The notes beneath the pieces were generated by a model, which was given only the letters and a program-made list of their open reading frames with translations, was not told the origin of the DNA and did no database searches. 64,000 bases of DNA from a virus. The position numbers and the translations under genes are program-made. Every line of letters starts with the position of its first letter. Within the stretch, counting starts at the first letter, position 1. Where the stretch lies: IMG/VR virus record IMGVR_UViG_3300019757_000003, positions 50,271 through 114,270 of that record, one strand, 5' to 3'. Of this stretch, positions 1 to 64,000 are shown in pieces.

Positions 1-2
1 CT

Positions 3-308
3 AGTAATCCGAAGTTCAGAGAAAACATTTTAAAAGAAGGACTGACCCCTCAAATAGGGGAGTGCTACGAACTACATTATGAGAGTTGGTATACATCTAA
101 TATGGGACCAGTTGTCTTCTTAAGACTGAAGGAAGAGAGTGACACACTACCTTGGGATAGTACTTATGATGACGATATTTGGGAAGTGAAAATGGATAAA
201 GAAGTTAAACTATTTGAAGACCCTAGTATGAAGTTCCCACAAGTCTATACAAAAGAGATAATAAAACCTACAAACCTTAAGCTAATATATAAAGGGACCT
301 GGGAGTAG
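3..308 (+). CDS. 5'-truncated ADP-ribosyltransferase/Tpt1-like fold protein
   Basis: Frame is open from the window edge: SNPKFRENILKEGLTPQ...PVVFL...IWEVKM...VYTKEIIKPTNL, resembling the (H)..ILxxGLxP / VFL / IxPxxL pattern of Tpt1/ART folds. Confidence 0.45.
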   Translation, partial: SNPKFRENILKEGLTPQIGECYELHYESWYTSNMGPVVFLRLKEESDTLPWDSTYDDDIWEVKMDKEVKLFEDPSMKFPQVYTKEIIKPTNLKLIYKGTWE

Positions 309-317
309 GTTACACAA

Positions 318-418
318 CTAGCTAATGTCGGAAGCACAGAGTACTGAAGAGTACAGACTGGTAAGTCCGATTCTTACGATTGAGGAAGGAAGGAATGGTT
401 CGAGTCCATTCAGCTAGA
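318..418 (+). ncRNA. tRNA-like element with two T-loop hairpins (not a canonical tRNA)
   Basis: CTAGCTA(318-324)/CAGCTAG(411-417) acceptor-like stem; T-arm AATGG-TTCGAGT-CCATT; internal GTAAG-TCCGATT-CTTAC; intergenic. Confidence 0.5.
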
Positions 419-497
419 TACAAAAAAAAGTAAAATAAAGGAAAGATATGAGTAAAATAGATTACGGTTCGCAAGAACTATTAGATAAGAAGATCCT

Positions 498-818
498 ATG
501 AATGAAATTAAAGTAGGGATGATATATCATAAATTAGACGGTTATACACCTATATATATAGGTCGTAATGGAGCTAAGAATAAAGATGTTAAGAGATACA
601 ATCTAGGTAATCCTTTCACTGCTCAAGAGTTTGGATTAGTAGAATGTATAAATATGTACGAAGACTATTTAAGACAGAATATGGAGCTACTAGACCCATT
701 AAAAGAGGAATTGAAGAAGAATAATATATTACTCAAATGCTTTTGTAAGGGTGTTATAGACAACCAGAAACTCTGCCATGGAGATGTTATTAGAAAATTA
801 TTAAAGGAAACAATATGA
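498..818 (+). CDS. DUF4326 family protein
   Basis: YIGR...LGNPF...CFCK...CHGDVI signature. Confidence 0.85.
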   Translation: MNEIKVGMIYHKLDGYTPIYIGRNGAKNKDVKRYNLGNPFTAQEFGLVECINMYEDYLRQNMELLDPLKEELKKNNILLKCFCKGVIDNQKLCHGDVIRKLLKETI

Positions 819-1102
819 TAGACTATGAAGTAGTAGGCAAGATGTTTAAAATTACAATCACAAGAGATTGTATTATGAGAGTTAAAGTTCCAGAGGATAC
901 TCCACTAATAGATGTTACCCTATGGAATAATAGGTGTAAGGAGATTCTTAAGTACTTTATGGAGAATCCTTATAAGGTTACACTTAGAGCTATGACAAAA
1001 CAAATAGAGGGTAACTTAGTTCTGAGAGTAAATAACAACACAAAAGAACCTGTATTTAAAGTAGTAGGTACAGAAGTAAAGGAAATAAATGGAAAACAAT
1101 AA
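815..1102 (+). CDS. hypothetical protein
   Basis: ORF with AAGGA SD, overlapping both neighbours. Confidence 0.6.
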   Translation: MIDYEVVGKMFKITITRDCIMRVKVPEDTPLIDVTLWNNRCKEILKYFMENPYKVTLRAMTKQIEGNLVLRVNNNTKEPVFKVVGTEVKEINGKQ

Positions 1103-2210
1103 GAGAAAGTTAGTATCCATAAGAGAGATTAAAGATTTATTGCCTATTAAAGGTGCAGATTTCATTGAAAACGCAATTGTAGATGGTTGGGGGTTAGTCG
1201 TTAAAAAAGGAGAGTTTCAAGTAGGAGATATGTGCGTATTTTTTGAAATTGATTGTTTCTTACCTATAGAAGAGAGATACTCATTTTTAGGTAAAACTAC
1301 TGAATTTAGAAATGCTCAAGGATATAGACTAAAAACTATTAAGCTGAGAAAGACTTTATCACAAGGATTGGCTTTACCATTGAGTATGTTCCCAGAAATC
1401 AAAAGACCTAAGCTAGGCCTAGAAGTAACAGAACTACTTAAAGTAAGAAAGTGGGAACGTATTGAGAACGTACAGAATGTGCAAAAGTCGAGTAAAGTAA
1501 GAGTATTTCCTTCAGAGATACCTAAGACAGACCAAGAGAGAATTCAAAACCTAACTTGGTACTTTGACAAATTACAAGATATGGAATTTGAAGAAACCTT
1601 AAAGTTAGATGGAAGTTCTATGACTTGCTACAAGACTACTGATAAAACACCTTTCTTACAAAGAGTAATCAGATTATTTAAAACAGGAAAATACACTATC
1701 CCTCACTTTGGAGTGTGTTCCAGGAATGTAGAACTATACCAAGATAAACCTTTCTTCAAACTATTCACTAATTCAGATAAAGCCTCTGAATTTAGTACTA
1801 CAACCTTTTGGGAACTAGCTATTAGAGAAGATTTAGAGTCTAAGTTACCATTTGGTTACGCTATTCAAGGAGAACTACTAGACACTAAAATCCAAAGCAA
1901 TCATGAGAAAGTAGATAGACCAGAGTACAGAATCTTTGATGTGTATAATATTTTAGAGAAAAGATACTTAACACCTGCAGAGAGGAAAATCTTCCTAGAA
2001 ACTACTAAGTTAGACTACTTAAGTGTTCCTATTGTAGAGCCAAGTATTAAGATATTCAAAAAATGTACTACAGTACAAGATTTACTAAAAAGAGTAGAAG
2101 GTATCTCTATGAATCCTCAAACAGTATCTGAAGGTAGGGTCTATAAGAGTGTAGATGGTAAAATTACATTCAAAGCTGTGAGTAACAAGTACTTAATGAA
2201 AGAAGACTAA
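1089..2210 (+). CDS. ATP-dependent RNA ligase, DRB0094 (Rnl5-like) family with N-terminal OB domain
   Basis: N-terminal LLPIKGADFIE..VDGW..VVKKGEF; IPKTDQERIQN; motif I KLDGSS; QGEL; FDV; EGRV; FKAVS. Confidence 0.9.
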   Translation: MENNKRKLVSIREIKDLLPIKGADFIENAIVDGWGLVVKKGEFQVGDMCVFFEIDCFLPIEERYSFLGKTTEFRNAQGYRLKTIKLRKTLSQGLALPLSMFPEIKRPKLGLEVTELLKVRKWERIENVQNVQKSSKVRVFPSEIPKTDQERIQNLTWYFDKLQDMEFEETLKLDGSSMTCYKTTDKTPFLQRVIRLFKTGKYTIPHFGVCSRNVELYQDKPFFKLFTNSDKASEFSTTTFWELAIREDLESKLPFGYAIQGELLDTKIQSNHEKVDRPEYRIFDVYNILEKRYLTPAERKIFLETTKLDYLSVPIVEPSIKIFKKCTTVQDLLKRVEGISMNPQTVSEGRVYKSVDGKITFKAVSNKYLMKED

Positions 2211-2236
2211 AGAGTGGTTCTTAGAAAGACTACAAA

Positions 2237-2256
2237 ACCTAGATTAATTTCTAGGT
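2237..2256. terminator. intergenic hairpin with TTAATT loop
   Basis: ACCTAGA-TTAATT-TCTAGGT after the ligase stop; no clear U-tract on +. Confidence 0.4.
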
Positions 2257-2277
2257 AAACTAAATAAAAGGATAAAG

Positions 2278-2634
2278 ATGATTAGTAAAGATTTAATGGA
2301 GGAAGTGTTAGGTATTAAACTTGAAGAAGACTATATACCAAAGCTATCCGAGTACTCACCTAATTTTTTAGAGGAGTATTGGATAGAGTCAGAGCGAATA
2401 TGGCAAGATATGATGTCAGTTTACGAATTGTCTCATTTATGTAAAATTTGGACTAAAGATAATTCAGACCTAGAGATTGTGAGTAAATTAGGAGAAGCTT
2501 GGTTCTTAAATACAAAAGATACCGATGAACCTATGTATGAACTATTTAAAGCTGACCCTGAGTATGCGTCTGTATTTCAAGCAACTCAATGGATTTATGA
2601 AAGAATTAAGGGGACTAATGGGATTAACAGATGA
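2278..2634 (+). CDS. hypothetical protein
   Basis: ORF with AAGGA SD. Confidence 0.6.
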   Translation: MISKDLMEEVLGIKLEEDYIPKLSEYSPNFLEEYWIESERIWQDMMSVYELSHLCKIWTKDNSDLEIVSKLGEAWFLNTKDTDEPMYELFKADPEYASVFQATQWIYERIKGTNGINR

Positions 2635-4246
2635 ACAACAAGCTGTAGTGGAGGCTAGCTTAACCCACCACATGGTGTTAGTACCTAGTCCAGCAGGTAG
2701 TGGTAAATCGACATTACTAGAAGGAGTAGCAGAAGCACATAACAATAAGAATTGCTTATATTTAGTTTTCAATAAAGAGATGCAAATTGAGGCTAGGGGT
2801 AGGTTTAACAGTAATGTTAAAGTGTCTACTTCTTCTGCTTTAGCTTATCATTATGTAGTTAGACTAGGTAATAGAAAATTTGAACCACACTTTAGTACAT
2901 CTCAGATAAATGAGAAAGATGTAAGCAAGAGAGACAAAGAAAAAGTAGTATTTTGGTTTGATAAGTTCTGTCAGAGTAAGTACTTAAGTATTTCTGAATA
3001 TTGTGCAACAGAACCTAAAGCTATGAAGAGGATTGAGCTAATAAAGAAATATATGAACCTGATGGTCACTTGTAAGATTCCTTCAAACTTCTCTTTTAAT
3101 ATGAAGTACTTCCATCATCAGCTAAGTAAAGGTAAAATAGATTTAGACTTAAAGTTACTTATGTTGGATGAAATTCAAGATTCTAGTCCAGTAGTATTAG
3201 AGATATTTAAACTAATAAAAGCTAAACATAAGGTAGGTGTAGGTGATCCACATCAAATGTTGTACTCATTCGCATCAGCTACTAATGGTTTCAACTACCT
3301 ACAAGACCAAAACCCTCACATTCTAAGATTGACTAAATCATTTAGAGTGACAGTGGAAGTAGCTAAAAAAATAGAACAATTTGGTAGACTATATTTAGAA
3401 CCAGACTTTGAATTTAAAGGAACTGATGGTGGGGTGGACAATGGATTAACAGCTTACTTAAGTAGGTCTAACTCTGCTCTAATATCTAGGATGGTAGAGT
3501 TACATAGAACAAAAACACCATATAGACTCACTAGAACAGTAGCATCTATATTTGAGGCAGTTAAAGTAATAATGTATCTGAATAAGAAGGGTGTTTACAA
3601 TCCACGTTACGAGTTCCTTAATAGGGGGATAAATGATTACTTTGAAGGTAAAACTAGAGCTAACTCACTAATATCTCATATTAAAGAAGAGTTTCACTAC
3701 CATTCAGAGATTCAGTCAGCTATTAATATAGTTATACAATTAGGTAGTAGGAAGTTAAAAGAGACTATGGAATTAGCTACTAAATATGCTAAGTTGCCTC
3801 AGTACAAGGCTGCTAAGACTTTGATAGCAACATCATACACAACTAAGGGTATGACAATCTCTACAGTTCATATAGACAAAGATGTACTACCTAAAGCTAA
3901 ATTATTAGACTTAACTATTAAAGACAGGACAATACAAGAGACGGAAGCACTAAACCTACTATATGTAGCAACATCGAGGAGTAACGGACAACAAGATACT
4001 ACACTATTAGACTATGCTATTAACTATAAGTTACAACAGAACACAAAAGGAAGTACAAAGGAGTTCAGAAGTAACGGAATCAGTCAAAGACATTGTACAT
4101 CTAATAAAAACATAACTAGTGGTACTGATGACTTTGGGGATCCTATTGTGAAGAAAGACGGTATGTACCTAAACAAGTATACCGGAGACTATACTAGAGA
4201 GGCACCTTCATTCACAAAATTTCTGTTAGAGGGAGTGTTATTATAG
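2618..4246 (+). CDS. SF1 (UvrD/Rep-like) DNA helicase
   Basis: LTDEQ, SPAGSGKST, LDEIQD, VGDPHQ, LTKSFR, NLLYVATSR; start moved to ATG 2618 behind AAGGGG. Confidence 0.9.
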   Translation: MGLTDEQQAVVEASLTHHMVLVPSPAGSGKSTLLEGVAEAHNNKNCLYLVFNKEMQIEARGRFNSNVKVSTSSALAYHYVVRLGNRKFEPHFSTSQINEKDVSKRDKEKVVFWFDKFCQSKYLSISEYCATEPKAMKRIELIKKYMNLMVTCKIPSNFSFNMKYFHHQLSKGKIDLDLKLLMLDEIQDSSPVVLEIFKLIKAKHKVGVGDPHQMLYSFASATNGFNYLQDQNPHILRLTKSFRVTVEVAKKIEQFGRLYLEPDFEFKGTDGGVDNGLTAYLSRSNSALISRMVELHRTKTPYRLTRTVASIFEAVKVIMYLNKKGVYNPRYEFLNRGINDYFEGKTRANSLISHIKEEFHYHSEIQSAINIVIQLGSRKLKETMELATKYAKLPQYKAAKTLIATSYTTKGMTISTVHIDKDVLPKAKLLDLTIKDRTIQETEALNLLYVATSRSNGQQDTTLLDYAINYKLQQNTKGSTKEFRSNGISQRHCTSNKNITSGTDDFGDPIVKKDGMYLNKYTGDYTREAPSFTKFLLEGVLL

Positions 4247-4286
4247 ACTATGCAATGCAATACAAATTAAATAAAGGAAAACGATA

Positions 4287-5783
4287 ATGGCTAATTGGTC
4301 AGATTTATACTTCAAAGTAGAAGTAACAAACAAGAGAAGATTCAAGAAATTCTGGAAAAAGAACGATATGTGGAGTAATCCTATATCAGTAGACACATTA
4401 GAATTTAAAGGAAATGTAGCAACTATACATGGAGATGGTAGATGGGGAGTAGGAGTAGAAGCTATAGAAGATTTACCATTTGTAGTAGAAGTACTAGATT
4501 ACTATGAGAGTGAAGGTGGATGTGATTTCTACAATGAGTTGACTGGTAGATACGACTATTTCTCAGAACCTATGATTTTAAACTATGGTGTTGAATATGC
4601 CATAGATAACTATGAACAATGTTTTGAAAGTAAAGAAGATTGTTTAAAAGAGATTGCTTTAGTAGAAAAAGTTGACAATATGCTATATCCAGATGATCCA
4701 TTAGAAGAAGATTGGTGGGAAGTTTGGATTATATAAAGGAGAAAAGGAAATAACATGTGGATATTACAATATGAAGCGAACGAATACAATCAACAAGGGT
4801 TTTACTCTACTACAGCATGGGTAAATAAACCTACTTTAGCAGAATTAGCAGGAAGACCCCTAGAAGAGCTAGATGAAGCTGCAGTAATTAGAGTAGTTAA
4901 TTTACATCAAGGTAAGGAAATAGACCGTGAAAGATTGATAGAGACAGAACCTAATGGTACAATCCCTTATTAATTTTTTTAGAAAAAAAAACAACTAAAT
5001 AAAAGGAAAAAGATGACATTAGCAGAATTTAATGAGTTATACGAGAAGACAGCAAAAGAAGAGAAAGAGAAGTACGAGTTTGAAAAAGAACAGTATACTA
5101 AAGGTATTTTTACTGAAGAGTTTAAATCTTATGACTTCCCTTTTAAAATAAAAACAACAATTAGTTCAGAAGATTTAGTAGATGTAGAACCCATTGAGGC
5201 AATAAAATACATACAAGAGTTCCTAGGAGAAGTAGGCAATTGTACAGACCTTAAGATTGGTGATGTACAACAAGACAGTGAAATAGATAACTATGAGAGT
5301 GACTTCGCTAGTGAGCTACAGTCCCTACACTACTACCAGGATATTGAAAGATTTGATTATAAATTAGATATAGTTAGACATACTAATAGAGTATTTAAAA
5401 GTAAAATTACTAAACTACTAAAACCTAAAGGTGAGTTTGCCACACTGATAATAGAGTGTAAATTTCTACAACTATACAAAAATGGTATTTTAGACTGGAA
5501 AGAACTCCAGAACCTAGTGTACTCAAATTGCAGTATATAAAGGATAGCAATGAACAAGTGTCTATACTGTACAGATAAACAAGAATCTACTCATTTTATG
5601 TGTGCTAGATGTGGAGATGGTATGTGTGATAGTTGCTATGATAGTGAAAAAGAACACGATATACACTACAACAATCCACATGAAGTCTCACCAGAGCTAA
5701 GAGAGCTTAAATGGTATGTAGACTATTTGTGCGAAGACTGTTTTAAAAGTATAGTGATAACAAAAGAGAAATATAAAGGATAG
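4287..5783 (+). other. four small hypothetical CDS (4287-4736, 4755-4973, 5013-5540, 5550-5783; the last is Cys-rich, Zn-finger-like)
   Basis: Each has an AAGGA SD; tight packing. Confidence 0.6.
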
Positions 5784-5880
5784 CAATGGAAAAATACTAC
5801 ACTAACTCATGGAAATTGTAATCTTTGATTGTGTTACTACCTCCCAACAAGGAGGTAAATAATACAAAACAAGGATAGAT

Positions 5881-6882
5881 ATGGTTAACATATTCCAAAA
5901 ACCTAATATAGCAAAAGAGACAGATTTAACAAGATATACTTTTGATGAGTCTAAAATACCTAAATGGATTGCACTAAGCTACATAAATCTAGCAGAGAAA
6001 GCTTATTCTGGTAAAAGAGAACTCAATAGAATCTCAACTACAGAATTTAGTGGTAGTGATAAACAGATATTACTAGGTCAGAGAAGACTACAAAACCCTT
6101 ACAAAGTTGATGTGAATGTACTGAATTTACAAAACAGTGTACATGGTAGTATCTTACATGAGGCTATACTAGGTGTTGAACCAGATAGGAAAGAGAAAAA
6201 GATAGGTAAGTGGACTATAAGTGGTGGTGCAGATAGAATAGAAGATGGAGTAGTTTATGATTTGAAGAATACTTCAGTTTACTCAGGTAAAGATTTATTT
6301 AGAGAATTAGACTTATGTACAGACTACTATGATTTATCACTAGAAGACTTATATGAACTCTACCCTAGTATCTTTAAATTCTTAAGTCAATTATCAATTT
6401 ATAGTTGGTTATATGACCTAAAATCTGAAGTAGGGTACATTACATTTATATTTAACAATTGGAGCTTCAAAGATAAGACTACTATACCAGGTAAAAATAT
6501 GGAAGTAGAATTTAGATTAGCTAGTCATAGTAAAGTAGAAGAATACTTAACTAAAAGACTTGAAAGAATAGAAGCTTACCAAGAAAGTGGTTACTTACCT
6601 CAATGTAATAGTAATACTACTGGAGCTAAATCTTCATCAGTATATAAAATAGTTAAACCAGGAAGCACTAACAAACGAGCAATAAATGGTTCTGGTGGAA
6701 GCCACAACACTTTACAAGCAGCATCCCAAGCACAGACTGCATTAAATGTTTACTCTGAGATATTAGAGGTAAAGAGTAACTCAGAACCTACGCTATGCCT
6801 ACAGTACTGTCAGTATAATACTGAAATAAACGGGATACCTGTGTGCATACAAGGTCAACAGATTAAACAAGAACATCAATAA
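5881..6882 (+). CDS. PD-(D/E)XK (Cas4-like) exonuclease
   Basis: GSILHE, ISGGADRIEDGVVYDLK, QLSIY, C-terminal CxxYC. Confidence 0.75.
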   Translation: MVNIFQKPNIAKETDLTRYTFDESKIPKWIALSYINLAEKAYSGKRELNRISTTEFSGSDKQILLGQRRLQNPYKVDVNVLNLQNSVHGSILHEAILGVEPDRKEKKIGKWTISGGADRIEDGVVYDLKNTSVYSGKDLFRELDLCTDYYDLSLEDLYELYPSIFKFLSQLSIYSWLYDLKSEVGYITFIFNNWSFKDKTTIPGKNMEVEFRLASHSKVEEYLTKRLERIEAYQESGYLPQCNSNTTGAKSSSVYKIVKPGSTNKRAINGSGGSHNTLQAASQAQTALNVYSEILEVKSNSEPTLCLQYCQYNTEINGIPVCIQGQQIKQEHQ

Positions 6883-6892
6883 AGGAGTATAA

Positions 6893-9613
6893 ATCAAGAA
6901 AGTTATAAAACAGAAACCAAAATTTAACAGAACATCTAACATAGAACAACTATTTAGCACTTTTAAACGTAGGTATCCTAAAGGATTACAACCAGACTCT
7001 ACTAATATAGTAGATGACGGTAGTGGTATAGACTTGCATAAATTGGATATAGAAGACCAGATAGCTACTGTAAGAGCTCAATTCTTAAATGTAAAAGTTT
7101 GGTTAGTTGAAACTGATGAAGATTTAACTAAAGTACTTAAACATAGTGAAAAATACAAATACATAGCATATGATACTGAAACTACATCTATAGATAAAGC
7201 TAAAACAGTACCAAATGTTATTATGTGGTCTTTAGCAGTTAAAGCTAATGAAGCTTTCATTGTACCTTATAAGTTTAACAAGAGGCTGTTTGAATGGATT
7301 ACTACTACAGATAAAAACATTGTTGTACAGAATGGTGGATTTGATAATAGAATTGTACACTGGAATACAGGTAAGCATATCAAAAATGCTCAAGATTTAT
7401 TGGGTATAAGTTATGTAATGTTGAACGACAGTGTATTGACACCTAGTATATCTCTGAAAACTGTAGCTAAAAAAGATTATGGTATGTGGTCTGAAAAAGG
7501 TGGAAGTTACGATATTACTGATTTACAGTACAGTGACGTAGACAATGTAGATTTACAATACTATGCTGGAATTGATGCTATGAGTTTATCACACTCTTTT
7601 TCTAAATATATAACTGAATTGGAAGCTACAGAATCAGTAGAGATAGAGAATGTTCTACCTGCTAGTCTACCTAAAGATAGAGGGTACACAAGAATGTGGT
7701 TCTACAAGAATGTGGCTATGAAACTACTACCTATTACTATAGAGTTCATGAACAATGGACTTCCATTGGACTTAGACCAAGTACATAAACTTGATACACA
7801 CTTAGACGATATTTTAGAAGAAGCTGAGAATGGTGTTAGAAAGCTAGAAACAGTCAAAACCTATTGGGAGAACTTAAGAAGTAGTAAAGCCTCTGAAGCC
7901 TCTTCTAAGTACCTAGAAACAGTAGATATAGATAATGTAAAGATATATAAATCTACTAATCAAGATTACATAAATCTATTTGTAGAGACATTATATAAAG
8001 ATAAAGTATTACCAAGTAAAGCTAAGAATTGGTCAGCTACAGTTGTTAAGACATTTGACCCTACACTAGCTCAGGCAATTAAAGATAAAGACCTTGAAAG
8101 ACTACGTTCACTCTATCCTTACGACTGTGTTTTTATACAAGTGGAAGGTCATTTAGGTAGAGTAGCAAAGTTAAAAAAGTTCAAAAAATCTCAAGAAACG
8201 GCTAAAAACCAAGTATCTAAAGTTATGCTAGACTTTGAGTTTAATCCACTAGGTTCATCTCAACAAAAGAAGTTTATCTTACAAAAAGGATTTGGTATTA
8301 AATCAAATACTAAATCTATGACTACAGGAGAAGATAGTTTCAATAGAGCTGAATTAGAAAGATTACAGAAAGAAGTACAAGAAGGTACAGAGTTGCACAC
8401 TTACTTGACACACTTACTAACCTATAGTGGTGGAGCAATTATAAAGAAAAACTTTGTTAAAAACTTCCTAGCTCACAGTACTGATGATAGTAGGATTCAC
8501 AGTTCAGTTAGATTATTTGCAACTAAGACATTTAGATTAGGTGGTGGTGGAAAAGTTAACTTACTAGCATTGCCTAGTTCACGTTCACCATTCAGTAAGC
8601 CTGTAAAGAAGTGTATTGCTGTACCTAGTGATGATTGGGTCTGGATTGGATCAGATTACCAAGCTTTAGAAGTTTCAGCGAATGCCTCTATAACACAAGA
8701 CCCCACTCTAGTTAAAATGCTTGATGAAGGCTTTGATATGCACTGCAATAACAGTGCAGCTTACTTTAAAGAGGAAATTGAAGCAATATTAAGTGTAAAT
8801 GATGGATCTATAGACTGGAATAAGAACTATAAGAAAGAGACATTTAATAATCCTAGACTAGATAAACTGAGAAGTAACTCAAAAGCTATTACCTTCTCAC
8901 TTCAATATTTGAGTGGTATACCAGGTTTATACAAAGCCGTAGGATACTTAGGAGATGTGTACGAAGATAGAGTAAAGATAGATACGGACACATACAAATT
9001 TACATTTGATGTTAAGTCTAATGGTGACTACTATGTCGCTAATCAAAATGCTAAATGGTACAGTATTGATAACTATTTAGAAATAGTGACAGATACAGAA
9101 TTACTAGAGTTCTTTAGAGTAGCTGTATTTCCAGCATATACTATGCACTACAGATACCACAATGAATTGTATTATGGTTCAAAAGAGTATAGAGACAAAG
9201 TTATTGTACCTCAAGTAAAGAAGCATAAGAACCTACATATGGGATTGGGTGCATACATAAATCAAACTAGGAGACTTAACAATGGATCTATTAGAAGCTT
9301 ATGGAATGCGGGCTTCCAGTTCTGGAGTTTATTGCCTTTAATAGCTTTAACAAAGTTTATGAAAATAGTGAGAGAAAAAGGGTATGATAATGATGTAAAA
9401 CCTATCATATCTATCTACGATTCAGTATATTTACTTGTCAGAAATGATAAAGAGATAATAAAATGGGTTGCAGAAACATTACAACCTATATTGGAAGCAC
9501 AGTATCTAATAGACCAACCAATACCACTAGTGAGTGATATAGAAATATCCACAACTAATTGGGCTGAATTTATAAGCTATAAAGAGTGGCTAGAAACAAC
9601 TGTAAGTGATTAG
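6893..9613 (+). CDS. polA: DNA polymerase, family A, with 3'-5' exonuclease
   Basis: ExoI YDTETT, ExoII QNGGFD, ExoIII YAGIDA; motif A DYQALE, motif B RSNSKAITFSLQY (Phe at the 762-equivalent), motif C IYDS. Frame is open back to ATC 6893 behind AAGGAG. Confidence 0.92.
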   Translation: MKKVIKQKPKFNRTSNIEQLFSTFKRRYPKGLQPDSTNIVDDGSGIDLHKLDIEDQIATVRAQFLNVKVWLVETDEDLTKVLKHSEKYKYIAYDTETTSIDKAKTVPNVIMWSLAVKANEAFIVPYKFNKRLFEWITTTDKNIVVQNGGFDNRIVHWNTGKHIKNAQDLLGISYVMLNDSVLTPSISLKTVAKKDYGMWSEKGGSYDITDLQYSDVDNVDLQYYAGIDAMSLSHSFSKYITELEATESVEIENVLPASLPKDRGYTRMWFYKNVAMKLLPITIEFMNNGLPLDLDQVHKLDTHLDDILEEAENGVRKLETVKTYWENLRSSKASEASSKYLETVDIDNVKIYKSTNQDYINLFVETLYKDKVLPSKAKNWSATVVKTFDPTLAQAIKDKDLERLRSLYPYDCVFIQVEGHLGRVAKLKKFKKSQETAKNQVSKVMLDFEFNPLGSSQQKKFILQKGFGIKSNTKSMTTGEDSFNRAELERLQKEVQEGTELHTYLTHLLTYSGGAIIKKNFVKNFLAHSTDDSRIHSSVRLFATKTFRLGGGGKVNLLALPSSRSPFSKPVKKCIAVPSDDWVWIGSDYQALEVSANASITQDPTLVKMLDEGFDMHCNNSAAYFKEEIEAILSVNDGSIDWNKNYKKETFNNPRLDKLRSNSKAITFSLQYLSGIPGLYKAVGYLGDVYEDRVKIDTDTYKFTFDVKSNGDYYVANQNAKWYSIDNYLEIVTDTELLEFFRVAVFPAYTMHYRYHNELYYGSKEYRDKVIVPQVKKHKNLHMGLGAYINQTRRLNNGSIRSLWNAGFQFWSLLPLIALTKFMKIVREKGYDNDVKPIISIYDSVYLLVRNDKEIIKWVAETLQPILEAQYLIDQPIPLVSDIEISTTNWAEFISYKEWLETTVSD

Positions 9614-9662
9614 AAATTAACAAATAAGGTTTCACTTACAAAAAAAACAATAAAGGACAACA

Positions 9663-10330
9663 ATGAAAGACAAAGAACTAATACTAAAGAAAGGATACAC
9701 TATAAAAGTAGTATCTTGGGAAGATGATGGAGACAACTATAAAACACAAGAAGTGAATACACAGTCTATAGAAGATTTAAAGTACTTTATAGATATTTGT
9801 GATTTCTGCAGTGAGACAGATAATGGAACTTCAATAGCTAATGAGTATAGCTACTCTCCTAATGACAAGCAGAGAGAAGCTATAATCAACCTTCTTAACA
9901 AACACAATATCACTATTGATAAAGATTATGAGGATTTAGACGTATTCTTTGCACAAGCGCAAGCACTTCTAGGGTACTCAGAGTACTACTTAACTAGAGT
10001 ATGTGATAGCTACACAGTAGTGCATTCAGATGTAGATATATACGCTAAAAAGGTTGATGTAAGTCAACTGTAAGCACTCTTAATTGAGTGCAACCAAATT
10101 AAAGGAGAAGAATGAAAACTGAACATGATAAACTAGACGTAACTGAGGATACTTACAGTTTCTTTTTATTCACACAATTGTACCTACTACGAAGACAAAA
10201 TAATACAGAATATGATTTACTGTACTTAGAGATAAGAAAAGACTTTGTAAAATTCATAAATAGTACCTACAATACAGGTGACTATGGATTATACGAATGT
10301 ATAGAACAGTACTTAGAAAACAGTGAATAA
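9663..10330 (+). other. two hypothetical CDS (9663-10073, 10112-10330) separated by a GCACTC-TTAATT-GAGTGC hairpin (10074-10091)
   Basis: ORFs with SD; perfect 6-bp stem. Confidence 0.6.
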
Positions 10331-10369
10331 GTACAAAAGTCCTACAAAAAAAATTAAAAAAGGAGACGG

Positions 10370-12778
10370 ATGTCATTTGATGAGACAAAATTAGATGAAG
10401 AATTAGATAGTATTGATTTTTCATCAGAGGAAGGTATTGAAAAGATAGAAGAGGCTAAAACCTTACTACCACTTCATTACGAGAACCTAACAAATACGAT
10501 AGGAGGTGCAATAGGAACAGATTTCAACCCTGAGAGACTCACACCAAATATACAGAAAATGTTAAAGGTATTTGAACTTGAAGCACCAGCATTAGGTACA
10601 CAAACTAATGTAATGGTAGCGTCAATGGCTTATGCTAACACATTTGGTAAGTTCAGACCCTATATAAGAGACGTATTAGTATCTAAGAAAACTGACATCC
10701 CAACCAACATATTTACACTTAACTTTCAAGGTAGTGGAGATGGTAAAGATAAGTCATTTGATTTAGGTACAGAAATACTAAAAGAAGCTGATACTATGGT
10801 ACTTGACCAAATGGAAGTATTAGCAGAAGAAAAAGCTAAAAGAATAGCTATTAAAATCAATAACGATAAACAGCTAAAAAATAATGTTCCTAAAGATAAA
10901 CTAGTTACAGATGACACAGGTTGGGCTCAATATATTGTTAAACCTAACTCTGGAATCATTAAAATGGCTACTTATGAAGGACTGTTGGCAGAAGCTGAAA
11001 TTATAATGAAAAGTAGTGACTTAGGTAACTTGTTTGTTGCTATGTCTGAATTAGGTAATAGTTTAAAACTAGACCCTAGTATTGACAGATTACTGATGAT
11101 TATGGCAGAATTGTATGATATGGGTAAAGCTCCTGAGGACTTGAAAAAGACTAAAGAATTGAAGACTGGTGCAATTGAAGGACTAGCTCCTTCTATGTTA
11201 GCACATACTTCACCAAATATTATACTAAAAGATGCTAAATTAGCTGAGAAGTTTATTATGATAATTGAGTCTTACTTTGGTAGGAGAGCTTACATATTCT
11301 TTACTGAAGCATTGGAGACTATTCAAAAGATAGAGTTAGATACTGATATTGATGAACAAGTTAGGAAAATGCAAAGTAGTACTCATAAAACAGTTTCGGA
11401 TATTAGAGAACTAGAAACTACAGCTACTGCTAGTGTAAAAAGATTATTAGATGGCACAGACTTAGAAAGAATAACATTAACAGATGATGCTCAAGCACTT
11501 TATGGTAAATACTTTTTAATTAATAAATACTATAGAAAACTAGCATATATGTTAAATGAGGACTTTCAAGGTAGTGGTCTTCTAGTAGAACTTACAAACA
11601 GACATTGGAAAGCTATCAAATTAGCTGGTATTTGGGCTTTAGCAGAGAATACGAGTGAGATTACATTAGAAATACTTTCTAGTGCTATCTACTTCACAGA
11701 ATATACTGGTAAAGGTCTTAGAAAGCTTATGAGCATGGTAAACCTAGAAGTACATGAGAGATTTGTTAAAGGTATCTTAGATGGTGACATTAAGAATAGT
11801 ATTAGATTTGATACTTTAATCAAGAAAGCATTTATTAGAAAAGCTGACAAAATACAAATTACTAATCTATTAGTAGCAGTGAATTCTGCCCTACAAGGTA
11901 AAGCTGTAGTTGTAGCTGATTACAAAGAATCTCTACTCACAATAGACCTTATCAAAGAAGCTGAAGGTAAATATGGTTTCTCGTACATTAAATTCCCTAA
12001 GGGTACTTCTAAAGAAGACAGAAGAAGTAAAGCCTATAAAGGGTTCAAGTACTATAGAAATGACCTACATATGCTGAAAAAACTACTAACACAAGACTGT
12101 GCTTATTCACCATTTAAGTTTAAAGGTGGTTATAGAAAAGACGATAATATAGACTCTACTACTAATTACATAGTATTAGATGTAGATAAGTCTGAGCTAG
12201 ATATGGAACTACTACATAAGACTTACTTAAGTGGTACTCTACATATTATAGGCACTACATCTGATCCTGAGAACAAATTCAAGTTTAGGGTAATAATACC
12301 AGTAAAACAACAAATAGGTGATAATAATGCAGTATATAAGTATGTAACACAGAGAATTGCTGATGAATTGATGTTAGACATAGACCTTTTAGGTAGAAGT
12401 CAAGTAATGTTTGGGTATAATGGTGGTTCTACTTTAGACAACATAGATACTGGGTTGCAACCTATGGATATATCAGAATTCATCAAAGATGCAGCTACTA
12501 AAGTTCCTTCAAGAACCTACACAACAAAACTAACAAAAGCTCAACAAACAAAAGCTCAAGCAGATATGGAACATGACTTTGAAACTATATTTAATTTTGC
12601 TATTTATGCACCAGTAGGCAATAGAAATTTATCTACTTGGATAGCAGGTAGAAAGATGAAACAAGCAGGATGTGACCATAGAACAATAACATTACTAATA
12701 AACAAAATTAATAGTGCTAGAAATTCACCTATCGCATCTAAAGATATTAGATATATTATAGGTCAAATGGTAGACTAA
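10370..12778 (+). CDS. helicase-primase fusion (N-terminal DUF3987-like P-loop NTPase, C-terminal AEP primase + PriCT)
   Basis: QGSGDGKD, SELG in the N half; YSPF..GYR...IVLDVD...TTSD..KFRVIIP and GNRN in the C part. Confidence 0.7.
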   Translation: MSFDETKLDEELDSIDFSSEEGIEKIEEAKTLLPLHYENLTNTIGGAIGTDFNPERLTPNIQKMLKVFELEAPALGTQTNVMVASMAYANTFGKFRPYIRDVLVSKKTDIPTNIFTLNFQGSGDGKDKSFDLGTEILKEADTMVLDQMEVLAEEKAKRIAIKINNDKQLKNNVPKDKLVTDDTGWAQYIVKPNSGIIKMATYEGLLAEAEIIMKSSDLGNLFVAMSELGNSLKLDPSIDRLLMIMAELYDMGKAPEDLKKTKELKTGAIEGLAPSMLAHTSPNIILKDAKLAEKFIMIIESYFGRRAYIFFTEALETIQKIELDTDIDEQVRKMQSSTHKTVSDIRELETTATASVKRLLDGTDLERITLTDDAQALYGKYFLINKYYRKLAYMLNEDFQGSGLLVELTNRHWKAIKLAGIWALAENTSEITLEILSSAIYFTEYTGKGLRKLMSMVNLEVHERFVKGILDGDIKNSIRFDTLIKKAFIRKADKIQITNLLVAVNSALQGKAVVVADYKESLLTIDLIKEAEGKYGFSYIKFPKGTSKEDRRSKAYKGFKYYRNDLHMLKKLLTQDCAYSPFKFKGGYRKDDNIDSTTNYIVLDVDKSELDMELLHKTYLSGTLHIIGTTSDPENKFKFRVIIPVKQQIGDNNAVYKYVTQRIADELMLDIDLLGRSQVMFGYNGGSTLDNIDTGLQPMDISEFIKDAATKVPSRTYTTKLTKAQQTKAQADMEHDFETIFNFAIYAPVGNRNLSTWIAGRKMKQAGCDHRTITLLINKINSARNSPIASKDIRYIIGQMVD

Positions 12779-12794
12779 ACAAACAAGGATATAA

Positions 12795-13928
12795 ATGAAA
12801 GAAAAGACAGATATAGTAGTAATTAGCCTCTTCGATGGATTAAGTGGTGCTCGTCTAGCTTTAGATGAAGTAGAACACCTAAATATATTGAGGTACTACT
12901 CTAGTGAAATAGATAAGTACGCAATACAAGTAGCAGACAATAATTACCCACAAGATACAGAGTATAGACTAGGGTCAGTAGTAGACATTGATACTGATAA
13001 GCTATTAGCAGAGATACATGAAGACTTTGGTCCAGATGTAAAGATTCTACTAGTTGGAGGTAGTCCTTGTCAAGGGTTCTCTATGGCTGGTAAACTAAAA
13101 GGTTCATCTACAAAAGAGGGTATTGATGTAACAGAACTAGAACAATACCTAGATTTGAAGGAGCAAGACTTTGAATTTGATGGACAATCCTATTTATTTT
13201 GGGAGTACATTAGAATTAAAGAGGCTATTCAACCAGATTATTGGCTATTGGAAAATGTTAGGGTAACTAAAAAGTGGTTACCAATGTTCAATAAAGCTAC
13301 TGGTGTAGAACCAGTGTTCATTAATAGTGAAGTTCTATCAGCACAATCAAGACCTAGGTTTTATTGGTCTAACATAGCTATAGAACAGCCAATAAATAAA
13401 GGTATCCTAATAAGAGACATACTACTAGATCTACCTATGGATAAGCCTCTTACTCCATTTATGTCAGGTGAATTTGATGGAGTTAGTAGATTAGACAAAG
13501 GCATATTCAATTTTACAGATTTACCAAAAGGAATGTGTCAAACAGTTGGTAGTGGTCATGGGAATAAGTACTTAATCAGTAGACCTTGTGAAATGTTACC
13601 AAAGAAAAAGAATAGTACTCACGTAGCAGATGCTGCTGATATTAAAGGTAACGAGAGCATTAAACGAGTCTACTCTATAGATGGAAAGTCACCGACTGTA
13701 ACTACTCAACAAGGTGGTCATAGAGAGGTTAAAGTACTAATAGACGAATGTAGATATAGAAAGCTAACACCACTAGAGTGTGAGAGATTACAGACACTAC
13801 CAGACAACACAACACAAATACTGAAACTTAATGGGAAAGATTTGATTAGTGATACTCAAAGATTTAAGATGATAGGAAATGGCTTCACTAGAGATGTTAT
13901 AGCACATATCTTTAAAGGTATTAAGTAA
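12795..13928 (+). CDS. dcm: C5-cytosine DNA methyltransferase
   Basis: SLFDG, GGSPCQGFS, LLENV, QSRPRFYW, LTPLECERLQ, IGNG. Confidence 0.93.
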   Translation: MKEKTDIVVISLFDGLSGARLALDEVEHLNILRYYSSEIDKYAIQVADNNYPQDTEYRLGSVVDIDTDKLLAEIHEDFGPDVKILLVGGSPCQGFSMAGKLKGSSTKEGIDVTELEQYLDLKEQDFEFDGQSYLFWEYIRIKEAIQPDYWLLENVRVTKKWLPMFNKATGVEPVFINSEVLSAQSRPRFYWSNIAIEQPINKGILIRDILLDLPMDKPLTPFMSGEFDGVSRLDKGIFNFTDLPKGMCQTVGSGHGNKYLISRPCEMLPKKKNSTHVADAADIKGNESIKRVYSIDGKSPTVTTQQGGHREVKVLIDECRYRKLTPLECERLQTLPDNTTQILKLNGKDLISDTQRFKMIGNGFTRDVIAHIFKGIK

Positions 13929-14001
13929 CAATTAATAGACCAATTACACTTAATGTCATAAAAAGATGTGTCCAACAATTTAAAACAACACAAGGATAAA
14001 C

Positions 14002-14904
14002 ATGGAAAATATGTTTCAAAACACAAGCGTAGAGAAGATCAAAGAGAACATTACAGTACAAGGTGCAGCAGGATTTTACAAACCAGGGATTCATAAAATT
14101 GTAGATACAGAAATCTTTATATTCGATACAGAATTTAACGGTAACACATACACAAATGCAGTTATTGAATTCATACGAGAGGATGGTGCAAAACTACAAC
14201 AAGAACTGAAGACAAAAACAAAGTCCAATCAATCTGAAGGTGAAACTGACCTAAGTAACTTTATGGGTAAGATTGCAATGGGAACTGGTAGAGAAGCTGA
14301 GTATGATGGTTTAGGTGCTACATTTATGGAACTACCTCTTACACCATATACAACTATGTATAAAAAAGAAGTGCAAGCTAAAGTTATTAGAATATTCTCA
14401 AATGCTAAATACTCAATTGTAACTACTACAAGTATTAGGGCTTCAAATGAATCATTGTACACTTCACAAATTCTTGATGAAAGATTTGTATTCAGAGCAG
14501 AAGATAATGCTTCATCTGGAGAAATTAAAGATGGAGATGAAGAAAAGTTCGGAAAAAGCTTTGAGTATTGGTCTGATGAAGACAATGTCAAAGACAAAAT
14601 AAGTATTGCTTATGTTAAAAGTAACTATGACAACTGGGATGGAGACTACTCTGATAGAACAGTAAAAGATTGTGTAACACAAGCTGTAGAGTACTTTAAA
14701 GATGGTGGAAATCTGTCAGAACCTTTACCTAATCAAGATGGTGTAGATAAAGCTGACTTAGAGAGAGTAGGTACATTATTTATTGATGGTCTAAGTGCAG
14801 CAGATGTTAAGCAAAGAATGTCTGACCTTAAAGGTGTAGAGACTGCAACTACTTCTATTGATGATGAAGAGCATTCTGATTCAGACGAACCAGACTTCAG
14901 TTAA
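14002..14904 (+). CDS. putative single-stranded DNA-binding protein
   Basis: Acidic tail (DDEEHSDSDEPDFS); lies in the replication module next to an AAA_24 ATPase. Confidence 0.5.
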   Translation: MENMFQNTSVEKIKENITVQGAAGFYKPGIHKIVDTEIFIFDTEFNGNTYTNAVIEFIREDGAKLQQELKTKTKSNQSEGETDLSNFMGKIAMGTGREAEYDGLGATFMELPLTPYTTMYKKEVQAKVIRIFSNAKYSIVTTTSIRASNESLYTSQILDERFVFRAEDNASSGEIKDGDEEKFGKSFEYWSDEDNVKDKISIAYVKSNYDNWDGDYSDRTVKDCVTQAVEYFKDGGNLSEPLPNQDGVDKADLERVGTLFIDGLSAADVKQRMSDLKGVETATTSIDDEEHSDSDEPDFS

Positions 14905-14912
14905 GGAAATAG

Positions 14913-15803
14913 ATGGCAAGTGCAACATTTAAAATGTCAAATGCTGATGAGATAAGAACAACAAGAGGGACTTCTTTCTTGTTGTATGGTCCATCAGCTT
15001 CAAGAAAAACAAGAACTCTTGGTAGTATGCCTGATGAGTCTGTTACCCTACATATCTCACTAGACAGTGGGTCAAACTCGGCTTCTGATGCTGCTAAATT
15101 ATTAGGGAACACTAAAGCTGTACATAAAGTGACATCACCAACAAGTTTAAAAGAACTAAATGACGTGATAATAGCTTTACATACAAATAGTGCTTACAAA
15201 GATAAAGTAGACAATGTAGTTGTGGACAACCTAGTTGTGATAGCAAGCTGGGTTCAGAGTTTTGTAGCAGCTAGTCCTAGGTACAAAAAGGATGCGTTAC
15301 ATGTCGAAGATGCTGTAACTGATGACACAAGTAAACAAGCAGCAGGTTCAAAAATGATGCCTTACTACGGAGATGTGCAAAGAGTTACTAGAGAACTTAT
15401 AGAAAAAATACTTCAAATAACCAATAACTACAATGTTTTTGTGTTAGCAGGTGAGACAATATCTGTAAACGAAGTAGGGTCGCCTATCACTACTGTACTA
15501 GTAAATGGTCCAAAGAGTATAACCCCAATAACATCAATGTTCTCGGAAGTTTACAGAACTACTTTCACAGAAGGTGATTTTGACAGTTCAGACCATACTG
15601 CAACATTCTTTAAAGTATCAACACATAAGAATCCTTTAACAGGAAGTTCTGTATTTTGTAAAACTAGAAATATAAAAGATTTAGAACAACTTAAACTAAA
15701 CAAAATACCAGCAGATTTTAATCATATACTATCAGATGTCATAGGTTATGTTTGGAAGAAGTCTAGGGTAAAAGAAGTAGTAGAGAAAGAGAAGACTAAA
15801 TAG
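14913..15803 (+). CDS. AAA_24 (Sak4-like) ATPase
   Basis: LLYGPSASRKT, VVVDNL, YGDV. Confidence 0.75.
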   Translation: MASATFKMSNADEIRTTRGTSFLLYGPSASRKTRTLGSMPDESVTLHISLDSGSNSASDAAKLLGNTKAVHKVTSPTSLKELNDVIIALHTNSAYKDKVDNVVVDNLVVIASWVQSFVAASPRYKKDALHVEDAVTDDTSKQAAGSKMMPYYGDVQRVTRELIEKILQITNNYNVFVLAGETISVNEVGSPITTVLVNGPKSITPITSMFSEVYRTTFTEGDFDSSDHTATFFKVSTHKNPLTGSSVFCKTRNIKDLEQLKLNKIPADFNHILSDVIGYVWKKSRVKEVVEKEKTK

Positions 15804-15935
15804 GCTTAAGATACTGTGCCTTTAAACAGAATGAGAGTGGCTTGATTCTCAGTAGCCTTAACACTATGAGTGACTAGTAATCTTCTCTACTAGACAGTAA
15901 GTGAAAGTCTTACACAAAAAATAACAAGGAAAATA

Positions 15936-16229
15936 ATGAGAGATTTAGTCAAAGAACTAACAATAGAGAGAGATGAGTTATCAAGTAAACTAGAAAAACT
16001 TACAGAATTTATTGATGGAGACATCTATAACACATTGACAGAATCATACCAATGTGCACTAGTTACACAGAGTACTATTATGGGTTCGTATGTAAACATA
16101 CTAAATACTAGAATTAAATTACTAGTAGATGGTAAAGTAACTCAAACACTATCTACCGATAAGTATAATGATAACTTTGATATGGCTGAAGAACGTGAAC
16201 TAAATAACGAAACAAAAGAAGGAAAATAA
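15936..16229 (+). CDS. crAss001_48-like coiled-coil protein
   Basis: ERDELSSKLEKLTEFI...Q..IMGSYVNILNTRI. Confidence 0.6.
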   Translation: MRDLVKELTIERDELSSKLEKLTEFIDGDIYNTLTESYQCALVTQSTIMGSYVNILNTRIKLLVDGKVTQTLSTDKYNDNFDMAEERELNNETKEGK

Positions 16230-16402
16230 TGACAAACTTTAACGCAACAAAACAACAAATGATGGATTGCTTAGACCAAATTGAAAAATATGAGGTTAAG
16301 CCAACTAAAGCAGAATCAGCAAGAATTAGAAACTCTTTAAATACTATTAAAAAAGGTATTACAGAAGCTAAACGAGACTTACTCACAGCAGATAAAGGGT
16401 AA
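16229..16402 (+). CDS. small Hc1 (histone H1-like) family protein, absent from the ORF track
   Basis: 57 aa MTNFNATKQQMMDCLDQIEKYEVKPTKAESARIRNSLNTIKKGITEAKRDLLTADKG; SD AAGGA; TAATG coupling. Confidence 0.55.
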   Translation: MTNFNATKQQMMDCLDQIEKYEVKPTKAESARIRNSLNTIKKGITEAKRDLLTADKG

Positions 16403-16406
16403 TTGA

Positions 16407-17480
16407 TTGATAGAGGTTAGTAAGAAAAAGCTCTTCTCTCCAGATGCAGATAACAAGATTAAGATGTTTAGTGGGGACACTGACAACTTAATTGATATGA
16501 TTGACCAAGACTTACCAGATTTTTATCAAAGATACTCTGAGAAGATGTTTGCTAATAATTGGCATCCACATAAGTACCCAGTGTCAGAAGATATGGCAGA
16601 CTTTAAGAATCTGTCATCTATAGAGAGAGAGACTTTAGACAAAGCACTATCACACTTATCAGGACTAGATAGCTATCAAGTAAATAATCTACCTGAGATA
16701 GCTAGTAGAATTAGATACCCAGAAGTAGTAGGTGTACTATCTACGCATACAGCAGAAGAAAGTTTACACTCATATTCTTATGCGTATATATTTAATACTC
16801 TGTATTCAAAAGATGAAGCTAGAACAGTAAGAGATTTACTGAAGACAGACCCAATTATGAGAAATAGGGCTATAGATATTACAGATAGTTATGAGAATAG
16901 CTCAAAAGATGATTCACTACATACTATGTTACAAGTACTTCTTACTAACCTAACACTTGAAGGGATTATGTTCTACAACATATTTAACTTCTTCTTTTAC
17001 TTAAAGTACCAAGGTAAGATGACTAACACAGCAGTAGTTATAAGTTGGATCAAGAAACAAGAACTAGTCCATGTACAAATCTTTTTAGAACTTTTACTGA
17101 GATTTAAAGAAGACTACCCAGAAGAGTGGGATGAATCCTTTATAGCAGATTTTATTGAAACTCAAGTTAAACTAGAAGTGGTATATAGTACATATATTAT
17201 AGACCCTAGAATACCAGGATTTTCTAAAGAAAACATCGAGAAGTATACTAAATCAAGAGCTAATACTCTACTTAGGTTATTAAAGATAGACCATAAGATT
17301 CCAGATGCTTCCAACCCTTACACTCACTTAGAGAAAGTAAGTAATGTAGGTACAGAAGAGAATCCTGATGTAGGTTCTACAGAAACAGCTATATTTGAAA
17401 CTCATAACACAAACTACTTCAACCCATATGTAAAAATACAAGATTTCAAGGAGTTTGCAAATGCTAGTAACAAAAAATAG
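16407..17480 (+). CDS. nrdB: ribonucleotide reductase class Ia beta subunit
   Basis: LDSYQ, EESLHSYSY (radical Tyr), LEGIMFY, ELVH. Confidence 0.92.
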   Translation: MIEVSKKKLFSPDADNKIKMFSGDTDNLIDMIDQDLPDFYQRYSEKMFANNWHPHKYPVSEDMADFKNLSSIERETLDKALSHLSGLDSYQVNNLPEIASRIRYPEVVGVLSTHTAEESLHSYSYAYIFNTLYSKDEARTVRDLLKTDPIMRNRAIDITDSYENSSKDDSLHTMLQVLLTNLTLEGIMFYNIFNFFFYLKYQGKMTNTAVVISWIKKQELVHVQIFLELLLRFKEDYPEEWDESFIADFIETQVKLEVVYSTYIIDPRIPGFSKENIEKYTKSRANTLLRLLKIDHKIPDASNPYTHLEKVSNVGTEENPDVGSTETAIFETHNTNYFNPYVKIQDFKEFANASNKK

Positions 17481-19611
17481 TGGGACTACAGAGGAGCTAG
17501 ACTTCTCAAAGATAGAAGATATGATTAACTTTGCTTTTGAAGGAAGTGGCTTAGATAGTACTCAACTAATTCAGAAAGTTAATATAGCCTTCTATGAGGG
17601 TATTCCTACAAGGAGTATACAAGATTTAATTATCTATGAAGCTAGGTTATTCATTAAACCTGACCAACCACATAACTACAAATGGGCTGTTATAGTAGGT
17701 AGATTGCAAGCTACACAACTTCATGGAGATATTCATAAGAATACTGGATTTAATCAAGTAGATTTTGTAAAAGGGTACAAGCAGTTAGTTAAACAAAACT
17801 ACTACCAAAAAGATTGCTCTAAATCAACACTTAAAGAGCTTTTAAAGTTTATGGACTTAGAAGCAGACTTTACACAGCCTACGCAATCTATAGTATCACT
17901 TAAGAACACATATCTTATTAAAGACACTAAAGGTAATCATATTGAGTACCCACAATGGGCTGTTATGGCTGATGCTATTCTAACATCTGATGGTACAGTC
18001 TCTGATATTAAGAGAATCTATGAAGACACTTCTTCTTTAAGATTATCTCCAGCTACACCACCTAAAAAGAATTTACGAACTGGTGGTAATACAGCTAGTT
18101 GTTTCAGTATTATGCCAGAGGATAGCTTAACGGATATTATGAAAGCTGTAGATGATTCAGCACAGATAAGCAAAGCTGGTGGGGGTTTAGCTGTGTATGT
18201 CGGTAAGATTAGACCAAGTGGTTCTGCTATACAGAAGACAGGTAATGCTGCAACCCACCTAAATAAGTGGGTAAGATTCTTTGACCAAGTAGCTGGTACA
18301 GTAGACCAATTGGGGACTAGGAGTGCTGCTATTACAGTGGCAAATGATTGGTTTCATTATGACTTCTTAGAGTTTTTAGAGATTGGTACAGAAGATGGAG
18401 GAGACTTAAGACTCAAATCTTTTGATATTATACCTCAGTTCCTAATCAACAACTACTTTGCTCAAAAGGTTAAAGACAAGGAAGATGTGTACTTAGTAAA
18501 CAACTATGACTGTATAAAACATTTAAATATAGACTTGACAGAGCTTATTGATGAAGAGTTTAAAACAGCATATGAAGTAGTTCTACAGAACCTAGACAAA
18601 GTACAACATAAGAAAATAAATGCTTATAAATTATGGGTAGATATGTGGGAAGTTTATTTTAAAATAGGTAAGGTCAACATTACTGATAAAGATAATATAA
18701 ATACAAATAACTATCTTAAAGCTCATTATAAAGCACAAACAGCTAACTTATGCTTAGAGTCGTGGTCTATCAATACTAAAGAGTACTCACATACTTGCAA
18801 CTTAATATCTATTAATTTAGCTAAGGTTGTATTAAATGAGTCTCTTATGAAGAGAACTGTTAGAACAGCAGTAGATATATCACATAAAACACTTAGCTTA
18901 TCAAAATATCCTATACAAACAGCAGCAAATAGTGCAAGAGACTTACAAAATATAGGTATTGGAGTTATTGGTGGAGCAGATTGGTTAGCTTATAAGAATA
19001 TGACTTACAATGATGCAGGTCTTAAAGAACTATCCAGAGTAATGGAGATGATAGCATTTTACGCTTACGAAAGAAGTGTTGAGATTGCTGAGGAGAAAGG
19101 TCCTTATCCACTATACCATAAAGCAAACTACTCTAAGATGTTTAACAAAACACCTGAAGAACTCAATAAAGCAAGTCTAAATGGATTTGATTGGGTAGGT
19201 TTAAATAAAGATATAGTAACTAAAGGTATTGCTCATTTCTTGCTACTATCACCAGCACCTAACGCAGGAACTGGAGTAGTTATGGGAGCTAGTCCTAATT
19301 ATGGACCAGTAACCTCAACTTGTCACTTTAAAGATATGAAGAGTATTACTCCTATTATTGTACCACCTTATGCAGATGAGAAAGGTTTATTGTATAGAAC
19401 TAAAGGTTCATTTGATGGTATCTTCTTCTTAGACTTAACTGTAGCTATACAGCAATGGGTAGATACAGGTGTTAGTAATGAGATAGGTATTAATCCTGAG
19501 ATATTTAGTATGGTAGAATTTAGTGATAAATTACTAGACTACATTATAAATAAACAGATAAATGCTGTGTACTATATGAGTGAGACATCATGCTCAACTT
19601 GTGCTAATTAG
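17461..19611 (+). CDS. nrdA: ribonucleotide reductase class Ia alpha subunit with ATP cone
   Basis: VTKNSG ATP cone, ASCF, ANLCLE, TCNL, VYY, terminal CSTC. Confidence 0.93.
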   Translation: MLVTKNSGTTEELDFSKIEDMINFAFEGSGLDSTQLIQKVNIAFYEGIPTRSIQDLIIYEARLFIKPDQPHNYKWAVIVGRLQATQLHGDIHKNTGFNQVDFVKGYKQLVKQNYYQKDCSKSTLKELLKFMDLEADFTQPTQSIVSLKNTYLIKDTKGNHIEYPQWAVMADAILTSDGTVSDIKRIYEDTSSLRLSPATPPKKNLRTGGNTASCFSIMPEDSLTDIMKAVDDSAQISKAGGGLAVYVGKIRPSGSAIQKTGNAATHLNKWVRFFDQVAGTVDQLGTRSAAITVANDWFHYDFLEFLEIGTEDGGDLRLKSFDIIPQFLINNYFAQKVKDKEDVYLVNNYDCIKHLNIDLTELIDEEFKTAYEVVLQNLDKVQHKKINAYKLWVDMWEVYFKIGKVNITDKDNINTNNYLKAHYKAQTANLCLESWSINTKEYSHTCNLISINLAKVVLNESLMKRTVRTAVDISHKTLSLSKYPIQTAANSARDLQNIGIGVIGGADWLAYKNMTYNDAGLKELSRVMEMIAFYAYERSVEIAEEKGPYPLYHKANYSKMFNKTPEELNKASLNGFDWVGLNKDIVTKGIAHFLLLSPAPNAGTGVVMGASPNYGPVTSTCHFKDMKSITPIIVPPYADEKGLLYRTKGSFDGIFFLDLTVAIQQWVDTGVSNEIGINPEIFSMVEFSDKLLDYIINKQINAVYYMSETSCSTCAN

Positions 19612-20207
19612 TGAGTGCTACTAACAGAGGTAGTAAGGTAATCTCACAAGAGTTTTACCCTACACCAGACTACACAATAGAATCTATACTAAAAGAAATA
19701 GATTTTACTAAGGTAAACTCCTTTACAGAACCTTGTAGAGGAGAAGGTCATATCTATAATAAAGTAAATGTTCCTAATAAATACTATGCAGAGCTTAGTG
19801 AGGGTATAGACTACCTAACAACAGAAATGCCTAATGTAGACCTAATACTTACTAATCCACCTTTTAGTCTAGCTCAAGAATTTATAACTAAAGCTAGAAC
19901 TGAAGCTAAATGTGTGATTATGTTACAAAGATTGAACTACCTTGGCTCACAAGCTAGGAAAGCGTTCTGGAACTCCAATCCACCTACTCATATATTTGTC
20001 TTATCAAAGAGACCTAAATTCATAGCTAAGTGTAACAACAAATCTTGTGATAATAAAGAGAGTTTTCAGATAACAGAACCACCTACAATATGTGAGTGTG
20101 GTAAGACTGTTACACCTGCAAGTGATGCTGCTGAGTACGCTTTCTTTGTGTTTCAATCGGAAGATACAAATATTATGTACAAAGACAATGGAGTACACGT
20201 AATTTAA
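19611..20207 (+). CDS. small N6-adenine/N4-cytosine DNA methyltransferase
   Basis: FYPTP, EPCRGEG, LTNPPFSLA. Confidence 0.8.
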   Translation: MSATNRGSKVISQEFYPTPDYTIESILKEIDFTKVNSFTEPCRGEGHIYNKVNVPNKYYAELSEGIDYLTTEMPNVDLILTNPPFSLAQEFITKARTEAKCVIMLQRLNYLGSQARKAFWNSNPPTHIFVLSKRPKFIAKCNNKSCDNKESFQITEPPTICECGKTVTPASDAAEYAFFVFQSEDTNIMYKDNGVHVI

Positions 20208-20220
20208 CAAGGAGAAATAG

Positions 20221-20415
20221 ATAAATAAGAGAACATTAATTTGGTTAGGTTTAGTTAGTTTTCTAATTAGACCTACCAAGAAACAAACAAGAATAACGTC
20301 ACCACCAAATCACATTAGCAAACAAAGTTCGGCTAGAAAAGTAAGTTTCTACCCGGAACCTAGATACAATTTAAAGATACCAAGAACTAATAAAACAAAA
20401 TACGAAGGAAAATAA
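20221..20415 (+). CDS. 64-aa basic protein with hydrophobic N-terminus, ATA start
   Basis: AAGGAG 6 nt before ATA; frame fills the gap and ends TAATG-coupled to the next gene. Confidence 0.45.
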   Translation: MNKRTLIWLGLVSFLIRPTKKQTRITSPPNHISKQSSARKVSFYPEPRYNLKIPRTNKTKYEGK

Positions 20416-20789
20416 TGACAAAAATAGAAGAAGCTAGAGTAAGAGTGCTAGAAGCTGAAATAGTACAAAAACAACTATATATAGATGTTCACTCTGGAGT
20501 AGATGTATCAGACTACACTCTACGAAAAGCACAAGCTAGTGTTCTTAGAACAGAAGCAAATGAGAAAATAGTACTAAGTACAGAATTGTTGAAAGATGAG
20601 AATTGTACAGAACATAGCTCTAATATACTAGTTGGAGATATAGTCATTTTTAACTCTGGTAGTCCATCTATGACAGTAATTGGTGGAAACAAGGATGCAG
20701 TAGTATGTGAATGGATAAATAACGAGGGTATTATAAGTCAACATAGATTTGACAGAAGATGTGTAACTAAAACAAAAGAAGGAAAATAA
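20415..20789 (+). CDS. protein with C-terminal DUF2158/YodC domain
   Basis: VGDIVIFNSGSPSMTV...VVCEW. Confidence 0.7.
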   Translation: MTKIEEARVRVLEAEIVQKQLYIDVHSGVDVSDYTLRKAQASVLRTEANEKIVLSTELLKDENCTEHSSNILVGDIVIFNSGSPSMTVIGGNKDAVVCEWINNEGIISQHRFDRRCVTKTKEGK

Positions 20790-21346
20790 TGGAAGAAAAC
20801 GAGCAAGAAATAGAACAAGCTACAGTAGAGTCAGTAACAGAAGTAACTTTATATAGAAAAGTAACACTTGAACCTATGACAAGACTACAGTACAATGAGT
20901 TTAGAGGATGGACACTACCAGAAGATGAGAATGAAGAAGACTCAGGATTCAAAGTGACTTCTTTAGAGAATGGTCATGTATCTTGGAGCCCATCAAAAAT
21001 AGTTCAACAAGAAATCATAGACCCTACTCAAACAGAACATGATAAAGATTCTGTACTAGAATCACTAGGTATTCATACAGACGGAGAACTGAAACACTTG
21101 ATTAATCAAGCTAAAGAGCTAATTAAGACTAGGAAAACAGAAGCTAAAGAACTAGCTAAACTAGAACGAGAAAGAATCAAAAATGAAGGTTTAGAGGAAG
21201 CTCTAGCTAAGTATGCTGAGACTAACGAACTAGGTAAAAGAATCTACAACTTTAAAGAAGTGTCTGAGCTTACGGGTGTAAGTACAACTAGGATTAAGAA
21301 AGCTTTAGAAGCTCAACAAACTAAAGAACCTGAGACAGTTGTGTGA
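20789..21346 (+). CDS. conserved phage domain fused to a C-terminal HTH-like segment
   Basis: EPMTRLQYNEFRGWTLP..E..GF...SWSP; C-terminal FKEVSELTGVSTTRIKKAL. Confidence 0.55.
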   Translation: MEENEQEIEQATVESVTEVTLYRKVTLEPMTRLQYNEFRGWTLPEDENEEDSGFKVTSLENGHVSWSPSKIVQQEIIDPTQTEHDKDSVLESLGIHTDGELKHLINQAKELIKTRKTEAKELAKLERERIKNEGLEEALAKYAETNELGKRIYNFKEVSELTGVSTTRIKKALEAQQTKEPETVV

Positions 21347-21576
21347 ATGTAGAATTTGTAGACTATAGTATAACAGGTAAGACATTTGAAGGTGTAGAAG
21401 AGTACCTTAATACTCAAAATATACCTTACATACCGAGAATAGACAGAGAAGATAACTCAGATATTGAACTTCATGTAACTACTGATGACATACCTAGTCA
21501 CAATACCTTTATTAAAGACTTATGTCTTAAAGGAGACTTATCAAATGTTGATAAGTATATTATTTATTTACAATGA
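21343..21576 (+). CDS. hypothetical protein
   Basis: GTGA-coupled ORF. Confidence 0.55.
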   Translation: MNVEFVDYSITGKTFEGVEEYLNTQNIPYIPRIDREDNSDIELHVTTDDIPSHNTFIKDLCLKGDLSNVDKYIIYLQ

Positions 21577-21596
21577 ATAGAAAAAAAGGAGTTTAT

Positions 21597-22310
21597 ATGA
21601 GATATAGACAGTTAGGAAATAGTTCTGCTTTCAATACTAAGATGACTAATAGTTCTTTTCTAGTAGAAGAAGGTGGTAAACAGTTACTAGTAGATTGTGG
21701 ATACAATGTGTTTACAGAACTAAAAAGACTAGAGGAACTAGGCGAATTAGACTTGAGTAAGATAGATAATATATTTATTACTCACACGGATGATGACCAT
21801 ATTGGTTCTCTCAAGGCTTTTCTGTACTACAGATACTTCGTACTAGGTAAGACTACTGAGATTTACTCAGGAGACTATGACGGTCTGTGCAACTACTTGA
21901 ATGGAGTGAATTCACAAGTAAGAGACTTTAGGAAAGTAAAAGCAAAGATTTATGACCTAAAACTAGGTTTACCTAATGTCTTATTTGAGGGTTATAATGT
22001 AATTACAACAGATACTCATCATTATCAGAGTTGTAAAGGTATTGCTTTTGAGAAGATTAGTGGTAAAGATACTCTATACATATCTGGAGATACTAAAGCT
22101 TGTGAAGAGATTAAAGACACTATTCAGCATATATTAGATAATGGTGGTAGGTATAGAATATTTCATGATTTTAGTAACTTTGATGATGAGAGTAAACAAG
22201 TACATGCTTGTAAATCTGATACAGAAAGAGTATACAGTAAAGAAGTCTTAGAAGCTATTACTTGGTATCATAACGATACAGAATTTAATAGTGATTGGCA
22301 AGAACTATGA
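21597..22310 (+). CDS. MBL-fold hydrolase, Apyc1-like
   Basis: LGNSSAF, LVDCG, ITHTDDDHIGSL, ISGDT, FHD, VHA, WYH. Confidence 0.75.
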   Translation: MRYRQLGNSSAFNTKMTNSSFLVEEGGKQLLVDCGYNVFTELKRLEELGELDLSKIDNIFITHTDDDHIGSLKAFLYYRYFVLGKTTEIYSGDYDGLCNYLNGVNSQVRDFRKVKAKIYDLKLGLPNVLFEGYNVITTDTHHYQSCKGIAFEKISGKDTLYISGDTKACEEIKDTIQHILDNGGRYRIFHDFSNFDDESKQVHACKSDTERVYSKEVLEAITWYHNDTEFNSDWQEL

Positions 22311-22493
22311 GTAAAGAAACTAAAGCAGAGATGCTAGACTACTTAATAGCTATATTTAATGATGAACCATTAGTGGACATCAGGAGTATACTAGAAGGTG
22401 GTGAATTTGATGATAAAGACATTGACGAACTAGGTATAGAAGATTACGATGAGGAAGAGTCCTTATATGGATACTAATAACACAAGGAAACAA

Positions 22494-22823
22494 ATGAAGA
22501 AAAAACAATTAAAACTAGAACTAGAGTCAGCTAACAGCTTAATATCAGCCATGAGAACCGAACTGGAAGACTATAAAGAAGCTTATAAGCAAGTTGTGGA
22601 AGAGAACATTAATCTAGTAAATAAGATGGATGCTTGCTTTGTAGAGAAATTAGCCAATAGAGTTAAAGAGGTTAATCCTTTAGATGTTATTGATTCTCTA
22701 TCCATTAAGTCCCTTGTAGAACTTGATGAGTCTGGTGTAGTATATGAGTTAGATGGTGTAGCTTTACTATCTGAGCTAAGAGCAGAGTTTAAAGAGATTA
22801 GACAAGAGAAAGGTTTAGAATAA
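22494..22823 (+). CDS. hypothetical coiled-coil protein
   Basis: ORF with AAGGA SD before ATG 22494. Confidence 0.55.
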   Translation: MKKKQLKLELESANSLISAMRTELEDYKEAYKQVVEENINLVNKMDACFVEKLANRVKEVNPLDVIDSLSIKSLVELDESGVVYELDGVALLSELRAEFKEIRQEKGLE

Positions 22824-22999
22824 TACATAGGGCAACCTATGTATATCAAATTAAAGGATAGGTATGAAGAAATATGTAATATATAATAATACAATGTCCA
22901 TAATTGTAAATAAACCAGATTATATGACTAGACAACAACTTAAAAGAAATATGATTATTAAATATGGAATAGTCTATATACACAGAATAAAGGACAATA

Positions 23000-23224
23000 A
23001 TGAGTGACATCCAAGAAAGAGAAGAGTACTACAAACTAGACAGAGAAAATAAAACCCAAGAAGCTATCAGTAACCTTCTTACTCTAAAAAACGAACCTCA
23101 AGGACTCGTAACTGATAGTGTTAGAGACTATAACGTAGGTTCATCTAACTACTCTAAACATAAGATTCAACCTTGGGATATATGGTTGGAGTACAGCTTG
23201 AATCCTTGGGATGCTGACATCTAA
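23000..23224 (+). CDS. DUF3310 (T7 gp1.7/SaV-like) N-terminal fragment, interrupted
   Basis: VRDYNVGSSNYSKHKIQPWDIWLEYSLNPWDADI*; the expected continuation RVLR...LDYEKIKHICDERIRQL lies at 24250. Confidence 0.75.
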   Translation: MSDIQEREEYYKLDRENKTQEAISNLLTLKNEPQGLVTDSVRDYNVGSSNYSKHKIQPWDIWLEYSLNPWDADI

Positions 23225-23258
23225 TTTAAGTATATTTTAACATCACATTAGATACAAT
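23225..23258 (+). promoter_or_regulatory. sigma70-type promoter (TTTAAGT...TACAAT)
   Basis: Begins right after the truncating stop; closely similar to 28244-28273. Confidence 0.55.
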
Positions 23259-23294
23259 ACAGGTACAGATAAGAAGAACACAAAAGGAATTTAT

Positions 23295-24050
23295 ATGAAA
23301 AGCAAGTTTGATAAAACAGGAAGTAGTCTGGAGGTAAGAACCTCTAATTTCTTACGTAGAGCAATAGAGAGACATAATTCAAAGTATTCTTACAACAAAT
23401 TGCAATACAAAAACGCCAATAGTAAGGTACTTATTACTTGTCCGATACACGGAGACTTCCAACAAACAGCCAATGACCATGTGAAAGGGGCAGGGTGTCC
23501 AGCATGTGGGAGGTTATCTACAACTAATAGTCACACCTTGTCATTTTCTGAATTTAAAAATAGAGCTATTGCAGTACATGGTACTAAATACGCCTATAAC
23601 GAAAGCCTATTTACTATGAGTAGTGAAAAGGTAGGGATAGTTTGTACTACGTGCATGTCTGAATTTACTCAACTTGGATCAATGCACTTGCAAGGACAAG
23701 GGTGCTCTAAGTGCAATAAACATGGATTAAACTACACACAACCTACAATATTGTATTTTTTGAGTGTGAACAAGGGCGTAGCCTTTAAAATTGGTATTAC
23801 AAACTTTTCTGTAAACGAAAGATTCTTAGTTAAAGACTTAAAGACTATAGAAGTAGTAGCTGCTAAACAGTACAACACAGGTTATGAAGCTTACGACGCA
23901 GAACAGGCAATACTACTTGAATTTAAAGATAAGCAATATAGAGGAGCACCACTATTATCGACAGGTAATACTGAGCTGTTCTCGGAAAACATATTTAATG
24001 AAATAAAGGAGAGATATTTCGATGAAAAAAAATCCACTACTGAACCCTGA
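23295..24050 (+). CDS. homing endonuclease: two Zn-ribbon repeats plus a GIY-YIG-like domain
   Basis: ITCPIHGDF..HVKGAGCPAC and IVCTTC..F..HLQGQGCSKC repeats; ILYFL..FKIGIT..NERF..AEQ..GNTELF. Confidence 0.8.
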   Translation: MKSKFDKTGSSLEVRTSNFLRRAIERHNSKYSYNKLQYKNANSKVLITCPIHGDFQQTANDHVKGAGCPACGRLSTTNSHTLSFSEFKNRAIAVHGTKYAYNESLFTMSSEKVGIVCTTCMSEFTQLGSMHLQGQGCSKCNKHGLNYTQPTILYFLSVNKGVAFKIGITNFSVNERFLVKDLKTIEVVAAKQYNTGYEAYDAEQAILLEFKDKQYRGAPLLSTGNTELFSENIFNEIKERYFDEKKSTTEP

Positions 24051-24570
24051 CTCTAAGCACTACCAAATGTTCGATGAAAAAGAAACTATAGAACACTTAG
24101 AAGAGATGATGACTATAGATGAATTAAAAGGATGGGCGAAAGGTAACGTATTCAAGTACAGACTACGTATAGGGCATAAAGATGCTATAGAGAAAGAAAT
24201 GACAAAAATAAAGGGGTATGAGGAATACTACAAATTTTTAAATACTGAGAGAGTTCTGAGAGATAGTGGTAGAAATGATAGAACACTAGATTATGAGAAG
24301 ATTAAGCATATATGTGATGAGAGAATAAGACAACTAACAACTACAGTAACACCTATACTTACCAAACGATATATAACTATAGTAGATTCGGATGAGGGAC
24401 AAAAGGATTTTTGTGTATATACTAAGTTGTCTAAAGATGATGTAGATGAAGCAATAACTGCTAATAAACAAACAGAAGACCATGACTATGAAAGTCTATT
24501 TGACTTACTTAGACTATCGGATAAAGACTTAGAAGTTATAGATTTATCTAAAATAATGGTAAGTTACTGA
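24022..24570 (+). CDS. chimeric protein: complete DUF3310 domain fused to the C-terminal remnant of the interrupted gene
   Basis: NPDSKHY..ETIEHL..KGWAKGNVFKYRLRIGHKD followed by RVLRDSGRNDRTLDYEKIKHICDERIRQL. Confidence 0.75.
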   Translation: MKKNPLLNPDSKHYQMFDEKETIEHLEEMMTIDELKGWAKGNVFKYRLRIGHKDAIEKEMTKIKGYEEYYKFLNTERVLRDSGRNDRTLDYEKIKHICDERIRQLTTTVTPILTKRYITIVDSDEGQKDFCVYTKLSKDDVDEAITANKQTEDHDYESLFDLLRLSDKDLEVIDLSKIMVSY

Positions 24571-24661
24571 TGTTTGAGACTTTAGTAGGATTAGCAATAA
24601 TAACTAATACAATTACACAAGTAACTTGGTTTTATATAACAATTATTAGGAAGAAGAATTA

Positions 24662-25179
24662 ATGAAGGAAATGAACTTAACTAGGTTGCTAAAGAGTTGC
24701 TGTGTTACCATACCAGATAAGGTACAAGATGCTTTATTTGACTATCTAGTGGAGTTAGATGTAGATTTAAACACACTAAATGTTGACAATTTATATGTAA
24801 ATGATGTACAGTACTTAGAAGATGATGAAGGTGAGAATTATGCAGAAGATTACCATCTGTTAGTAAAAGATGAGGATGGAGGATATTATATATGAAATTT
24901 GAATTATACGATATAGTAGAAACTATAGATGGTAGTATCATTTATAGAATAGACAATGTGTGTGAAGTAGATAAACTATACAACAGTAACCTAAATGCAG
25001 AAGAGATTGAAGATAGGTATTCCTTTTACGAAAGTGAACTAAAACTAGTAGCTTCTAAAGATAAGGTATTTTCTTGTCATAGATGTGGAGAAGATCTATC
25101 AAACACAGAGATGACACCAGGGTATGTATTTGGATGCGACACTTGTGATGAAGATTTTTGCTACTTTGAGGTAGCTTGA
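24662..25179 (+). other. two hypothetical CDS (24662-24895; 24892-25179 with two CxxC)
   Basis: Coupled ORFs. Confidence 0.55.
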
Positions 25180-25715
25180 TGAAAACTAAACATATATGCT
25201 TGTATGGAGGACCAGGAATTGCCAAGAGTACAACAGCCTCTGGTCTATTCTATAGGATGAAAGAAGCTGGATATAAAGTAGAACTGGTACAAGAATACGC
25301 TAAAGAACTGACTTATAGAGAAGATTTCAGTACACTAAAGAACCAACTATTTGTATTAGCTAATCAACATAAGAACTGGTTTATGTTAGAGGGTAAAGTG
25401 GATTATGTAATCCATGATAGTCCTTTACTACTAAGCATACACTATGCTCAAGAATCTAATCATTTGCCTCTAAAAGAGTTTAAAGAATTTGTACTAGCTT
25501 TAAATAGTAAGTATGAAACTATGAACTTCTTACTAATCAGAGATAATGAAGCTCATCCATATAAACAATATGGCAGAACTCAAACACTAAAAGAAGCTAT
25601 AGAAATAGATAAATCTGTGAAAGGATTACTAGAAGACTCTGATACTAGTTTCTTAGAAGTTCGTGATTTAGCTAAGATAGCTAAGATAATTGAGGTTACA
25701 TATGAGAACTCTTAG
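25176..25715 (+). CDS. AAA_28/NadR-like P-loop kinase
   Basis: LYGGPGIAKST, EYAKEL, IHDSPL, GRTQT. Confidence 0.8.
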   Translation: MMKTKHICLYGGPGIAKSTTASGLFYRMKEAGYKVELVQEYAKELTYREDFSTLKNQLFVLANQHKNWFMLEGKVDYVIHDSPLLLSIHYAQESNHLPLKEFKEFVLALNSKYETMNFLLIRDNEAHPYKQYGRTQTLKEAIEIDKSVKGLLEDSDTSFLEVRDLAKIAKIIEVTYENS

Positions 25716-26463
25716 AGATTTATTTGAACAATTAGCTGACTTATCAGAAGATGAGTTAGATAAGGACTTGCACTTGACAGTATGGGACCAATCAGATAAT
25801 TGGAATTGTAAAGATATAGATATAAATACAGATGGTACTTGCAGTGATTTACAACTAGTACTAGATAGTGGTTATACAGTAAGTTATAACAGAGATAAGG
25901 TATTTGAAGTACCAAAACATTAAAGGAAAAAAAATGGGATATTATACACAGTATGACCTAGAGTTAGGTAGTAACGAGAGATTAGATAGAGATGGAATAG
26001 CAGAGAAATTTGAAGATATTTCGGGATTTAGTATGCACTCAATAGACGACGAATCTATGAAATGGTATGACTATGACACAGATATGCAGAAGCTAAGTAA
26101 GGAGTATCCAGAAGTATTATTTATAATGACTGGATTAGGTGAAGACTCTGACGATAACTGGAGACACTACTTTAGAGGTGGTAAAAGCCACAAAGTAGAT
26201 GCTATTGTAGCCTATCCTCCATTAGATGAAACTAAATTAAGTTAGAAGAGATGTTAATATCTAACAAACAAGACTTAAAGAAAAAAATTGAATTGGGTGG
26301 ATTGAGATTATCATTTGAGGGTAATGGACACCTAAACTTAAAATACACAAGCAACGATAGCACAGAACAAGTACAGTTTATACTAAATAAGTCAGAAATG
26401 AGAAGTATACTTGAGACACTATCAGTAGAACGTAGTAACAAAAACATTAAAGGAGAAATATGA
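25702..26463 (+). other. three hypothetical CDS (25702-25923, ~25934-26245, 26251-26463)
   Basis: Coupled ORFs; the second has the conserved phage pattern MGYYT...KWYD...LSKEYP..GE. Confidence 0.55.
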
Positions 26464-27218
26464 AAGTAGAGTTAATAGATATACCTACAGAGATTACACA
26501 CGATAGTGTATTAGCTTATTTAGCTAGTTGTAGTAGTGTTGTTAGGGATGCCCAACCTAAGAATAATGAGAGGTTGTTTAAAAGACTACAAAAAGAGTCT
26601 TTTGGAGATAAGCCCAGTAGGGTATTTGAGTATGTACCTTGTAAGATTTCTAGTGGTGTGATACAATATAGTGCCATGCAGTTATTTGGTTTTTACACAG
26701 AAGAACAGACAGATAATACTTCCGTTTTTGAACGAGCCTATTATACAAATGCTAGAGAGTTGCTAAATTGGGGCTGGACTTGGGAAGAGGTATTAAAAGT
26801 AGTAGACTTTACTAACTATAAAGCTGTTAAAGTTACTGCACCTTACTTCCTATATGGTCAAATGAGCACACATAACCAAATAACTAGTGTTAGCCATAGT
26901 AATAGATATACGCAGTCTAAACTAGGTTATTGGTGTCCAATACCTAACCATCCAAATTGGGACTATACTGTAAGGGAGACAACACCAAATAGTCTTGAAC
27001 GTATTATGAAAGCAGCAGGTATTGTTCGTAGAGAAGTGTTTGCAAGAGGTTCTGATATGTTAGAGTATAGAGTCAGTACCCTAGGTGGATATACCAATAA
27101 TCCAAATGCTTGGGAGCACTTTATCAACCAAAGACTTAATGACAGTCATACACAACTAGAAATGAGAGAACTAGCTTCTCTTATAAAAGAGAAACTTGAA
27201 GGAGTTAGTAATAATTAA
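26460..27218 (+). CDS. thyX: divergent FAD-dependent thymidylate synthase
   Basis: SRVFE, APYFLYGQMSTHNQITSVSHSNRY, RREVFAR, WEHFINQRL..HTQLEMRELA. Confidence 0.7.
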   Translation: MKVELIDIPTEITHDSVLAYLASCSSVVRDAQPKNNERLFKRLQKESFGDKPSRVFEYVPCKISSGVIQYSAMQLFGFYTEEQTDNTSVFERAYYTNARELLNWGWTWEEVLKVVDFTNYKAVKVTAPYFLYGQMSTHNQITSVSHSNRYTQSKLGYWCPIPNHPNWDYTVRETTPNSLERIMKAAGIVRREVFARGSDMLEYRVSTLGGYTNNPNAWEHFINQRLNDSHTQLEMRELASLIKEKLEGVSNN

Positions 27219-27507
27219 TGAGAAACTAGAAGAACTAGAGTATGCTTATAGAATAGAACCTAATGAAGAGTATGCTAAAGCATTGAAAGATAAGATAGAC
27301 GATATTAAAGAGTCTATGAGAGATACTAAACTAGATGAACTAAGACAAGATATAGCAGATGATGAGTCTATGTCAGTAGATACGTCTGAACTAGTTACAG
27401 CATTTGTAGAGAAAAAGGTAGAGTTCTTAGAGACTTTAGATAAAGAAGATTTAGAGGAGTATTTATATTCTACTGGATCTGAATTAAATATAGAGGATTA
27501 CAAATGA
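27196..27507 (+). CDS. hypothetical acidic protein
   Basis: ORF between thyX and mazG. Confidence 0.5.
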   Translation: MKELVIINEKLEELEYAYRIEPNEEYAKALKDKIDDIKESMRDTKLDELRQDIADDESMSVDTSELVTAFVEKKVEFLETLDKEDLEEYLYSTGSELNIEDYK

Positions 27508-27875
27508 ATTTTATACAAGAGAGTATGAGAACAGAGTCAAGCCAATTTAATGATTTAACTAATAACGGAGTTACTTATAGTAAAGAGAGGCTTTTGCATG
27601 CTTGTTTAGGTATGCAAACGGAGTCAGCAGAGTTTAGTGATGCAATTAAAAAATCATTGTTTTATGGTATAGAATTGGATGTTATTAATTTAAAAGAAGA
27701 GCTAGGAGATATGTTATGGTATATTGCTATTGCTATGGACGAACTAGGTACTGATTTTACTACAGAGCAAATTAGAGTAGTTAATAAATTAAAGGTAAGA
27801 TTCCCTACTAAGTTCACTAATATAGATGCAGAAAATAGAGACTTAGAGTCTGAGCGTCAAGTATTAGAACAATAA
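27504..27875 (+). CDS. MazG-like nucleotide pyrophosphohydrolase
   Basis: LGMQTESAEF..KK...EELGDMLWY...KLKVRFP. Confidence 0.88.
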   Translation: MNFIQESMRTESSQFNDLTNNGVTYSKERLLHACLGMQTESAEFSDAIKKSLFYGIELDVINLKEELGDMLWYIAIAMDELGTDFTTEQIRVVNKLKVRFPTKFTNIDAENRDLESERQVLEQ

Positions 27876-27950
27876 AACAAACAAATAGGTTTAACTTTAA
27901 GAGCAACTAAAAGTTATAAAGAATGACACAAAATAAAAGAAGGAGTACCA

Positions 27951-28238
27951 ATGAAGTACTATTTAGTAAATGAAACAGAAGAAGGATTAGCACTTATTAA
28001 GTCAGATAGTGGAGTATATAACTTACCATGGACTACAGTAAAACCTAACAATATAGTAGATGGAGAGTTTACATTAGAAGGCAGATTTATCGCAGAAGAA
28101 GGAACTATTGTAGAGGTAGAGGAACTACCAGAGTTTACTCCACACCAAAGAATTAACTATAATAAGTTCTGTGCAAGTGAAGAGTATACTCTAACTTGTG
28201 CTCTACTATTGAGATTTGCTGGTAATTTCTTAAGGTAA
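27951..28238 (+). CDS. hypothetical protein
   Basis: AAGGAG SD. Confidence 0.6.
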   Translation: MKYYLVNETEEGLALIKSDSGVYNLPWTTVKPNNIVDGEFTLEGRFIAEEGTIVEVEELPEFTPHQRINYNKFCASEEYTLTCALLLRFAGNFLR

Positions 28239-28243
28239 TAACA

Positions 28244-28273
28244 TAAGTATATTTAAGGTAACTTAGATAGAAT
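28244..28273 (+). promoter_or_regulatory. sigma70-type promoter driving the non-coding region
   Basis: TAAGTATATTTAAG-N5-TTAGATAGAAT, similar to 23227-23258. Confidence 0.5.
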
Positions 28274-28279
28274 AAAACT

Positions 28280-28960
28280 ACGCATTCCCTCATGTAAATC
28301 AAAGTATCGTACTTCGGTGTTGATATGTAAGTCGTAAGAATAACTACCCAATAAGCCAAGTGGAATGAAGGTTTGAACCTAAGCGAATATCAAATATACC
28401 TTAGATACTTTATTGACAGAGTAACGTCTGTAAACCTTATAAAAGACACCTACAATATTTGATGTAGAGTTACGGAAGTCTGGTAGACTGAACGGGATAC
28501 CTAAGTAAGTAAACACTTCACAAGGTGTATAAACTATGTCAGTACTCATAGCCAGAGTCAGCTTAAGTGGTGAGTAGTAACAGGTTTAACTCCTGTAGTT
28601 GGTAAGTTCTTATGAAATACTTGCTCCACGAAGCTTACGTGGCTACTCTATAACTAGGTATTGGTTAAGAGAAGGTTTGAATCCTTCTATACAATTTGTA
28701 TCCATGATGGCTAGTAATATGAATGATAGGTGGTTCAATTCCATCAACCTAGTTACAAACAGTCGAGATCTCACATCAATTTATAATTGTTAAACGACTT
28801 TAACTTTTGAGAGGTTTACCGACCTTAAGGTATACTCAAGTAGCTACGAGGACTTTACATTCAGTATGATTAATAGTCTTAGATGTAATTAAACGACAAG
28901 CCTCTACCACAACGTGCTGAAGCCAATTCAGAATATATGATTGTGGTTACGCTGTTTTAT
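28280..28960 (+). ncRNA. candidate large structured ncRNA
   Basis: ~700-nt gap with no credible gene; many hairpins, three T-loop arms and 7-9 bp long-range complements. Confidence 0.65.
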
Positions 28961-28986
28961 ATAATATAAATTAAAAGGATGAATAA

Positions 28987-29609
28987 ATGGTAAAGATACA
29001 TATAGATGACTATAGAGAGTTATTAGAGAATAAGATAGAAGAACTTACTACGAAAATAAAAGAAGTAGAAGATCTATCTGATGAGCAGAAACTAAGTATA
29101 ATGGAAGAAGACACACCTTTAAGGTACTATCAAGCACAAATTATCAATGGCGAAGACACTAGTAAATTAGATTATTTCTATGATACACGAATAATGGCTG
29201 AATACTCAGAAAACCGAACTCTGCTAAAAGAGTGTAAGATTATTCTACCTCTAATACCAAACTTAAAGAAAGTACTAATAGATGGTGTTTATGAGATTAA
29301 AGTAGATAAACTAGTGGAGTTACAATGTCAACCAAAGGAAAATAAATGTTATCAGTAAGTTTAGCACACAAAGAGATAAAAGAAACTAAAGAGGTTTTAG
29401 CCTGTATTAAGGAAGCAAAGTACTATAATGGAAATGTAGACTTCTACATCAAACCGAGAGGTGTGGGTATGGATACAGATTTACTAGACCTGACTTCTGA
29501 AGAAAGTAAGAAAATACTTAAATTCATTGAGAGGATGCTTAAAGCCAAACTAAAAGAACAAAAAGTTGAGAGTGCCAGACTTAATAAAGTAAGAAAGAGG
29601 TACGAGTAA
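28987..29609 (+). other. two hypothetical CDS (28987-29358, 29346-29609)
   Basis: AAGGA SD sites. Confidence 0.6.
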
Positions 29610-29659
29610 CAGTAGAACAGAGTAAATAAAAAGAATTTAGCTAAATTTGCTCTAAAAGC

Positions 29660-29688
29660 TTGACAAAAAGGCTAAATTTGGATATACT
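29660..29688 (+). promoter_or_regulatory. consensus sigma70 promoter
   Basis: TTGACA-17 nt-TATACT. Confidence 0.85.
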
Positions 29689-29745
29689 TTACACGTAGTA
29701 TCGAGTACTCGCATATAGTGTGAAGTATTCACAACGTCTAAGAAT

Positions 29746-29829
29746 ATAACTAAGTGCAGTTTTTGTCGAGACTTCTGCACTTAGTTATGAGCTTAGTACT
29801 TCTAGTATCAGGTTAAAAAGTCTCGACAA
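29746..29829 (+). ncRNA. C4-antisense-like hairpin whose loop is complementary to the downstream leader
   Basis: 14-bp perfect stem 29746-59/29775-88; loop TTGTCGAGACTT complements AAGTCTCGACAA at 29818-29. Confidence 0.65.
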
Positions 29830-29873
29830 CTTCCTTAATCTCTCATAAAAACAATAAGTCGGAAAGTTAGTTT

Positions 29874-30461
29874 ATGACAAAAGAACACAAGTTTGTCGAT
29901 TTAAAAGCACTTATAAAAGAACATAGTCACATAATAAATGGAGGAGTTGAAACTTTTAACTGGATTAAATTTCTTTGTGAAGTTGAAGACATACCTAGTA
30001 AGTTGGTAAAATCTAAACGAGGAAAATTCACCCTACTATATGATGCTGAAAAGACAATTGACTTAATACAAAGAGCATGTATCAGATACGAAATAAAGCC
30101 ATTAAGAAAACACTCGGTAAAAGAGTTCTATTTTGTTTATATACTTAAAATACAAGAACTTAAAGACACCTACAAAATAGGTATTTCACACGATGTGAAG
30201 CACAGATTGGAAGAAATCAATAAATGTTCCTTAGAAGTTAATTTACAGCACACTTACGAACTAGTAGAGAATATGAAGTTTTCTCTAAAGAGTCAAGCCT
30301 CAAAAGTAGAAAGAGAGATTAAATATCTTCTAAAAGACTACAAATCAACAAATATAACACTACATAAAACAGAAGTATTTACTATACCTTTACAAGATCT
30401 ACAAAAGATCCTATTTGTATTTGGTAAATACATGACAAAAAGTGGAACTAATGTTAAGTAA
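29874..30461 (+). CDS. T5orf172/GIY-YIG domain protein
   Basis: FVYILK..YKIGIS..HRL...VEREIK...KTEVF. Confidence 0.8.
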   Translation: MTKEHKFVDLKALIKEHSHIINGGVETFNWIKFLCEVEDIPSKLVKSKRGKFTLLYDAEKTIDLIQRACIRYEIKPLRKHSVKEFYFVYILKIQELKDTYKIGISHDVKHRLEEINKCSLEVNLQHTYELVENMKFSLKSQASKVEREIKYLLKDYKSTNITLHKTEVFTIPLQDLQKILFVFGKYMTKSGTNVK

Positions 30462-30489
30462 TATAATTACAGAATACAAGGAAATAATT

Positions 30490-31053
30490 ATGCTCGGAAA
30501 AGTATTTAAAAAAGGTGGAATTAATTGTATTTTTGGAGAATCTGGTCTAGGTAAAACTGTAAGTACTATTAAAGCTCTAAATGAAGACGGTATAACACCG
30601 ATTCTACTAGACTTTGATGGTAATGATAGCCAAGAGGCTAATGACTGTAAATACACCCATGTAGATGGTGTAAAGTTTGTAGCTAAATACATGATAAAAG
30701 AAGCTACTATACCTGAGAATGTTGTAATAGTGATAGATACTTGGACTTTATTTGAGCCTTACTATAATACTCATAAAGACCTATTAGACGACTTACATAA
30801 AGAGAATACTCTTATCATTGTAGCTCACAACAAGGATATAGCGACTAAGAAAGATATACCAGTTGTGCCAGAAGAACTGATAAATCACTGGGATGCAAAA
30901 TTGTACTTAAGCTTCTCTAACGGAACTAAAGGTAAAGCCGGTACTAGTACTAAGCCAGAAGTAAAAGCTATACCAAGTGGTTCTAACTTAACTGTTATGA
31001 AACTTAGAAGTTACAAAGGACCAAGGGTTATACATAATTGGATGAGAGATTAA
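30490..31053 (+). CDS. P-loop (AAA_24-like) ATPase
   Basis: IFGESGLGKT, LDFD, IVIDT, IVAH. Confidence 0.75.
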   Translation: MLGKVFKKGGINCIFGESGLGKTVSTIKALNEDGITPILLDFDGNDSQEANDCKYTHVDGVKFVAKYMIKEATIPENVVIVIDTWTLFEPYYNTHKDLLDDLHKENTLIIVAHNKDIATKKDIPVVPEELINHWDAKLYLSFSNGTKGKAGTSTKPEVKAIPSGSNLTVMKLRSYKGPRVIHNWMRD

Positions 31054-31092
31054 AAAGGAAAACAAAACTAGTAAATTAGCAAAGGAGCTAAG

Positions 31093-32415
31093 ATGAGTAA
31101 AATGTTAATTAAAACAGTGATAAAGCATAAAAGGACTGAACTAAGACTAAAAGAAGAAGAGTTGATTATCAGACAAGACAAAGAAGGTTTACCTTATATA
31201 AGATTAGAGGGGGAACAGATAGGCTCTTGGAGTACCTTTAGGAAGAGTGATAGGGCACTTAGAGAACCAGATAAAAACAAACTATTTATAAAAGTCTATA
31301 CTGAAAAACTAATACCTAGACTACAACAAGAAATTGAGAACTTAGAAGAGATTCAAGAGTTACTAATTGACGGTATCATTGATGTAGATATAGGTGAAGT
31401 AATTGAAATGAGAAATTACATCAAACAGTACACTAGGAGCTAAGATGGAAATAGAATTATATTCAAATGAGAAGCTATTATTAACTATAACTGACGAACA
31501 ATTGAGGAATGGATCTACTTTTACAGGTATCAGAGATAGTAAAGGTAAGAGACCTAACAAATATAAAATAATAAACAAGTGCACAGATTACGCTATTAAA
31601 GAGTACTTAGCCTACTCTTTATTTCATGCTTTTACTGCCAATACTGATTTAGAAGAGTTGAGATTACTAATTAAAGATTGTAATAAAGGACTAGAATGTT
31701 AGAAGCTCTTATAGAGTCAATAATATTAGTTATACTAGTCTTATGGTTTATGAAGAGCATAGTTGATGCTTTACATTTTAGAAAGATAGATAAGTTACAT
31801 AAAGAAGGTACACTGCCAGATTCTATGTATAGTTATGGAATGGAGGTAGATATGAAAACAGGTGAATCAAAAGGTACTAGAGTACCAAATTATTAAATAT
31901 AAAGGAATACAGATGACAAGAGAGAACGCATTAAAAGATTTCAAACAAGGTGTAAAAGGAGATAAGATCATAAAAACTATATACAATGATATTGATACTA
32001 GAGTTTGTGAAAACTGCCAATTCAGTAGAAGAAGTGGAGGTACAAGTTTTGAATGCTCCAAGTTTGTAAATTGGTACTTACCACTATCTTTTGGTTGTAC
32101 AGAGTTTGTAAGAGACTAATTAAGACAAAATATAAAGGAAGATAAATGACAAGAGAAGACGGTCACATAACTACTAAACATATCTGTCTACAATGTAATA
32201 GAGTAGAGTCTCATGAGTTTAAATGTTGTGAAGAATCTTATAAACTAGATAGAAGAGTTAGAGTACCTAAGAAGAGAGCTAGTAGAGCTAGATGGAAAGA
32301 ATTTTATACCTACTTATCTAAATTTAATTCAAGACTATTAGAGAAACATCCACATTTAATAATTAAATACAACCTAGATAAGACTCTTAAATGGGATAAT
32401 ACTAACTATGGTTAG
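31093..32415 (+). other. cluster of five small hypothetical CDS
   Basis: 31093-31443, 31445-31702, 31696-31896 (N-terminal TM), ~31913-32119, 32146-32415; SD sites and coupling. Confidence 0.55.
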
Positions 32416-32466
32416 AATACAACAAAAGCAGAACAAATGCTAATAGAATTTCCGAGGAGGAAGTAG

Positions 32467-32853
32467 ATGAGACCAATAGAATTTAGAGTATGGGATATAG
32501 CAAATGAGGCAATGGATTACAGAAAACCTCAACATAGTAGTTTGACCAATAGTTTTAACTATAGGTCAGAAAACCCTATAATGCAATACACTGGACTTAA
32601 AGATAAAAAGGGTACTAAGATATTTGAAGGTGACATAGTTAAACTTCAAGATTTCTCTTCCTATGAAGAAGTCTACTATAAAGGCACTATAGACTATATA
32701 CAAAGTCATTTTTCTTTTAAATACTCAAACATAAAACCATCTAAAAGATTAGGTTTAGGCACATTTTATCCTGATGGTGAGCAGAACATAGCTGTAGAGT
32801 TAGAAGTAGTAGGAAATATCTATGAACATCCAGAATTATTGGAGATTAAATGA
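32467..32853 (+). CDS. YopX family protein
   Basis: MRPIEFRVWD, MQYTGLKDKKGTKIFEGDIV, EVVGNIYEHPELL. Confidence 0.92.
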   Translation: MRPIEFRVWDIANEAMDYRKPQHSSLTNSFNYRSENPIMQYTGLKDKKGTKIFEGDIVKLQDFSSYEEVYYKGTIDYIQSHFSFKYSNIKPSKRLGLGTFYPDGEQNIAVELEVVGNIYEHPELLEIK

Positions 32854-32904
32854 ACGAAGAAACTAGGGAATATCAAATATATTGGTACTTAAAGGAGTTA
32901 GAAG

Positions 32905-34299
32905 ATGAAGAATAAACAATTAAGAGATTTAGGTATAAATACAGGAGTAGTATGTACTAGTAAAAAACAAGTAAGATCTCTTCTGTCTAAAAAGAATTAC
33001 AAACGTGTTAAGGATTGGATACAACCAATACTTGAGCAAGATAATACTATAGCAGTTTTTAGGACAACTAGTATTTTCTGTGAATCTAAGGTGGTAGGGA
33101 TAGCCTCACCTAAGTACTACGAGTATAGTACCACCAACTATAATCCAAATTATAAGAGTGCTAAGGAAGAATGCCTACTAAGAAGGCTTAGAAAGTCATT
33201 TACAGTAACTCTACCAAATGAACAGAGAAAATTAGAGAACGATTGGTCCAAAAGGCAACGGAAAGGTTTAGAATGAAAAATAAAGACAGTTGTAAGCTAT
33301 GTAGGTATAATAGAGAACTAGGAGTCTACATAAGATTAGACTACATGACGGGTATTGACTTATATGGTAGAACTAAAGAAGATGTAAAAGAAGGTATTTG
33401 TACACATAACATTAAAAGGAAACAAATGAAAGCAACAGCATATAGCTATTTAAAAGCTAAATATGGTAAAAAGATAGTTAAAAAGGTATTTAAAATACTA
33501 GAATTAGATAAGAGTAGACCAATGCCTACAGAGAATGTGAGAGGTAGTGGCAATACTACAGTAGCCGTACTAGAAGCCTGGCTGCACAAGTACACAACAA
33601 AAAGACGCACACTATTTATTGGCAGACATGAACCAGAGAACTATAAATCTAATAGCTTAGATTTTATGATGTTTGAAAGAGTTAGTGGTCAATGGGTATT
33701 TGAGCAGTTGTATAAAGACTTATCTGAAGAGTTAGACAATGAGCTTACTTAGAAATAGCATAGTTACTCCAGATGGAACAGAATTAACCTCTAAGAGTAG
33801 ACATCACTTCAATCAATACAAAGATAAGAATGGTAATACTTATGCTGTTGATGGAGGTCTGGAGTACCTTAAAAGAGTATGTGATGTACATGACTATAAA
33901 GAGACAAACTTACAAAGTTGTATGCGTATAGAAAAGCTTAGAGAAGAATTAACTTGGAGCAGTTACGGTAAAGATGGTACAGAACCTCTAAAACTTACTA
34001 AGTTTAAAGATTTATCTACTAACCATATCAATAATATAGTAAAAACTCAATACCATAGTAAGTATGTTAAAGTACTTATTAGAGAGTTAGAGTATAGAGA
34101 TAAGAACAACTTACATCTATACGAGTACAATGTTAAAGCTAAAGATTGTGTAGAAGAGTTCTATTTCTTAAATGAAGTATTCCTAGGTAGAAGTAGAGAA
34201 CAAGCTATTTACAAGGCATTTAAACATTGGAAATTAAGAGATTACAAGACATACTTTGAGTTTAAGAGAGATATGTCTTGTGTAAGAGTAGAAGAATAA
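32905..34299 (+). other. three hypothetical CDS (32905-33276, ~33273-33752, 33739-34299)
   Basis: The last has the conserved phage pattern TPDG..L.S..RH....AVDGG.EYL.R. Confidence 0.6.
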
Positions 34300-34311
34300 C
34301 AAGGAAGAGTT

Positions 34312-34330
34312 AGACTCTTACCTTGAGTCT
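34312..34330. terminator. hairpin between the convergent modules
   Basis: AGACTC-TTACCTT-GAGTCT at the strand switch. Confidence 0.55.
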
Positions 34331-35202
34331 CATACTCCCATCTGGGTAAATAAATTATTCATTGAGTTAGCTGTAAATTTTTTACCATTACGTTCTCCAA
34401 CCCATCCACCAGAAGCAGACTTGTAATATGTCCAGTCATCCTTAGGTTGTGGTACATTAGATGGATCATATATATTAGGCACAATAGGTGTGTTACCTTG
34501 AACTACAGGACTAACAGTATTAGCATTGTTTGGTGTGTAAGTTTGATGATTTCCTCCGAATCTGGATTTCCAGTGATTTAGGTAGTCTTGAACTGTACCG
34601 TTACCTCCAGGTATATTACTTCTAATATTCTTCATATTTACATTACCTCCACTAAGTATAGCTTTAGCACCACCTAACCCCTGGTTGTGAGCTAACCAAA
34701 GGTTCATATTAGTAGGTTTATACCCTGCTTTAATTAGTCCTGCTCTATTATCAGCAGTAAACCTCTTAATCATATCCTCTTGTCCCTTAGGAGTTCTAGC
34801 ATACTCTTTAGTAATACCCATTTTTTTAATCATATCAGCTTCAGTGCTAGGTATAAACTGGTACTTACCATAAGCTCCAGAGGATTTATTATAAGCATCA
34901 TACTTACCTTTAGATTCCACATTAGCTAATTGCTTGAAATACTCATCTGTGTTTACATTTGTAGGTACTCCAGTGCCAGTTGGAGTGTTTGCAGGATTAG
35001 GTACTTGTCCTGGCACAACATTGGGTTGGGTTAAACCTCGATTAAAATTTAAAGACATATTACTTTGAGGAGTAAGACCTTGAGAGTAGATTGGGACAGG
35101 TGTTCTAGTAGGTTTAGGTGTAGATACACCTTGAACACCAAGGATTTTAGCTAGTGCACCTTGTTGGTTTTCTCTAGACATATTTCGTTGTGGTTGTAAC
35201 AT
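34330..35202 (-). CDS. virion-associated lytic transglycosylase (SLT/lysozyme fold)
   Basis: ANVESKG, SGAYGKYQF..T, AHNQG; flanked by Q/P/N-rich low-complexity segments; start 35202 behind GGAG. Confidence 0.75.
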   Translation of the reverse strand: MLQPQRNMSRENQQGALAKILGVQGVSTPKPTRTPVPIYSQGLTPQSNMSLNFNRGLTQPNVVPGQVPNPANTPTGTGVPTNVNTDEYFKQLANVESKGKYDAYNKSSGAYGKYQFIPSTEADMIKKMGITKEYARTPKGQEDMIKRFTADNRAGLIKAGYKPTNMNLWLAHNQGLGGAKAILSGGNVNMKNIRSNIPGGNGTVQDYLNHWKSRFGGNHQTYTPNNANTVSPVVQGNTPIVPNIYDPSNVPQPKDDWTYYKSASGGWVGERNGKKFTANSMNNLFTQMGV

Positions 35203-35231
35203 ATGACTCCAATATAACAAATTTTAAAGAT

Positions 35232-35270
35232 ATTATAACATAAAAAATACGATTTTAAGCGTTGACTTAA
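35232..35270 (-). promoter_or_regulatory. extended -10 promoter for the SLT gene
   Basis: TTAAGT...TGTTATAAT on the minus strand. Confidence 0.6.
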
Positions 35271-35342
35271 TTAGATAACAACCAACAAACAAGGAGGATA
35301 CACAGAATAAACAAAACAAATAAAACACAAGGGTCAAAATAT

Positions 35343-35558
35343 ATGACAAACAGACGACAGACTTTCTTCAACTATACAGAAGAAGAAATTGAAGCCGAAG
35401 TAATGGCACAAGAGATACATAGAGAAGAACTAGCAAAGTATGACGAATACCGTTTAGAGGTAGACCAAGCAATGCAAGATGCTCACTATGAGAAACAAGA
35501 AGAGTACAGAATGTACCAAGAATTAGATAGAATTAGTAGATTAAAGAACCTCTACTAA
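35343..35558 (+). CDS. small acidic hypothetical protein, opposite orientation to the virion module
   Basis: 71-aa ORF whose stop abuts the stop of the convergent gene. Confidence 0.55.
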   Translation: MTNRRQTFFNYTEEEIEAEVMAQEIHREELAKYDEYRLEVDQAMQDAHYEKQEEYRMYQELDRISRLKNLY

Positions 35559-38513
35559 CTAACCAAACACCTGCCAAGGAGCAACCATATTAGGATTCCA
35601 AGGATCAAATTGAGTACTATCTCTCATACCTATTAGAGAATTACCTATATGAGCATTACCATAGTTAGTAAGTTCATTCATACCAACATAAGTAGCTCCA
35701 CCAGTAACAGCTTTAGTATAAGCTAATGACCATAACATCTTCTGTATTCTAAGAAGGAAATGTGGAAACATAAACAAACCTAGAGACTTCCATTGTTCAA
35801 TTTGTTCAGGTAAAGCATCTCTATAATCAATAAATGAACCATGAACAATCTCAGTAGCAATATCACTCATTTCTTGGGGACTTAAATTAGGTTTAGATTG
35901 CGACATTTGGTCTATTAAATGTTTATAGAGAGTCCACTTACCAATCAAATCCACCATAGTAGTAACAGCACCACCATACCTAACTAGCTCAGATTGACCA
36001 GGAGAAGCTAAGATTTCACTAATCAATTTTTGATGTTGTTTAGTATCTTTAATAGCATTAAACTTCTGGCTAAGTCTGGTAAGTTCAGATTTGAGAGTAC
36101 CATTACTAGTTACTTTAGAATCAGCATAAGTAAGTATAGAAGCTAGAGACAGTCCAGTATTGGACATAGAATCCATTATTTTTACAACTGAAGGATAATC
36201 ATCGACTTTACTAAGGAATCCATCTAAACGTCTCTGAAGACCTTCATTAGCTTCTCTATCTCCAATTAACATTTGAGTAGATAAAGTTTGATTGAAACCG
36301 TTATCCTCAGCTACTTTAAATGGGTGTACTTCAATAGTAGCGTCTACTTCATCTAGCTGAGACTTTAGAGTCTTATAAGTAGAGTCAGCTTCATCAGTAC
36401 CTTTCACCATCATACTTAACATAATTTGTTTCTGTCTTAATTGGCTAAACTCCTTATGATACCTGACAGCTTCTTTACCATACTTAGCTGCACTAGTAAG
36501 AGGTACTTGATGAATAGCTAGAATACTACCAGTAGATATAGCATCCATCATAATTTTGGTAGGATTTACTATAGCCCAATGAACAGCTTCCATAGTAACT
36601 AAATCTCGGAGTAGTTGTTCTACTTTATGAGCATATCTATTCTTATTATTAAATAGAGGTTTATTAGAATAGCCAAGCATCTGAGTCTTTAAGTCTCTGT
36701 GAACCATAGTAGCATACCTAGGTAGCTCAAGAACACTAGTAGCATTACCAAAGTTCTTATCTTTAAGAGTTCTGCCTTTATTAGTAGTAGACATATAATG
36801 TTTCTTAATCAAAGGGTAGTCTTTAATATCTAACAATGAATCAGCACTAAAGTCAAAGTTAAGGAACATAGGACTAATACCCTTTGCTAAACCTTTCTCA
36901 ACCTTATCTGCTTCAGTAGGCAAATAGACCTTAGTGGTTTGATTATCTATAATGTGTTTAATTGTAGACATAGTTTGTAGTATCTCTTCATTATGAGCAT
37001 AAGACCTATGTAATACACTAGGAGTTTCATTATCTACTTCCATCTTATCCAACATCTTCTGAGTCAATCTGAGAACGTACCGAGGTACTTTGTCATAATG
37101 TCTCACTTCGACATTGTTGGACTTCAAATCAAACTTATACTCTAAATACTGTTCATGAGATAAATGGATACCATCATCAGGAATAGTAGTATTAGATATG
37201 ATACCAGCAGTCTGACCAAAATCAGTTCTCTCTCTAATAGCTACACCAATTTGACCTTTACTATACTCTTTGATAATAGTCCATTTGTCTTCAGGTTTAA
37301 GCTTATCCACATCAGCTTGAGATAGTAAAGGTATCTTATCATAGTTCTTTTTAAAGTGTACACTTCTACCTGTTTTATTATCTAACTTATACATAGACTT
37401 ACCTCTTAAATCTACATCAATTTGACTTCCTACAGCAGAAGTAGCTTGAGATAACATAAGAAATTCATTATAAGAACCTTTAGATTTACTATCTTTCTTA
37501 AATTTAGATAAAGTATCTAATTGTTCCTTACCACCTAATTTTAATTGATGTAAAGCTACTATCTTCATAAAGTCTTGTAAATACTTACCACCAAGGTTAC
37601 TATAAACAAATCGTTCATTAACACCAGTGTCCACAATATCTGCCAAGTCTCTAGTATGGTAAAACTTAGCTAAATCTTCAGCAGACTTACCTATACCTAC
37701 CTCTATCATCTTAGTATTGGCTATACCAGATTGACTTACAAGCTCTTTAATCTGCTCATCTATAGCAGACATAGGGTCAGAACTACTTAAGGCTTTATCT
37801 AGATTCTCTTGGTCTATTAAATGAATATGTGAAAAATTGAATAAAGAAGAAATATGGTCTAGTTGTTTCTTAGTGTAGTCTTTAGTAACTTCTCTGAATA
37901 GTCGTTTAGACTTAGTGAGCATCTCTATATCTATTTCATTCCTAGCCCTAGAAGCTTTAGTTTTATCTGACAGATAAGTGCTAATTTGTTTATAGTCAAT
38001 ACCAGTCTTGAGCTTCATATATATCAAGAGTTCATTAATAAGTTCACTAGGAGTTTCTCTATCTTTAAGAGCATTTACTGCTTTGTGATAGATACCCTCA
38101 GCATTACTCATCTTATTCTTATGGAAGTCTTGAACCCAATTACTATTAACTACACCTAAAGCAGAGTTAGAAATACCTTTACCAACTCCTTTAGTCAAAT
38201 CACTACCTATAATAGCTTTAATAGGAGTAATAATACCTAAAGATATAGCTGACCTAGTAAGACTATTAGCTGTCTCAAATATACCATTAACAGGAGCTAT
38301 ATACGGAGGTTTTTGACCTTTGTACATAACATGAGATAGAGACCTATCTAAATCTGTTTTAGGTTTATTAGCCTCAGCTAGTACCTCATCATATAGTAGA
38401 TTTACTTGTTTAGTGACCTCAGAAGAAGATAACTTAGGATTATCCTTCTTTAGTTGTTTACTCATTATTTCTAGCAGTTTAACCTTATCTACATCTTTTA
38501 TACTACAGCTCAT
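35559..38513 (-). CDS. 984-aa virion protein resembling the C-terminal part of N4-type vRNAP
   Basis: C-terminal SFIDY...LGLFMFPHFLLRIQK resembles the N4 gp50 C-terminus as recalled; TAATG-coupled; single Cys at residue 3. Confidence 0.65.
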   Translation of the reverse strand: MSCSIKDVDKVKLLEIMSKQLKKDNPKLSSSEVTKQVNLLYDEVLAEANKPKTDLDRSLSHVMYKGQKPPYIAPVNGIFETANSLTRSAISLGIITPIKAIIGSDLTKGVGKGISNSALGVVNSNWVQDFHKNKMSNAEGIYHKAVNALKDRETPSELINELLIYMKLKTGIDYKQISTYLSDKTKASRARNEIDIEMLTKSKRLFREVTKDYTKKQLDHISSLFNFSHIHLIDQENLDKALSSSDPMSAIDEQIKELVSQSGIANTKMIEVGIGKSAEDLAKFYHTRDLADIVDTGVNERFVYSNLGGKYLQDFMKIVALHQLKLGGKEQLDTLSKFKKDSKSKGSYNEFLMLSQATSAVGSQIDVDLRGKSMYKLDNKTGRSVHFKKNYDKIPLLSQADVDKLKPEDKWTIIKEYSKGQIGVAIRERTDFGQTAGIISNTTIPDDGIHLSHEQYLEYKFDLKSNNVEVRHYDKVPRYVLRLTQKMLDKMEVDNETPSVLHRSYAHNEEILQTMSTIKHIIDNQTTKVYLPTEADKVEKGLAKGISPMFLNFDFSADSLLDIKDYPLIKKHYMSTTNKGRTLKDKNFGNATSVLELPRYATMVHRDLKTQMLGYSNKPLFNNKNRYAHKVEQLLRDLVTMEAVHWAIVNPTKIMMDAISTGSILAIHQVPLTSAAKYGKEAVRYHKEFSQLRQKQIMLSMMVKGTDEADSTYKTLKSQLDEVDATIEVHPFKVAEDNGFNQTLSTQMLIGDREANEGLQRRLDGFLSKVDDYPSVVKIMDSMSNTGLSLASILTYADSKVTSNGTLKSELTRLSQKFNAIKDTKQHQKLISEILASPGQSELVRYGGAVTTMVDLIGKWTLYKHLIDQMSQSKPNLSPQEMSDIATEIVHGSFIDYRDALPEQIEQWKSLGLFMFPHFLLRIQKMLWSLAYTKAVTGGATYVGMNELTNYGNAHIGNSLIGMRDSTQFDPWNPNMVAPWQVFG

Positions 38514-41500
38514 TACTCGCATCCTTCTTGTACATTTTTAATAGTAGTATACAATATTTCTTTAGTGTTCTTGGTTTGTATAGTACCTAAAGACTCTTGT
38601 TCTTGTTGGTTATCAGGTTTAGGCTTACCACCTTCTTTACTAGATTCAAATATAATATTCTCAAGAGACCTATTAAATACTTCAACAGTAATATTAGACA
38701 ACTCTTTACCTGTAATAGCTTTATAAGCACTACTAAGAATATCTTTGATAGACTTCATAAGATGTTTAACCATTCTATCAGAGAAGATACCAAGACTAGA
38801 CTCAGTTTCTTGAGTAGTTGCATTATTACTTAGATAATCCCTAAACTCTTGGTTACTCCTATATATAGCTACAAACTCAGACATAGCAGCAACTCTTTTG
38901 GAGTCATCTTCACCATTACCAAGTTCTCGATGTATGTACTCAAATCTATCATGCAAAGACTGACCTAGTATATCCCCATCTGCTGTAGTTCCTTTAGTAT
39001 CGTCTAATATGTCAGGTAATTTATTCTTAAACTTAACAAAAACACTAGATAGTACTTTAAAAGCATTACTTTGCTTAGTAGACTCCATAAAAAATTGGTT
39101 TCTAATATACTCAGCTGTAACACTATGTTGTACCTCATGGTCAATATACTTTAAGAAACTCTTAGTATCTGAAAAGGTAATATCATTGCCTACAAATATC
39201 TGCTCATCATTAGGATTAAACTTAAAAGCTTTTCCAGAGACTAAACTGTTATCTGAATTTAAAGCACTCTTAATGTTCTCAATGTAAACCTTAGTCTCTT
39301 CATCAGTATCCTCAATACTATTAAGAAAATCAGTACCCTCACTAACTTTTAGAGCTTTATCTTTCGACTTTAGAGCTTGTTGAAAATCATATATAAATGA
39401 ATTCGTATCCTTTTTAACAACCTCACCAAAGTTATTAACAATACTAGATAATTGGGCTATACTAGTAGTGTCTTTGTCAGCAAATCTCTCAGCCATAGTA
39501 TCTTGAGACACTTCTGTAGGCTTATTAGGATTGTACTTACCATCTGTGTTAGTTATCTTATTATACTCATGAAAACCTTGAGATACATCAATTACTTTAA
39601 AGTCTTGTTTACTGTACTCCTCAGAAGTGTTCTTAAGAACTAAGTCAATATTATTAGCTAAATCATAGCCTACAAGAGGTACATTAGTAACAGTCTCATC
39701 CAAGTCTTTAGCTTCTTTGTTCAGAGAAGTCATAAAATCATCAATAGCTTTAGAAGACTTTACTTGACCTCTAGTCATGCCTTTAAGGACAGTACCATCA
39801 GGACTAGTGTAGTCATACCCTATTTGACCCTTTAGTGACTCAGATGTCTCCAATTCTTTATGAGAAGGGCTACCATCATTATCCCTTTTAAGAGCAAGTT
39901 CATATGTAAACTCATTACTAGGTAATAAGGTTAAAGTCTTATCCTCTCCTACTTGCTTACCATCTTTATAGATAGAAGCTGTTAAACTAGTAATTTCCTT
40001 AGTTTTAAGAGACTTACCTGAGGTAGTAGAACTCATTACAATATAAGGTTCACCACTAGCAACTAAAGACTTTAACTCTTTATAATGTTGAGGAGAATTT
40101 TCGTACTTCTTCTTAGGTACAACAGACTTTATATCAGGAGCAAAAGAAACTACTGCTTTACGTTGTTCCTTTTGAATTCTCTCAAGAGCCTCAGATTTAG
40201 AATCCTTATCTTTACTAGCATCACTCTGTTTACCAAAATCCCGTTTCTTATATACTTTATAATTAGTAGTATCGATAGGTCCACTAGGCATCTCAGACTC
40301 TGAAGGTAATTTACCGAATATAGAGAAATCCTTATTAGCTCTCAACTCTTCAATCTTAGCTTCTTTACTTGCTAATCTCTTATCTTTATTGATAGTAATA
40401 TTTTTAATAGCTTTTTCTAGTTTACCAACCTCACTACTACCTTCGTTAATCTCCTTAACTTGCTCTAAAGTATACTCAAGTTCTATCTCCATTTCACTAA
40501 GTATGTCATAGTATTGGGCAACATCTAAAGTAGCTTCATGATAAAACTCTTTGTACTTTAAAAGAAACTCAGGAGAACCTTTAACAGCATCATGAATAGC
40601 AATAGAACCTAAACCTTTGTATATACCTTTATCTTTAAAGTACTTAAAAGTTCTCTTAAAAGCAATAAGAAGTATAGCACTATCAATAGCATGTAAAGCT
40701 ACAACAGAAGCAGAGTTCTTGTTAACATTAGACATTAACTTAGTAGGTACTACTCCAGCATCTTCAGCTATTTTAGTCATATCTTGTTCAGTAAGCATTA
40801 ACTTCTCTATTGAAAAGTTAGTATCGGGATCAATATCTCCTAGAACTTCTTCAGTAGCTTTTAGGGTTACATCTAAAGGGTTTCTCATAGATATTATATG
40901 ATTTACACCAGAGCTCCTAAGAAATGATCTAGCACTTGTAAGAACCTCATATGCCTTATCTATAGTACCTTGTACAGCATTCAAGTCAGCATTAATGTTT
41001 TTAAGACCATCACTAAAGATAGTACCAAAGTTTGCACCAACTTTGCTAGAAACCATCTTAAATGAAGCATTTGTATCTTTAACATCTTCTAATTTAATAT
41101 CTAAACTCTTAAAAACAGCTTCTGCATTAGCTTTATCAGTACCTGAACCTTTAAGATAAGCTTTCATCAAATCTATACCTATTTCTTTACCAAGACCTGC
41201 AATTAGAGACTTAATCTTTTGACCATAGGAGTTCGTCATAACTGGATACTTAGCAGTGTCCCTAATCTTTCTCTTATGATCAGGGTTGTTTATATCAAAT
41301 TCACCATCACCTTCAACATTAGCAATAAATTTAAGAATAGCTGAAGTGGCTTTATTCTTCTTTTTGATGGTAGTGTCGTTAAGATCAAGAGAGTTACGCT
41401 TATCAATAATGTTCATTACTTCTTTAATAAGAGCTAAATAAGCATCCCCACCACCTAAAGTAAGTTCATCTAGTTTATCAGACAACCTAGTAGGTCTATC

Positions 41501-44500
41501 TTTATCTGATTTACTCTCGCCATCAACTACTTCTGATTTAGCTTTAACACCAATGTAGCCTTGAAAGTTAGCAATTTTATTAACAATACCAGAAGCAGAA
41601 GCATCAAATTCAGGGTTGAAGTTAGTGGTAATCTTTAAATCAGACCACATAATATCTTTATCAGGGTTAGCTTCTTGTTCAGCTTTTACAGCATTACGAA
41701 CATCTATAATACCTTGAATAGCAGTTATAATTTCAGCAACACTATCACCTTTCTGTAGAATTTTCTTTGTATATTCTCCATTATAGACTTCAGAAGACAA
41801 CAAAGATCTAATACCATTGTTAGAGTAGTGAGTAAGAATATCCTCAAGTGCTTTAGATTCCTCAGATGAATTAGACGGAGATAGTATGTCATCTACAGTA
41901 ATCTCAAAATCAGTACTAGATAGAGTGTCAGCTAAGTTAGCTAAAACAACTAAGTTTTCTTCCTTAGTATTAGTAGTATGTCTAGTATTTAGAATAAACC
42001 TAGAGACAATCTTATCTGCTTGGAAGTCTAAAGCAATGTTCTCTAAATGTATTCTATTATTCCTAGCAGAGAAGTACTCAAAGAATTGTCTCCTCTTCTC
42101 GTAAGGTTCAAGAGAGTCATTATTTTCAAGCTCTCTAATGTAGTCTAAAATACTATCAGCATTACCTTGTCTACTAACTAGTTGACCTATCTCTTCCTCT
42201 CTAGTAATTTCAAGACCACTCTTCTCTATATTAAGTCCGAAGAAATTCTTTATCCATATATCTTTCTCACTATTACCTAAAGAAGATGTAGTCCTACCTC
42301 TTAGAGTTTCAACAATATCAGTAAGAAGACCATAGAATTCATTGTCTATCTCTAATGGTTCACTACGTATATCCTTAATAATAGAACTCTGTTCTGAGCT
42401 GTTCTCATTACCATCACTTCTAACAGGACCTTTAGGTTTTGTGGTTGAAGGAGTTTTAGAACTGGATGGATTCAATGCAGCTAAAATTGGTCTAAATGGA
42501 GTATCAAATTTACTTTTATAGAACACAGAAGCTTCAAAAGATCTATCATTCTTATCTACATCTTGGAACTCTTCTTTTAAAAGAATGACATCATCTTTAC
42601 CAAGAGACATATCAGGAGTTACTTTAACTTGTCCAACATCTTTACGTTCAGCTAAAGCATAGTGCGTAATACCAGACCCATCATCAGGATTATACTCAGA
42701 CAAATATCCTAAAGTATTAAGTAATTTTATACCAGTATCACCTATCTTAATGTGGTAAGAAGAAACAGCGTTATCCTTAGTACCTTCCTTAGCCACAACC
42801 TCTTGACCATAACTATGAGTAAAACTACGTCCAATCTCTTTTAAAGTGTCCTGTTTTGTAGCGTAATGAGTGGACATCTCAGCATCTTTATCAGTAGAAT
42901 TTTGGGTTCTATCAATATTTGATCTCATATTCTTAAGAACACCACTAATAGATAAAATAGCTAATCTCATAGCTTTAGGTACAGACAATGGATCTGATTT
43001 AGGGAACATAGGTAACTCACCTTTATCAACTGCTGCTTCTACTCTTGTAGTTAAGTTTCTTATTATCTCTTTATCAGTATCTAACATATTCCAAGACTTC
43101 TCTTGGATATTATGTGCTTTATTGTTTGCAGACTTAGTACTGATAGCACCACGTTCAAGAACATCTTCAAAAGCTTCATCAGTAACAATCTCAGTGACAT
43201 ATTGTTTTACACGTTTTTCAGATTGTTTAATCTTCTTTAAGCCAGACTTATTTCTACTAATCTTCTCGTTAGGATCTCTATCATCTTCAGCTAAGTCTTT
43301 AGTGGTACTCTTCAGCTCCACGTTAGGATCAGGGATATTGTGCATAGCTCCACGTTCAGTAGTAGCACTTTTCAAGTAACTAAGTAGTACATCTCTAGCC
43401 TTAGTAGATATAGAACTATTCTTTATAGAATTGGTTAAAGAGTCTTGACTTATACTATTAGAGTTGAAGTTCTTAATAGCACTATGTAAAGTATTATATT
43501 GGTCAGATTGAGATAACTTACCAAGTTCTGTAACACTTAGAGTCTGACTTCTTAAAAGTTTATCAGTAGAAGCTTTAATGTCTTCTGACTTAGACTCAGT
43601 AACTTTACTAAGAGTTGTATTCTTATACTTATGAGTCTCAAAGTTCTCGAACTTCTCACCTAACTCAACTTCAGTGAGTTTATCAATATCAGCTAACTCA
43701 TTTACAGTAGCCTCAGGTTGCTCTTCAGTGCCTTTATTTTCTTCATTAGAATCAGTTGTTGGTTCAGTAGGTTTAACCTCTTCAGTAGCTTCCTCAGTAG
43801 TATTAGTAGAAGTAGTTTCAGGTTCTACTTCAGGTTCAGTAGTTGTTTTTTCATCTACTCCAAAACCTAAACTTTTAATAGTCTCTAATCTTTTAGAATA
43901 CATCTCCTTAGCTTTATCATTAAGTCTTACACTAGAATCAGTATCGTTTATTATAGATTTCAAACTATCATAAGCTTCTTGGTCAGGTAGTTTAGTATTA
44001 TTTGATAAAATATTGGTTAAAGAAGCTACTCTATCTTTACCTGTCAAGTCTTTAAGTTTAGCAATGTCCTCAGAAATAGGATTTTGAGTGAATACTTTAG
44101 ATTCACCTTTCTCTCTTTTAGCTATAACTTTGTTTAGCATCTCAAGAGTTTTGGTACTAGACTTAGTAGGTTCTTTAGAACTTAGTGCAGTAACAGCTTT
44201 TCTGAGCTTTTCAGTAGAGTATTTTTCTAACTCTTTAGTAACTGCTCTATTATTCAGACCTTGTGAAATTGACTTAAATCCAGGGATTTTAGAAGTCTCA
44301 GTAATGTCTTTAATATTTGTAGTACTTAAATCAACATCAGAATCAGTTTTAATCTTACTTTCTGTACTTGTTTTATCTTTACTTAATTCCCTTTCTTTAA
44401 TAGCTATAGAGTTTTCTTTTCTAGTTTGAATAAGATTCTTCAATTCTTGTGTTTTAGCTTCATCAGGACCTGATTTAAGCTCAGTTCTAATCTCTTGAAT

Positions 44501-46507
44501 ACGATTCATTGCTTCATCATTTAAAGCCTTTAAATCAGCTATTTGGATGTCAGAAGCTTGATTAGAGAACTTTAAGTCGTTATCTGATAACGTTTTATAA
44601 GTTTTGTCATCAATAGCTTGATTAACATCCTTAAATGTACCAGGAGTTTCCACAACAGCTCTCATCTGTGCACCAGCACCAATTCCACCTAGACCACCCA
44701 TTCTAGCTTCTTGTTGCTTATCCTCGTCACTAAGAACATCAGATACAGTCTTACCACCAACACCAACATTAGCACCTAATATCTCACCCCAAGTTTGAAT
44801 GTACTCTTGAACACCCTCAACCCCACCTGCAGCACCAATAGCAGAAGCTTTAGCTACTAATTTACTGATAATAGGTTTTTGTTCAGATTTAGTTAGACTT
44901 TTAAAAGCTTTCTTAAGAGCACCCACTTCTCCAGTAATACCAGTAGCCTTAGAGAATGCCATTTTATCTATTGATAAAAGAACTAATTGAGTAGCATAAA
45001 CACTAGCAACTTCAAACATATCAACATCAGGATCTTCTCCAGCTTTGAGTTTCTCAGCTATCCTATCATCTAGTACATTATTAGTCATAGCACCTACAAC
45101 AGTATGGAAACCAGAATTTTTAGCAAAATGATCTAAGGTTTTAATCAGGGTAACATTATTTTGGTACTTCTCATACTTACTAATCTCTTTAGCTGTCATT
45201 AATTTTCTAGCTCTATTCTCCAATTTAGCTATATGTTGAACTGAAGCACCTGTTTGTCTAGCTTTTTCAGTAGCTTTAAGTAACCTAGAAGCAGCAGTAA
45301 ACTTCCCAGTACCTACAGTCATACCAATCATCATAGGTAAAGACTCAGCCATAGTATTAGGGTCTGTTAAAACTCCAGTAATAGCATCAAAGTAGTTACC
45401 ATTCTTCCAATTGGTTGCAGCATCAGTTAATACTTGAGTAGATTTAGTTCTATCATAACCAACCCATTTATCTATATTCTCTTTTTTCTTAACATCATTT
45501 AGCATAGTGTTATCACCAGGAGTAACAACATCTAATATAAAGTCAGCAGTGTCTACAAGTAAACTAACAGTACCAGAAGCTAATGCACCAACAACACTAT
45601 CAGTCATACCAGCTTTGTATCTAGCCCTAGCTATATTAGTAAGTCTCTCTGAGTATTCTCTATTCTTATCATAGTCTGCTTGGGTCTTACCTTCATCTAC
45701 ACCTAATAAATCCTTATTAAGTAATTCAGTATAACCATCACCAAAGTTTACACCAGAAGCTTTATCCCTAGAAACGTACTTACCATCAGGAGTTTGTACT
45801 CCACCTACATCAAGAGTTCTAGCATCTAAAACACCTTCTGAAGCATTCCAAGTTTTCTCCCATTCTTCAGCACCAGTAAATCTCTTCTCTTCAACTATCT
45901 CATAACCATCTTGTATATCCTGAGCAATACCTTTAAAGTTATATCTATCATTAGCTCCTACCTCAGCAAAACCTGTCTTATATAGGAACTTCTCTGTACC
46001 ATCAGGATTGTAACCGTCAAACTTCTTTAAGGTATAGACAGTACCACCTGCATTAGGGTCATGTTTAGCATTATGATACTGATCTATAAGTTCTTTAGTT
46101 GTAGTATTTCTAGCAGCAATAAAGTCTTTATTGGACATAGAGTATCGTTTACCTTGATTCTCAGCATCAAACTGAGCTCTATCAAGCATTTCCCCTTGAC
46201 CAAAGTCAGCTATATTCTCAGAAGCTTCTAGTAACCAATCAGCTCCTCTACTAACAGCATTAGCAGCTTCTTTAGCTCTAATCATAGCATTACTATCGTG
46301 TATTAAGCTACCATCATTCTCGTACTGTAGTTCACCAGTTCTCATAGCTATCTTACGTTGTAGTTCTCTAGCTCTCTCTTGTTTTAATAAATCTTCCCCA
46401 CTATCCACAGGGAGCAATCCTGTACCATAATTATACAAGGAAGACGAGTCTTGATTGTACATCCTAGGGTCTGCAAAAGAAGCTTGTAATCCATCATATA
46501 ATCCCAT
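38513..46507 (-). CDS. virion-encapsidated single-subunit RNA polymerase (N4 gp50-like)
   Basis: RNNRIH..DFQADK, motif A EFDASASG, motif B RDTAKYPVMTNSYG, LHAID, motif C IHDA; zincin HEVQH...EFVA; one Cys only. Confidence 0.88.
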   Translation of the reverse strand: MGLYDGLQASFADPRMYNQDSSSLYNYGTGLLPVDSGEDLLKQERARELQRKIAMRTGELQYENDGSLIHDSNAMIRAKEAANAVSRGADWLLEASENIADFGQGEMLDRAQFDAENQGKRYSMSNKDFIAARNTTTKELIDQYHNAKHDPNAGGTVYTLKKFDGYNPDGTEKFLYKTGFAEVGANDRYNFKGIAQDIQDGYEIVEEKRFTGAEEWEKTWNASEGVLDARTLDVGGVQTPDGKYVSRDKASGVNFGDGYTELLNKDLLGVDEGKTQADYDKNREYSERLTNIARARYKAGMTDSVVGALASGTVSLLVDTADFILDVVTPGDNTMLNDVKKKENIDKWVGYDRTKSTQVLTDAATNWKNGNYFDAITGVLTDPNTMAESLPMMIGMTVGTGKFTAASRLLKATEKARQTGASVQHIAKLENRARKLMTAKEISKYEKYQNNVTLIKTLDHFAKNSGFHTVVGAMTNNVLDDRIAEKLKAGEDPDVDMFEVASVYATQLVLLSIDKMAFSKATGITGEVGALKKAFKSLTKSEQKPIISKLVAKASAIGAAGGVEGVQEYIQTWGEILGANVGVGGKTVSDVLSDEDKQQEARMGGLGGIGAGAQMRAVVETPGTFKDVNQAIDDKTYKTLSDNDLKFSNQASDIQIADLKALNDEAMNRIQEIRTELKSGPDEAKTQELKNLIQTRKENSIAIKERELSKDKTSTESKIKTDSDVDLSTTNIKDITETSKIPGFKSISQGLNNRAVTKELEKYSTEKLRKAVTALSSKEPTKSSTKTLEMLNKVIAKREKGESKVFTQNPISEDIAKLKDLTGKDRVASLTNILSNNTKLPDQEAYDSLKSIINDTDSSVRLNDKAKEMYSKRLETIKSLGFGVDEKTTTEPEVEPETTSTNTTEEATEEVKPTEPTTDSNEENKGTEEQPEATVNELADIDKLTEVELGEKFENFETHKYKNTTLSKVTESKSEDIKASTDKLLRSQTLSVTELGKLSQSDQYNTLHSAIKNFNSNSISQDSLTNSIKNSSISTKARDVLLSYLKSATTERGAMHNIPDPNVELKSTTKDLAEDDRDPNEKISRNKSGLKKIKQSEKRVKQYVTEIVTDEAFEDVLERGAISTKSANNKAHNIQEKSWNMLDTDKEIIRNLTTRVEAAVDKGELPMFPKSDPLSVPKAMRLAILSISGVLKNMRSNIDRTQNSTDKDAEMSTHYATKQDTLKEIGRSFTHSYGQEVVAKEGTKDNAVSSYHIKIGDTGIKLLNTLGYLSEYNPDDGSGITHYALAERKDVGQVKVTPDMSLGKDDVILLKEEFQDVDKNDRSFEASVFYKSKFDTPFRPILAALNPSSSKTPSTTKPKGPVRSDGNENSSEQSSIIKDIRSEPLEIDNEFYGLLTDIVETLRGRTTSSLGNSEKDIWIKNFFGLNIEKSGLEITREEEIGQLVSRQGNADSILDYIRELENNDSLEPYEKRRQFFEYFSARNNRIHLENIALDFQADKIVSRFILNTRHTTNTKEENLVVLANLADTLSSTDFEITVDDILSPSNSSEESKALEDILTHYSNNGIRSLLSSEVYNGEYTKKILQKGDSVAEIITAIQGIIDVRNAVKAEQEANPDKDIMWSDLKITTNFNPEFDASASGIVNKIANFQGYIGVKAKSEVVDGESKSDKDRPTRLSDKLDELTLGGGDAYLALIKEVMNIIDKRNSLDLNDTTIKKKNKATSAILKFIANVEGDGEFDINNPDHKRKIRDTAKYPVMTNSYGQKIKSLIAGLGKEIGIDLMKAYLKGSGTDKANAEAVFKSLDIKLEDVKDTNASFKMVSSKVGANFGTIFSDGLKNINADLNAVQGTIDKAYEVLTSARSFLRSSGVNHIISMRNPLDVTLKATEEVLGDIDPDTNFSIEKLMLTEQDMTKIAEDAGVVPTKLMSNVNKNSASVVALHAIDSAILLIAFKRTFKYFKDKGIYKGLGSIAIHDAVKGSPEFLLKYKEFYHEATLDVAQYYDILSEMEIELEYTLEQVKEINEGSSEVGKLEKAIKNITINKDKRLASKEAKIEELRANKDFSIFGKLPSESEMPSGPIDTTNYKVYKKRDFGKQSDASKDKDSKSEALERIQKEQRKAVVSFAPDIKSVVPKKKYENSPQHYKELKSLVASGEPYIVMSSTTSGKSLKTKEITSLTASIYKDGKQVGEDKTLTLLPSNEFTYELALKRDNDGSPSHKELETSESLKGQIGYDYTSPDGTVLKGMTRGQVKSSKAIDDFMTSLNKEAKDLDETVTNVPLVGYDLANNIDLVLKNTSEEYSKQDFKVIDVSQGFHEYNKITNTDGKYNPNKPTEVSQDTMAERFADKDTTSIAQLSSIVNNFGEVVKKDTNSFIYDFQQALKSKDKALKVSEGTDFLNSIEDTDEETKVYIENIKSALNSDNSLVSGKAFKFNPNDEQIFVGNDITFSDTKSFLKYIDHEVQHSVTAEYIRNQFFMESTKQSNAFKVLSSVFVKFKNKLPDILDDTKGTTADGDILGQSLHDRFEYIHRELGNGEDDSKRVAAMSEFVAIYRSNQEFRDYLSNNATTQETESSLGIFSDRMVKHLMKSIKDILSSAYKAITGKELSNITVEVFNRSLENIIFESSKEGGKPKPDNQQEQESLGTIQTKNTKEILYTTIKNVQEGCE

Positions 46508-46515
46508 TTAGTCTC

Positions 46516-47973
46516 CTATTTTCTTGACTCTATTAACGAATCATAGTTAGCCATCTTCTTAGCATGTGCTTCGTTAGCTTGTTTGAGAGCGAGTTCAGCA
46601 GCCTTCAACTCAGCTGGAGTTTTAGCATTTTTTAGATTGGATTTTAGAATAATCATGTCACGTTTAAAAGTACGTTCATCCCTCAAATTCTGCTGAGATT
46701 TAACTTCTTTCCCTAACGTAGCTTGTTCAAGATTAAATGCTTTTTGTTCAGCACTAGCAACTTTATTAAACTTAGCTATTCTAAGATTCTTTTGTCTATC
46801 TGTCAATGTAGAAGTTTTTAGACTATCCTTAAGAACTTTTCTAGCTTCACTAATAGACTTTTTAAACTCAGTTGATGTGACTCTACGGTCGGTAGTAGTT
46901 TTAGGAGCTTTAGCTACAATATCTTTAATAAGCTCTTTAGACTTAATAACATCAGGATCATTAGCAAATTCAGGACTATCAGGATTATTAATAGTTTTAC
47001 TATTAGCTTCTACTACTTTTCTAGCCTCTTCCTTAATTCTAGCTTTCTCAGCCTCTGCTTCTTTCTTCATTCTAGCAGGTTCATCTCTAGCCATTTTATC
47101 TACTTTTCCTAATGTGCTCAGATTAGAGTCCTTAACCTTATCTTGGTAAGCTCTGCTCTCCTTGTCCCTAAAACTCTTAATTATATCAATACCCTCTGGA
47201 GAAAGTCTATCAACACCTTTAGGGAGTATGTCCTCTACATCTACACCAGATCCTACAAACCCTCCAAGGTAATTACCGACACTACTAAGAAACCTAGAAT
47301 CATCAGTTAAAGGTTGTACATCAAGAGGATTATCAGTACCCTGAGTTAGTCTAGCTTGTTGAGTTGCTCCTATATCTCTAAGTGCAATACGTTTCTCTGC
47401 ATCAGTCATATTAGGGTCACTTTTAATACCATTATACATAGCTAAAAACTCAGATTGTTCTGGTACATTACTTACTTGAGGCACAGTAGGTAAATTCCCA
47501 CCTAACTTCATAGGATTACCATTTTGCTCTCTTCTAGCTATCTCCTCATCTAAAGCATAAATAGCAGGAGGTGTATTATCTACAGTAGTAGTACGAGGAA
47601 TGTTTATATCTCCAACAGCAGCATCAGCAGCAATTATGTCATCTTGTCTGGTAATACCCTCATCATATCTACGTTTACTCTCCAACCTAGCAGCCTCTCT
47701 ACTAGCATTTGTAGCAGCTAGGGCATCAGCTCTATACTTCATATCCTCACTTCTATTCTTAGCAGCTAATTCTAAAGCTAACTTCCTATTAAGAGACTCT
47801 TGTTTATATCGTTCAGCTTGAGCAATAGCATTCATTTTAAGGTTAGCCTGAGCTTGTTGTCTATCAGAATATCTACCAAGAGCATTAGAAATAGTTAAAT
47901 CTCTATCTTCCATAGACACACCTCTACCACCAAAGTTTACACCAGCCATTCTATCGTATGTAGATGAGCCCAT
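46516..47973 (-). CDS. putative internal virion/ejection protein (gp51 position)
   Basis: Cys-free and helical; immediately upstream of vRNAP. Confidence 0.55.
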   Translation of the reverse strand: MGSSTYDRMAGVNFGGRGVSMEDRDLTISNALGRYSDRQQAQANLKMNAIAQAERYKQESLNRKLALELAAKNRSEDMKYRADALAATNASREAARLESKRRYDEGITRQDDIIAADAAVGDINIPRTTTVDNTPPAIYALDEEIARREQNGNPMKLGGNLPTVPQVSNVPEQSEFLAMYNGIKSDPNMTDAEKRIALRDIGATQQARLTQGTDNPLDVQPLTDDSRFLSSVGNYLGGFVGSGVDVEDILPKGVDRLSPEGIDIIKSFRDKESRAYQDKVKDSNLSTLGKVDKMARDEPARMKKEAEAEKARIKEEARKVVEANSKTINNPDSPEFANDPDVIKSKELIKDIVAKAPKTTTDRRVTSTEFKKSISEARKVLKDSLKTSTLTDRQKNLRIAKFNKVASAEQKAFNLEQATLGKEVKSQQNLRDERTFKRDMIILKSNLKNAKTPAELKAAELALKQANEAHAKKMANYDSLIESRK

Positions 47974-48560
47974 TAGTTACCTCTCTTAGCAACTCGTTCT
48001 TTATTAACATAGGTATTAGGTCTTCCTGTTAATTGGGATGCTCTATCATTCTTAGCATTATTAATAGCGTCTGATCTATCTGCTAGAGCATTATAAGAAG
48101 TAGCTCCTGCATTAAATTGATCATTACCAAGACTTATGTTATGTTCCAGAGAACGTTCAGCCCTATCATTGGCTTGTATACCATCCCAAATACCAAATCC
48201 TAAAGCACCTAGCTTAGTAGCACTATCTAACATACCACCCCAACCACCTTGGTCAGCATTAGCATTAAAAGTAATTTGATTATCTTTATTCTCAGGTAAC
48301 TTATTATAAGCATTAGTAGCTTGTAAACCTGCTGCACTGTCAGGTCCAAATGAGCTAGTCATTAATTGTCCTGTGGTAGGATCAACATAATTAGTACCAT
48401 GTTTTTGACCACCAAACCAATTAGAGTCCCCACCTATAGAGTCCCACCAACTAGTACCAGGAGTTAATCCTACTGATGATACATTGTTAGTATTAGTGCT
48501 TGTTGGTTGTCCTGGTATTCCTACTACTGGACTTGTTACTGGATATATATTTCCACCCAT
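47973..48560 (-). CDS. putative small ejection protein (gp52-like)
   Basis: Gly-rich amphipathic GGWGGMLDSATKLGALGFGIW followed by Q/N-rich helix. Confidence 0.55.
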   Translation of the reverse strand: MGGNIYPVTSPVVGIPGQPTSTNTNNVSSVGLTPGTSWWDSIGGDSNWFGGQKHGTNYVDPTTGQLMTSSFGPDSAAGLQATNAYNKLPENKDNQITFNANADQGGWGGMLDSATKLGALGFGIWDGIQANDRAERSLEHNISLGNDQFNAGATSYNALADRSDAINNAKNDRASQLTGRPNTYVNKERVAKRGN

Positions 48561-48588
48561 ATTAAATTCCTTGTATTAACTTTTTTGT

Positions 48589-48597
48589 ATTATATCA
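48589..48597 (-). promoter_or_regulatory. extended -10 element
   Basis: TGATATAAT upstream of the ejection/vRNAP genes. Confidence 0.5.
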
Positions 48598-50217
48598 CAC
48601 TCCACTATGGATTGAGATTTTTTGTTGGTAAATATCTGAAATATTATATAAATTAGGTATTTCATCATACTTAGCTCCTATTTTACTGTAAACCATTTGT
48701 TCTATACTACTATTTGGTGGAGGTTTACTTGCATAATCTAAATCTACATCCATTTTAGGATAATAGCCTATCCCAGTAGTATCTGACCACTCTTCCTTAA
48801 GAGCTTCTAACTTCTCTTGGTACTCTGTTAGCTCTATATCAAATGCCTCTCGTTCTTTATTAAGCTCTTCCATTTTATACTGAGTGTAAACATTAGTTAG
48901 CTTACCACCCAAATCTAACATCTTATAGTATAGATTAGGATCATTTAATAAACTACCATAGTCCATAGAACCTACTGAAATAGCTATAGTAACTAGACTA
49001 ACTACCCAATCAGGTAAACCTAATAAATCTCCAGCACTAGCTATAAGCATACTAGTAGCAGTAGCTATAAGCAGATTACTCACAGCAGTAATGACTGGTA
49101 CACCAAAGTACACTTGTAGAGCTAAGGCTGCTACAGTTGCTAGAAGCTTAAAGAATCCTGTTTGGTACCAAGCTACTTCAACAGTTTGTACAGAGTAAGC
49201 AATCATAACTAAAGATTCTTCATGAACTACAATAAATTCTTTATACCTTAAATCTTGTAAGTAATCTAAAGGTATGATAAATCTATTATTATAACTATCT
49301 CCATTCTCAGCGTCAGGTACTGTATTTAAATCATATATATTAGTTTGTCCACTAATTGTTACAGCCACACTATAGTCTTTGATAGTAAGTTTCTCTATAG
49401 TATTATTTGTTTTTTGAAAAGATAGTATTAGTTCATTACTGATAACCTTAGATGTATAAGTACCTTTTACCCCAATTGAACCTACTACAGTAGCCTTACT
49501 CACATTAAATAGATACTTCCAAGCTACATTACCAAAGCTAATATCTAGTCCATCAGCATCAGGAACTACGGTATTAAAGATAGTATATAGTAGTTTTAAA
49601 GAACCTTGACTTTTAGTATTCAGAGGAACTCCATAAGCTACATAAGCGTTATCTATATCCTCGTTTTCTAAAGTAGTAAGTAAGTCATCAAATTCCAAAC
49701 CAAGTAACTTTAACATCTTCTTTAACTCAGTACCCTCTTCTTTAATAGTGTTATTCTCTTTAAGAGGTATAACGGCAGAAAAAGGTAGAGGAGTAGTTAT
49801 AAATAAAGAACTAGGTAAATCATCAACGTTACCACTTAAAGTTTGGGTATCTCCAACATCATCTAAATATGTAAATAAATATTCAGTTGTAGTAGCTGTA
49901 GATGTGAAAGAATAACTAACAAAAGTAGTAGCATTTGGATCAGTAAGTAGTATAAAATCAAGAGCTAATCCTGTGTGTAATACTTTACTAAATCCATCTG
50001 ACTTAGGAGCAAAACCTAACTCTTTAAGTTTCTTAGCAGAATAGTTTCTTCTATACTTCCTTCTTTGAGATGTATAAGTTTGTAAGTAGACATCCATATC
50101 ACCTTTAGCAGCATACATACTAGACTTTCTAGCTTGTTTATCGTACAAATCCTTCTCTAATAAAGGAAAGGTGGCTATAGAAGAAAAAGTCTTAGTTGTA
50201 CCACTAAATATACCCAT
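48595..50217 (-). CDS. N4 gp53-like structural protein
   Basis: FIIPL...VAWYQTGFFK followed by hydrophobic helices; synteny. Confidence 0.7.
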   Translation of the reverse strand: MGIFSGTTKTFSSIATFPLLEKDLYDKQARKSSMYAAKGDMDVYLQTYTSQRRKYRRNYSAKKLKELGFAPKSDGFSKVLHTGLALDFILLTDPNATTFVSYSFTSTATTTEYLFTYLDDVGDTQTLSGNVDDLPSSLFITTPLPFSAVIPLKENNTIKEEGTELKKMLKLLGLEFDDLLTTLENEDIDNAYVAYGVPLNTKSQGSLKLLYTIFNTVVPDADGLDISFGNVAWKYLFNVSKATVVGSIGVKGTYTSKVISNELILSFQKTNNTIEKLTIKDYSVAVTISGQTNIYDLNTVPDAENGDSYNNRFIIPLDYLQDLRYKEFIVVHEESLVMIAYSVQTVEVAWYQTGFFKLLATVAALALQVYFGVPVITAVSNLLIATATSMLIASAGDLLGLPDWVVSLVTIAISVGSMDYGSLLNDPNLYYKMLDLGGKLTNVYTQYKMEELNKEREAFDIELTEYQEKLEALKEEWSDTTGIGYYPKMDVDLDYASKPPPNSSIEQMVYSKIGAKYDEIPNLYNISDIYQQKISIHSGV

Positions 50218-50221
50218 AGAT

Positions 50222-51634
50222 TTATGCTACATAGTTGGGATCATTAGTTACTTTATCAAATGATAGCTGACCAGTGTAAGACTTCAAACCTGTGTTGTCT
50301 TTAATTGTATAGTACATTGGTACTGGTGGTGTAGTACCTAAAGCTGTGTATATTACTTTTCTAGTAAATTCATTATACTCCCAAGTCCCATAGTTACTAC
50401 CATCTTCACCTGTGCCTATTGCAGTCTCAGTCTGACCTACACCAAACAAAATACTAGAGAAATCTAACTTATTATCTAGGTCAAATGAAAGAGCTATGTT
50501 AAAGTAATACTCTCCAATACTAGGTAGTTCTCCACTACCATCCAGCTCATACAAAGTAATATTAGCAGCTATAGGAGTAGAGTTATAAGGAACTGAGTTA
50601 TCTCTTACAGACATTCTAATCAACTCATCAACACCCTCTACTGTAGATATAATACTAGGTAGTATAGGTACTTCATGGTCTTGCCCAACAATACTAGAAA
50701 AGTTAAGTAGTGTTGTTAAAGCTTTCTGTCTCTTATCATCATCAAAACCTACAATCTGTCTTGTTAAAACCTCTATCTGTTTATCAGTTTGTTCTCTACT
50801 CTTAGCACTAGTAAGCTCATTATCTGCTTGTTTAGAGTCATTCCTAATAGTACCAGCATACACTTCAGCTTCTTGTGCTACATTAACAGCAATAGTTTGG
50901 AATATAGCATCTTTCTCAGCATCTAGCTTACCATCTCCAGTATCTGCACCTACTACTATATTACCATCACCATCTAGTGTATAGTCGTACCCTAACACTT
51001 TATCTATATTAGCAATACTGTTAGCTTGTTCAGTTGCTGCTTTAGTTTTAGCTATCTCAATATCTTCTTTGACTTTGAGAATTTGGTTCTCTATCATACC
51101 ATCAATCATATTATTCATAGCTTCACTCTCATGCTTCTCTGTTACAAGTGTAGTATTCTGTAGTTCAGTTAAGACTTGTTGAGTCTTTAGCTCTTCTTCA
51201 GTATCTAGCAAAGTTTGTTGTTTGATATTAGTAGTATGTGTATCTGGTAATAAAGTATCTACTTCATATTTGAGTTTGTTATACTGCTCATCAATTACAC
51301 CTAATCCAGTACTATCCCCAAGAATTAGGTTCTCATCAACACCTACAGTTACTTCATAACCCCACTGTTTTTCTACTTCAGCATGGATTTTAATTCTATC
51401 TAGTAGGTTCTTTTGTTGAGTAGCTTCGTACTGTAGAGCAGCGTTAAATGCAGCAGGTATCAAAGCAGTATAAATCTTACCAGCCTCTCCTTGAGTTATC
51501 CTATTATCTTTCTGTTCTGCAATAACATGGGCAAAGCCTATATTAAGCAAATCACCAATTCTGCCACCATTCTCATAGGTAGCTTCACCAACAATCTTAG
51601 CCCAAGTAGGGTCATCTGTAATTGCGTAAGCCAT
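50222..51634 (-). CDS. N4 gp54-like structural protein with C-terminal Ig-like extension
   Basis: G.IGDLL...H...NRITQGEAGKIY; QIVGFDDD; C-terminal YYTIKDNTG. Confidence 0.65.
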   Translation of the reverse strand: MAYAITDDPTWAKIVGEATYENGGRIGDLLNIGFAHVIAEQKDNRITQGEAGKIYTALIPAAFNAALQYEATQQKNLLDRIKIHAEVEKQWGYEVTVGVDENLILGDSTGLGVIDEQYNKLKYEVDTLLPDTHTTNIKQQTLLDTEEELKTQQVLTELQNTTLVTEKHESEAMNNMIDGMIENQILKVKEDIEIAKTKAATEQANSIANIDKVLGYDYTLDGDGNIVVGADTGDGKLDAEKDAIFQTIAVNVAQEAEVYAGTIRNDSKQADNELTSAKSREQTDKQIEVLTRQIVGFDDDKRQKALTTLLNFSSIVGQDHEVPILPSIISTVEGVDELIRMSVRDNSVPYNSTPIAANITLYELDGSGELPSIGEYYFNIALSFDLDNKLDFSSILFGVGQTETAIGTGEDGSNYGTWEYNEFTRKVIYTALGTTPPVPMYYTIKDNTGLKSYTGQLSFDKVTNDPNYVA

Positions 51635-51686
51635 TAAAATCCTTTATAAGTATTAATAAAGCCTTCCTTAGAAGACTCTATAATAA

Positions 51687-52217
51687 TTATGCTTGCTTAC
51701 TGTTACGCATTTTCTGAACATTAGCCAAAGCCTCTAGTTCTTTTTTAGTCATAGGTTCAGCAGGTACAACAACAAATCTCTTCACACGAGTAGACATAAC
51801 ACCACCACCAGGCTTGGGTATATGTTTGACCATATGTGCATCTTGTAAGTTAAGTATAGCTCCACGTCTAATGTATTGGGGTTCCCCACTTAAATCCACC
51901 ATGTCTGTATGCCTACCAATTAACTTATTACCCCAACAAATAGGTTGTAACTCATCTTTAGTTTGAGACTCTTGCATATCTCTAACACTAACCCTATCTT
52001 TTCTCATAGCATCTAGTTTTACCAATTGTGCTTTAGTCTGTCTTTTCTGTTTAACTAGTGGAGCTTTAGCTTTTTCTTGACCAGCTTTAAAAGCATTTAG
52101 TGTAGAAAGTAACTCAGCCTTAGTAGGTTTAGAGCCTTTCATCACGACATCCAACCCATAAGACTCAGCTAGTTCAGCTAGCTCTGGGTTAGTCATATCT
52201 TCAAATAATCTATCCAT
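51687..52217 (-). CDS. N4 gp55-like protein
   Basis: RFVVVPAEPMTKKELEALA; synteny. Confidence 0.7.
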   Translation of the reverse strand: MDRLFEDMTNPELAELAESYGLDVVMKGSKPTKAELLSTLNAFKAGQEKAKAPLVKQKRQTKAQLVKLDAMRKDRVSVRDMQESQTKDELQPICWGNKLIGRHTDMVDLSGEPQYIRRGAILNLQDAHMVKHIPKPGGGVMSTRVKRFVVVPAEPMTKKELEALANVQKMRNSKQA

Positions 52218-52244
52218 TTAATTTGTTCCTTTAATTTTAATAGT

Positions 52245-52270
52245 TACCTACCTCAAAAAAGAGGCAAGTA
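52245..52270 (-). terminator. hairpin downstream of MCP
   Basis: TACTTGCCTC-TTTTTT-GAGGTAGGTA, 10-bp stem with G-U pairs. Confidence 0.6.
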
Positions 52271-52276
52271 TTAAAA

Positions 52277-53647
52277 CTACGCCATTTTAGCTGTAACAGC
52301 TATTTGCATAATTCTCTCAGGTCTGTAGATCAATGAACCATAATACCAAGCAATACTCATAGAACCATTTTTACCGAATGGGTCGATATGTGCATCAGCC
52401 TTAGGCATTGCAGTCTTAATTCTAGCAGAGTCACCCTCAAAACCAACAGTAGCAAATGAATCAGATCCTACGAAGAGAACAGGGAACACATCAAACTTCT
52501 CAGTCCCACCACCAGCAGGTGTAGAAGCATAGTATCCAGTAACATCGCCAGTACCAGCACCAGTATCTGTAGCACCTGCTGCTTTATAACGAAGCATACT
52601 ATTCACTTCAATAAATCTAAATCTACCAATTCTACCAATCTCATCTTCAGCAGTTGGTCCACCAGCAGAGTACTTAGATACATCTTCCCATACTTTGTCA
52701 CCATTAGAATCTTTCATATCCTCAAGACTAGGAGACAGCTCTTCAGGAACAAACACATAAAATGCTTTAGGAATAGGAGTAGTACCAATCTTAGTAGTAC
52801 CAGAGATAATCTTAGTATCACGAGGTACTCTTAATCTCTTAAGCTCTTGTTCCATAGCTCTAAGGTCTTCATAAGTCAACTCACCAGTTTGGTCAAGTGT
52901 AGTCATAGATAGGTGTGCTCCACCAAATGTACGATTAAGTTCAGAAGCAGCAAGTAAGTCAGCCTCAATCTGTTTCTCGTAAACATCACCCTTTAACTCA
53001 CCAAGTGCTTTAGACTTTTGTGCAAGAATACCTGTACGAGAGTCCATATCAATAGAACGCTGTGTAAACTTCAAGTGATGACCAAATTCATCAACTTTAC
53101 CACGCACAGTGATAGACTTAGTATTTACACCATTTACATTACCACCTTCTTCAGAAAGAGAAGGGAAAGTACCTGCAATAACAGAAATATCTGAATCACC
53201 CATATAAAGTGAACCAGCACCATTCTGTACTTTACCTCCAGCAGCAGCAGCAGTAGCAGCAGCTTCAGCTAATACAGCACCAGCTCTAAGTTCAGCCTCA
53301 GTAGCAGTAGTACCAGCAATAGTAGTATAATCTTTAGTATCAAACGTCCCTACTAGAGCCCCAGTAGTGTCATAAGCATAAAAAGTGTTTAATACTAATG
53401 TAGCCGTAGTAGCATCAATACCACCATCAAGTCTGTTAAGTTCATGCCAGATTGGGAGTTGTCTCTCTTTAACAATCTCATCACCCCAATGTTTAGGCTG
53501 AGTTAGCCTATCCCCAAGTTGTGTAAATGTACGTTTACGCATTGCTTCACGTTTAGCACCCTTGGACCAAAACGGGTCATTATACTGTTCATCAATACCT
53601 GTCGAATTAAACTTTCCTCCGTTAAAGAGGTCTTTAGTTGTTGCCAT
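52277..53647 (-). CDS. major capsid protein, N4 gp56 family
   Basis: QPKHWGDEI, GIDA, LSEEGGNVN, EIGRIGRFRFI, DPFGKNG.MSIAWYYG.L..RPER. Confidence 0.93.
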   Translation of the reverse strand: MATTKDLFNGGKFNSTGIDEQYNDPFWSKGAKREAMRKRTFTQLGDRLTQPKHWGDEIVKERQLPIWHELNRLDGGIDATTATLVLNTFYAYDTTGALVGTFDTKDYTTIAGTTATEAELRAGAVLAEAAATAAAAGGKVQNGAGSLYMGDSDISVIAGTFPSLSEEGGNVNGVNTKSITVRGKVDEFGHHLKFTQRSIDMDSRTGILAQKSKALGELKGDVYEKQIEADLLAASELNRTFGGAHLSMTTLDQTGELTYEDLRAMEQELKRLRVPRDTKIISGTTKIGTTPIPKAFYVFVPEELSPSLEDMKDSNGDKVWEDVSKYSAGGPTAEDEIGRIGRFRFIEVNSMLRYKAAGATDTGAGTGDVTGYYASTPAGGGTEKFDVFPVLFVGSDSFATVGFEGDSARIKTAMPKADAHIDPFGKNGSMSIAWYYGSLIYRPERIMQIAVTAKMA

Positions 53648-53697
53648 ATTATTTTTCCTTTATTTAATGTAGATACAAGGTAGTAAGTTAGATCTCC

Positions 53698-54894
53698 CTA
53701 ACCTCTACCACCAGATATTAAGAACTCCATATGCTTATCTAAATCCTCACCTTCAAGATCCATAGGATTGATGGTTTTACTTTTAGGTGCAGATGTAGCT
53801 CTCTTCTTACTTACAGAACTTGCTTTTTTCCTACTTGCTGCTGCTTGTTCCTCCTTTAACTCTTTTCTAATTTGTTCTCTCAAAGTAGCCTCATCCATTT
53901 GTGGAGCAGGAATTAGAGGAGCTACTGCAGATTCAGGTTGAACTGCTGGAGCAGATTCTTTAGGTAAACTACCCCAAGCTGTTTCATACCTATTGATGAA
54001 AGGTTGAGACCTAAACTCTGGACTATCAGCAGAAATTCTATTCATTTCTTGCATAACTTTATCATAAGTGCCATTCTGCATATGCTTATGCAAGTCAGAT
54101 CTTACAGCAGGACTTTTGCTAAATCTATCAAAACTAACATCATCATCTAGTATAGTAGAAACTAAACTATTAAACTTATCTCCATACCCACCAACTTCAG
54201 CTTGTTTTAGCGTATCCTCTAAATCAAGAGAGACTTGAGTTTTAAGAACAGTTTTAGGTTCATATTTAACTTCCTCGAGATCCATCTCCATAGGGTCTAT
54301 ACTAAGGTCTTTTAAATGTTTTTTAATAGCTTCTTGATCTCCGTTAACTAAATCTAAAGCTAATTTAAACTTATCAGGGTTATCAAATAATCCATTTTCT
54401 TTCATAGCTGCTATATATGGAGCATTTTGTTTCTCTTTATCAGCTTTAACAGAAGCACTTCTAGCTGTATTGATAGCTTCTATAATCTTCTGAGGACTAT
54501 CAGGAGCTGAAACTTTCTGACCATTGAAAGAGTAATCACCATTATTGATAGCTTCATAATAAGCTTTGTAATCAATTTCATCTGTAACTGGTTCTGCAAC
54601 TTCCTCAACTGTAGGTTCATTGGCAGATTCTAAATCCTCGTCAACATCTTCTTCAGTATCAACAGACTCATCTTCCTCTTCAGCAGATTCGGTATCCTCA
54701 GCTTCTTCCTCTTCATTTTCTTCTTCTGAATCTTCTAGATCTGTAGTCTCAGTAACATCTTCTACTTCTGAATCTTCTACATCTTCTATAGGATCTTCTT
54801 CTTCTATAGTTTCAGGTTCTTTTGGTTCCCAAGTACCATTAGCCATAGCCTCAAATTCGGCTAATTCTGCATCGAGTTCTAATTCATCATCCAT
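53698..54894 (-). CDS. N4 gp57-like scaffold/head assembly protein
   Basis: Very acidic N-terminus; DYKAYY, NPDK..L..GDQEAIKK; upstream of MCP. Confidence 0.75.
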   Translation of the reverse strand: MDDELELDAELAEFEAMANGTWEPKEPETIEEEDPIEDVEDSEVEDVTETTDLEDSEEENEEEEAEDTESAEEEDESVDTEEDVDEDLESANEPTVEEVAEPVTDEIDYKAYYEAINNGDYSFNGQKVSAPDSPQKIIEAINTARSASVKADKEKQNAPYIAAMKENGLFDNPDKFKLALDLVNGDQEAIKKHLKDLSIDPMEMDLEEVKYEPKTVLKTQVSLDLEDTLKQAEVGGYGDKFNSLVSTILDDDVSFDRFSKSPAVRSDLHKHMQNGTYDKVMQEMNRISADSPEFRSQPFINRYETAWGSLPKESAPAVQPESAVAPLIPAPQMDEATLREQIRKELKEEQAAASRKKASSVSKKRATSAPKSKTINPMDLEGEDLDKHMEFLISGGRG

Positions 54895-54918
54895 CTTTAT
54901 CCTTTATATATTATTGTA

Positions 54919-54949
54919 AGTATACCATAAAATTTTAAATTATACTTAA
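54919..54949 (-). promoter_or_regulatory. promoter for the scaffold/MCP operon
   Basis: TTAAGTATA...TGGTATACT. Confidence 0.6.
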
Positions 54950-55305
54950 GCTTCTCTCATTTCTTCTAAAATTACATCTTTATTATCTATATCCTCTTTA
55001 GCACGAGCACCATTGGATTCTATAAAACCACCTGTACCAAAGTATACATTAAATAATCTGATAAGATCTAGTTTTCTCATAACATCATCTTTATCTTCTC
55101 TGTCTACCAAACTAATATTAGGATTAACAAGTTGTTCAAGTAAACTCTCTGACTGCTCCTTAATAAAGATTTGGTCAAACACTAGTTTATAAGCTTCAGT
55201 TGCTTTAAGAGTTTCTAAAGCTTTAGCTATCTCTAAGTGTCGTTCTTGTACTTTAATGTACGCATTAAACTCTTCAACTTGTAAATCAATCTCTGTCTTA
55301 CCCAA
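54946..55305 (-). CDS. N4 gp58-like protein
   Basis: ALETLK...YKLVF...F; synteny with the portal. Confidence 0.65.
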   Translation of the reverse strand: MGKTEIDLQVEEFNAYIKVQERHLEIAKALETLKATEAYKLVFDQIFIKEQSESLLEQLVNPNISLVDREDKDDVMRKLDLIRLFNVYFGTGGFIESNGARAKEDIDNKDVILEEMREA

Positions 55306-55531
55306 AATTAACTCCTTGTGGTATTTGTGGTTGTACTAAACCTTGATCAGGTATTAAACCAATAGGTTGTTGAGGTTGAGACATAGCTAGTTGTTGTCTC
55401 ATCATCTCCTTTTGCATATCTTCTTGGGCATACTGTTGTTGTTTCTCGATACCAGCTCTACCAAACTTAAGCTTAGCACTAGCTAAGAGTGGATTAGGCT
55501 CTGCTATAAAAGGGTTTTGTATTGGTTCCAT
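55298..55531 (-). CDS. Q/P-rich hypothetical protein
   Basis: GGAG SD; lies between portal and gp58-like gene. Confidence 0.55.
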   Translation of the reverse strand: MEPIQNPFIAEPNPLLASAKLKFGRAGIEKQQQYAQEDMQKEMMRQQLAMSQPQQPIGLIPDQGLVQPQIPQGVNFG

Positions 55532-55539
55532 AATATCTC

Positions 55540-57687
55540 CTATACTACTATTCTGACAGCTTTTTCAATGTCATTCATTTTAGAGTGTTCCATCTCTCTC
55601 TCTTTATATATAGCATCTAACTCTCTATCTTCAATCTCTTCTTCTCTTTTCCTACCAGAGTCAGTATCAATATAAACTTGTGTAGCTATATCAGTCTCTA
55701 TATCCATTTTCTTAGCAGCAGCTTCAGATTTTCTAGCTTCAGCTTGTTTCTTAGCTATATCAGCTTCTAAGTTTTCATCAACTCTTGACATACGTTCAAA
55801 TATCATACTATCTTCAGCTTCTATCTGTTTAGCTATAAGACCGTTCTTCAACTCTTGTTCTTGTATTTGTAAATCTATCATTCTTTCTTGTCTAGGATCT
55901 GGTGGAGGTGGTTGTTGGTCTCTTATAGCTTGAGCTTCTTCAGGCATCTTCCATAACTCTAACATCTTAACATACATCATCTCTACTGTCTCAGGTTTCT
56001 GGGAAGCAGCATTGGTTTGCATAAGAGTCATAATCCTATTAGCCTGTTCTTCATCTTTCTCAGGAGTAGATATTTCTACATTAAAATCAAATCTACCCTC
56101 TAAGTCATCTCTAGCAATAGTTACAAACTGATCTCCAGTAGCCCTAACAATCTCAGTCTCAGATAAGTACACTTGGTTCATAGATATAGTCATTCTAGCC
56201 ATATCCTCAAACATAGCTCCAAGTCTCCTAAGAACACTTAACTTACGTTGAGCAGTAGCATCCATAGAACTCTTCTGTTGAGTACCACCACCAAGCTTAG
56301 GGTTACTTTGAGATCCAGCAAATGCTATACTACCACTTAACTCAGCAGCCTTCTTCTCTTCTCTTGCTATAACATCAAACTGAGTAGAACCCAGAGGTTG
56401 TACATCATTCTTCCATATGGCATCTTTAGGGTGCATATTCCCAGAGTAGTAAGTAGTATTGCCTTTCTCCATAGCGTTCTTAGCAGATGGTTTTAAGAAG
56501 CTTTCATGGATAAACTTTTGACCAACAGCATCTTCAGCAGTCTTATCGTCAATAGCTCTGCCCATTCTACCAATTCTAGCTTGACTTTGCTTAAGAAGTT
56601 CACCATCAGGTTCTCCGTGGTAACTGCCTTTTCTAGGCATATAAGCAGCAGTACTGAAAGGTATTCTTCCATGAGGGAAGGGATTCTCCTCTAATCTAAC
56701 TAATGTATTATTTATCCAAGTAGCTACAATACTTACTAACACTCCATCACCTTGAATATCCCAATAACCCCAATATTCATAAGCTCGAAGCCTTTTACGA
56801 GCAGGATCATCAAACTTAAAGTTATTAGACTCATCAGACTTAAATTGATCATAAATATCATCACCATCGTCACCATTCTTAAACACGTCAATATTATGAT
56901 AATAACCAGACTCTTCTCCAGTCTCTTTATCCTTTGTGTATTTATACTCTAGTAACTCAGCATAGTTAGTATTGAATTCGTAGATAGCGAACTGTGCATC
57001 CTCTACAACCCCATCGCAAGTAGGGTCAATAGTAATATTAGCATTATTACATACTTCATACGTAGGTTGGTTCTTTATCAAAGTAGGTTCTTCTACATAA
57101 ACAATTTCAGTACCTATTTGAACAGGTTGATCAGTCTCCATTGATTGTTGAGCTTGTTCAGGAGGAATTTGACCTTGTTGTACCATCTCGAGGAGCTGTT
57201 CAGGAGTAGCAAATACAGGTTGTTCTTTCTCTACTTCCTTGACACCTTCTATAGACTCCCAACCTGTTTTAACAACTACTGTACCTTCTTCAGTGAGAAC
57301 CTCAACAATATCATCAACAAGTTTAACCTTATTAATTTTATTACTCCATTGGTTGTTTATAACCAAAGAGTTTTGGGTAGCCCCTAGAACATCTTCACTG
57401 CCAATAGGTGAGATTTTGAACATATTTTTAGTACTTAGTATAGCCTCAGATAAAGCTGGTTTAGTCCATTCAACATGCTCACGAACTAATAGAGATACAG
57501 CAGTACTCTTTCCTTGACGGACTTTAGGTACAACTCCACCCTTCATATTAGTTCTGTACTCTCTAAGTTTAGCCCTATAGTCTTCCTGTCCATTTAAAGC
57601 AGAAGCATAATCATTGTATAAATCTCCTCTGGTAGGAGCATTAGCCCACTTAGGTTGTAATTTACTTACAGCGACTGGTTCAATCAT
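55540..57687 (-). CDS. portal protein, N4 gp59-like
   Basis: WANAPT..DL, EGTVVVKTGW, AYEYWGYWDI.GDG, RLEENPFP, GEPDGELL. Confidence 0.92.
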   Translation of the reverse strand: MIEPVAVSKLQPKWANAPTRGDLYNDYASALNGQEDYRAKLREYRTNMKGGVVPKVRQGKSTAVSLLVREHVEWTKPALSEAILSTKNMFKISPIGSEDVLGATQNSLVINNQWSNKINKVKLVDDIVEVLTEEGTVVVKTGWESIEGVKEVEKEQPVFATPEQLLEMVQQGQIPPEQAQQSMETDQPVQIGTEIVYVEEPTLIKNQPTYEVCNNANITIDPTCDGVVEDAQFAIYEFNTNYAELLEYKYTKDKETGEESGYYHNIDVFKNGDDGDDIYDQFKSDESNNFKFDDPARKRLRAYEYWGYWDIQGDGVLVSIVATWINNTLVRLEENPFPHGRIPFSTAAYMPRKGSYHGEPDGELLKQSQARIGRMGRAIDDKTAEDAVGQKFIHESFLKPSAKNAMEKGNTTYYSGNMHPKDAIWKNDVQPLGSTQFDVIAREEKKAAELSGSIAFAGSQSNPKLGGGTQQKSSMDATAQRKLSVLRRLGAMFEDMARMTISMNQVYLSETEIVRATGDQFVTIARDDLEGRFDFNVEISTPEKDEEQANRIMTLMQTNAASQKPETVEMMYVKMLELWKMPEEAQAIRDQQPPPPDPRQERMIDLQIQEQELKNGLIAKQIEAEDSMIFERMSRVDENLEADIAKKQAEARKSEAAAKKMDIETDIATQVYIDTDSGRKREEEIEDRELDAIYKEREMEHSKMNDIEKAVRIVV

Positions 57688-58181
57688 TTAGTAACATCTT
57701 CTCGTAGTTTATCCATATCCATACAAGGACAAGCTTTATGAACACCTTTTATCTCTTTATGTCCAACAATATTTGAAATCTTAACGTTATACAAGTCTTT
57801 TAATGTTTTTAATGTTGTTACTAAAGTTTCTCTTTGTTTAGTAGATAGTCCATCTTCAACTACATCTAAATTAGAATCTAGTCCACCACTGTAAGCTATA
57901 CCGATAGAACCATTGTTCTTACCTTTAGCATGAGCTCCAATGTTATCTGCCCATCTACCTTTTTCAAGAGTACCATCTTCTTTAACTAAGTAGTGATAAC
58001 CTATACCACTAGTTCTACCCCATCTTGCTAAGTGCATCTTATCAATATCATTAGCATCAACATCTCTACCAAAAGGTGTAGCAGTACAATGTACTATGAT
58101 AGTATCTACAAATCTACTAGTATGGTACAAGTCGGTGGGGTCTAAAACTCTACCTACAGAACTAAACTTCTTGTCTCTCAT
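57684..58181 (-). CDS. endolysin, N-acetylmuramoyl-L-alanine amidase (Amidase_2)
   Basis: IIVHCTAT, IGYHY, GAHAKG, GHKE, KACPC. Confidence 0.93.
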   Translation of the reverse strand: MRDKKFSSVGRVLDPTDLYHTSRFVDTIIVHCTATPFGRDVDANDIDKMHLARWGRTSGIGYHYLVKEDGTLEKGRWADNIGAHAKGKNNGSIGIAYSGGLDSNLDVVEDGLSTKQRETLVTTLKTLKDLYNVKISNIVGHKEIKGVHKACPCMDMDKLREDVTK

Positions 58182-58317
58182 CTTTTAATCCTTTGATTAG
58201 TGTTACTTGGTCTTTATAAGCTTTTAGAGCTTTCTCTAATTTGGCTATGTATTTGTCTTTTTTCTTACTTTGTTTAACCATCTTTTCTAATGTCTTAGCA
58301 TCTATCTCAACTAACAT
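58162..58317 (-). CDS. 51-aa coiled-coil protein in the lysis cassette, absent from the track
   Basis: MLVEIDAKTLEKMVKQSKKKDKYIAKLEKALKAYKDQVTLIKGLKDERQEV. Confidence 0.55.
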   Translation of the reverse strand: MLVEIDAKTLEKMVKQSKKKDKYIAKLEKALKAYKDQVTLIKGLKDERQEV

Positions 58318-58477
58318 TGTATTCTACCTTTATTTTGGGAAAATCTTCCTTAGGTACATCATAATAATATACCTCTGGAAGAGGAGATGTTATATACACA
58401 TCCTTGACTTGTTGCGTACAGTTAGTAAACAATAGTATGCTTACCAACACTAGTATTAAGCTCAAACTCTTTCTCAT
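58307..58477 (-). CDS. o-spanin-like lipoprotein, absent from the track
   Basis: MRKSLSLILVLVSILLFTN-C lipobox; Pro-containing mature part; overlaps the i-spanin 3' end. Confidence 0.65.
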   Translation of the reverse strand: MRKSLSLILVLVSILLFTNCTQQVKDVYITSPLPEVYYYDVPKEDFPKIKVEYNVS

Positions 58478-58733
58478 CACTTAAATTCTCCTCTATACTA
58501 TACTTTTCGTAGACCTTATACAAGTCTTTATCTAATCTCCTAATCTCAGACTTACTCTGAGCACCTTTAGCTTCTATAACCTCAATCTTACCACTACTAA
58601 CCTTTAAATCAGCTTCTAGTGAATCTACATAACTAAAATGAGAGTAGAGCTTAATAGCACCAACGAACACTACTGTGTATACAACAGTGAAGATTGATAC
58701 AAACACAATGTTATTTCGTAGACTTGTTAGCAT
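58422..58733 (-). CDS. i-spanin-like protein
   Basis: N-terminal TM followed by coiled coil. Confidence 0.6.
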   Translation of the reverse strand: MLTSLRNNIVFVSIFTVVYTVVFVGAIKLYSHFSYVDSLEADLKVSSGKIEVIEAKGAQSKSEIRRLDKDLYKVYEKYSIEENLSDEKEFELNTSVGKHTIVY

Positions 58734-59046
58734 CGTACATCCTTTCAACACAGTCTTCAAATTTATTGGTAGTATCTTCCAATTTCACAGTAACTGCTTT
58801 TATTTCGTCAAAGCAGTTCTGTTTCTCTTGTTGGGTGATCTTTTCTCTCTCTTCTAATTTAGATATTCGAGTTTGATTATCTTTATGTCTACCCTCTATT
58901 ATAGACTCTTTATCTTTAGTTTGGTGGCGTAGCATGTACCAACCACCAATAGCACCAGCAAAGATGAGTACTTTAACAAAAGCTTCATCACCTAACCCTG
59001 CTATAGTAGTAACAATATCTACAACAGTTGAAGTCTCATCTGGCAT
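58711..59046 (-). CDS. putative holin
   Basis: Single TM (VLIFAGAIGGWYML) and charged tail; first gene of the lysis cassette. Confidence 0.5.
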   Translation of the reverse strand: MPDETSTVVDIVTTIAGLGDEAFVKVLIFAGAIGGWYMLRHQTKDKESIIEGRHKDNQTRISKLEEREKITQQEKQNCFDEIKAVTVKLEDTTNKFEDCVERMYDANKSTK

Positions 59047-59071
59047 AGTTTAATCCTTTCCTTTTTATAGA

Positions 59072-59091
59072 ATTATACCATCCTAAACTTA
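59072..59091 (-). promoter_or_regulatory. promoter for the lysis/portal operon
   Basis: TAAGT...TGGTATAAT. Confidence 0.6.
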
Positions 59092-59102
59092 GAAGGTATA
59101 AC

Positions 59103-59453
59103 CTAGTCTTTTTTATTGATAGTATCCCTAGCTTCTTGTCTTTTAGCTTTTAACTTATCTGCCTCTTCTGTAGATAGTTGTGCATATTTATCAATTGTGA
59201 AATAAAAATCTGTATCTTTTAGATACTTTAAAGCTTCATTTTGAGCTTTGCATAACTCTTGTTTAGCTATCTCTTCAGCTGTAAACATAGGTTCAATAAC
59301 TCCACCCTTAGCTAGATACTCATCTACAATATCTGTATATTGTCTGCGAACATTATCTGTTAAGCTAGACTGTCCTCTACTACCATCATCGAACTCTATA
59401 GAGACCCAATTAAGAGCCTCATCTGTGTATTTTAGTTTTGTTATTTGTTTCAT
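59103..59453 (-). CDS. tail fibre assembly chaperone-like protein
   Basis: YLAKGGVIEP, EALKYLKDTDFY..KRQEAR; follows the fibre gene. Confidence 0.65.
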   Translation of the reverse strand: MKQITKLKYTDEALNWVSIEFDDGSRGQSSLTDNVRRQYTDIVDEYLAKGGVIEPMFTAEEIAKQELCKAQNEALKYLKDTDFYFTIDKYAQLSTEEADKLKAKRQEARDTINKKD

Positions 59454-59467
59454 TTATGTCTCCCCTT

Positions 59468-61213
59468 TTAATATACTTCTGCGTCTGCTGTAAAGCTCAA
59501 TAGGTCGGATTGTGTTGTAGAGTCTCCCACAGTTGCATAACATATCAACATTTGTCTTGTTCTGGTGGAGAGAGTAGCAGTCCCAACAGAAAAATTCAAA
59601 TTTGTAATATTAGGAATTACTCGCATAGTTGCAGGAAAAAACACATTACAAGTTCGTCCAATATTTGTCGAATTAGGCAAAAAAGTATAAAGTCTCTGTG
59701 GTAAAATCCAAAAATAAGCATAACACAATCTCTGCTCATCTTCTTCAAATCTAAACTCCTGTTCAGTAATCTCACTACCCTCTTCTAACTGTAAGTTATT
59801 ATTTGTTTGAAGAGTAATAACATTCCAAACACCACTAGCAGGACTCGTTAAAGTAGCCACAAACACACCATTATTACTTAAAGTATAAACAGTATTTGGC
59901 TTATAGTTCCCCTCTATTATAGGTTGTACTTTCTGTGTCGCATCCCACTTTCTCCACCTATCGTATCCATACTCTCCTACAGATACAGAACTCCAATCAC
60001 CACTAAAACCTCTTTGATTGATTGTGTTGTTTGGATTAATAAGTATGTTTTTGCCTATTATTTGAGTCTTATCAGCCTTTAAAGCCAATTTAGCATCATT
60101 CTCCACTTTAGTATATACATCTACCTTATTAGCCTTCTCGCTATCTAACTCTTCCAAAGCATCTTGAACATTAGTAGATTCTATGTCCCCAACTGGTACA
60201 ACACTTATACCACTAGCATTAGTTGTAACATCATAAGAGCTTGATGAAGCTAATATACTGTGAAATACAGGTATAGAGTAACCATCACCATCTGCTCTTA
60301 CTTCAATCCTAATTGTGCAAGGAGCTGAAGGCATGCCATTTCTACCTATAGTCAAAAGTGTAATAATATTCGCTATCTCTGTATCACCGTTGTTTGTACT
60401 CATTATAGCCATCTCTGTAGCTATAACAGAGTCATCAGCCGTATTAATTAAGTCAAATGTAACAGTACGAGTAGAGTTAGTAGTACTTGCAAATGTAACA
60501 GTACTTGAAAAGTTATAACTAGCATTTTTGTAGAATGTTATAGTCTCGGCAGTATCATCAACTGAGAACACATCTTCATCTGTTGAGCCTATATTTGTAG
60601 CAAAACTTAATACTTGATTAGATGTAGTTATTACTGTAGTATCGTCATTATGTATCTGACACTGAGCAGTTGCAAGGTTAGCTATTGCTTGAGTATTATT
60701 TAAGATACTTTGCTTATCCACATCACTAAACTTATTTGTATCAGCTAAACCCTCATAAAGAGCTTCTATCTCTAAATCCGTTTGGTCTGCAGTTGCTCCA
60801 TCTTCTATGGTAGCTAGCTTATCTTTCTCAGTTGTGGAGTAGTCTTCTGTAGATAATTGCTTACCTACTACTTTATCCACCTTTAAAGCTTGTCCTGTAA
60901 TAAACTCAGCACTGTTAATAAAATCAGATAGATTAACTACTACATCAGCTCCACCTTGAGAGTTAGTTAAAGTAAGTACATTGGTAATAGCATCTAAAGT
61001 AGCTCCATCAACATAAATATCTGTAACCACATCATCTAAATTTAGATTAGAGATAGTTCCATCTATGTAAGTAACTACCAACCAATTGTTAATAGGGTCA
61101 GTGACTACACTCTCTACTTTATTGAGATTTATAGCATCTACAAAAGCATCTGTAAAATTATTATCTGAAGCACTACTTAGTAATCCAAAAGGATCAATTA
61201 TTGTCTGTTGCAT
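59468..61213 (-). CDS. tail fibre protein
   Basis: KVDKVVGKQLSTEDYS, STNVQDALEEL, NILINPN..INQRG, YGYDRW, QLEEG, FPATMR. Confidence 0.8.
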   Translation of the reverse strand: MQQTIIDPFGLLSSASDNNFTDAFVDAINLNKVESVVTDPINNWLVVTYIDGTISNLNLDDVVTDIYVDGATLDAITNVLTLTNSQGGADVVVNLSDFINSAEFITGQALKVDKVVGKQLSTEDYSTTEKDKLATIEDGATADQTDLEIEALYEGLADTNKFSDVDKQSILNNTQAIANLATAQCQIHNDDTTVITTSNQVLSFATNIGSTDEDVFSVDDTAETITFYKNASYNFSSTVTFASTTNSTRTVTFDLINTADDSVIATEMAIMSTNNGDTEIANIITLLTIGRNGMPSAPCTIRIEVRADGDGYSIPVFHSILASSSSYDVTTNASGISVVPVGDIESTNVQDALEELDSEKANKVDVYTKVENDAKLALKADKTQIIGKNILINPNNTINQRGFSGDWSSVSVGEYGYDRWRKWDATQKVQPIIEGNYKPNTVYTLSNNGVFVATLTSPASGVWNVITLQTNNNLQLEEGSEITEQEFRFEEDEQRLCYAYFWILPQRLYTFLPNSTNIGRTCNVFFPATMRVIPNITNLNFSVGTATLSTRTRQMLICYATVGDSTTQSDLLSFTADAEVY

Positions 61214-61464
61214 TATGTTAAATCCGTTCTTGCTAATTTAGCATCTCTAGGACTACTTCTAAAGTAAACTACCTTGCCAGCAGGACAAACTAGATGTTCT
61301 CTATACTCAAGTGTAGACCAACCATCTTGATCTAATTGATTAAATTGGTACTCACACATACTACTAACTGTTAGTTGTAGTGATACATCAACACTAGGTG
61401 TTAATTGGTACTCCTCCAAGGCTACTAGGGGTATCCCATATAAGCTATTATCTATTACTGTCAT
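61213..61464 (-). CDS. small tail-associated protein
   Basis: Coupled ORF in the tail module. Confidence 0.55.
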   Translation of the reverse strand: MTVIDNSLYGIPLVALEEYQLTPSVDVSLQLTVSSMCEYQFNQLDQDGWSTLEYREHLVCPAGKVVYFRSSPRDAKLARTDLT

Positions 61465-61910
61465 CCACTCTCCTTGTTTCTTATAAGTGTGTCTTTAAAG
61501 AATTTGTCAGCATTATACTGTATAACATCTTTACCTATACCTAAATCATAGTTAGTAAACAAACTTTCTATAATCCATTCATATTGCTTTGCATCTGTAT
61601 ATTTTCTATACTCTACTTGTGCCATATAAGCTTCTAGTTCACTAACTAATCTATAATTAGAAGATAAATATTTCAGTAGACTATCCAATAACCATAGTCT
61701 ACCAAATTGTTTAGCGTGAACCATTTCATGTTTTAATAGTCCTAAGTCGTCTTTCTTAGAAGGGTCTATCTCAATAACACACTTAATTAAGTAGCAAGTA
61801 CAACTACCAGATAATTCAGGTTTAATGTAGTGTATTGTACTAGGAATAGCCCACTTCCCTAAAGAAGTGAACCTTGTATCAGAGTACAGTCTAACCAAAA
61901 ATCCTAACAC
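61461..61910 (-). CDS. HExxH zincin-like protein
   Basis: LLKHEMVHAKQF...ELEAY. Confidence 0.6.
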   Translation of the reverse strand: MLGFLVRLYSDTRFTSLGKWAIPSTIHYIKPELSGSCTCYLIKCVIEIDPSKKDDLGLLKHEMVHAKQFGRLWLLDSLLKYLSSNYRLVSELEAYMAQVEYRKYTDAKQYEWIIESLFTNYDLGIGKDVIQYNADKFFKDTLIRNKESG

Positions 61911-63403
61911 TAGCGTATCCTTGTGTAAATAGGTAAACTAGTAGTTGGGTCTGTAGTTGCTGTTATCAGTCCCACAACACCTGTATCCTCTAGCATAAGT
62001 AATGAACTTAGTGAGTAAGAGTTAGGACTAATAAGAAAAGTCCCTTGTGTTGTATTTAGTATGTAATTTCCACTACTACCATAGTTCAAAAATACAGAAG
62101 AGGGAAAGGTAGCTCCTGTAGATGTATAATCACTCAAATTGTATTGTTTTATCATTCTACGCTCAGAAGCAGAATAAACTTCACTAAAAGTGTAAATAAA
62201 TCCATCTTTTATATAAGCTTGTCTTGGACTCCCATGATTATTAGCATAACTGTCGATAGGTATAAGCGTTGGTGTTATTTCAATAAAATCTAAACCAAAA
62301 GTTGAAACAAATCCATTTACTTCTAATATAAAAACATCCCTAGTAGAGTCATAGGCTATAAACAGAGATTGTCGTGGTATAGTAACTGTAAGAGTAAAAC
62401 TTTCCACAAATACTCCAGATGCACTGTAAACATCTACAGAAGACCCAGCACTACCACTCAAATAGTCAACATCAGGTTTAGTGAGTATATAAAATACTCC
62501 TTGTCTAATAGTCAAATCTATAATATACCCTACAGTGTCAAAACTCCATCCAGTGTACCTACCTGCTAAATCAAAACGATACACAGTACGCCCATTGTAG
62601 TCTGCCTTGTAGTAGTATCCATTGTCATAAGTAGCCTCTCTATCATTTACTATAGGGAACATAAAGTCACCAGTAGTAAGAATATTTGTGTTTACATCAA
62701 TACGCTCATAACCAATTCTAAAATCATCCCCAGTTGACCTATTCGTCAGGAGTACCTCGCCATCAACTGTAGTTATAGCGTCAGATAAAGAGCTAGATAT
62801 TGCTGTAACATATGCCCAGTCACTATCGTATTTAAGTACCCTAGAGTCCAGTGTAGTAACCCAAAAAAACCCTGCATTATATGTTGCACAGAACCCTGGG
62901 AGGGAACCACTAAAACTAAACAAATCTGTGTGTTGCCTGCTTACATTCTGGAACACAAAGGATGTATCATATTTATGTATATTATCAATATTTGAAGCAC
63001 CGTTTTCAATACACCAAACCACACCTAGATCTGTGTCATAAACAAATGATTCTATACTATGAGTTAAGGTATAGGTTGTACCTGTAGGTGTGAAGTTCTT
63101 ATCTGTTTGGGCTATAATATTAGTACTCATAGCAGATAGCACATAATAAAAACTACCTATTTCAATAAAAGAGTGTACATCTATTGGAGTAACAGGGACT
63201 ATCTCTGTTTGGTTTAGTACAATGGGAGTATGTGTGGCTAGTGGGTACAGCACACTACTAGAAACCTCTCCACTCTTCAACCAAGTAGTATACACATTAC
63301 TAACAGTAGATTCTACTGAATTGAAAGGAAGTGTACCATTTATTGGTATTCCTCCATTACTATCTTTAATTATATCACTTAAATTCATACTATTACTCTC
63401 CAA
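61910..63403 (-). CDS. tail/receptor-binding protein, probable beta-propeller repeats
   Basis: WLKSG..YPLA N-terminus; repeated beta strands; terminal LPIYTRIR. Confidence 0.65.
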   Translation of the reverse strand: MESNSMNLSDIIKDSNGGIPINGTLPFNSVESTVSNVYTTWLKSGEVSSSVLYPLATHTPIVLNQTEIVPVTPIDVHSFIEIGSFYYVLSAMSTNIIAQTDKNFTPTGTTYTLTHSIESFVYDTDLGVVWCIENGASNIDNIHKYDTSFVFQNVSRQHTDLFSFSGSLPGFCATYNAGFFWVTTLDSRVLKYDSDWAYVTAISSSLSDAITTVDGEVLLTNRSTGDDFRIGYERIDVNTNILTTGDFMFPIVNDREATYDNGYYYKADYNGRTVYRFDLAGRYTGWSFDTVGYIIDLTIRQGVFYILTKPDVDYLSGSAGSSVDVYSASGVFVESFTLTVTIPRQSLFIAYDSTRDVFILEVNGFVSTFGLDFIEITPTLIPIDSYANNHGSPRQAYIKDGFIYTFSEVYSASERRMIKQYNLSDYTSTGATFPSSVFLNYGSSGNYILNTTQGTFLISPNSYSLSSLLMLEDTGVVGLITATTDPTTSLPIYTRIR

Positions 63404-63999
63404 TCAGTTCCGTTACTTATTAATTTAAACTCTATTCCATTAGTATCAGCAATGATACTTGTATCAGCTGTATCCAATAACCTAACCAAACTACCGTTAC
63501 CATCAATAGTTATGTTAAAGTCTTCACTAGTCTCACCAGTGTAGAATGTAATCTGATCATTTAGTGTGTGTACTACAGGCAATGATACAGTAAAAGTAGT
63601 AGTAGCTTGTAAGAATATGTAATCTTGATTCTCAGCAATGTAAGTAGCATCAATTACTATATACTTATTATGGTCTCTACCTAAGAAGAACCACTCAGCA
63701 GTATTCTGTATGTGTTCAGGTGATATAATAGTAACACCATTTAATTTACAAGCATATAGTAACCTACCAAAACTAACAGTATCACCAATATTATAGGTCT
63801 CACCTGGATCCCAGTCACCTTTATATCCAATAAAATCAGTAGCAACTAATGCAGACTGTTCTGCATTTTGAGCAGCTAGTTCAGCTTGTGTGGCAGATAA
63901 ACTTGAAGCATCAGCAGAATCACTAGAAGCAGTCTCACTAGCTAAAGCATTATCTGCTGAGGTTTGAGCATCAGTAGCACTTAGTACAGCTTCATCTTT
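63385..63999 (-). CDS. 5'-truncated tail fibre protein
   Basis: Frame is open to the window edge: Ala/Ser-rich coil, YKGDWDPGETYNIGDTV (CBM-like), TVSLP...WRV. Confidence 0.75.
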   Translation of the reverse strand, partial: KDEAVLSATDAQTSADNALASETASSDSADASSLSATQAELAAQNAEQSALVATDFIGYKGDWDPGETYNIGDTVSFGRLLYACKLNGVTIISPEHIQNTAEWFFLGRDHNKYIVIDATYIAENQDYIFLQATTTFTVSLPVVHTLNDQITFYTGETSEDFNITIDGNGSLVRLLDTADTSIIADTNGIEFKLISNGTDWRVIV

Positions 64000-64000
64000 A

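Follow-up and report, generated by a model that had tools for sequence, protein, structure and literature searches.

The largest gene-free gap in the genome of an N4-like phage is, in our view, probably not one large RNA but a mosaic RNA island that came from a phage tRNA gene cluster and still behaves like one. The island contains two to three tRNA-shaped modules, which have intact T-arms and closing stems and no decoding anticodon loop. It also contains a conserved pseudoknot of 52 nt, referred to below as block B, which, judged by its distribution among sequenced contigs, is an autonomous RNA motif that is laterally shuffled among N4-like phages. We are confident of most of the anatomy and classification of the island, and the mechanism of processing and end protection that we propose for it is a tentative one.

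The stretch of DNA that was analysed (the window; 64,000 nt) corresponds to bases 50271-114270 of a 114,270-bp IMG/VR record in which terminal repeats are present. Its gene content is N4-like, with a portal protein of PHROG 1216, a major head protein, a DNA polymerase, a primase, and a ribonucleotide reductase, and two large ORFs lie on the minus strand (38513-46507, encoding 2664 aa, and 35559-38522). The replication block runs rightward and the virion block leftward, in a convergent layout. The gap is located in the rightward block, one small ORF past a MazG-like gene (27504-27875), and the strand switch follows about 5 kb further on. On both sides it is flanked by plus-strand ORFs (27951-28238 and 28987-29358) that each have a good ribosome-binding site. 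The GC content is 0.36-0.375 in the gap versus ~0.31 in the flanks. An earlier reading made from the sequence only had described this as the largest intergenic gap, and in the genome-wide ranking it indeed came first at 748 nt, followed by gaps of 710, 650, and 647 nt, when a 64-aa TTG ORF without ribosome-binding site (28599-28793) is discounted. The sequence strings quoted in that reading were also each found where it had placed them. The features to which we refer are as follows, all of them on the plus strand and in window coordinates.

28239-28986: the whole gene-free gap (RNA island), 748 nt, defined from ORF lists and six-frame translation.
28250-28269: 8-bp hairpin UAUUUAAG-GUAA-CUUAGAUA just past the upstream stop codon, from MFE and centroid folds.
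28301-28411: weak module closed by AAAGUAUC/GAUACUUU, fold z -1.0, for which no homologue was found.
28512-28558: block A, which overlaps the 5' acceptor/D region of weak cloverleaf 1; 77-79% identical by blastn to a 337-nt gap of relative G001.
28528-28605: tRNA-shaped module 1, a weak cloverleaf with an 8-nt 'anticodon' loop, found by ARAGORN at a relaxed threshold only.
28580-28596: T-arm 1, ACAGG-UUUAACU-CCUGU, within module 1, from the T-arm pattern test.
28651-28755: tRNA-shaped module 2, a 105-nt multibranch with a 9-bp acceptor-like closing stem and internal hairpins, fold z -2.1.
28670-28688: T-arm-like hairpin 2, AGAAGG-UUUGAAU-CCUUCU, within module 2, from the T-arm pattern test.
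28729-28745: T-arm 3, GGUGG-UUCAAUU-CCAUC, canonical, within module 2, from the T-arm pattern test.
28761-28812: block B, conserved pseudoknot of 52 nt, from model R1 and covariation in eight distinct sequences.
28813-28826: variable hairpin GGU-UUACCG-ACC, 3' of block B; most homologues have a hairpin here (alignments by eye).
28878-28986: leader of the downstream gene, with a hairpin at 28906-28948 (z -2.5), a T-rich run, the ribosome-binding site AAAGGA, and the ATG at 28987.

The gap had been called non-coding, and this agrees with the stop codons, which are dense in all six frames (~16-26 per frame, with 21-26 in each forward frame) and include all three types. Because the three stop types are common in every frame, no protein or recoded protein is hidden in the gap. 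We thus give almost no credence to a reading in which the gap specifies very small proteins, be it one or several, or is translated by a variant genetic code. It could appeal to the 64-aa TTG ORF and to several ORFs of 30-56 aa, but the 64-aa ORF, besides being without a ribosome-binding site, runs through two T-arms and block B, and the substitutions in block B are compensatory in helices and not codon-periodic. A variant code was rejected, since no single stop reassignment opens any frame.

We then consider what kind of RNA the gap might specify. The sequence-only reading had proposed a single promoter-driven, highly structured RNA of ~680 nt, either GOLLD/ROOL-like or of a new class, in which the T-loops and long-range pairs would be part of one tertiary fold. 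This would fit the largest gap in a packed genome, a GC content slightly above that of the flanks, the presence of many local hairpins and of three T-loops (a motif that is common in large RNAs), and a hairpin signal at the 5' edge. However, folding of the gap as a whole was no better than that of dinucleotide shuffles (MFE z -0.74 for the plus strand and -0.33 for the minus strand), so that the claim of high structure over the full ~680 nt did not hold. The proposed long-range complements turned out to be at chance level: the gap has 34, 10, and 3 inverted repeats of 7, 8, and 9 nt, respectively, compared to 32±7, 8.8±4, and 2.2±1.9 in dinucleotide shuffles, and one of the claimed pairings (AAGTCGT/ACGACTT) clashes with a helix that is backed by covariation. 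What stood of the claimed structure is local, namely the hairpins, a closing stem, and the T-arms, all on the plus strand.

Database searches also failed to place the gap in a known class. A cmscan of the whole window against Rfam 15 gave no hits at the gathering score, and at E<=10 the gap gave only chance matches of the snoRNA and miRNA type. Membership in GOLLD or ROOL, or in the group I intron, RNase P, or tmRNA families, as had been suggested, is therefore not borne out by Rfam 15 at either threshold. Both GOLLD and ROOL are included in Rfam 15. For the 271 nt around block B, with lax filters and E<=10, there was no Rfam match to a group I intron, RNase P RNA, self-cleaving ribozyme, or riboswitch. 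No tRNA was detected in the window by the Rfam tRNA model or by ARAGORN at default settings, and neither was a tmRNA, by Rfam or by ARAGORN -m down to -ps80; tmRNA matches from very lax ARAGORN runs were dismissed as noise. A blastn search of the gap against 50,697 GenBank phages gave no match.

Relatives of the phage provided a further view of the gap. A search of IMG/VR with the portal protein returned 355 relatives, and blastn of the gap against 19 longer records from this group gave two short matches only. The closest relative, G001, has a portal protein that is 80% identical, and its 337-nt gap carries a copy of block A, for which we found no homologue in IMG/VR beyond G001. This gap is without block B, and the syntenic segment of G001 is otherwise rearranged, without the flanking ORFs and without the rest of the island. 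Block A was considered as a sigma-70 promoter and rejected, since the spacing between its -35-like and -10-like elements is 12-15 nt and unequal in the two copies. Block B (28756-28811 in this comparison) is 80% identical in G003, the portals being 51% identical. A third segment, block C (CCTGAATGAT-GG-TTTGAAA-AGCA), is 78% identical between L141, a contig of G007 (oriented positions 1441-1490), and L152 (oriented positions 2508-2558), and is located 15 nt before block B in G007 and 835 nt after it in L152. The core of block C, TGAATGATAGG, also precedes the third T-arm of the window (28721-28731). The blocks that are common to relatives measure 47-86 nt only. Since they are found reordered or alone in different phages, the modules appear to be separate units that are gained, lost, and reordered. 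Neither of two other routes to relatives in IMG/VR led to the island: the small flanking ORFs found none when used as synteny anchors, and the MazG relatives that were found are non-syntenic and without the island. Of note, window positions 27876-30440, which comprise the ORF at 27951-28238, the island, two small ORFs, and the gene at 29874-30461, have no counterpart in G001 (L109); by this comparison, the segment is a hypervariable accessory segment.

Altogether, a single ornate RNA of ~680 nt seems highly unlikely to us, given that no Rfam model matches, that folding and long-range pairing are at the level of shuffles, that relatives carry short separate blocks (block B being found in 200-nt gaps that contain nothing else of the island), that nearly all of the island is missing from G001, and that a large part of the stretch can be broken down into modules of tRNA origin. 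The sequence-only reading had itself listed both folding at the level of shuffles and decay from tRNA genes as telling against its proposal.

An element of the mosaic island with strong covariation is block B. In this motif, helix P1 pairs 28762-65 with 28795-98 (4 bp), the hairpin P2 pairs 28777-81 with 28785-89, and a crossing helix pairs 28769-73 with 28808-12; the latter crosses P1, which makes the structure a pseudoknot. By scanning IMG/VR and JGI metagenomes with patterns, and by using a covariance model (R1), we assembled a set of eight distinct sequences, which come from the window and from the uncultured contigs G003, G007, G020, G021, G040/L152, L132, and L133/L136. These are 80-90% identical to each other, with portal proteins of their phages that are ~50% identical. 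The window copy, which is among the seed sequences of R1, scores 81.4 bits against R1 with all 14 pairs formed, and each genome has one strong R1 match. Over 14 pairs and eight sequences, 95.5% of the cells are paired, and two-sided compensatory changes were seen in 7/14 pairs, with all three helices represented. None of 500 shuffles reached the observed values, and sliding of the helix partners lowered the pairing to 35-45%. One pair of the crossing helix occurs as four different pair types across the eight sequences and is paired in all of them, and RNAalifold, which is blind to knots, independently picked this helix. P1 has one compensatory change (in G007) and one mismatch (in L132), and the knot is therefore less secure than the other two helices. 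The joining strands AGA, CAU, and AAC-UUUGA are almost invariant, which in RNAs usually points to tertiary contacts, a bound partner, or catalysis.

A strict block B pattern found no match in 185,579 prokaryote genomes. With blastn against GenBank phages at E<=10 only chance matches were obtained, from which it would follow that no cultured phage carries block B. We also observed that CTTAGATGTAATTAAACGAC, at window positions 28878-28897, repeats the context of the P1 3' strand (TTAAACGAC) and resembles 28262-28281; this stretch may be a partial duplicate.

We also weighed whether block B might act as DNA, either as a single-stranded hairpin promoter of the N4 type or as a site of replication priming, used by a virion or T7-like phage RNA polymerase. 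The phages that host block B include five N4-like records: G020 and G040, each with a match to PHROG 2206 (virion RNA polymerase), and G003, G007, and the present genome, which were reached through the N4-type portal. Every block B phage with a checkable polymerase encodes a virion RNA polymerase. In addition, the sequence TTAAACGACT resembles the T7 promoter core ACGACT. In five of the eight sequences P2 has a stem of 4-5 bp with a 3-nt loop, and a conserved G is positioned 14 nt from the centre of the P2 loop; the hairpin promoters of N4 and LUZ7 have stems of at least 4-6 bp, loops of 3-4 nt, and a G start 13-15 nt downstream (PMC9163698). However, the loops are 5-6 nt long in the other three members, there is one block B copy per genome whereas promoters recur, and the motif resides in the middle/late rightward block and not at the early end. 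A promoter would also leave unexplained the compensatory changes in the two non-hairpin helices, one of them extending across the putative start. We consider a DNA signal unlikely on these grounds. A role of block B as a general phage promoter was rejected: the genome contains three copies of TTAAACGAC and a single copy of the full motif.

Turning to the tRNA-shaped modules of the mosaic island, we searched for T-arms with a strict pattern (5-bp stem, G-C closing pair, TTYRANY loop). The 114-kb genome contains five such arms, all on the plus strand, and 3/5 lie in the gap; none of 200 dinucleotide shuffles of the gap contained any. The three T-loop arms that had been noticed before (28580-96, 28670-88, and 28729-45) are thus far above chance. 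The T-loop at 28729 is fully canonical (UUCAAUU), and the loops at 28580 and 28670 carry U at position 56, not C56. At a relaxed threshold (-ps80), ARAGORN reported two low-scoring cloverleaves, at 28528-28605 and 28660-28753; shuffles of the gap gave 0.09 cloverleaves each and never two together. An alternative cloverleaf of 77 nt (28572-28648, fold z -1.55) overlaps module 1.

Neither module has a 5-bp anticodon stem with a 7-nt loop. In module 1, the 'anticodon' arm consists of a mismatched 3-bp stem capped by a loop of 8 nt. In module 2, the fold with the 9-bp closing stem (TAACTAGGT/ACCTAGTTA) is without an anticodon arm, and the relaxed ARAGORN fold offers only a mismatched 3-bp stem. 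This closing stem is separated from the T-arm by a 1-nt spacer, an arrangement that differs from the 7+5-bp stack measured by RNase P. The T-arm and 3' strand of module 2 can be aligned with a tRNA-like gene that precedes block B in G020. Finally, an 11-nt repeat (GAAGGTTTGAA) occurs at 28367-28377 and again at 28671-81, and the T-arm half at the former position marks a decayed fourth unit; it is located in the weak module at 28301-28411, together with a cUUCGg hairpin (28312-28317).

A less likely reading is that these modules are inert wreckage of a lost cluster, with function confined to block B and, perhaps, the gene leader. In favour of it, tRNA models recognise none of the modules, decay and duplication are visible in one T-arm, C56 has changed to U in 2/3 T-loops, the island is absent from the closest relative, and L152 shows what an intact cluster at such a locus looks like. 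On the other hand, in a genome of 33% GC, pairing is complete, with one G-U, in all three T-arm stems as well as in the closing stems of 9 and 6 bp, and neutral decay should break stems. It is these intact stems alone that suggest a function for the modules. Moreover, two more non-decoding tRNA look-alikes are kept elsewhere in this genome, and G020 and L132 likewise have tRNAs with aberrant anticodons beside block B.

As to these look-alikes, an odd tRNA is present at genome positions 26675-26745, 23.5 kb before the window, for which ARAGORN gives an undeterminable 2-base anticodon and a shortened anticodon loop; it holds one of the five strict T-arms of the genome, and the reverse complement of TTAAACGACT is found 35 nt downstream of it. 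A tRNA mimic at window positions 318-418 contains the remaining strict T-arm, a perfect one (AATGG-TTCGAGT-CCATT at 394), and just downstream of it is an RNA ligase gene (1089-2210; Pfam RNA_ligase with a PHA02142 OB domain). Together, ligase and mimic point to a module for RNA repair that includes a tRNA-like RNA of its own.

The surroundings of block B in other phages bear on both the origin and the role of the mosaic island. In 6/6 readable contexts, block B was oriented like the flanking genes. It begins 0-8 nt past a tRNA-like 3' end in the window, G020, and L132, and in L132 an encoded ACCA immediately precedes it. The neighbours in G020 and L132 are tRNAs with aberrant anticodons, one having an anticodon arm extended to 9 bp and one an 8-nt anticodon loop along with the encoded ACCA. 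In the N4-like contig L152, block B is found within a 1.9-kb non-coding island on the reverse strand (oriented positions 1342-3300), which comes after a MazG-like pyrophosphohydrolase gene, as in the window, contains seven good tRNAs, and is situated just ahead of the convergent polymerase gene. A further ~1.3 kb of this island is unclassified non-coding sequence, and a degenerate second stretch resembling block B is seen ~110 nt upstream of block B. Block B stands by itself in gaps of ~200 nt with no tRNA nearby in G003 and G007. Taken together, tRNA ancestry of the island is supported by its T-arms, the relaxed cloverleaves, the duplicated T-arm half, and the tRNA or tRNA-like neighbours of block B in L152, G020, and L132.

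In G021 (L129, IMGVR_UViG_3300028549_000316), block B is followed, after ~75 nt, by a tRNA domain that resembles that of tmRNA. This element of 84 nt (3233-3316, minus strand) matches both ends of the Rfam tmRNA model with 26 bits and E 1.5e-7, the cut-off being 47, and forms a tRNA-like domain with G3-U70 and without a message part. An ORF of the same contig (oriented positions 2944-3747) resembles, by eye, the exonuclease portion at the N terminus of a family A DNA polymerase; it stops ~90 nt before block B and has no continuation in the next 3.5 kb, and may thus represent a split polymerase gene.

The genes downstream of block B are unrelated to each other (an RNase H-fold protein, a DUF7275 protein, a phosphoesterase, and an orphan). 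This argues against a gene-specific leader role, and the possibility that block B is the leader of one gene family was rejected.

A promoter motif had been placed ahead of the gap; no sigma-70-like site was found at the gap start, and what is present there is the GUAA-loop hairpin at 28250-28269, which may be the motif that was meant. Its ATTTAAG arm is shared with hairpins at genome positions 14405-14440 and 16821-16855, all with loops of 4-5 nt, and two ATTTAAG hairpins are located ~25 nt upstream of genes at genome 14412 and 16828. N4-like phages use hairpin promoters (PMC9163698), and the ATTTAAG hairpins are candidate phage-specific hairpin promoters, although the evidence for this is suggestive only. 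At the opposite edge, the ACCACAA/TTGTGGT hairpin has a z of -2.5, and the 3' ~100 nt of the gap show weak similarity (E 0.03-0.09) to the leaders of genes at genome 14400 and 16763, the two genes that the ATTTAAG hairpins also precede. Because this part looks like an ordinary gene leader, the RNA portion of the gap is shorter than had been claimed.

With the gap viewed as a mosaic island, the following tentative series of events could be envisaged. The island would be co-transcribed with the flanking plus-strand genes, and host tRNA-processing enzymes would cut the tRNA-like modules, by RNase P and by 3' trailer cleavage of the RNase E/Z type. After such cutting, the downstream RNA would begin with block B, whose knot and invariant unpaired bases might protect this 5' end against nucleases or serve as the binding site of a specific protein. 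A bolder version, which we regard as a long shot, is that block B represents a new class of RNA knot: either a self-cleaving ribozyme that acts at its own 5' edge and sets the 3' end of the preceding tRNA or tRNA-like RNA, or a bacterial counterpart of xrRNAs that caps processed phage transcripts, with the anticodon-less look-alikes being kept as processing handles or decoys.

As a lead, block B can be compared with the loop-to-3'-tail pseudoknots by which the xrRNAs of plant viruses and flaviviruses stall exonucleases, and with the nested double pseudoknots of HDV-like ribozymes. These have a similar topology, in that the strand enclosed by the 5' helix pairs 3' of that helix and a hairpin is inserted. 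Highly conserved joining strands are another common property. In contrast to these RNAs, however, block B matches none of them in sequence or by model, has a P1 of only 4 bp, and lacks a G-U at a putative cleavage site. GOLLD and ROOL share with the gap that they are phage-borne, non-coding, often near tRNA genes, and of comparable length if the gap were one RNA, but the gap has no Rfam model match and no signal of conservation or folding over its whole length, and its modules are shared separately. The tRNA-shaped modules resemble YrlA (Y RNA-like) and the tRNA-like domain of tmRNA in combining an acceptor-like stem with a canonical T-arm and no decoding anticodon, and in this genome another tRNA mimic neighbours a gene for RNA ligase, although the window shows no Rfam match to YrlA or tmRNA.

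A further parallel is offered by the tRNA clusters of phages such as T4, whose species 1 and 2 RNAs are structured non-tRNA RNAs that are encoded between closely spaced tRNA genes and set free by the enzymes of tRNA processing. Likewise, block B is located in or beside tRNA or tRNA-like genes in the window, G020, L132, and L152. The difference is that the window modules are not functional tRNAs, and that block B also occurs without a nearby tRNA, in G003 and G007.

The closest described system is the sRNA hotspot of the N4-like phage LUZ7, where the gap between ORF69 and ORF70 yields sRNA1-3, each <250 nt and one apparently generated by processing (Putzeys et al. 2022, PMC9163698). Like the island, this is a rightward-strand gap near the end of the replication block, ahead of the convergent virion RNA polymerase gene. 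The LUZ7 gap differs in its length (398 nt), in having no reported tRNA-like modules, and in its sequence, as R1 scores at most 3.7 bits across it and there is no sequence similarity; also, expression has been demonstrated for LUZ7, whereas the island is known from sequence alone. N4-like phages are emerging as carriers of small-RNA islands near the end of the replication genes, with LUZ7 as the experimental case. An RNA island in such a phage therefore has precedent, and what is new here is its composition from tRNA-derived parts, together with the block B motif. The island described here links the small-RNA islands of N4-like phages to a tRNA cluster in which tRNA genes have been remodelled into non-decoding look-alikes, and adds to it a compact pseudoknot that is under strong constraint and is passed between phages of only distant relationship. 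With a size of 52 nt, invariant unpaired bases, and a clear covariation model, block B makes the function of such islands experimentally approachable.

Follow-up and report, generated by a model that had tools for sequence, protein, structure and literature searches.

The absence of cysteine from N4-type virion RNA polymerases (vRNAPs) has been taken as a requirement for their ejection. In the genome of an uncultured virus (IMG/VR record IMGVR_UViG_3300019757_000003, complete, with terminal repeats), of which a 64,000-nucleotide stretch, hereafter the window, was analyzed, two adjacent genes, ORF A and ORF B, encode an enzyme of this type in two pieces, and each piece carries a single cysteine at the end that faces the other. 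The locus raises the question of whether the polymerase gene was genuinely split, and of what a pair of cysteines might do at the break.

Organization of the ORF A/ORF B locus

ORF A matches PHROG 2206, virion RNA polymerase (E 1e-8), and has exactly one cysteine, residue 2663, in the terminal sequence ...KNVQEGCE; ORF B, with its start at the ATG within TAATG (38513), also has exactly one, residue 3 (MSC...) (Table 1). The translations agree with the original prediction, which had placed the sole cysteine of A at its penultimate residue and that of B at residue 3, in TAATG-coupled genes totalling ~3650 aa; the sum is 3648 aa. The adjoining ejection-type proteins had been described as cysteine-free, and indeed seven neighbours contain 0 cysteines (34330-35220, 46516-47973, 47973-48560, 48595-50217, 50222-51634, 52277-53647 and 53698-54894). 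The whole block 34330-54894 encodes 3 cysteines in about 6660 aa, against 1.03% cysteine genome-wide. With one cysteine placed at random in each protein, both would fall so near the junction with a probability of about 1e-5; this estimate matters little, since the comparative data given below, in which the pair recurs in relatives, led us to reject a chance origin. The placement of the gene pair, at the end of the structural module and beside cysteine-free ejection genes, is that of an N4-type vRNAP gene.

Table 1. Predicted features of the ORF A/ORF B locus and its surroundings (window coordinates)
Feature	Position	Strand	Description
ORF A	38513..46507	minus	2664 aa: N-terminal ejection domain, RNA polymerase domain and first part of C-terminal domain
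N-terminal domain of A, aa 1 to about 894	43826..46507	minus	Separate 1117-aa protein p1 in relative G001, 73% identical
Thr/Glu/Pro-rich low-complexity linker of A, aa about 895-930	43718..43825	minus	Site of gene break with cysteine pair in G001
RNA polymerase domain, A aa 1100-2100	40208..43210	minus	Motifs A, B, C; AF2 model, motif alignment
C-terminal tail peptide of A, aa about 2622-2664	38516..38644	minus	No counterpart in fused relatives; ends ...KNVQEGCE; junction alignment
GAAGGA, putative Shine-Dalgarno for B	38522..38527	minus	Within 3' end of A; 8 nt ahead of TAATG start
Cys2663 codon of A, TGC	38519..38521	minus	Sole cysteine codon of A
TAATG stop-start overlap	38511..38515	minus	Translational coupling of A and B, as read from the sequence
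ORF B	35559..38513	minus	984 aa: distal C-terminal domain of split vRNAP, roughly N4 gp50 2540-3500
N-terminal head peptide of B, aa 1 to about 48	38370..38513	minus	No counterpart in fused relatives; poorly conserved save M1 and C3
Cys3 codon of B, TGT	38505..38507	minus	Sole cysteine codon of B
Cys-free ORFs of 540, 195 and 485 aa	Immediately upstream of A
Major head protein	52277-53647
Portal	55540-57687

A and B are read in different frames, with one base in common. The ORF listing program puts the start of B three codons earlier, at 38522 (MRVMSC, 987 aa); database gene calls begin with M[AS]C in 4 of 4 B homologues, and in the relative G001 an in-frame stop follows the upstream ATG. This intervening stop led us to reject use of the upstream start as the source of the cysteine codon of A.

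Both sides of the break end in short peptides. The junction alignment shows that fused forms have a short linker in place of the about 85 residues of tail plus head. The last 8 residues of A are identical in P0007, a homologue of 51% identity whose one cysteine stands in the same ...QEGCE end. In the head peptide of B, helices are predicted at residues 10-24 and 30-48, and just 5 of the first 58 residues are invariant among B homologues, compared with 43% of the remainder. A complex prediction for B 1-700 with the A tail 2420-2664 scored 0.08, a value that speaks neither for nor against contact.

Colinearity with fused relatives and similarity to N4 gp50

Residues 1081-2657 of A (E 2e-92) and 42-982 of B (E 1e-85) are colinear with a single fused, Cys-free protein of 3568 aa, P0010, the fused Cys-free relatives ranging from 3374 to 3568 aa. 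A profile search found the B domain C-terminally in proteins of 2000-3568 aa, and a broad B profile matched N4 gp50 over residues 2813-3451 (75 bits). Foldseek with the B model gave an E value of 3e-9 to the gp50 C-terminal domain (CTD); residues 160-940 of the model align to gp50 2712-3447 with a Z score of 15.9 (9pnt/9pnr), the next unrelated match reaching 5.4, and by fold the N4 gp50 CTD is the sole match of B. The likeness of the 984-aa protein to the C-terminal part of the N4 vRNAP, which the original prediction had drawn and had proposed to check by Foldseek against gp50, is upheld by this match.

The catalytic motifs A, B and C of a T7-like single-subunit RNA polymerase are recognizable in A by alignment and modelling. 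Motif A, predicted earlier as DASASG, reads FDASASG at residues 1634-1640, motif B comprises R1749/K1753/Y1761-G1762 and motif C H1972-D1973; a 40-sequence alignment has no variation at D1635, R1749, K1753, Y1761, G1762 and D1973, and almost none at H1972. The AF2 model of the polymerase domain (pLDDT 86.7) has N4 mini-vRNAP (3c2p/2po4) as its best PDB match (E 4e-14, TM 0.52), followed by T7 and mitochondrial RNA polymerases.

Because A and B together are colinear with fused relatives, and their folds match those of N4 mini-vRNAP and the gp50 CTD, sequence and models show that A/B is a genuine fission, as had been proposed, located inside the C-terminal domain. The break falls about 400 residues into that domain, near gp50 residue 2540, and not at the N4 RNAP-CTD linker (2102-2123). 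Other searches returned nothing: a metagenome contig scan with the B alignment, viral contig scans with single proteins, tblastn of whole A against cultured phages, and PDB sequence searches in which A, the profiles of A and of B, and the fused protein P0041 served as queries. Pfam gave no meaningful match for A or B, and a sub-threshold HAD_2 match in B was disregarded.

N4 gp50 and other Schitoviridae vRNAPs, such as gp71 of Pseudomonas phage DEV, share with this phage the order of ejection domain, T7-like RNA polymerase and large C-terminal domain, and N4 gp50, alike in its RNAP and CTD folds, is likewise encoded after the portal, capsid and ejection genes. Cysteine avoidance is common to N4-type vRNAPs and this phage (PMC11445570). 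In the N4 record EF056009, gp50 (3500 aa), gp51 and gp52 all contain 0 cysteines, in keeping with the earlier description of N4 vRNAP as a single ~3500-aa Cys-free chain. What is one such chain in N4 is here divided into 2664 + 984 aa, with a single cysteine on either new end and an excess of about 85 residues at the break. The similarity of A and B to N4 is detectable with profiles or folds only, and the genome of this phage is 114 kb whereas N4-type genomes are about 70 kb.

Cysteines at the junctions of split relatives

A survey of split-vRNAP relatives, also proposed earlier, found a terminal cysteine pair at every junction examined, that is 9 of 9 readable vRNAP split junctions in 7 genomes, three of which belong to cultured Alteromonas phages; the lack of such pairs in homologues, which the original prediction had listed among its refutations, was thus the opposite of what was observed. 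B homologues of 55-72% identity each have exactly one cysteine, at residue 3. In G001 the vRNAP is in four pieces (1117 + 1818 + 1230 + 977 aa), and its junction cysteines are the last residue and residue 3, again the last residue and residue 3, and the penultimate residue and residue 3; all its cysteines are at junctions and none is at an outer chain end. The 1230-aa piece, p3, is an extra one with a cysteine at both ends and no counterpart in this phage; Pfam, PHROGs and Atlas gave no information on it. The same pairing occurs in L005 and in Alteromonas phages PT11-V19, R22Y and AD45-P1. Junction spacings in relatives are -1, +1, +2, +3, +4 and +7 nt, each downstream piece has its own ATG, and both TGC and TGT encode the cysteines.

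The pattern extends to more distant sequences. In a census of downstream pieces, 90 of 127 distant representatives have a cysteine at residue 3-7, and the same 127 have only 3 cysteines among their other 231,278 residues. All long forms without an N-terminal cysteine (16/16) are entirely Cys-free, and so are the fused forms, including N4 gp50. Among homologues of the N-terminal piece, 12 of 14 end in their only cysteine, which is followed by 0-4 residues; the remaining 2 are partial records. Two short Cys-free proteins, P0008 and P0068, were rejected as counter-examples, being fragments of longer Cys-free proteins; the shorter Cys-free homologues P0009, P0011, P0013, P0079 and P0135, possibly incomplete, were weighed against the tether proposed below.

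In a FastTree phylogeny of the C-terminal domain, well-supported branches force at least 5 changes between fused and split states, and the clade of this phage is sister to fused forms; from these sequences we conclude that vRNAP splits arose several times. In an underpowered test, phylogenetically independent pairs ran the same way in 2-5 cases and the opposite way in 0 (median p 0.125), Cys-free fragments of fused proteins being counted here as short.

Comparison with other split and linked proteins

A vRNAP fission (ORF127/ORF126), verified by PCR, is described for Alteromonas phages vB_AmaP_AD45-P1 to P4 (Bacteriophage 2013, PMC3821669). As here, one piece bears the RNAP and the other the CTD; the split point and sizes are different (2481 / 1409 aa), and tblastn with B of this phage gave no match to AD45. 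In AD45-P1 (KF005317) the sole cysteine is residue 2479 of 2481 upstream and residue 4 downstream. The same paper has both pieces as virion proteins in separate bands of 270 and 175 kDa, with no word in that passage on reducing conditions for the gel; the separate bands count against the tether proposed below. The authors read cysteines as the sign of a non-injected protein and make no remark on their terminal position (PMC3821669).

A bond between two such ends has been seen in another family. In the cryo-EM structure of the virion of cyanopodophage A4 (Anabaena phage A-4L), gp27 Cys1715 and gp26 Cys5 form a disulfide, and the C-terminal helix of gp27 also occupies a cleft of gp26 (PNAS 2025, PMC12002296). 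These are the sole cysteines of gp27 (1717 aa) and gp26, and the arrangement matches the one met here, Cys 2663 of 2664 and Cys 3. In both phages the genes are adjacent, tightly coupled and code for internal or ejection proteins, but the A4 pair is not an RNA polymerase and belongs to a 41.7 kb phage of another family; BLASTP of A and B against A4 gp26 and gp27 yielded no match under E 0.2, nor did the profile of B match any of A4 gp25-gp29 significantly. The A4 study concerns one bond in one phage and gives no rule for split proteins (PMC12002296), nor was a general terminal-Cys rule for split proteins stated in any paper found in our literature search.

Split inteins and protein trans-splicing likewise rejoin covalently a protein encoded by two genes, with cysteine at the junction, although the product expected here is a reversible side-chain link and not a peptide bond. 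An intein was rejected: neither A nor B has an intein or Hint domain by Pfam, and Cys3 is too near the start for a C-intein.

Discussion

Our analysis of these sequences makes it probable that A and B are a fissioned N4-type vRNAP whose pieces are tied head-to-tail, by a disulfide between the terminal cysteines, into one thread. The pieces are probably tied in this way because cysteines occur only at the facing ends, also in the splits of relatives, and not in unsplit relatives. Stop-start coupled translation would yield A and B in equal amounts, each piece having apparently gained at the break a short terminal peptide that bears its only cysteine. The thiols of A Cys2663 and B Cys3 would then pair with each other, and the interchain disulfide, tying the C-terminus of A to the N-terminus of B, would form after particle assembly or release. 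In N4, the vRNAP has been likened to beads on a string and has to pass a tail about 35 A in width (PMC13434306). The tied pieces could act as a single linear thread during loosely folded storage and passage down the narrow tail, when non-covalent contacts may not hold them together reliably, and the joint would be hardly thicker than a single chain because only a few residues separate each cysteine from its chain end. The bond might finally be reopened in the reducing host cytoplasm. We infer the disulfide and its reduction after ejection, the plausibility of which is raised by analogy with the A4 gp27-gp26 bond.

Virions are assembled in the reducing cytoplasm, and a search of the phage's own genome for thioredoxin or glutaredoxin gave no match; oxidation would therefore be spontaneous or occur after lysis. 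An Erv/ALR oxidase search had no match in this genome, and none in control genomes either, so that it says nothing about such an oxidase. The same reducing conditions and lack of a detected thioredoxin or glutaredoxin gene would also suit a join without a disulfide, in which the terminal cysteines bind one metal ion between them (Zn, Cu or Fe), further ligands being supplied by neighbouring Glu/Asp or by the C-terminal carboxylate, or form some other thiol-based link stable in a reducing cell. The C-terminal cysteine is often flanked by an acidic residue or Gly (EGC, KEC, EDC, GCE), and the bins of some relatives carry the labels Caldisericia or Clostridiales, a hint of anoxic habitats that also counts against the disulfide. 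We nevertheless regard such a link as unlikely, as a metal would be held only weakly by two thiols, no conserved His or further Cys stands beside the pair, and the only solved pair of this kind is a plain disulfide (PMC12002296).

Quite unlikely, in our estimation, is that the two cysteines are not bonded to each other and serve roles of their own (contact with another virion component, modification, chain-end stability) while the pieces are held by non-covalent docking of tail and head. The about 40-45 new residues on each side could dock alone, much as the gp27 C-terminal helix sits in the gp26 cleft in A4 (PMC12002296). Separate roles, however, do not predict the complementarity observed (one cysteine per free junction end, two in middle pieces, none at outer ends or in fused proteins), nor the re-appearance of both cysteines at independently arisen breaks, and are disfavoured for that reason. 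It is scarcely credible that the junction is an artefact or is bypassed, whether through an assembly frameshift, a programmed frameshift to one chain, or a start-codon or Shine-Dalgarno requirement of which the cysteines are a by-product, even though the frames of A and B differ with their one-base overlap, an ATG in the frame of B lies inside GGATGC, and the AD45-P1 locus is labelled 'potential frameshift' in GenBank. The break, with its own ATG and cysteine pair, is present in independent assemblies of 51-73% identity, with spacings of -1 to +7 nt and in different frames; that these share the coupled start and the pair excludes the assembly error which the original prediction had named as a possible refutation. 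In G001 a stop shuts off the upstream ATG, the cysteine positions vary (residue 3-7; 0-4 from the end) with TGC and TGT both used, and in AD45 the break was confirmed by renewed PCR sequencing, with both polypeptides visible on gels (PMC3821669). No canonical slippery heptamer (X XXY YYZ) is seen ahead of the stop of A; a programmed ribosomal frameshift was rejected on this ground together with the varying spacing among relatives, each with its own ATG.

The disulfide-tethered fission that we favour reverses the reading given for AD45, the one published split case, of cysteines as evidence against injection: cysteine is excluded except at ends made by fission, and there it is nearly always found on both sides. 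As a rule for annotation, a break tipped with cysteines marks a genuine split rather than a sequencing frameshift. More tentatively, and with a chance that we put a little under even, terminal cysteine pairs may be a general modular coupler for N4-like phages, and perhaps for other podophages, in which the injected thread is built from separately encoded 'cars', cuts can be made at several places, new cargo can be spliced in (as p3 in G001), and the links are opened by cytoplasmic reduction, with redox-timed release of the polymerase from a membrane anchor or regulatory C-terminal domain. The pattern points to a simple covalent device by which a protein of about 3600 residues may be encoded in pieces and yet be treated as a single chain. 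It also suggests that infection has an early redox step, and has a bearing on the storage of these giant enzymes, their passage through a 35 A tail and their reactivation.

Virion RNA polymerase divided between two coupled genes

The window covers the final 64 kb of its source record, a complete 114,270-bp genome of an uncultured virus with terminal repeats. In this genome, ORF A and ORF B, the upstream and downstream pieces of an N4-type virion RNA polymerase (vRNAP), stand in an N4-like gene order: portal, major head protein, three Cys-free proteins, A, B and a Cys-free transglycosylase. The stop codon of A overlaps the start codon of B (TAATG), 8 nt downstream of a GAAGGA Shine-Dalgarno sequence. 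An additional in-frame ATG three codons before this start (MRVMSC...) is poorly spaced from the Shine-Dalgarno sequence, and the equivalent ATG in G001, an IMG/VR contig with a related locus, is closed by a stop.

The original prediction held that a vRNAP gene had been fissioned, and our results bear this out: A and B are a single polymerase cut in two. Key residues of the catalytic motifs of A (FDASASG; R1749-K1753-Y1761-G1762; H1972-D1973) are conserved in a 40-sequence alignment, and an AlphaFold model of A residues 1100–2100 (pLDDT 86.7) is closest to N4 mini-vRNAP (3c2p/2po4, E 4e-14), followed by full N4 gp50 (the N4 vRNAP) and the T7 and mitochondrial RNAPs. A profile search with B returned 273 relatives; in some, the B domain forms the C-terminal part of a longer protein (2000–3568 aa), and in the others it stands alone. 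One fused protein of 3568 aa is aligned in order by A 1081–2657 (E 2e-92) and B 42–982 (E 1e-85). For the B model (pLDDT 81.1), gp50 was the sole PDB match (residues 160–940 against gp50 2712–3447, Z 15.9; next match, Z 5.4), and a broad profile made from the relatives of B matched gp50 2813–3451. These alignments place the break close to the position corresponding to gp50 residue 2540. This is within the C-terminal domain (CTD) and differs from the site of the RNAP-CTD linker reported in N4 (PMC13434306). A short linker occupies the break site in fused relatives; in split forms, A ends in a tail of ~40 aa and B begins with a head of ~45 aa. Two further features of A were observed. A Thr/Glu/Pro-rich low-complexity linker connects its N-terminal domain to the remainder, at the exact place of the first gene break, with its Cys pair, in G001. 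Its HEVQH (HExxH), nearly invariant in alignment A5 (40 vRNAPs, both split and fused), may correspond to a zinc-binding motif that has been mentioned in DEV gp71-C.

Features of the window and of related loci
Feature	Coordinates	Strand	Description
Late block	34330–54894		
Transglycosylase	34330–35220	minus	296 aa, Cys-free, SLT/lytic transglycosylase domain; directly downstream of B, gap about 340 nt
ORF B	35559–38513	minus	984 aa
Additional ATG	38522		
ORF A	38513–46507	minus	2664 aa
HEVQH of A	39125–39139	minus	aa 2457–2461
Low-complexity linker of A	43718–43825	minus	aa about 895–930
176-aa ORF	51687–52217	minus	PHROG 2130, unknown function; holds the only non-junction Cys of the late block
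p3 of G001	G001 25683–29375 (L002:6309–10001)		1230 aa, between polymerase piece and CTD piece
Alteromonas phage AD45-P1 (cultured)	KF005317 90623–102305		split 2481 / 1409 aa, Cys pair at break
Alteromonas phage PT11-V19 (cultured)			split 1000 / 2082 aa, Cys pair at break
Alteromonas phage R22Y (cultured)			split 1008 / 2083 aa, Cys pair at break

Cysteines at the facing ends of split polymerases

As originally noted, A has a single Cys, residue 2663 (...QEGCE-stop), and B a single Cys, residue 3 (MSC...). Cys content is 1.03% genome-wide, whereas in the late block only 3 of roughly 6660 residues are Cys, two of them this junction pair. Homologues of B (72, 56 and 55% identity) likewise contain a single Cys, always residue 3, and little else is conserved in their first 58 residues (5 invariant positions vs 43% for the remainder). 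The sole Cys of P0007, a homologue of A (51% identical, 2887 aa), lies in an identical ...KNVQEGCE end. The proposed check of relatives for terminal pairs gave the same picture at the breaks of G001, the related locus L005, PT11-V19, R22Y and AD45-P1, with stop-to-start spacings of −1 to +7 nt at all junctions. In G001 the polymerase comprises four coupled genes (1117 + 1818 + 1230 + 977 aa) whose only Cys are the C-terminal residue of the first product, residue 3 and the C-terminal residue of the second, residue 3 and the next-to-last residue of the third, and residue 3 of the fourth, leaving both outer chain ends Cys-free. The third protein, p3, which gave no BLAST match to A or B and no lead in Pfam, PHROG or Atlas, may be a cargo module added to the chain. 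The window's transglycosylase has no terminal Cys and is therefore not part of the chain.

Terminal Cys pairs at splits are thus the rule and not an accident. Among 127 census representatives (≥850 aa, one per 50%-identity cluster), 90 have a Cys at residue 3–7, with only 3 Cys in the other 231,278 residues, and all 16 long forms without an N-terminal Cys are entirely Cys-free. Homologues of the N-terminal piece numbered 14; 12 have exactly one Cys, 0–4 residues from the end, and the other two are partial records. Of the short Cys-free matches resembling exceptions, the two that were checked, P0008 and P0068, derive from longer proteins that also lack Cys. In a quick FastTree phylogeny of the CTD, the window's clade adjoins fused forms (support 100), and well-supported branches force at least five fused/split changes, so that the pair has arisen repeatedly. 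The count is no more than indicative, and Cys itself entered the definition of the split classes.

What may join the pieces

The sole Cys are strictly placed at the facing ends of coupled genes. Each junction end carries one Cys and each middle piece two, while outer ends and fused proteins have none. This distribution agrees with head-to-tail pairing and has few other plausible explanations, which leads us to infer that the two junction thiols bond to each other. A disulfide would be the simplest chemistry, with a solved precedent in the virion of cyanophage A4, where the sole Cys of gp27 (1715 of 1717) is bonded to that of gp26 (residue 5) (PMC12002296). Both positions were confirmed in KF356198, and neither gp26 nor gp27 showed homology to A or B. 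The main alternative is a metal bridge between the terminal Cys. The cytoplasm is reducing, no thioredoxin or glutaredoxin was detectable in the window's genome, and some relatives apparently come from anoxic habitats, all of which count against the disulfide.

A covalent link between the terminal residues would hold the pieces in sequence where non-covalent contacts are unreliable, and reduction of a disulfide in the cytoplasm could let them separate, which is plausible but speculative. In the current view of N4, the polymerase is kept in a loosely folded state and passes, like beads on a string, through a tail ~35 Å wide (PMC13434306).

Published work already covers the suppression of Cys in the ejection operon of Schitoviridae (PMC11445570) and the split vRNAP of the AD45 phages. 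The AD45 report describes a PCR-verified break and both proteins on gels, takes cysteines as a sign of a non-injected protein and credits ORF127 with two (PMC3821669, 2013). GenBank entry KF005317 gives the AD45-P1 locus as a misc_feature only ("potential frameshift"); our translation yields one Cys per ORF, at 2479 of 2481 and 4 of 1409. A full-text literature search found no paper stating that terminal Cys pairs occur at split junctions. The original observation is borne out and its interpretation supported. The window would combine two known kinds of system, a split N4-type vRNAP and a terminal disulfide like that of A4, and the generalisation of terminal Cys pairs to split junctions is readily testable at the bench.
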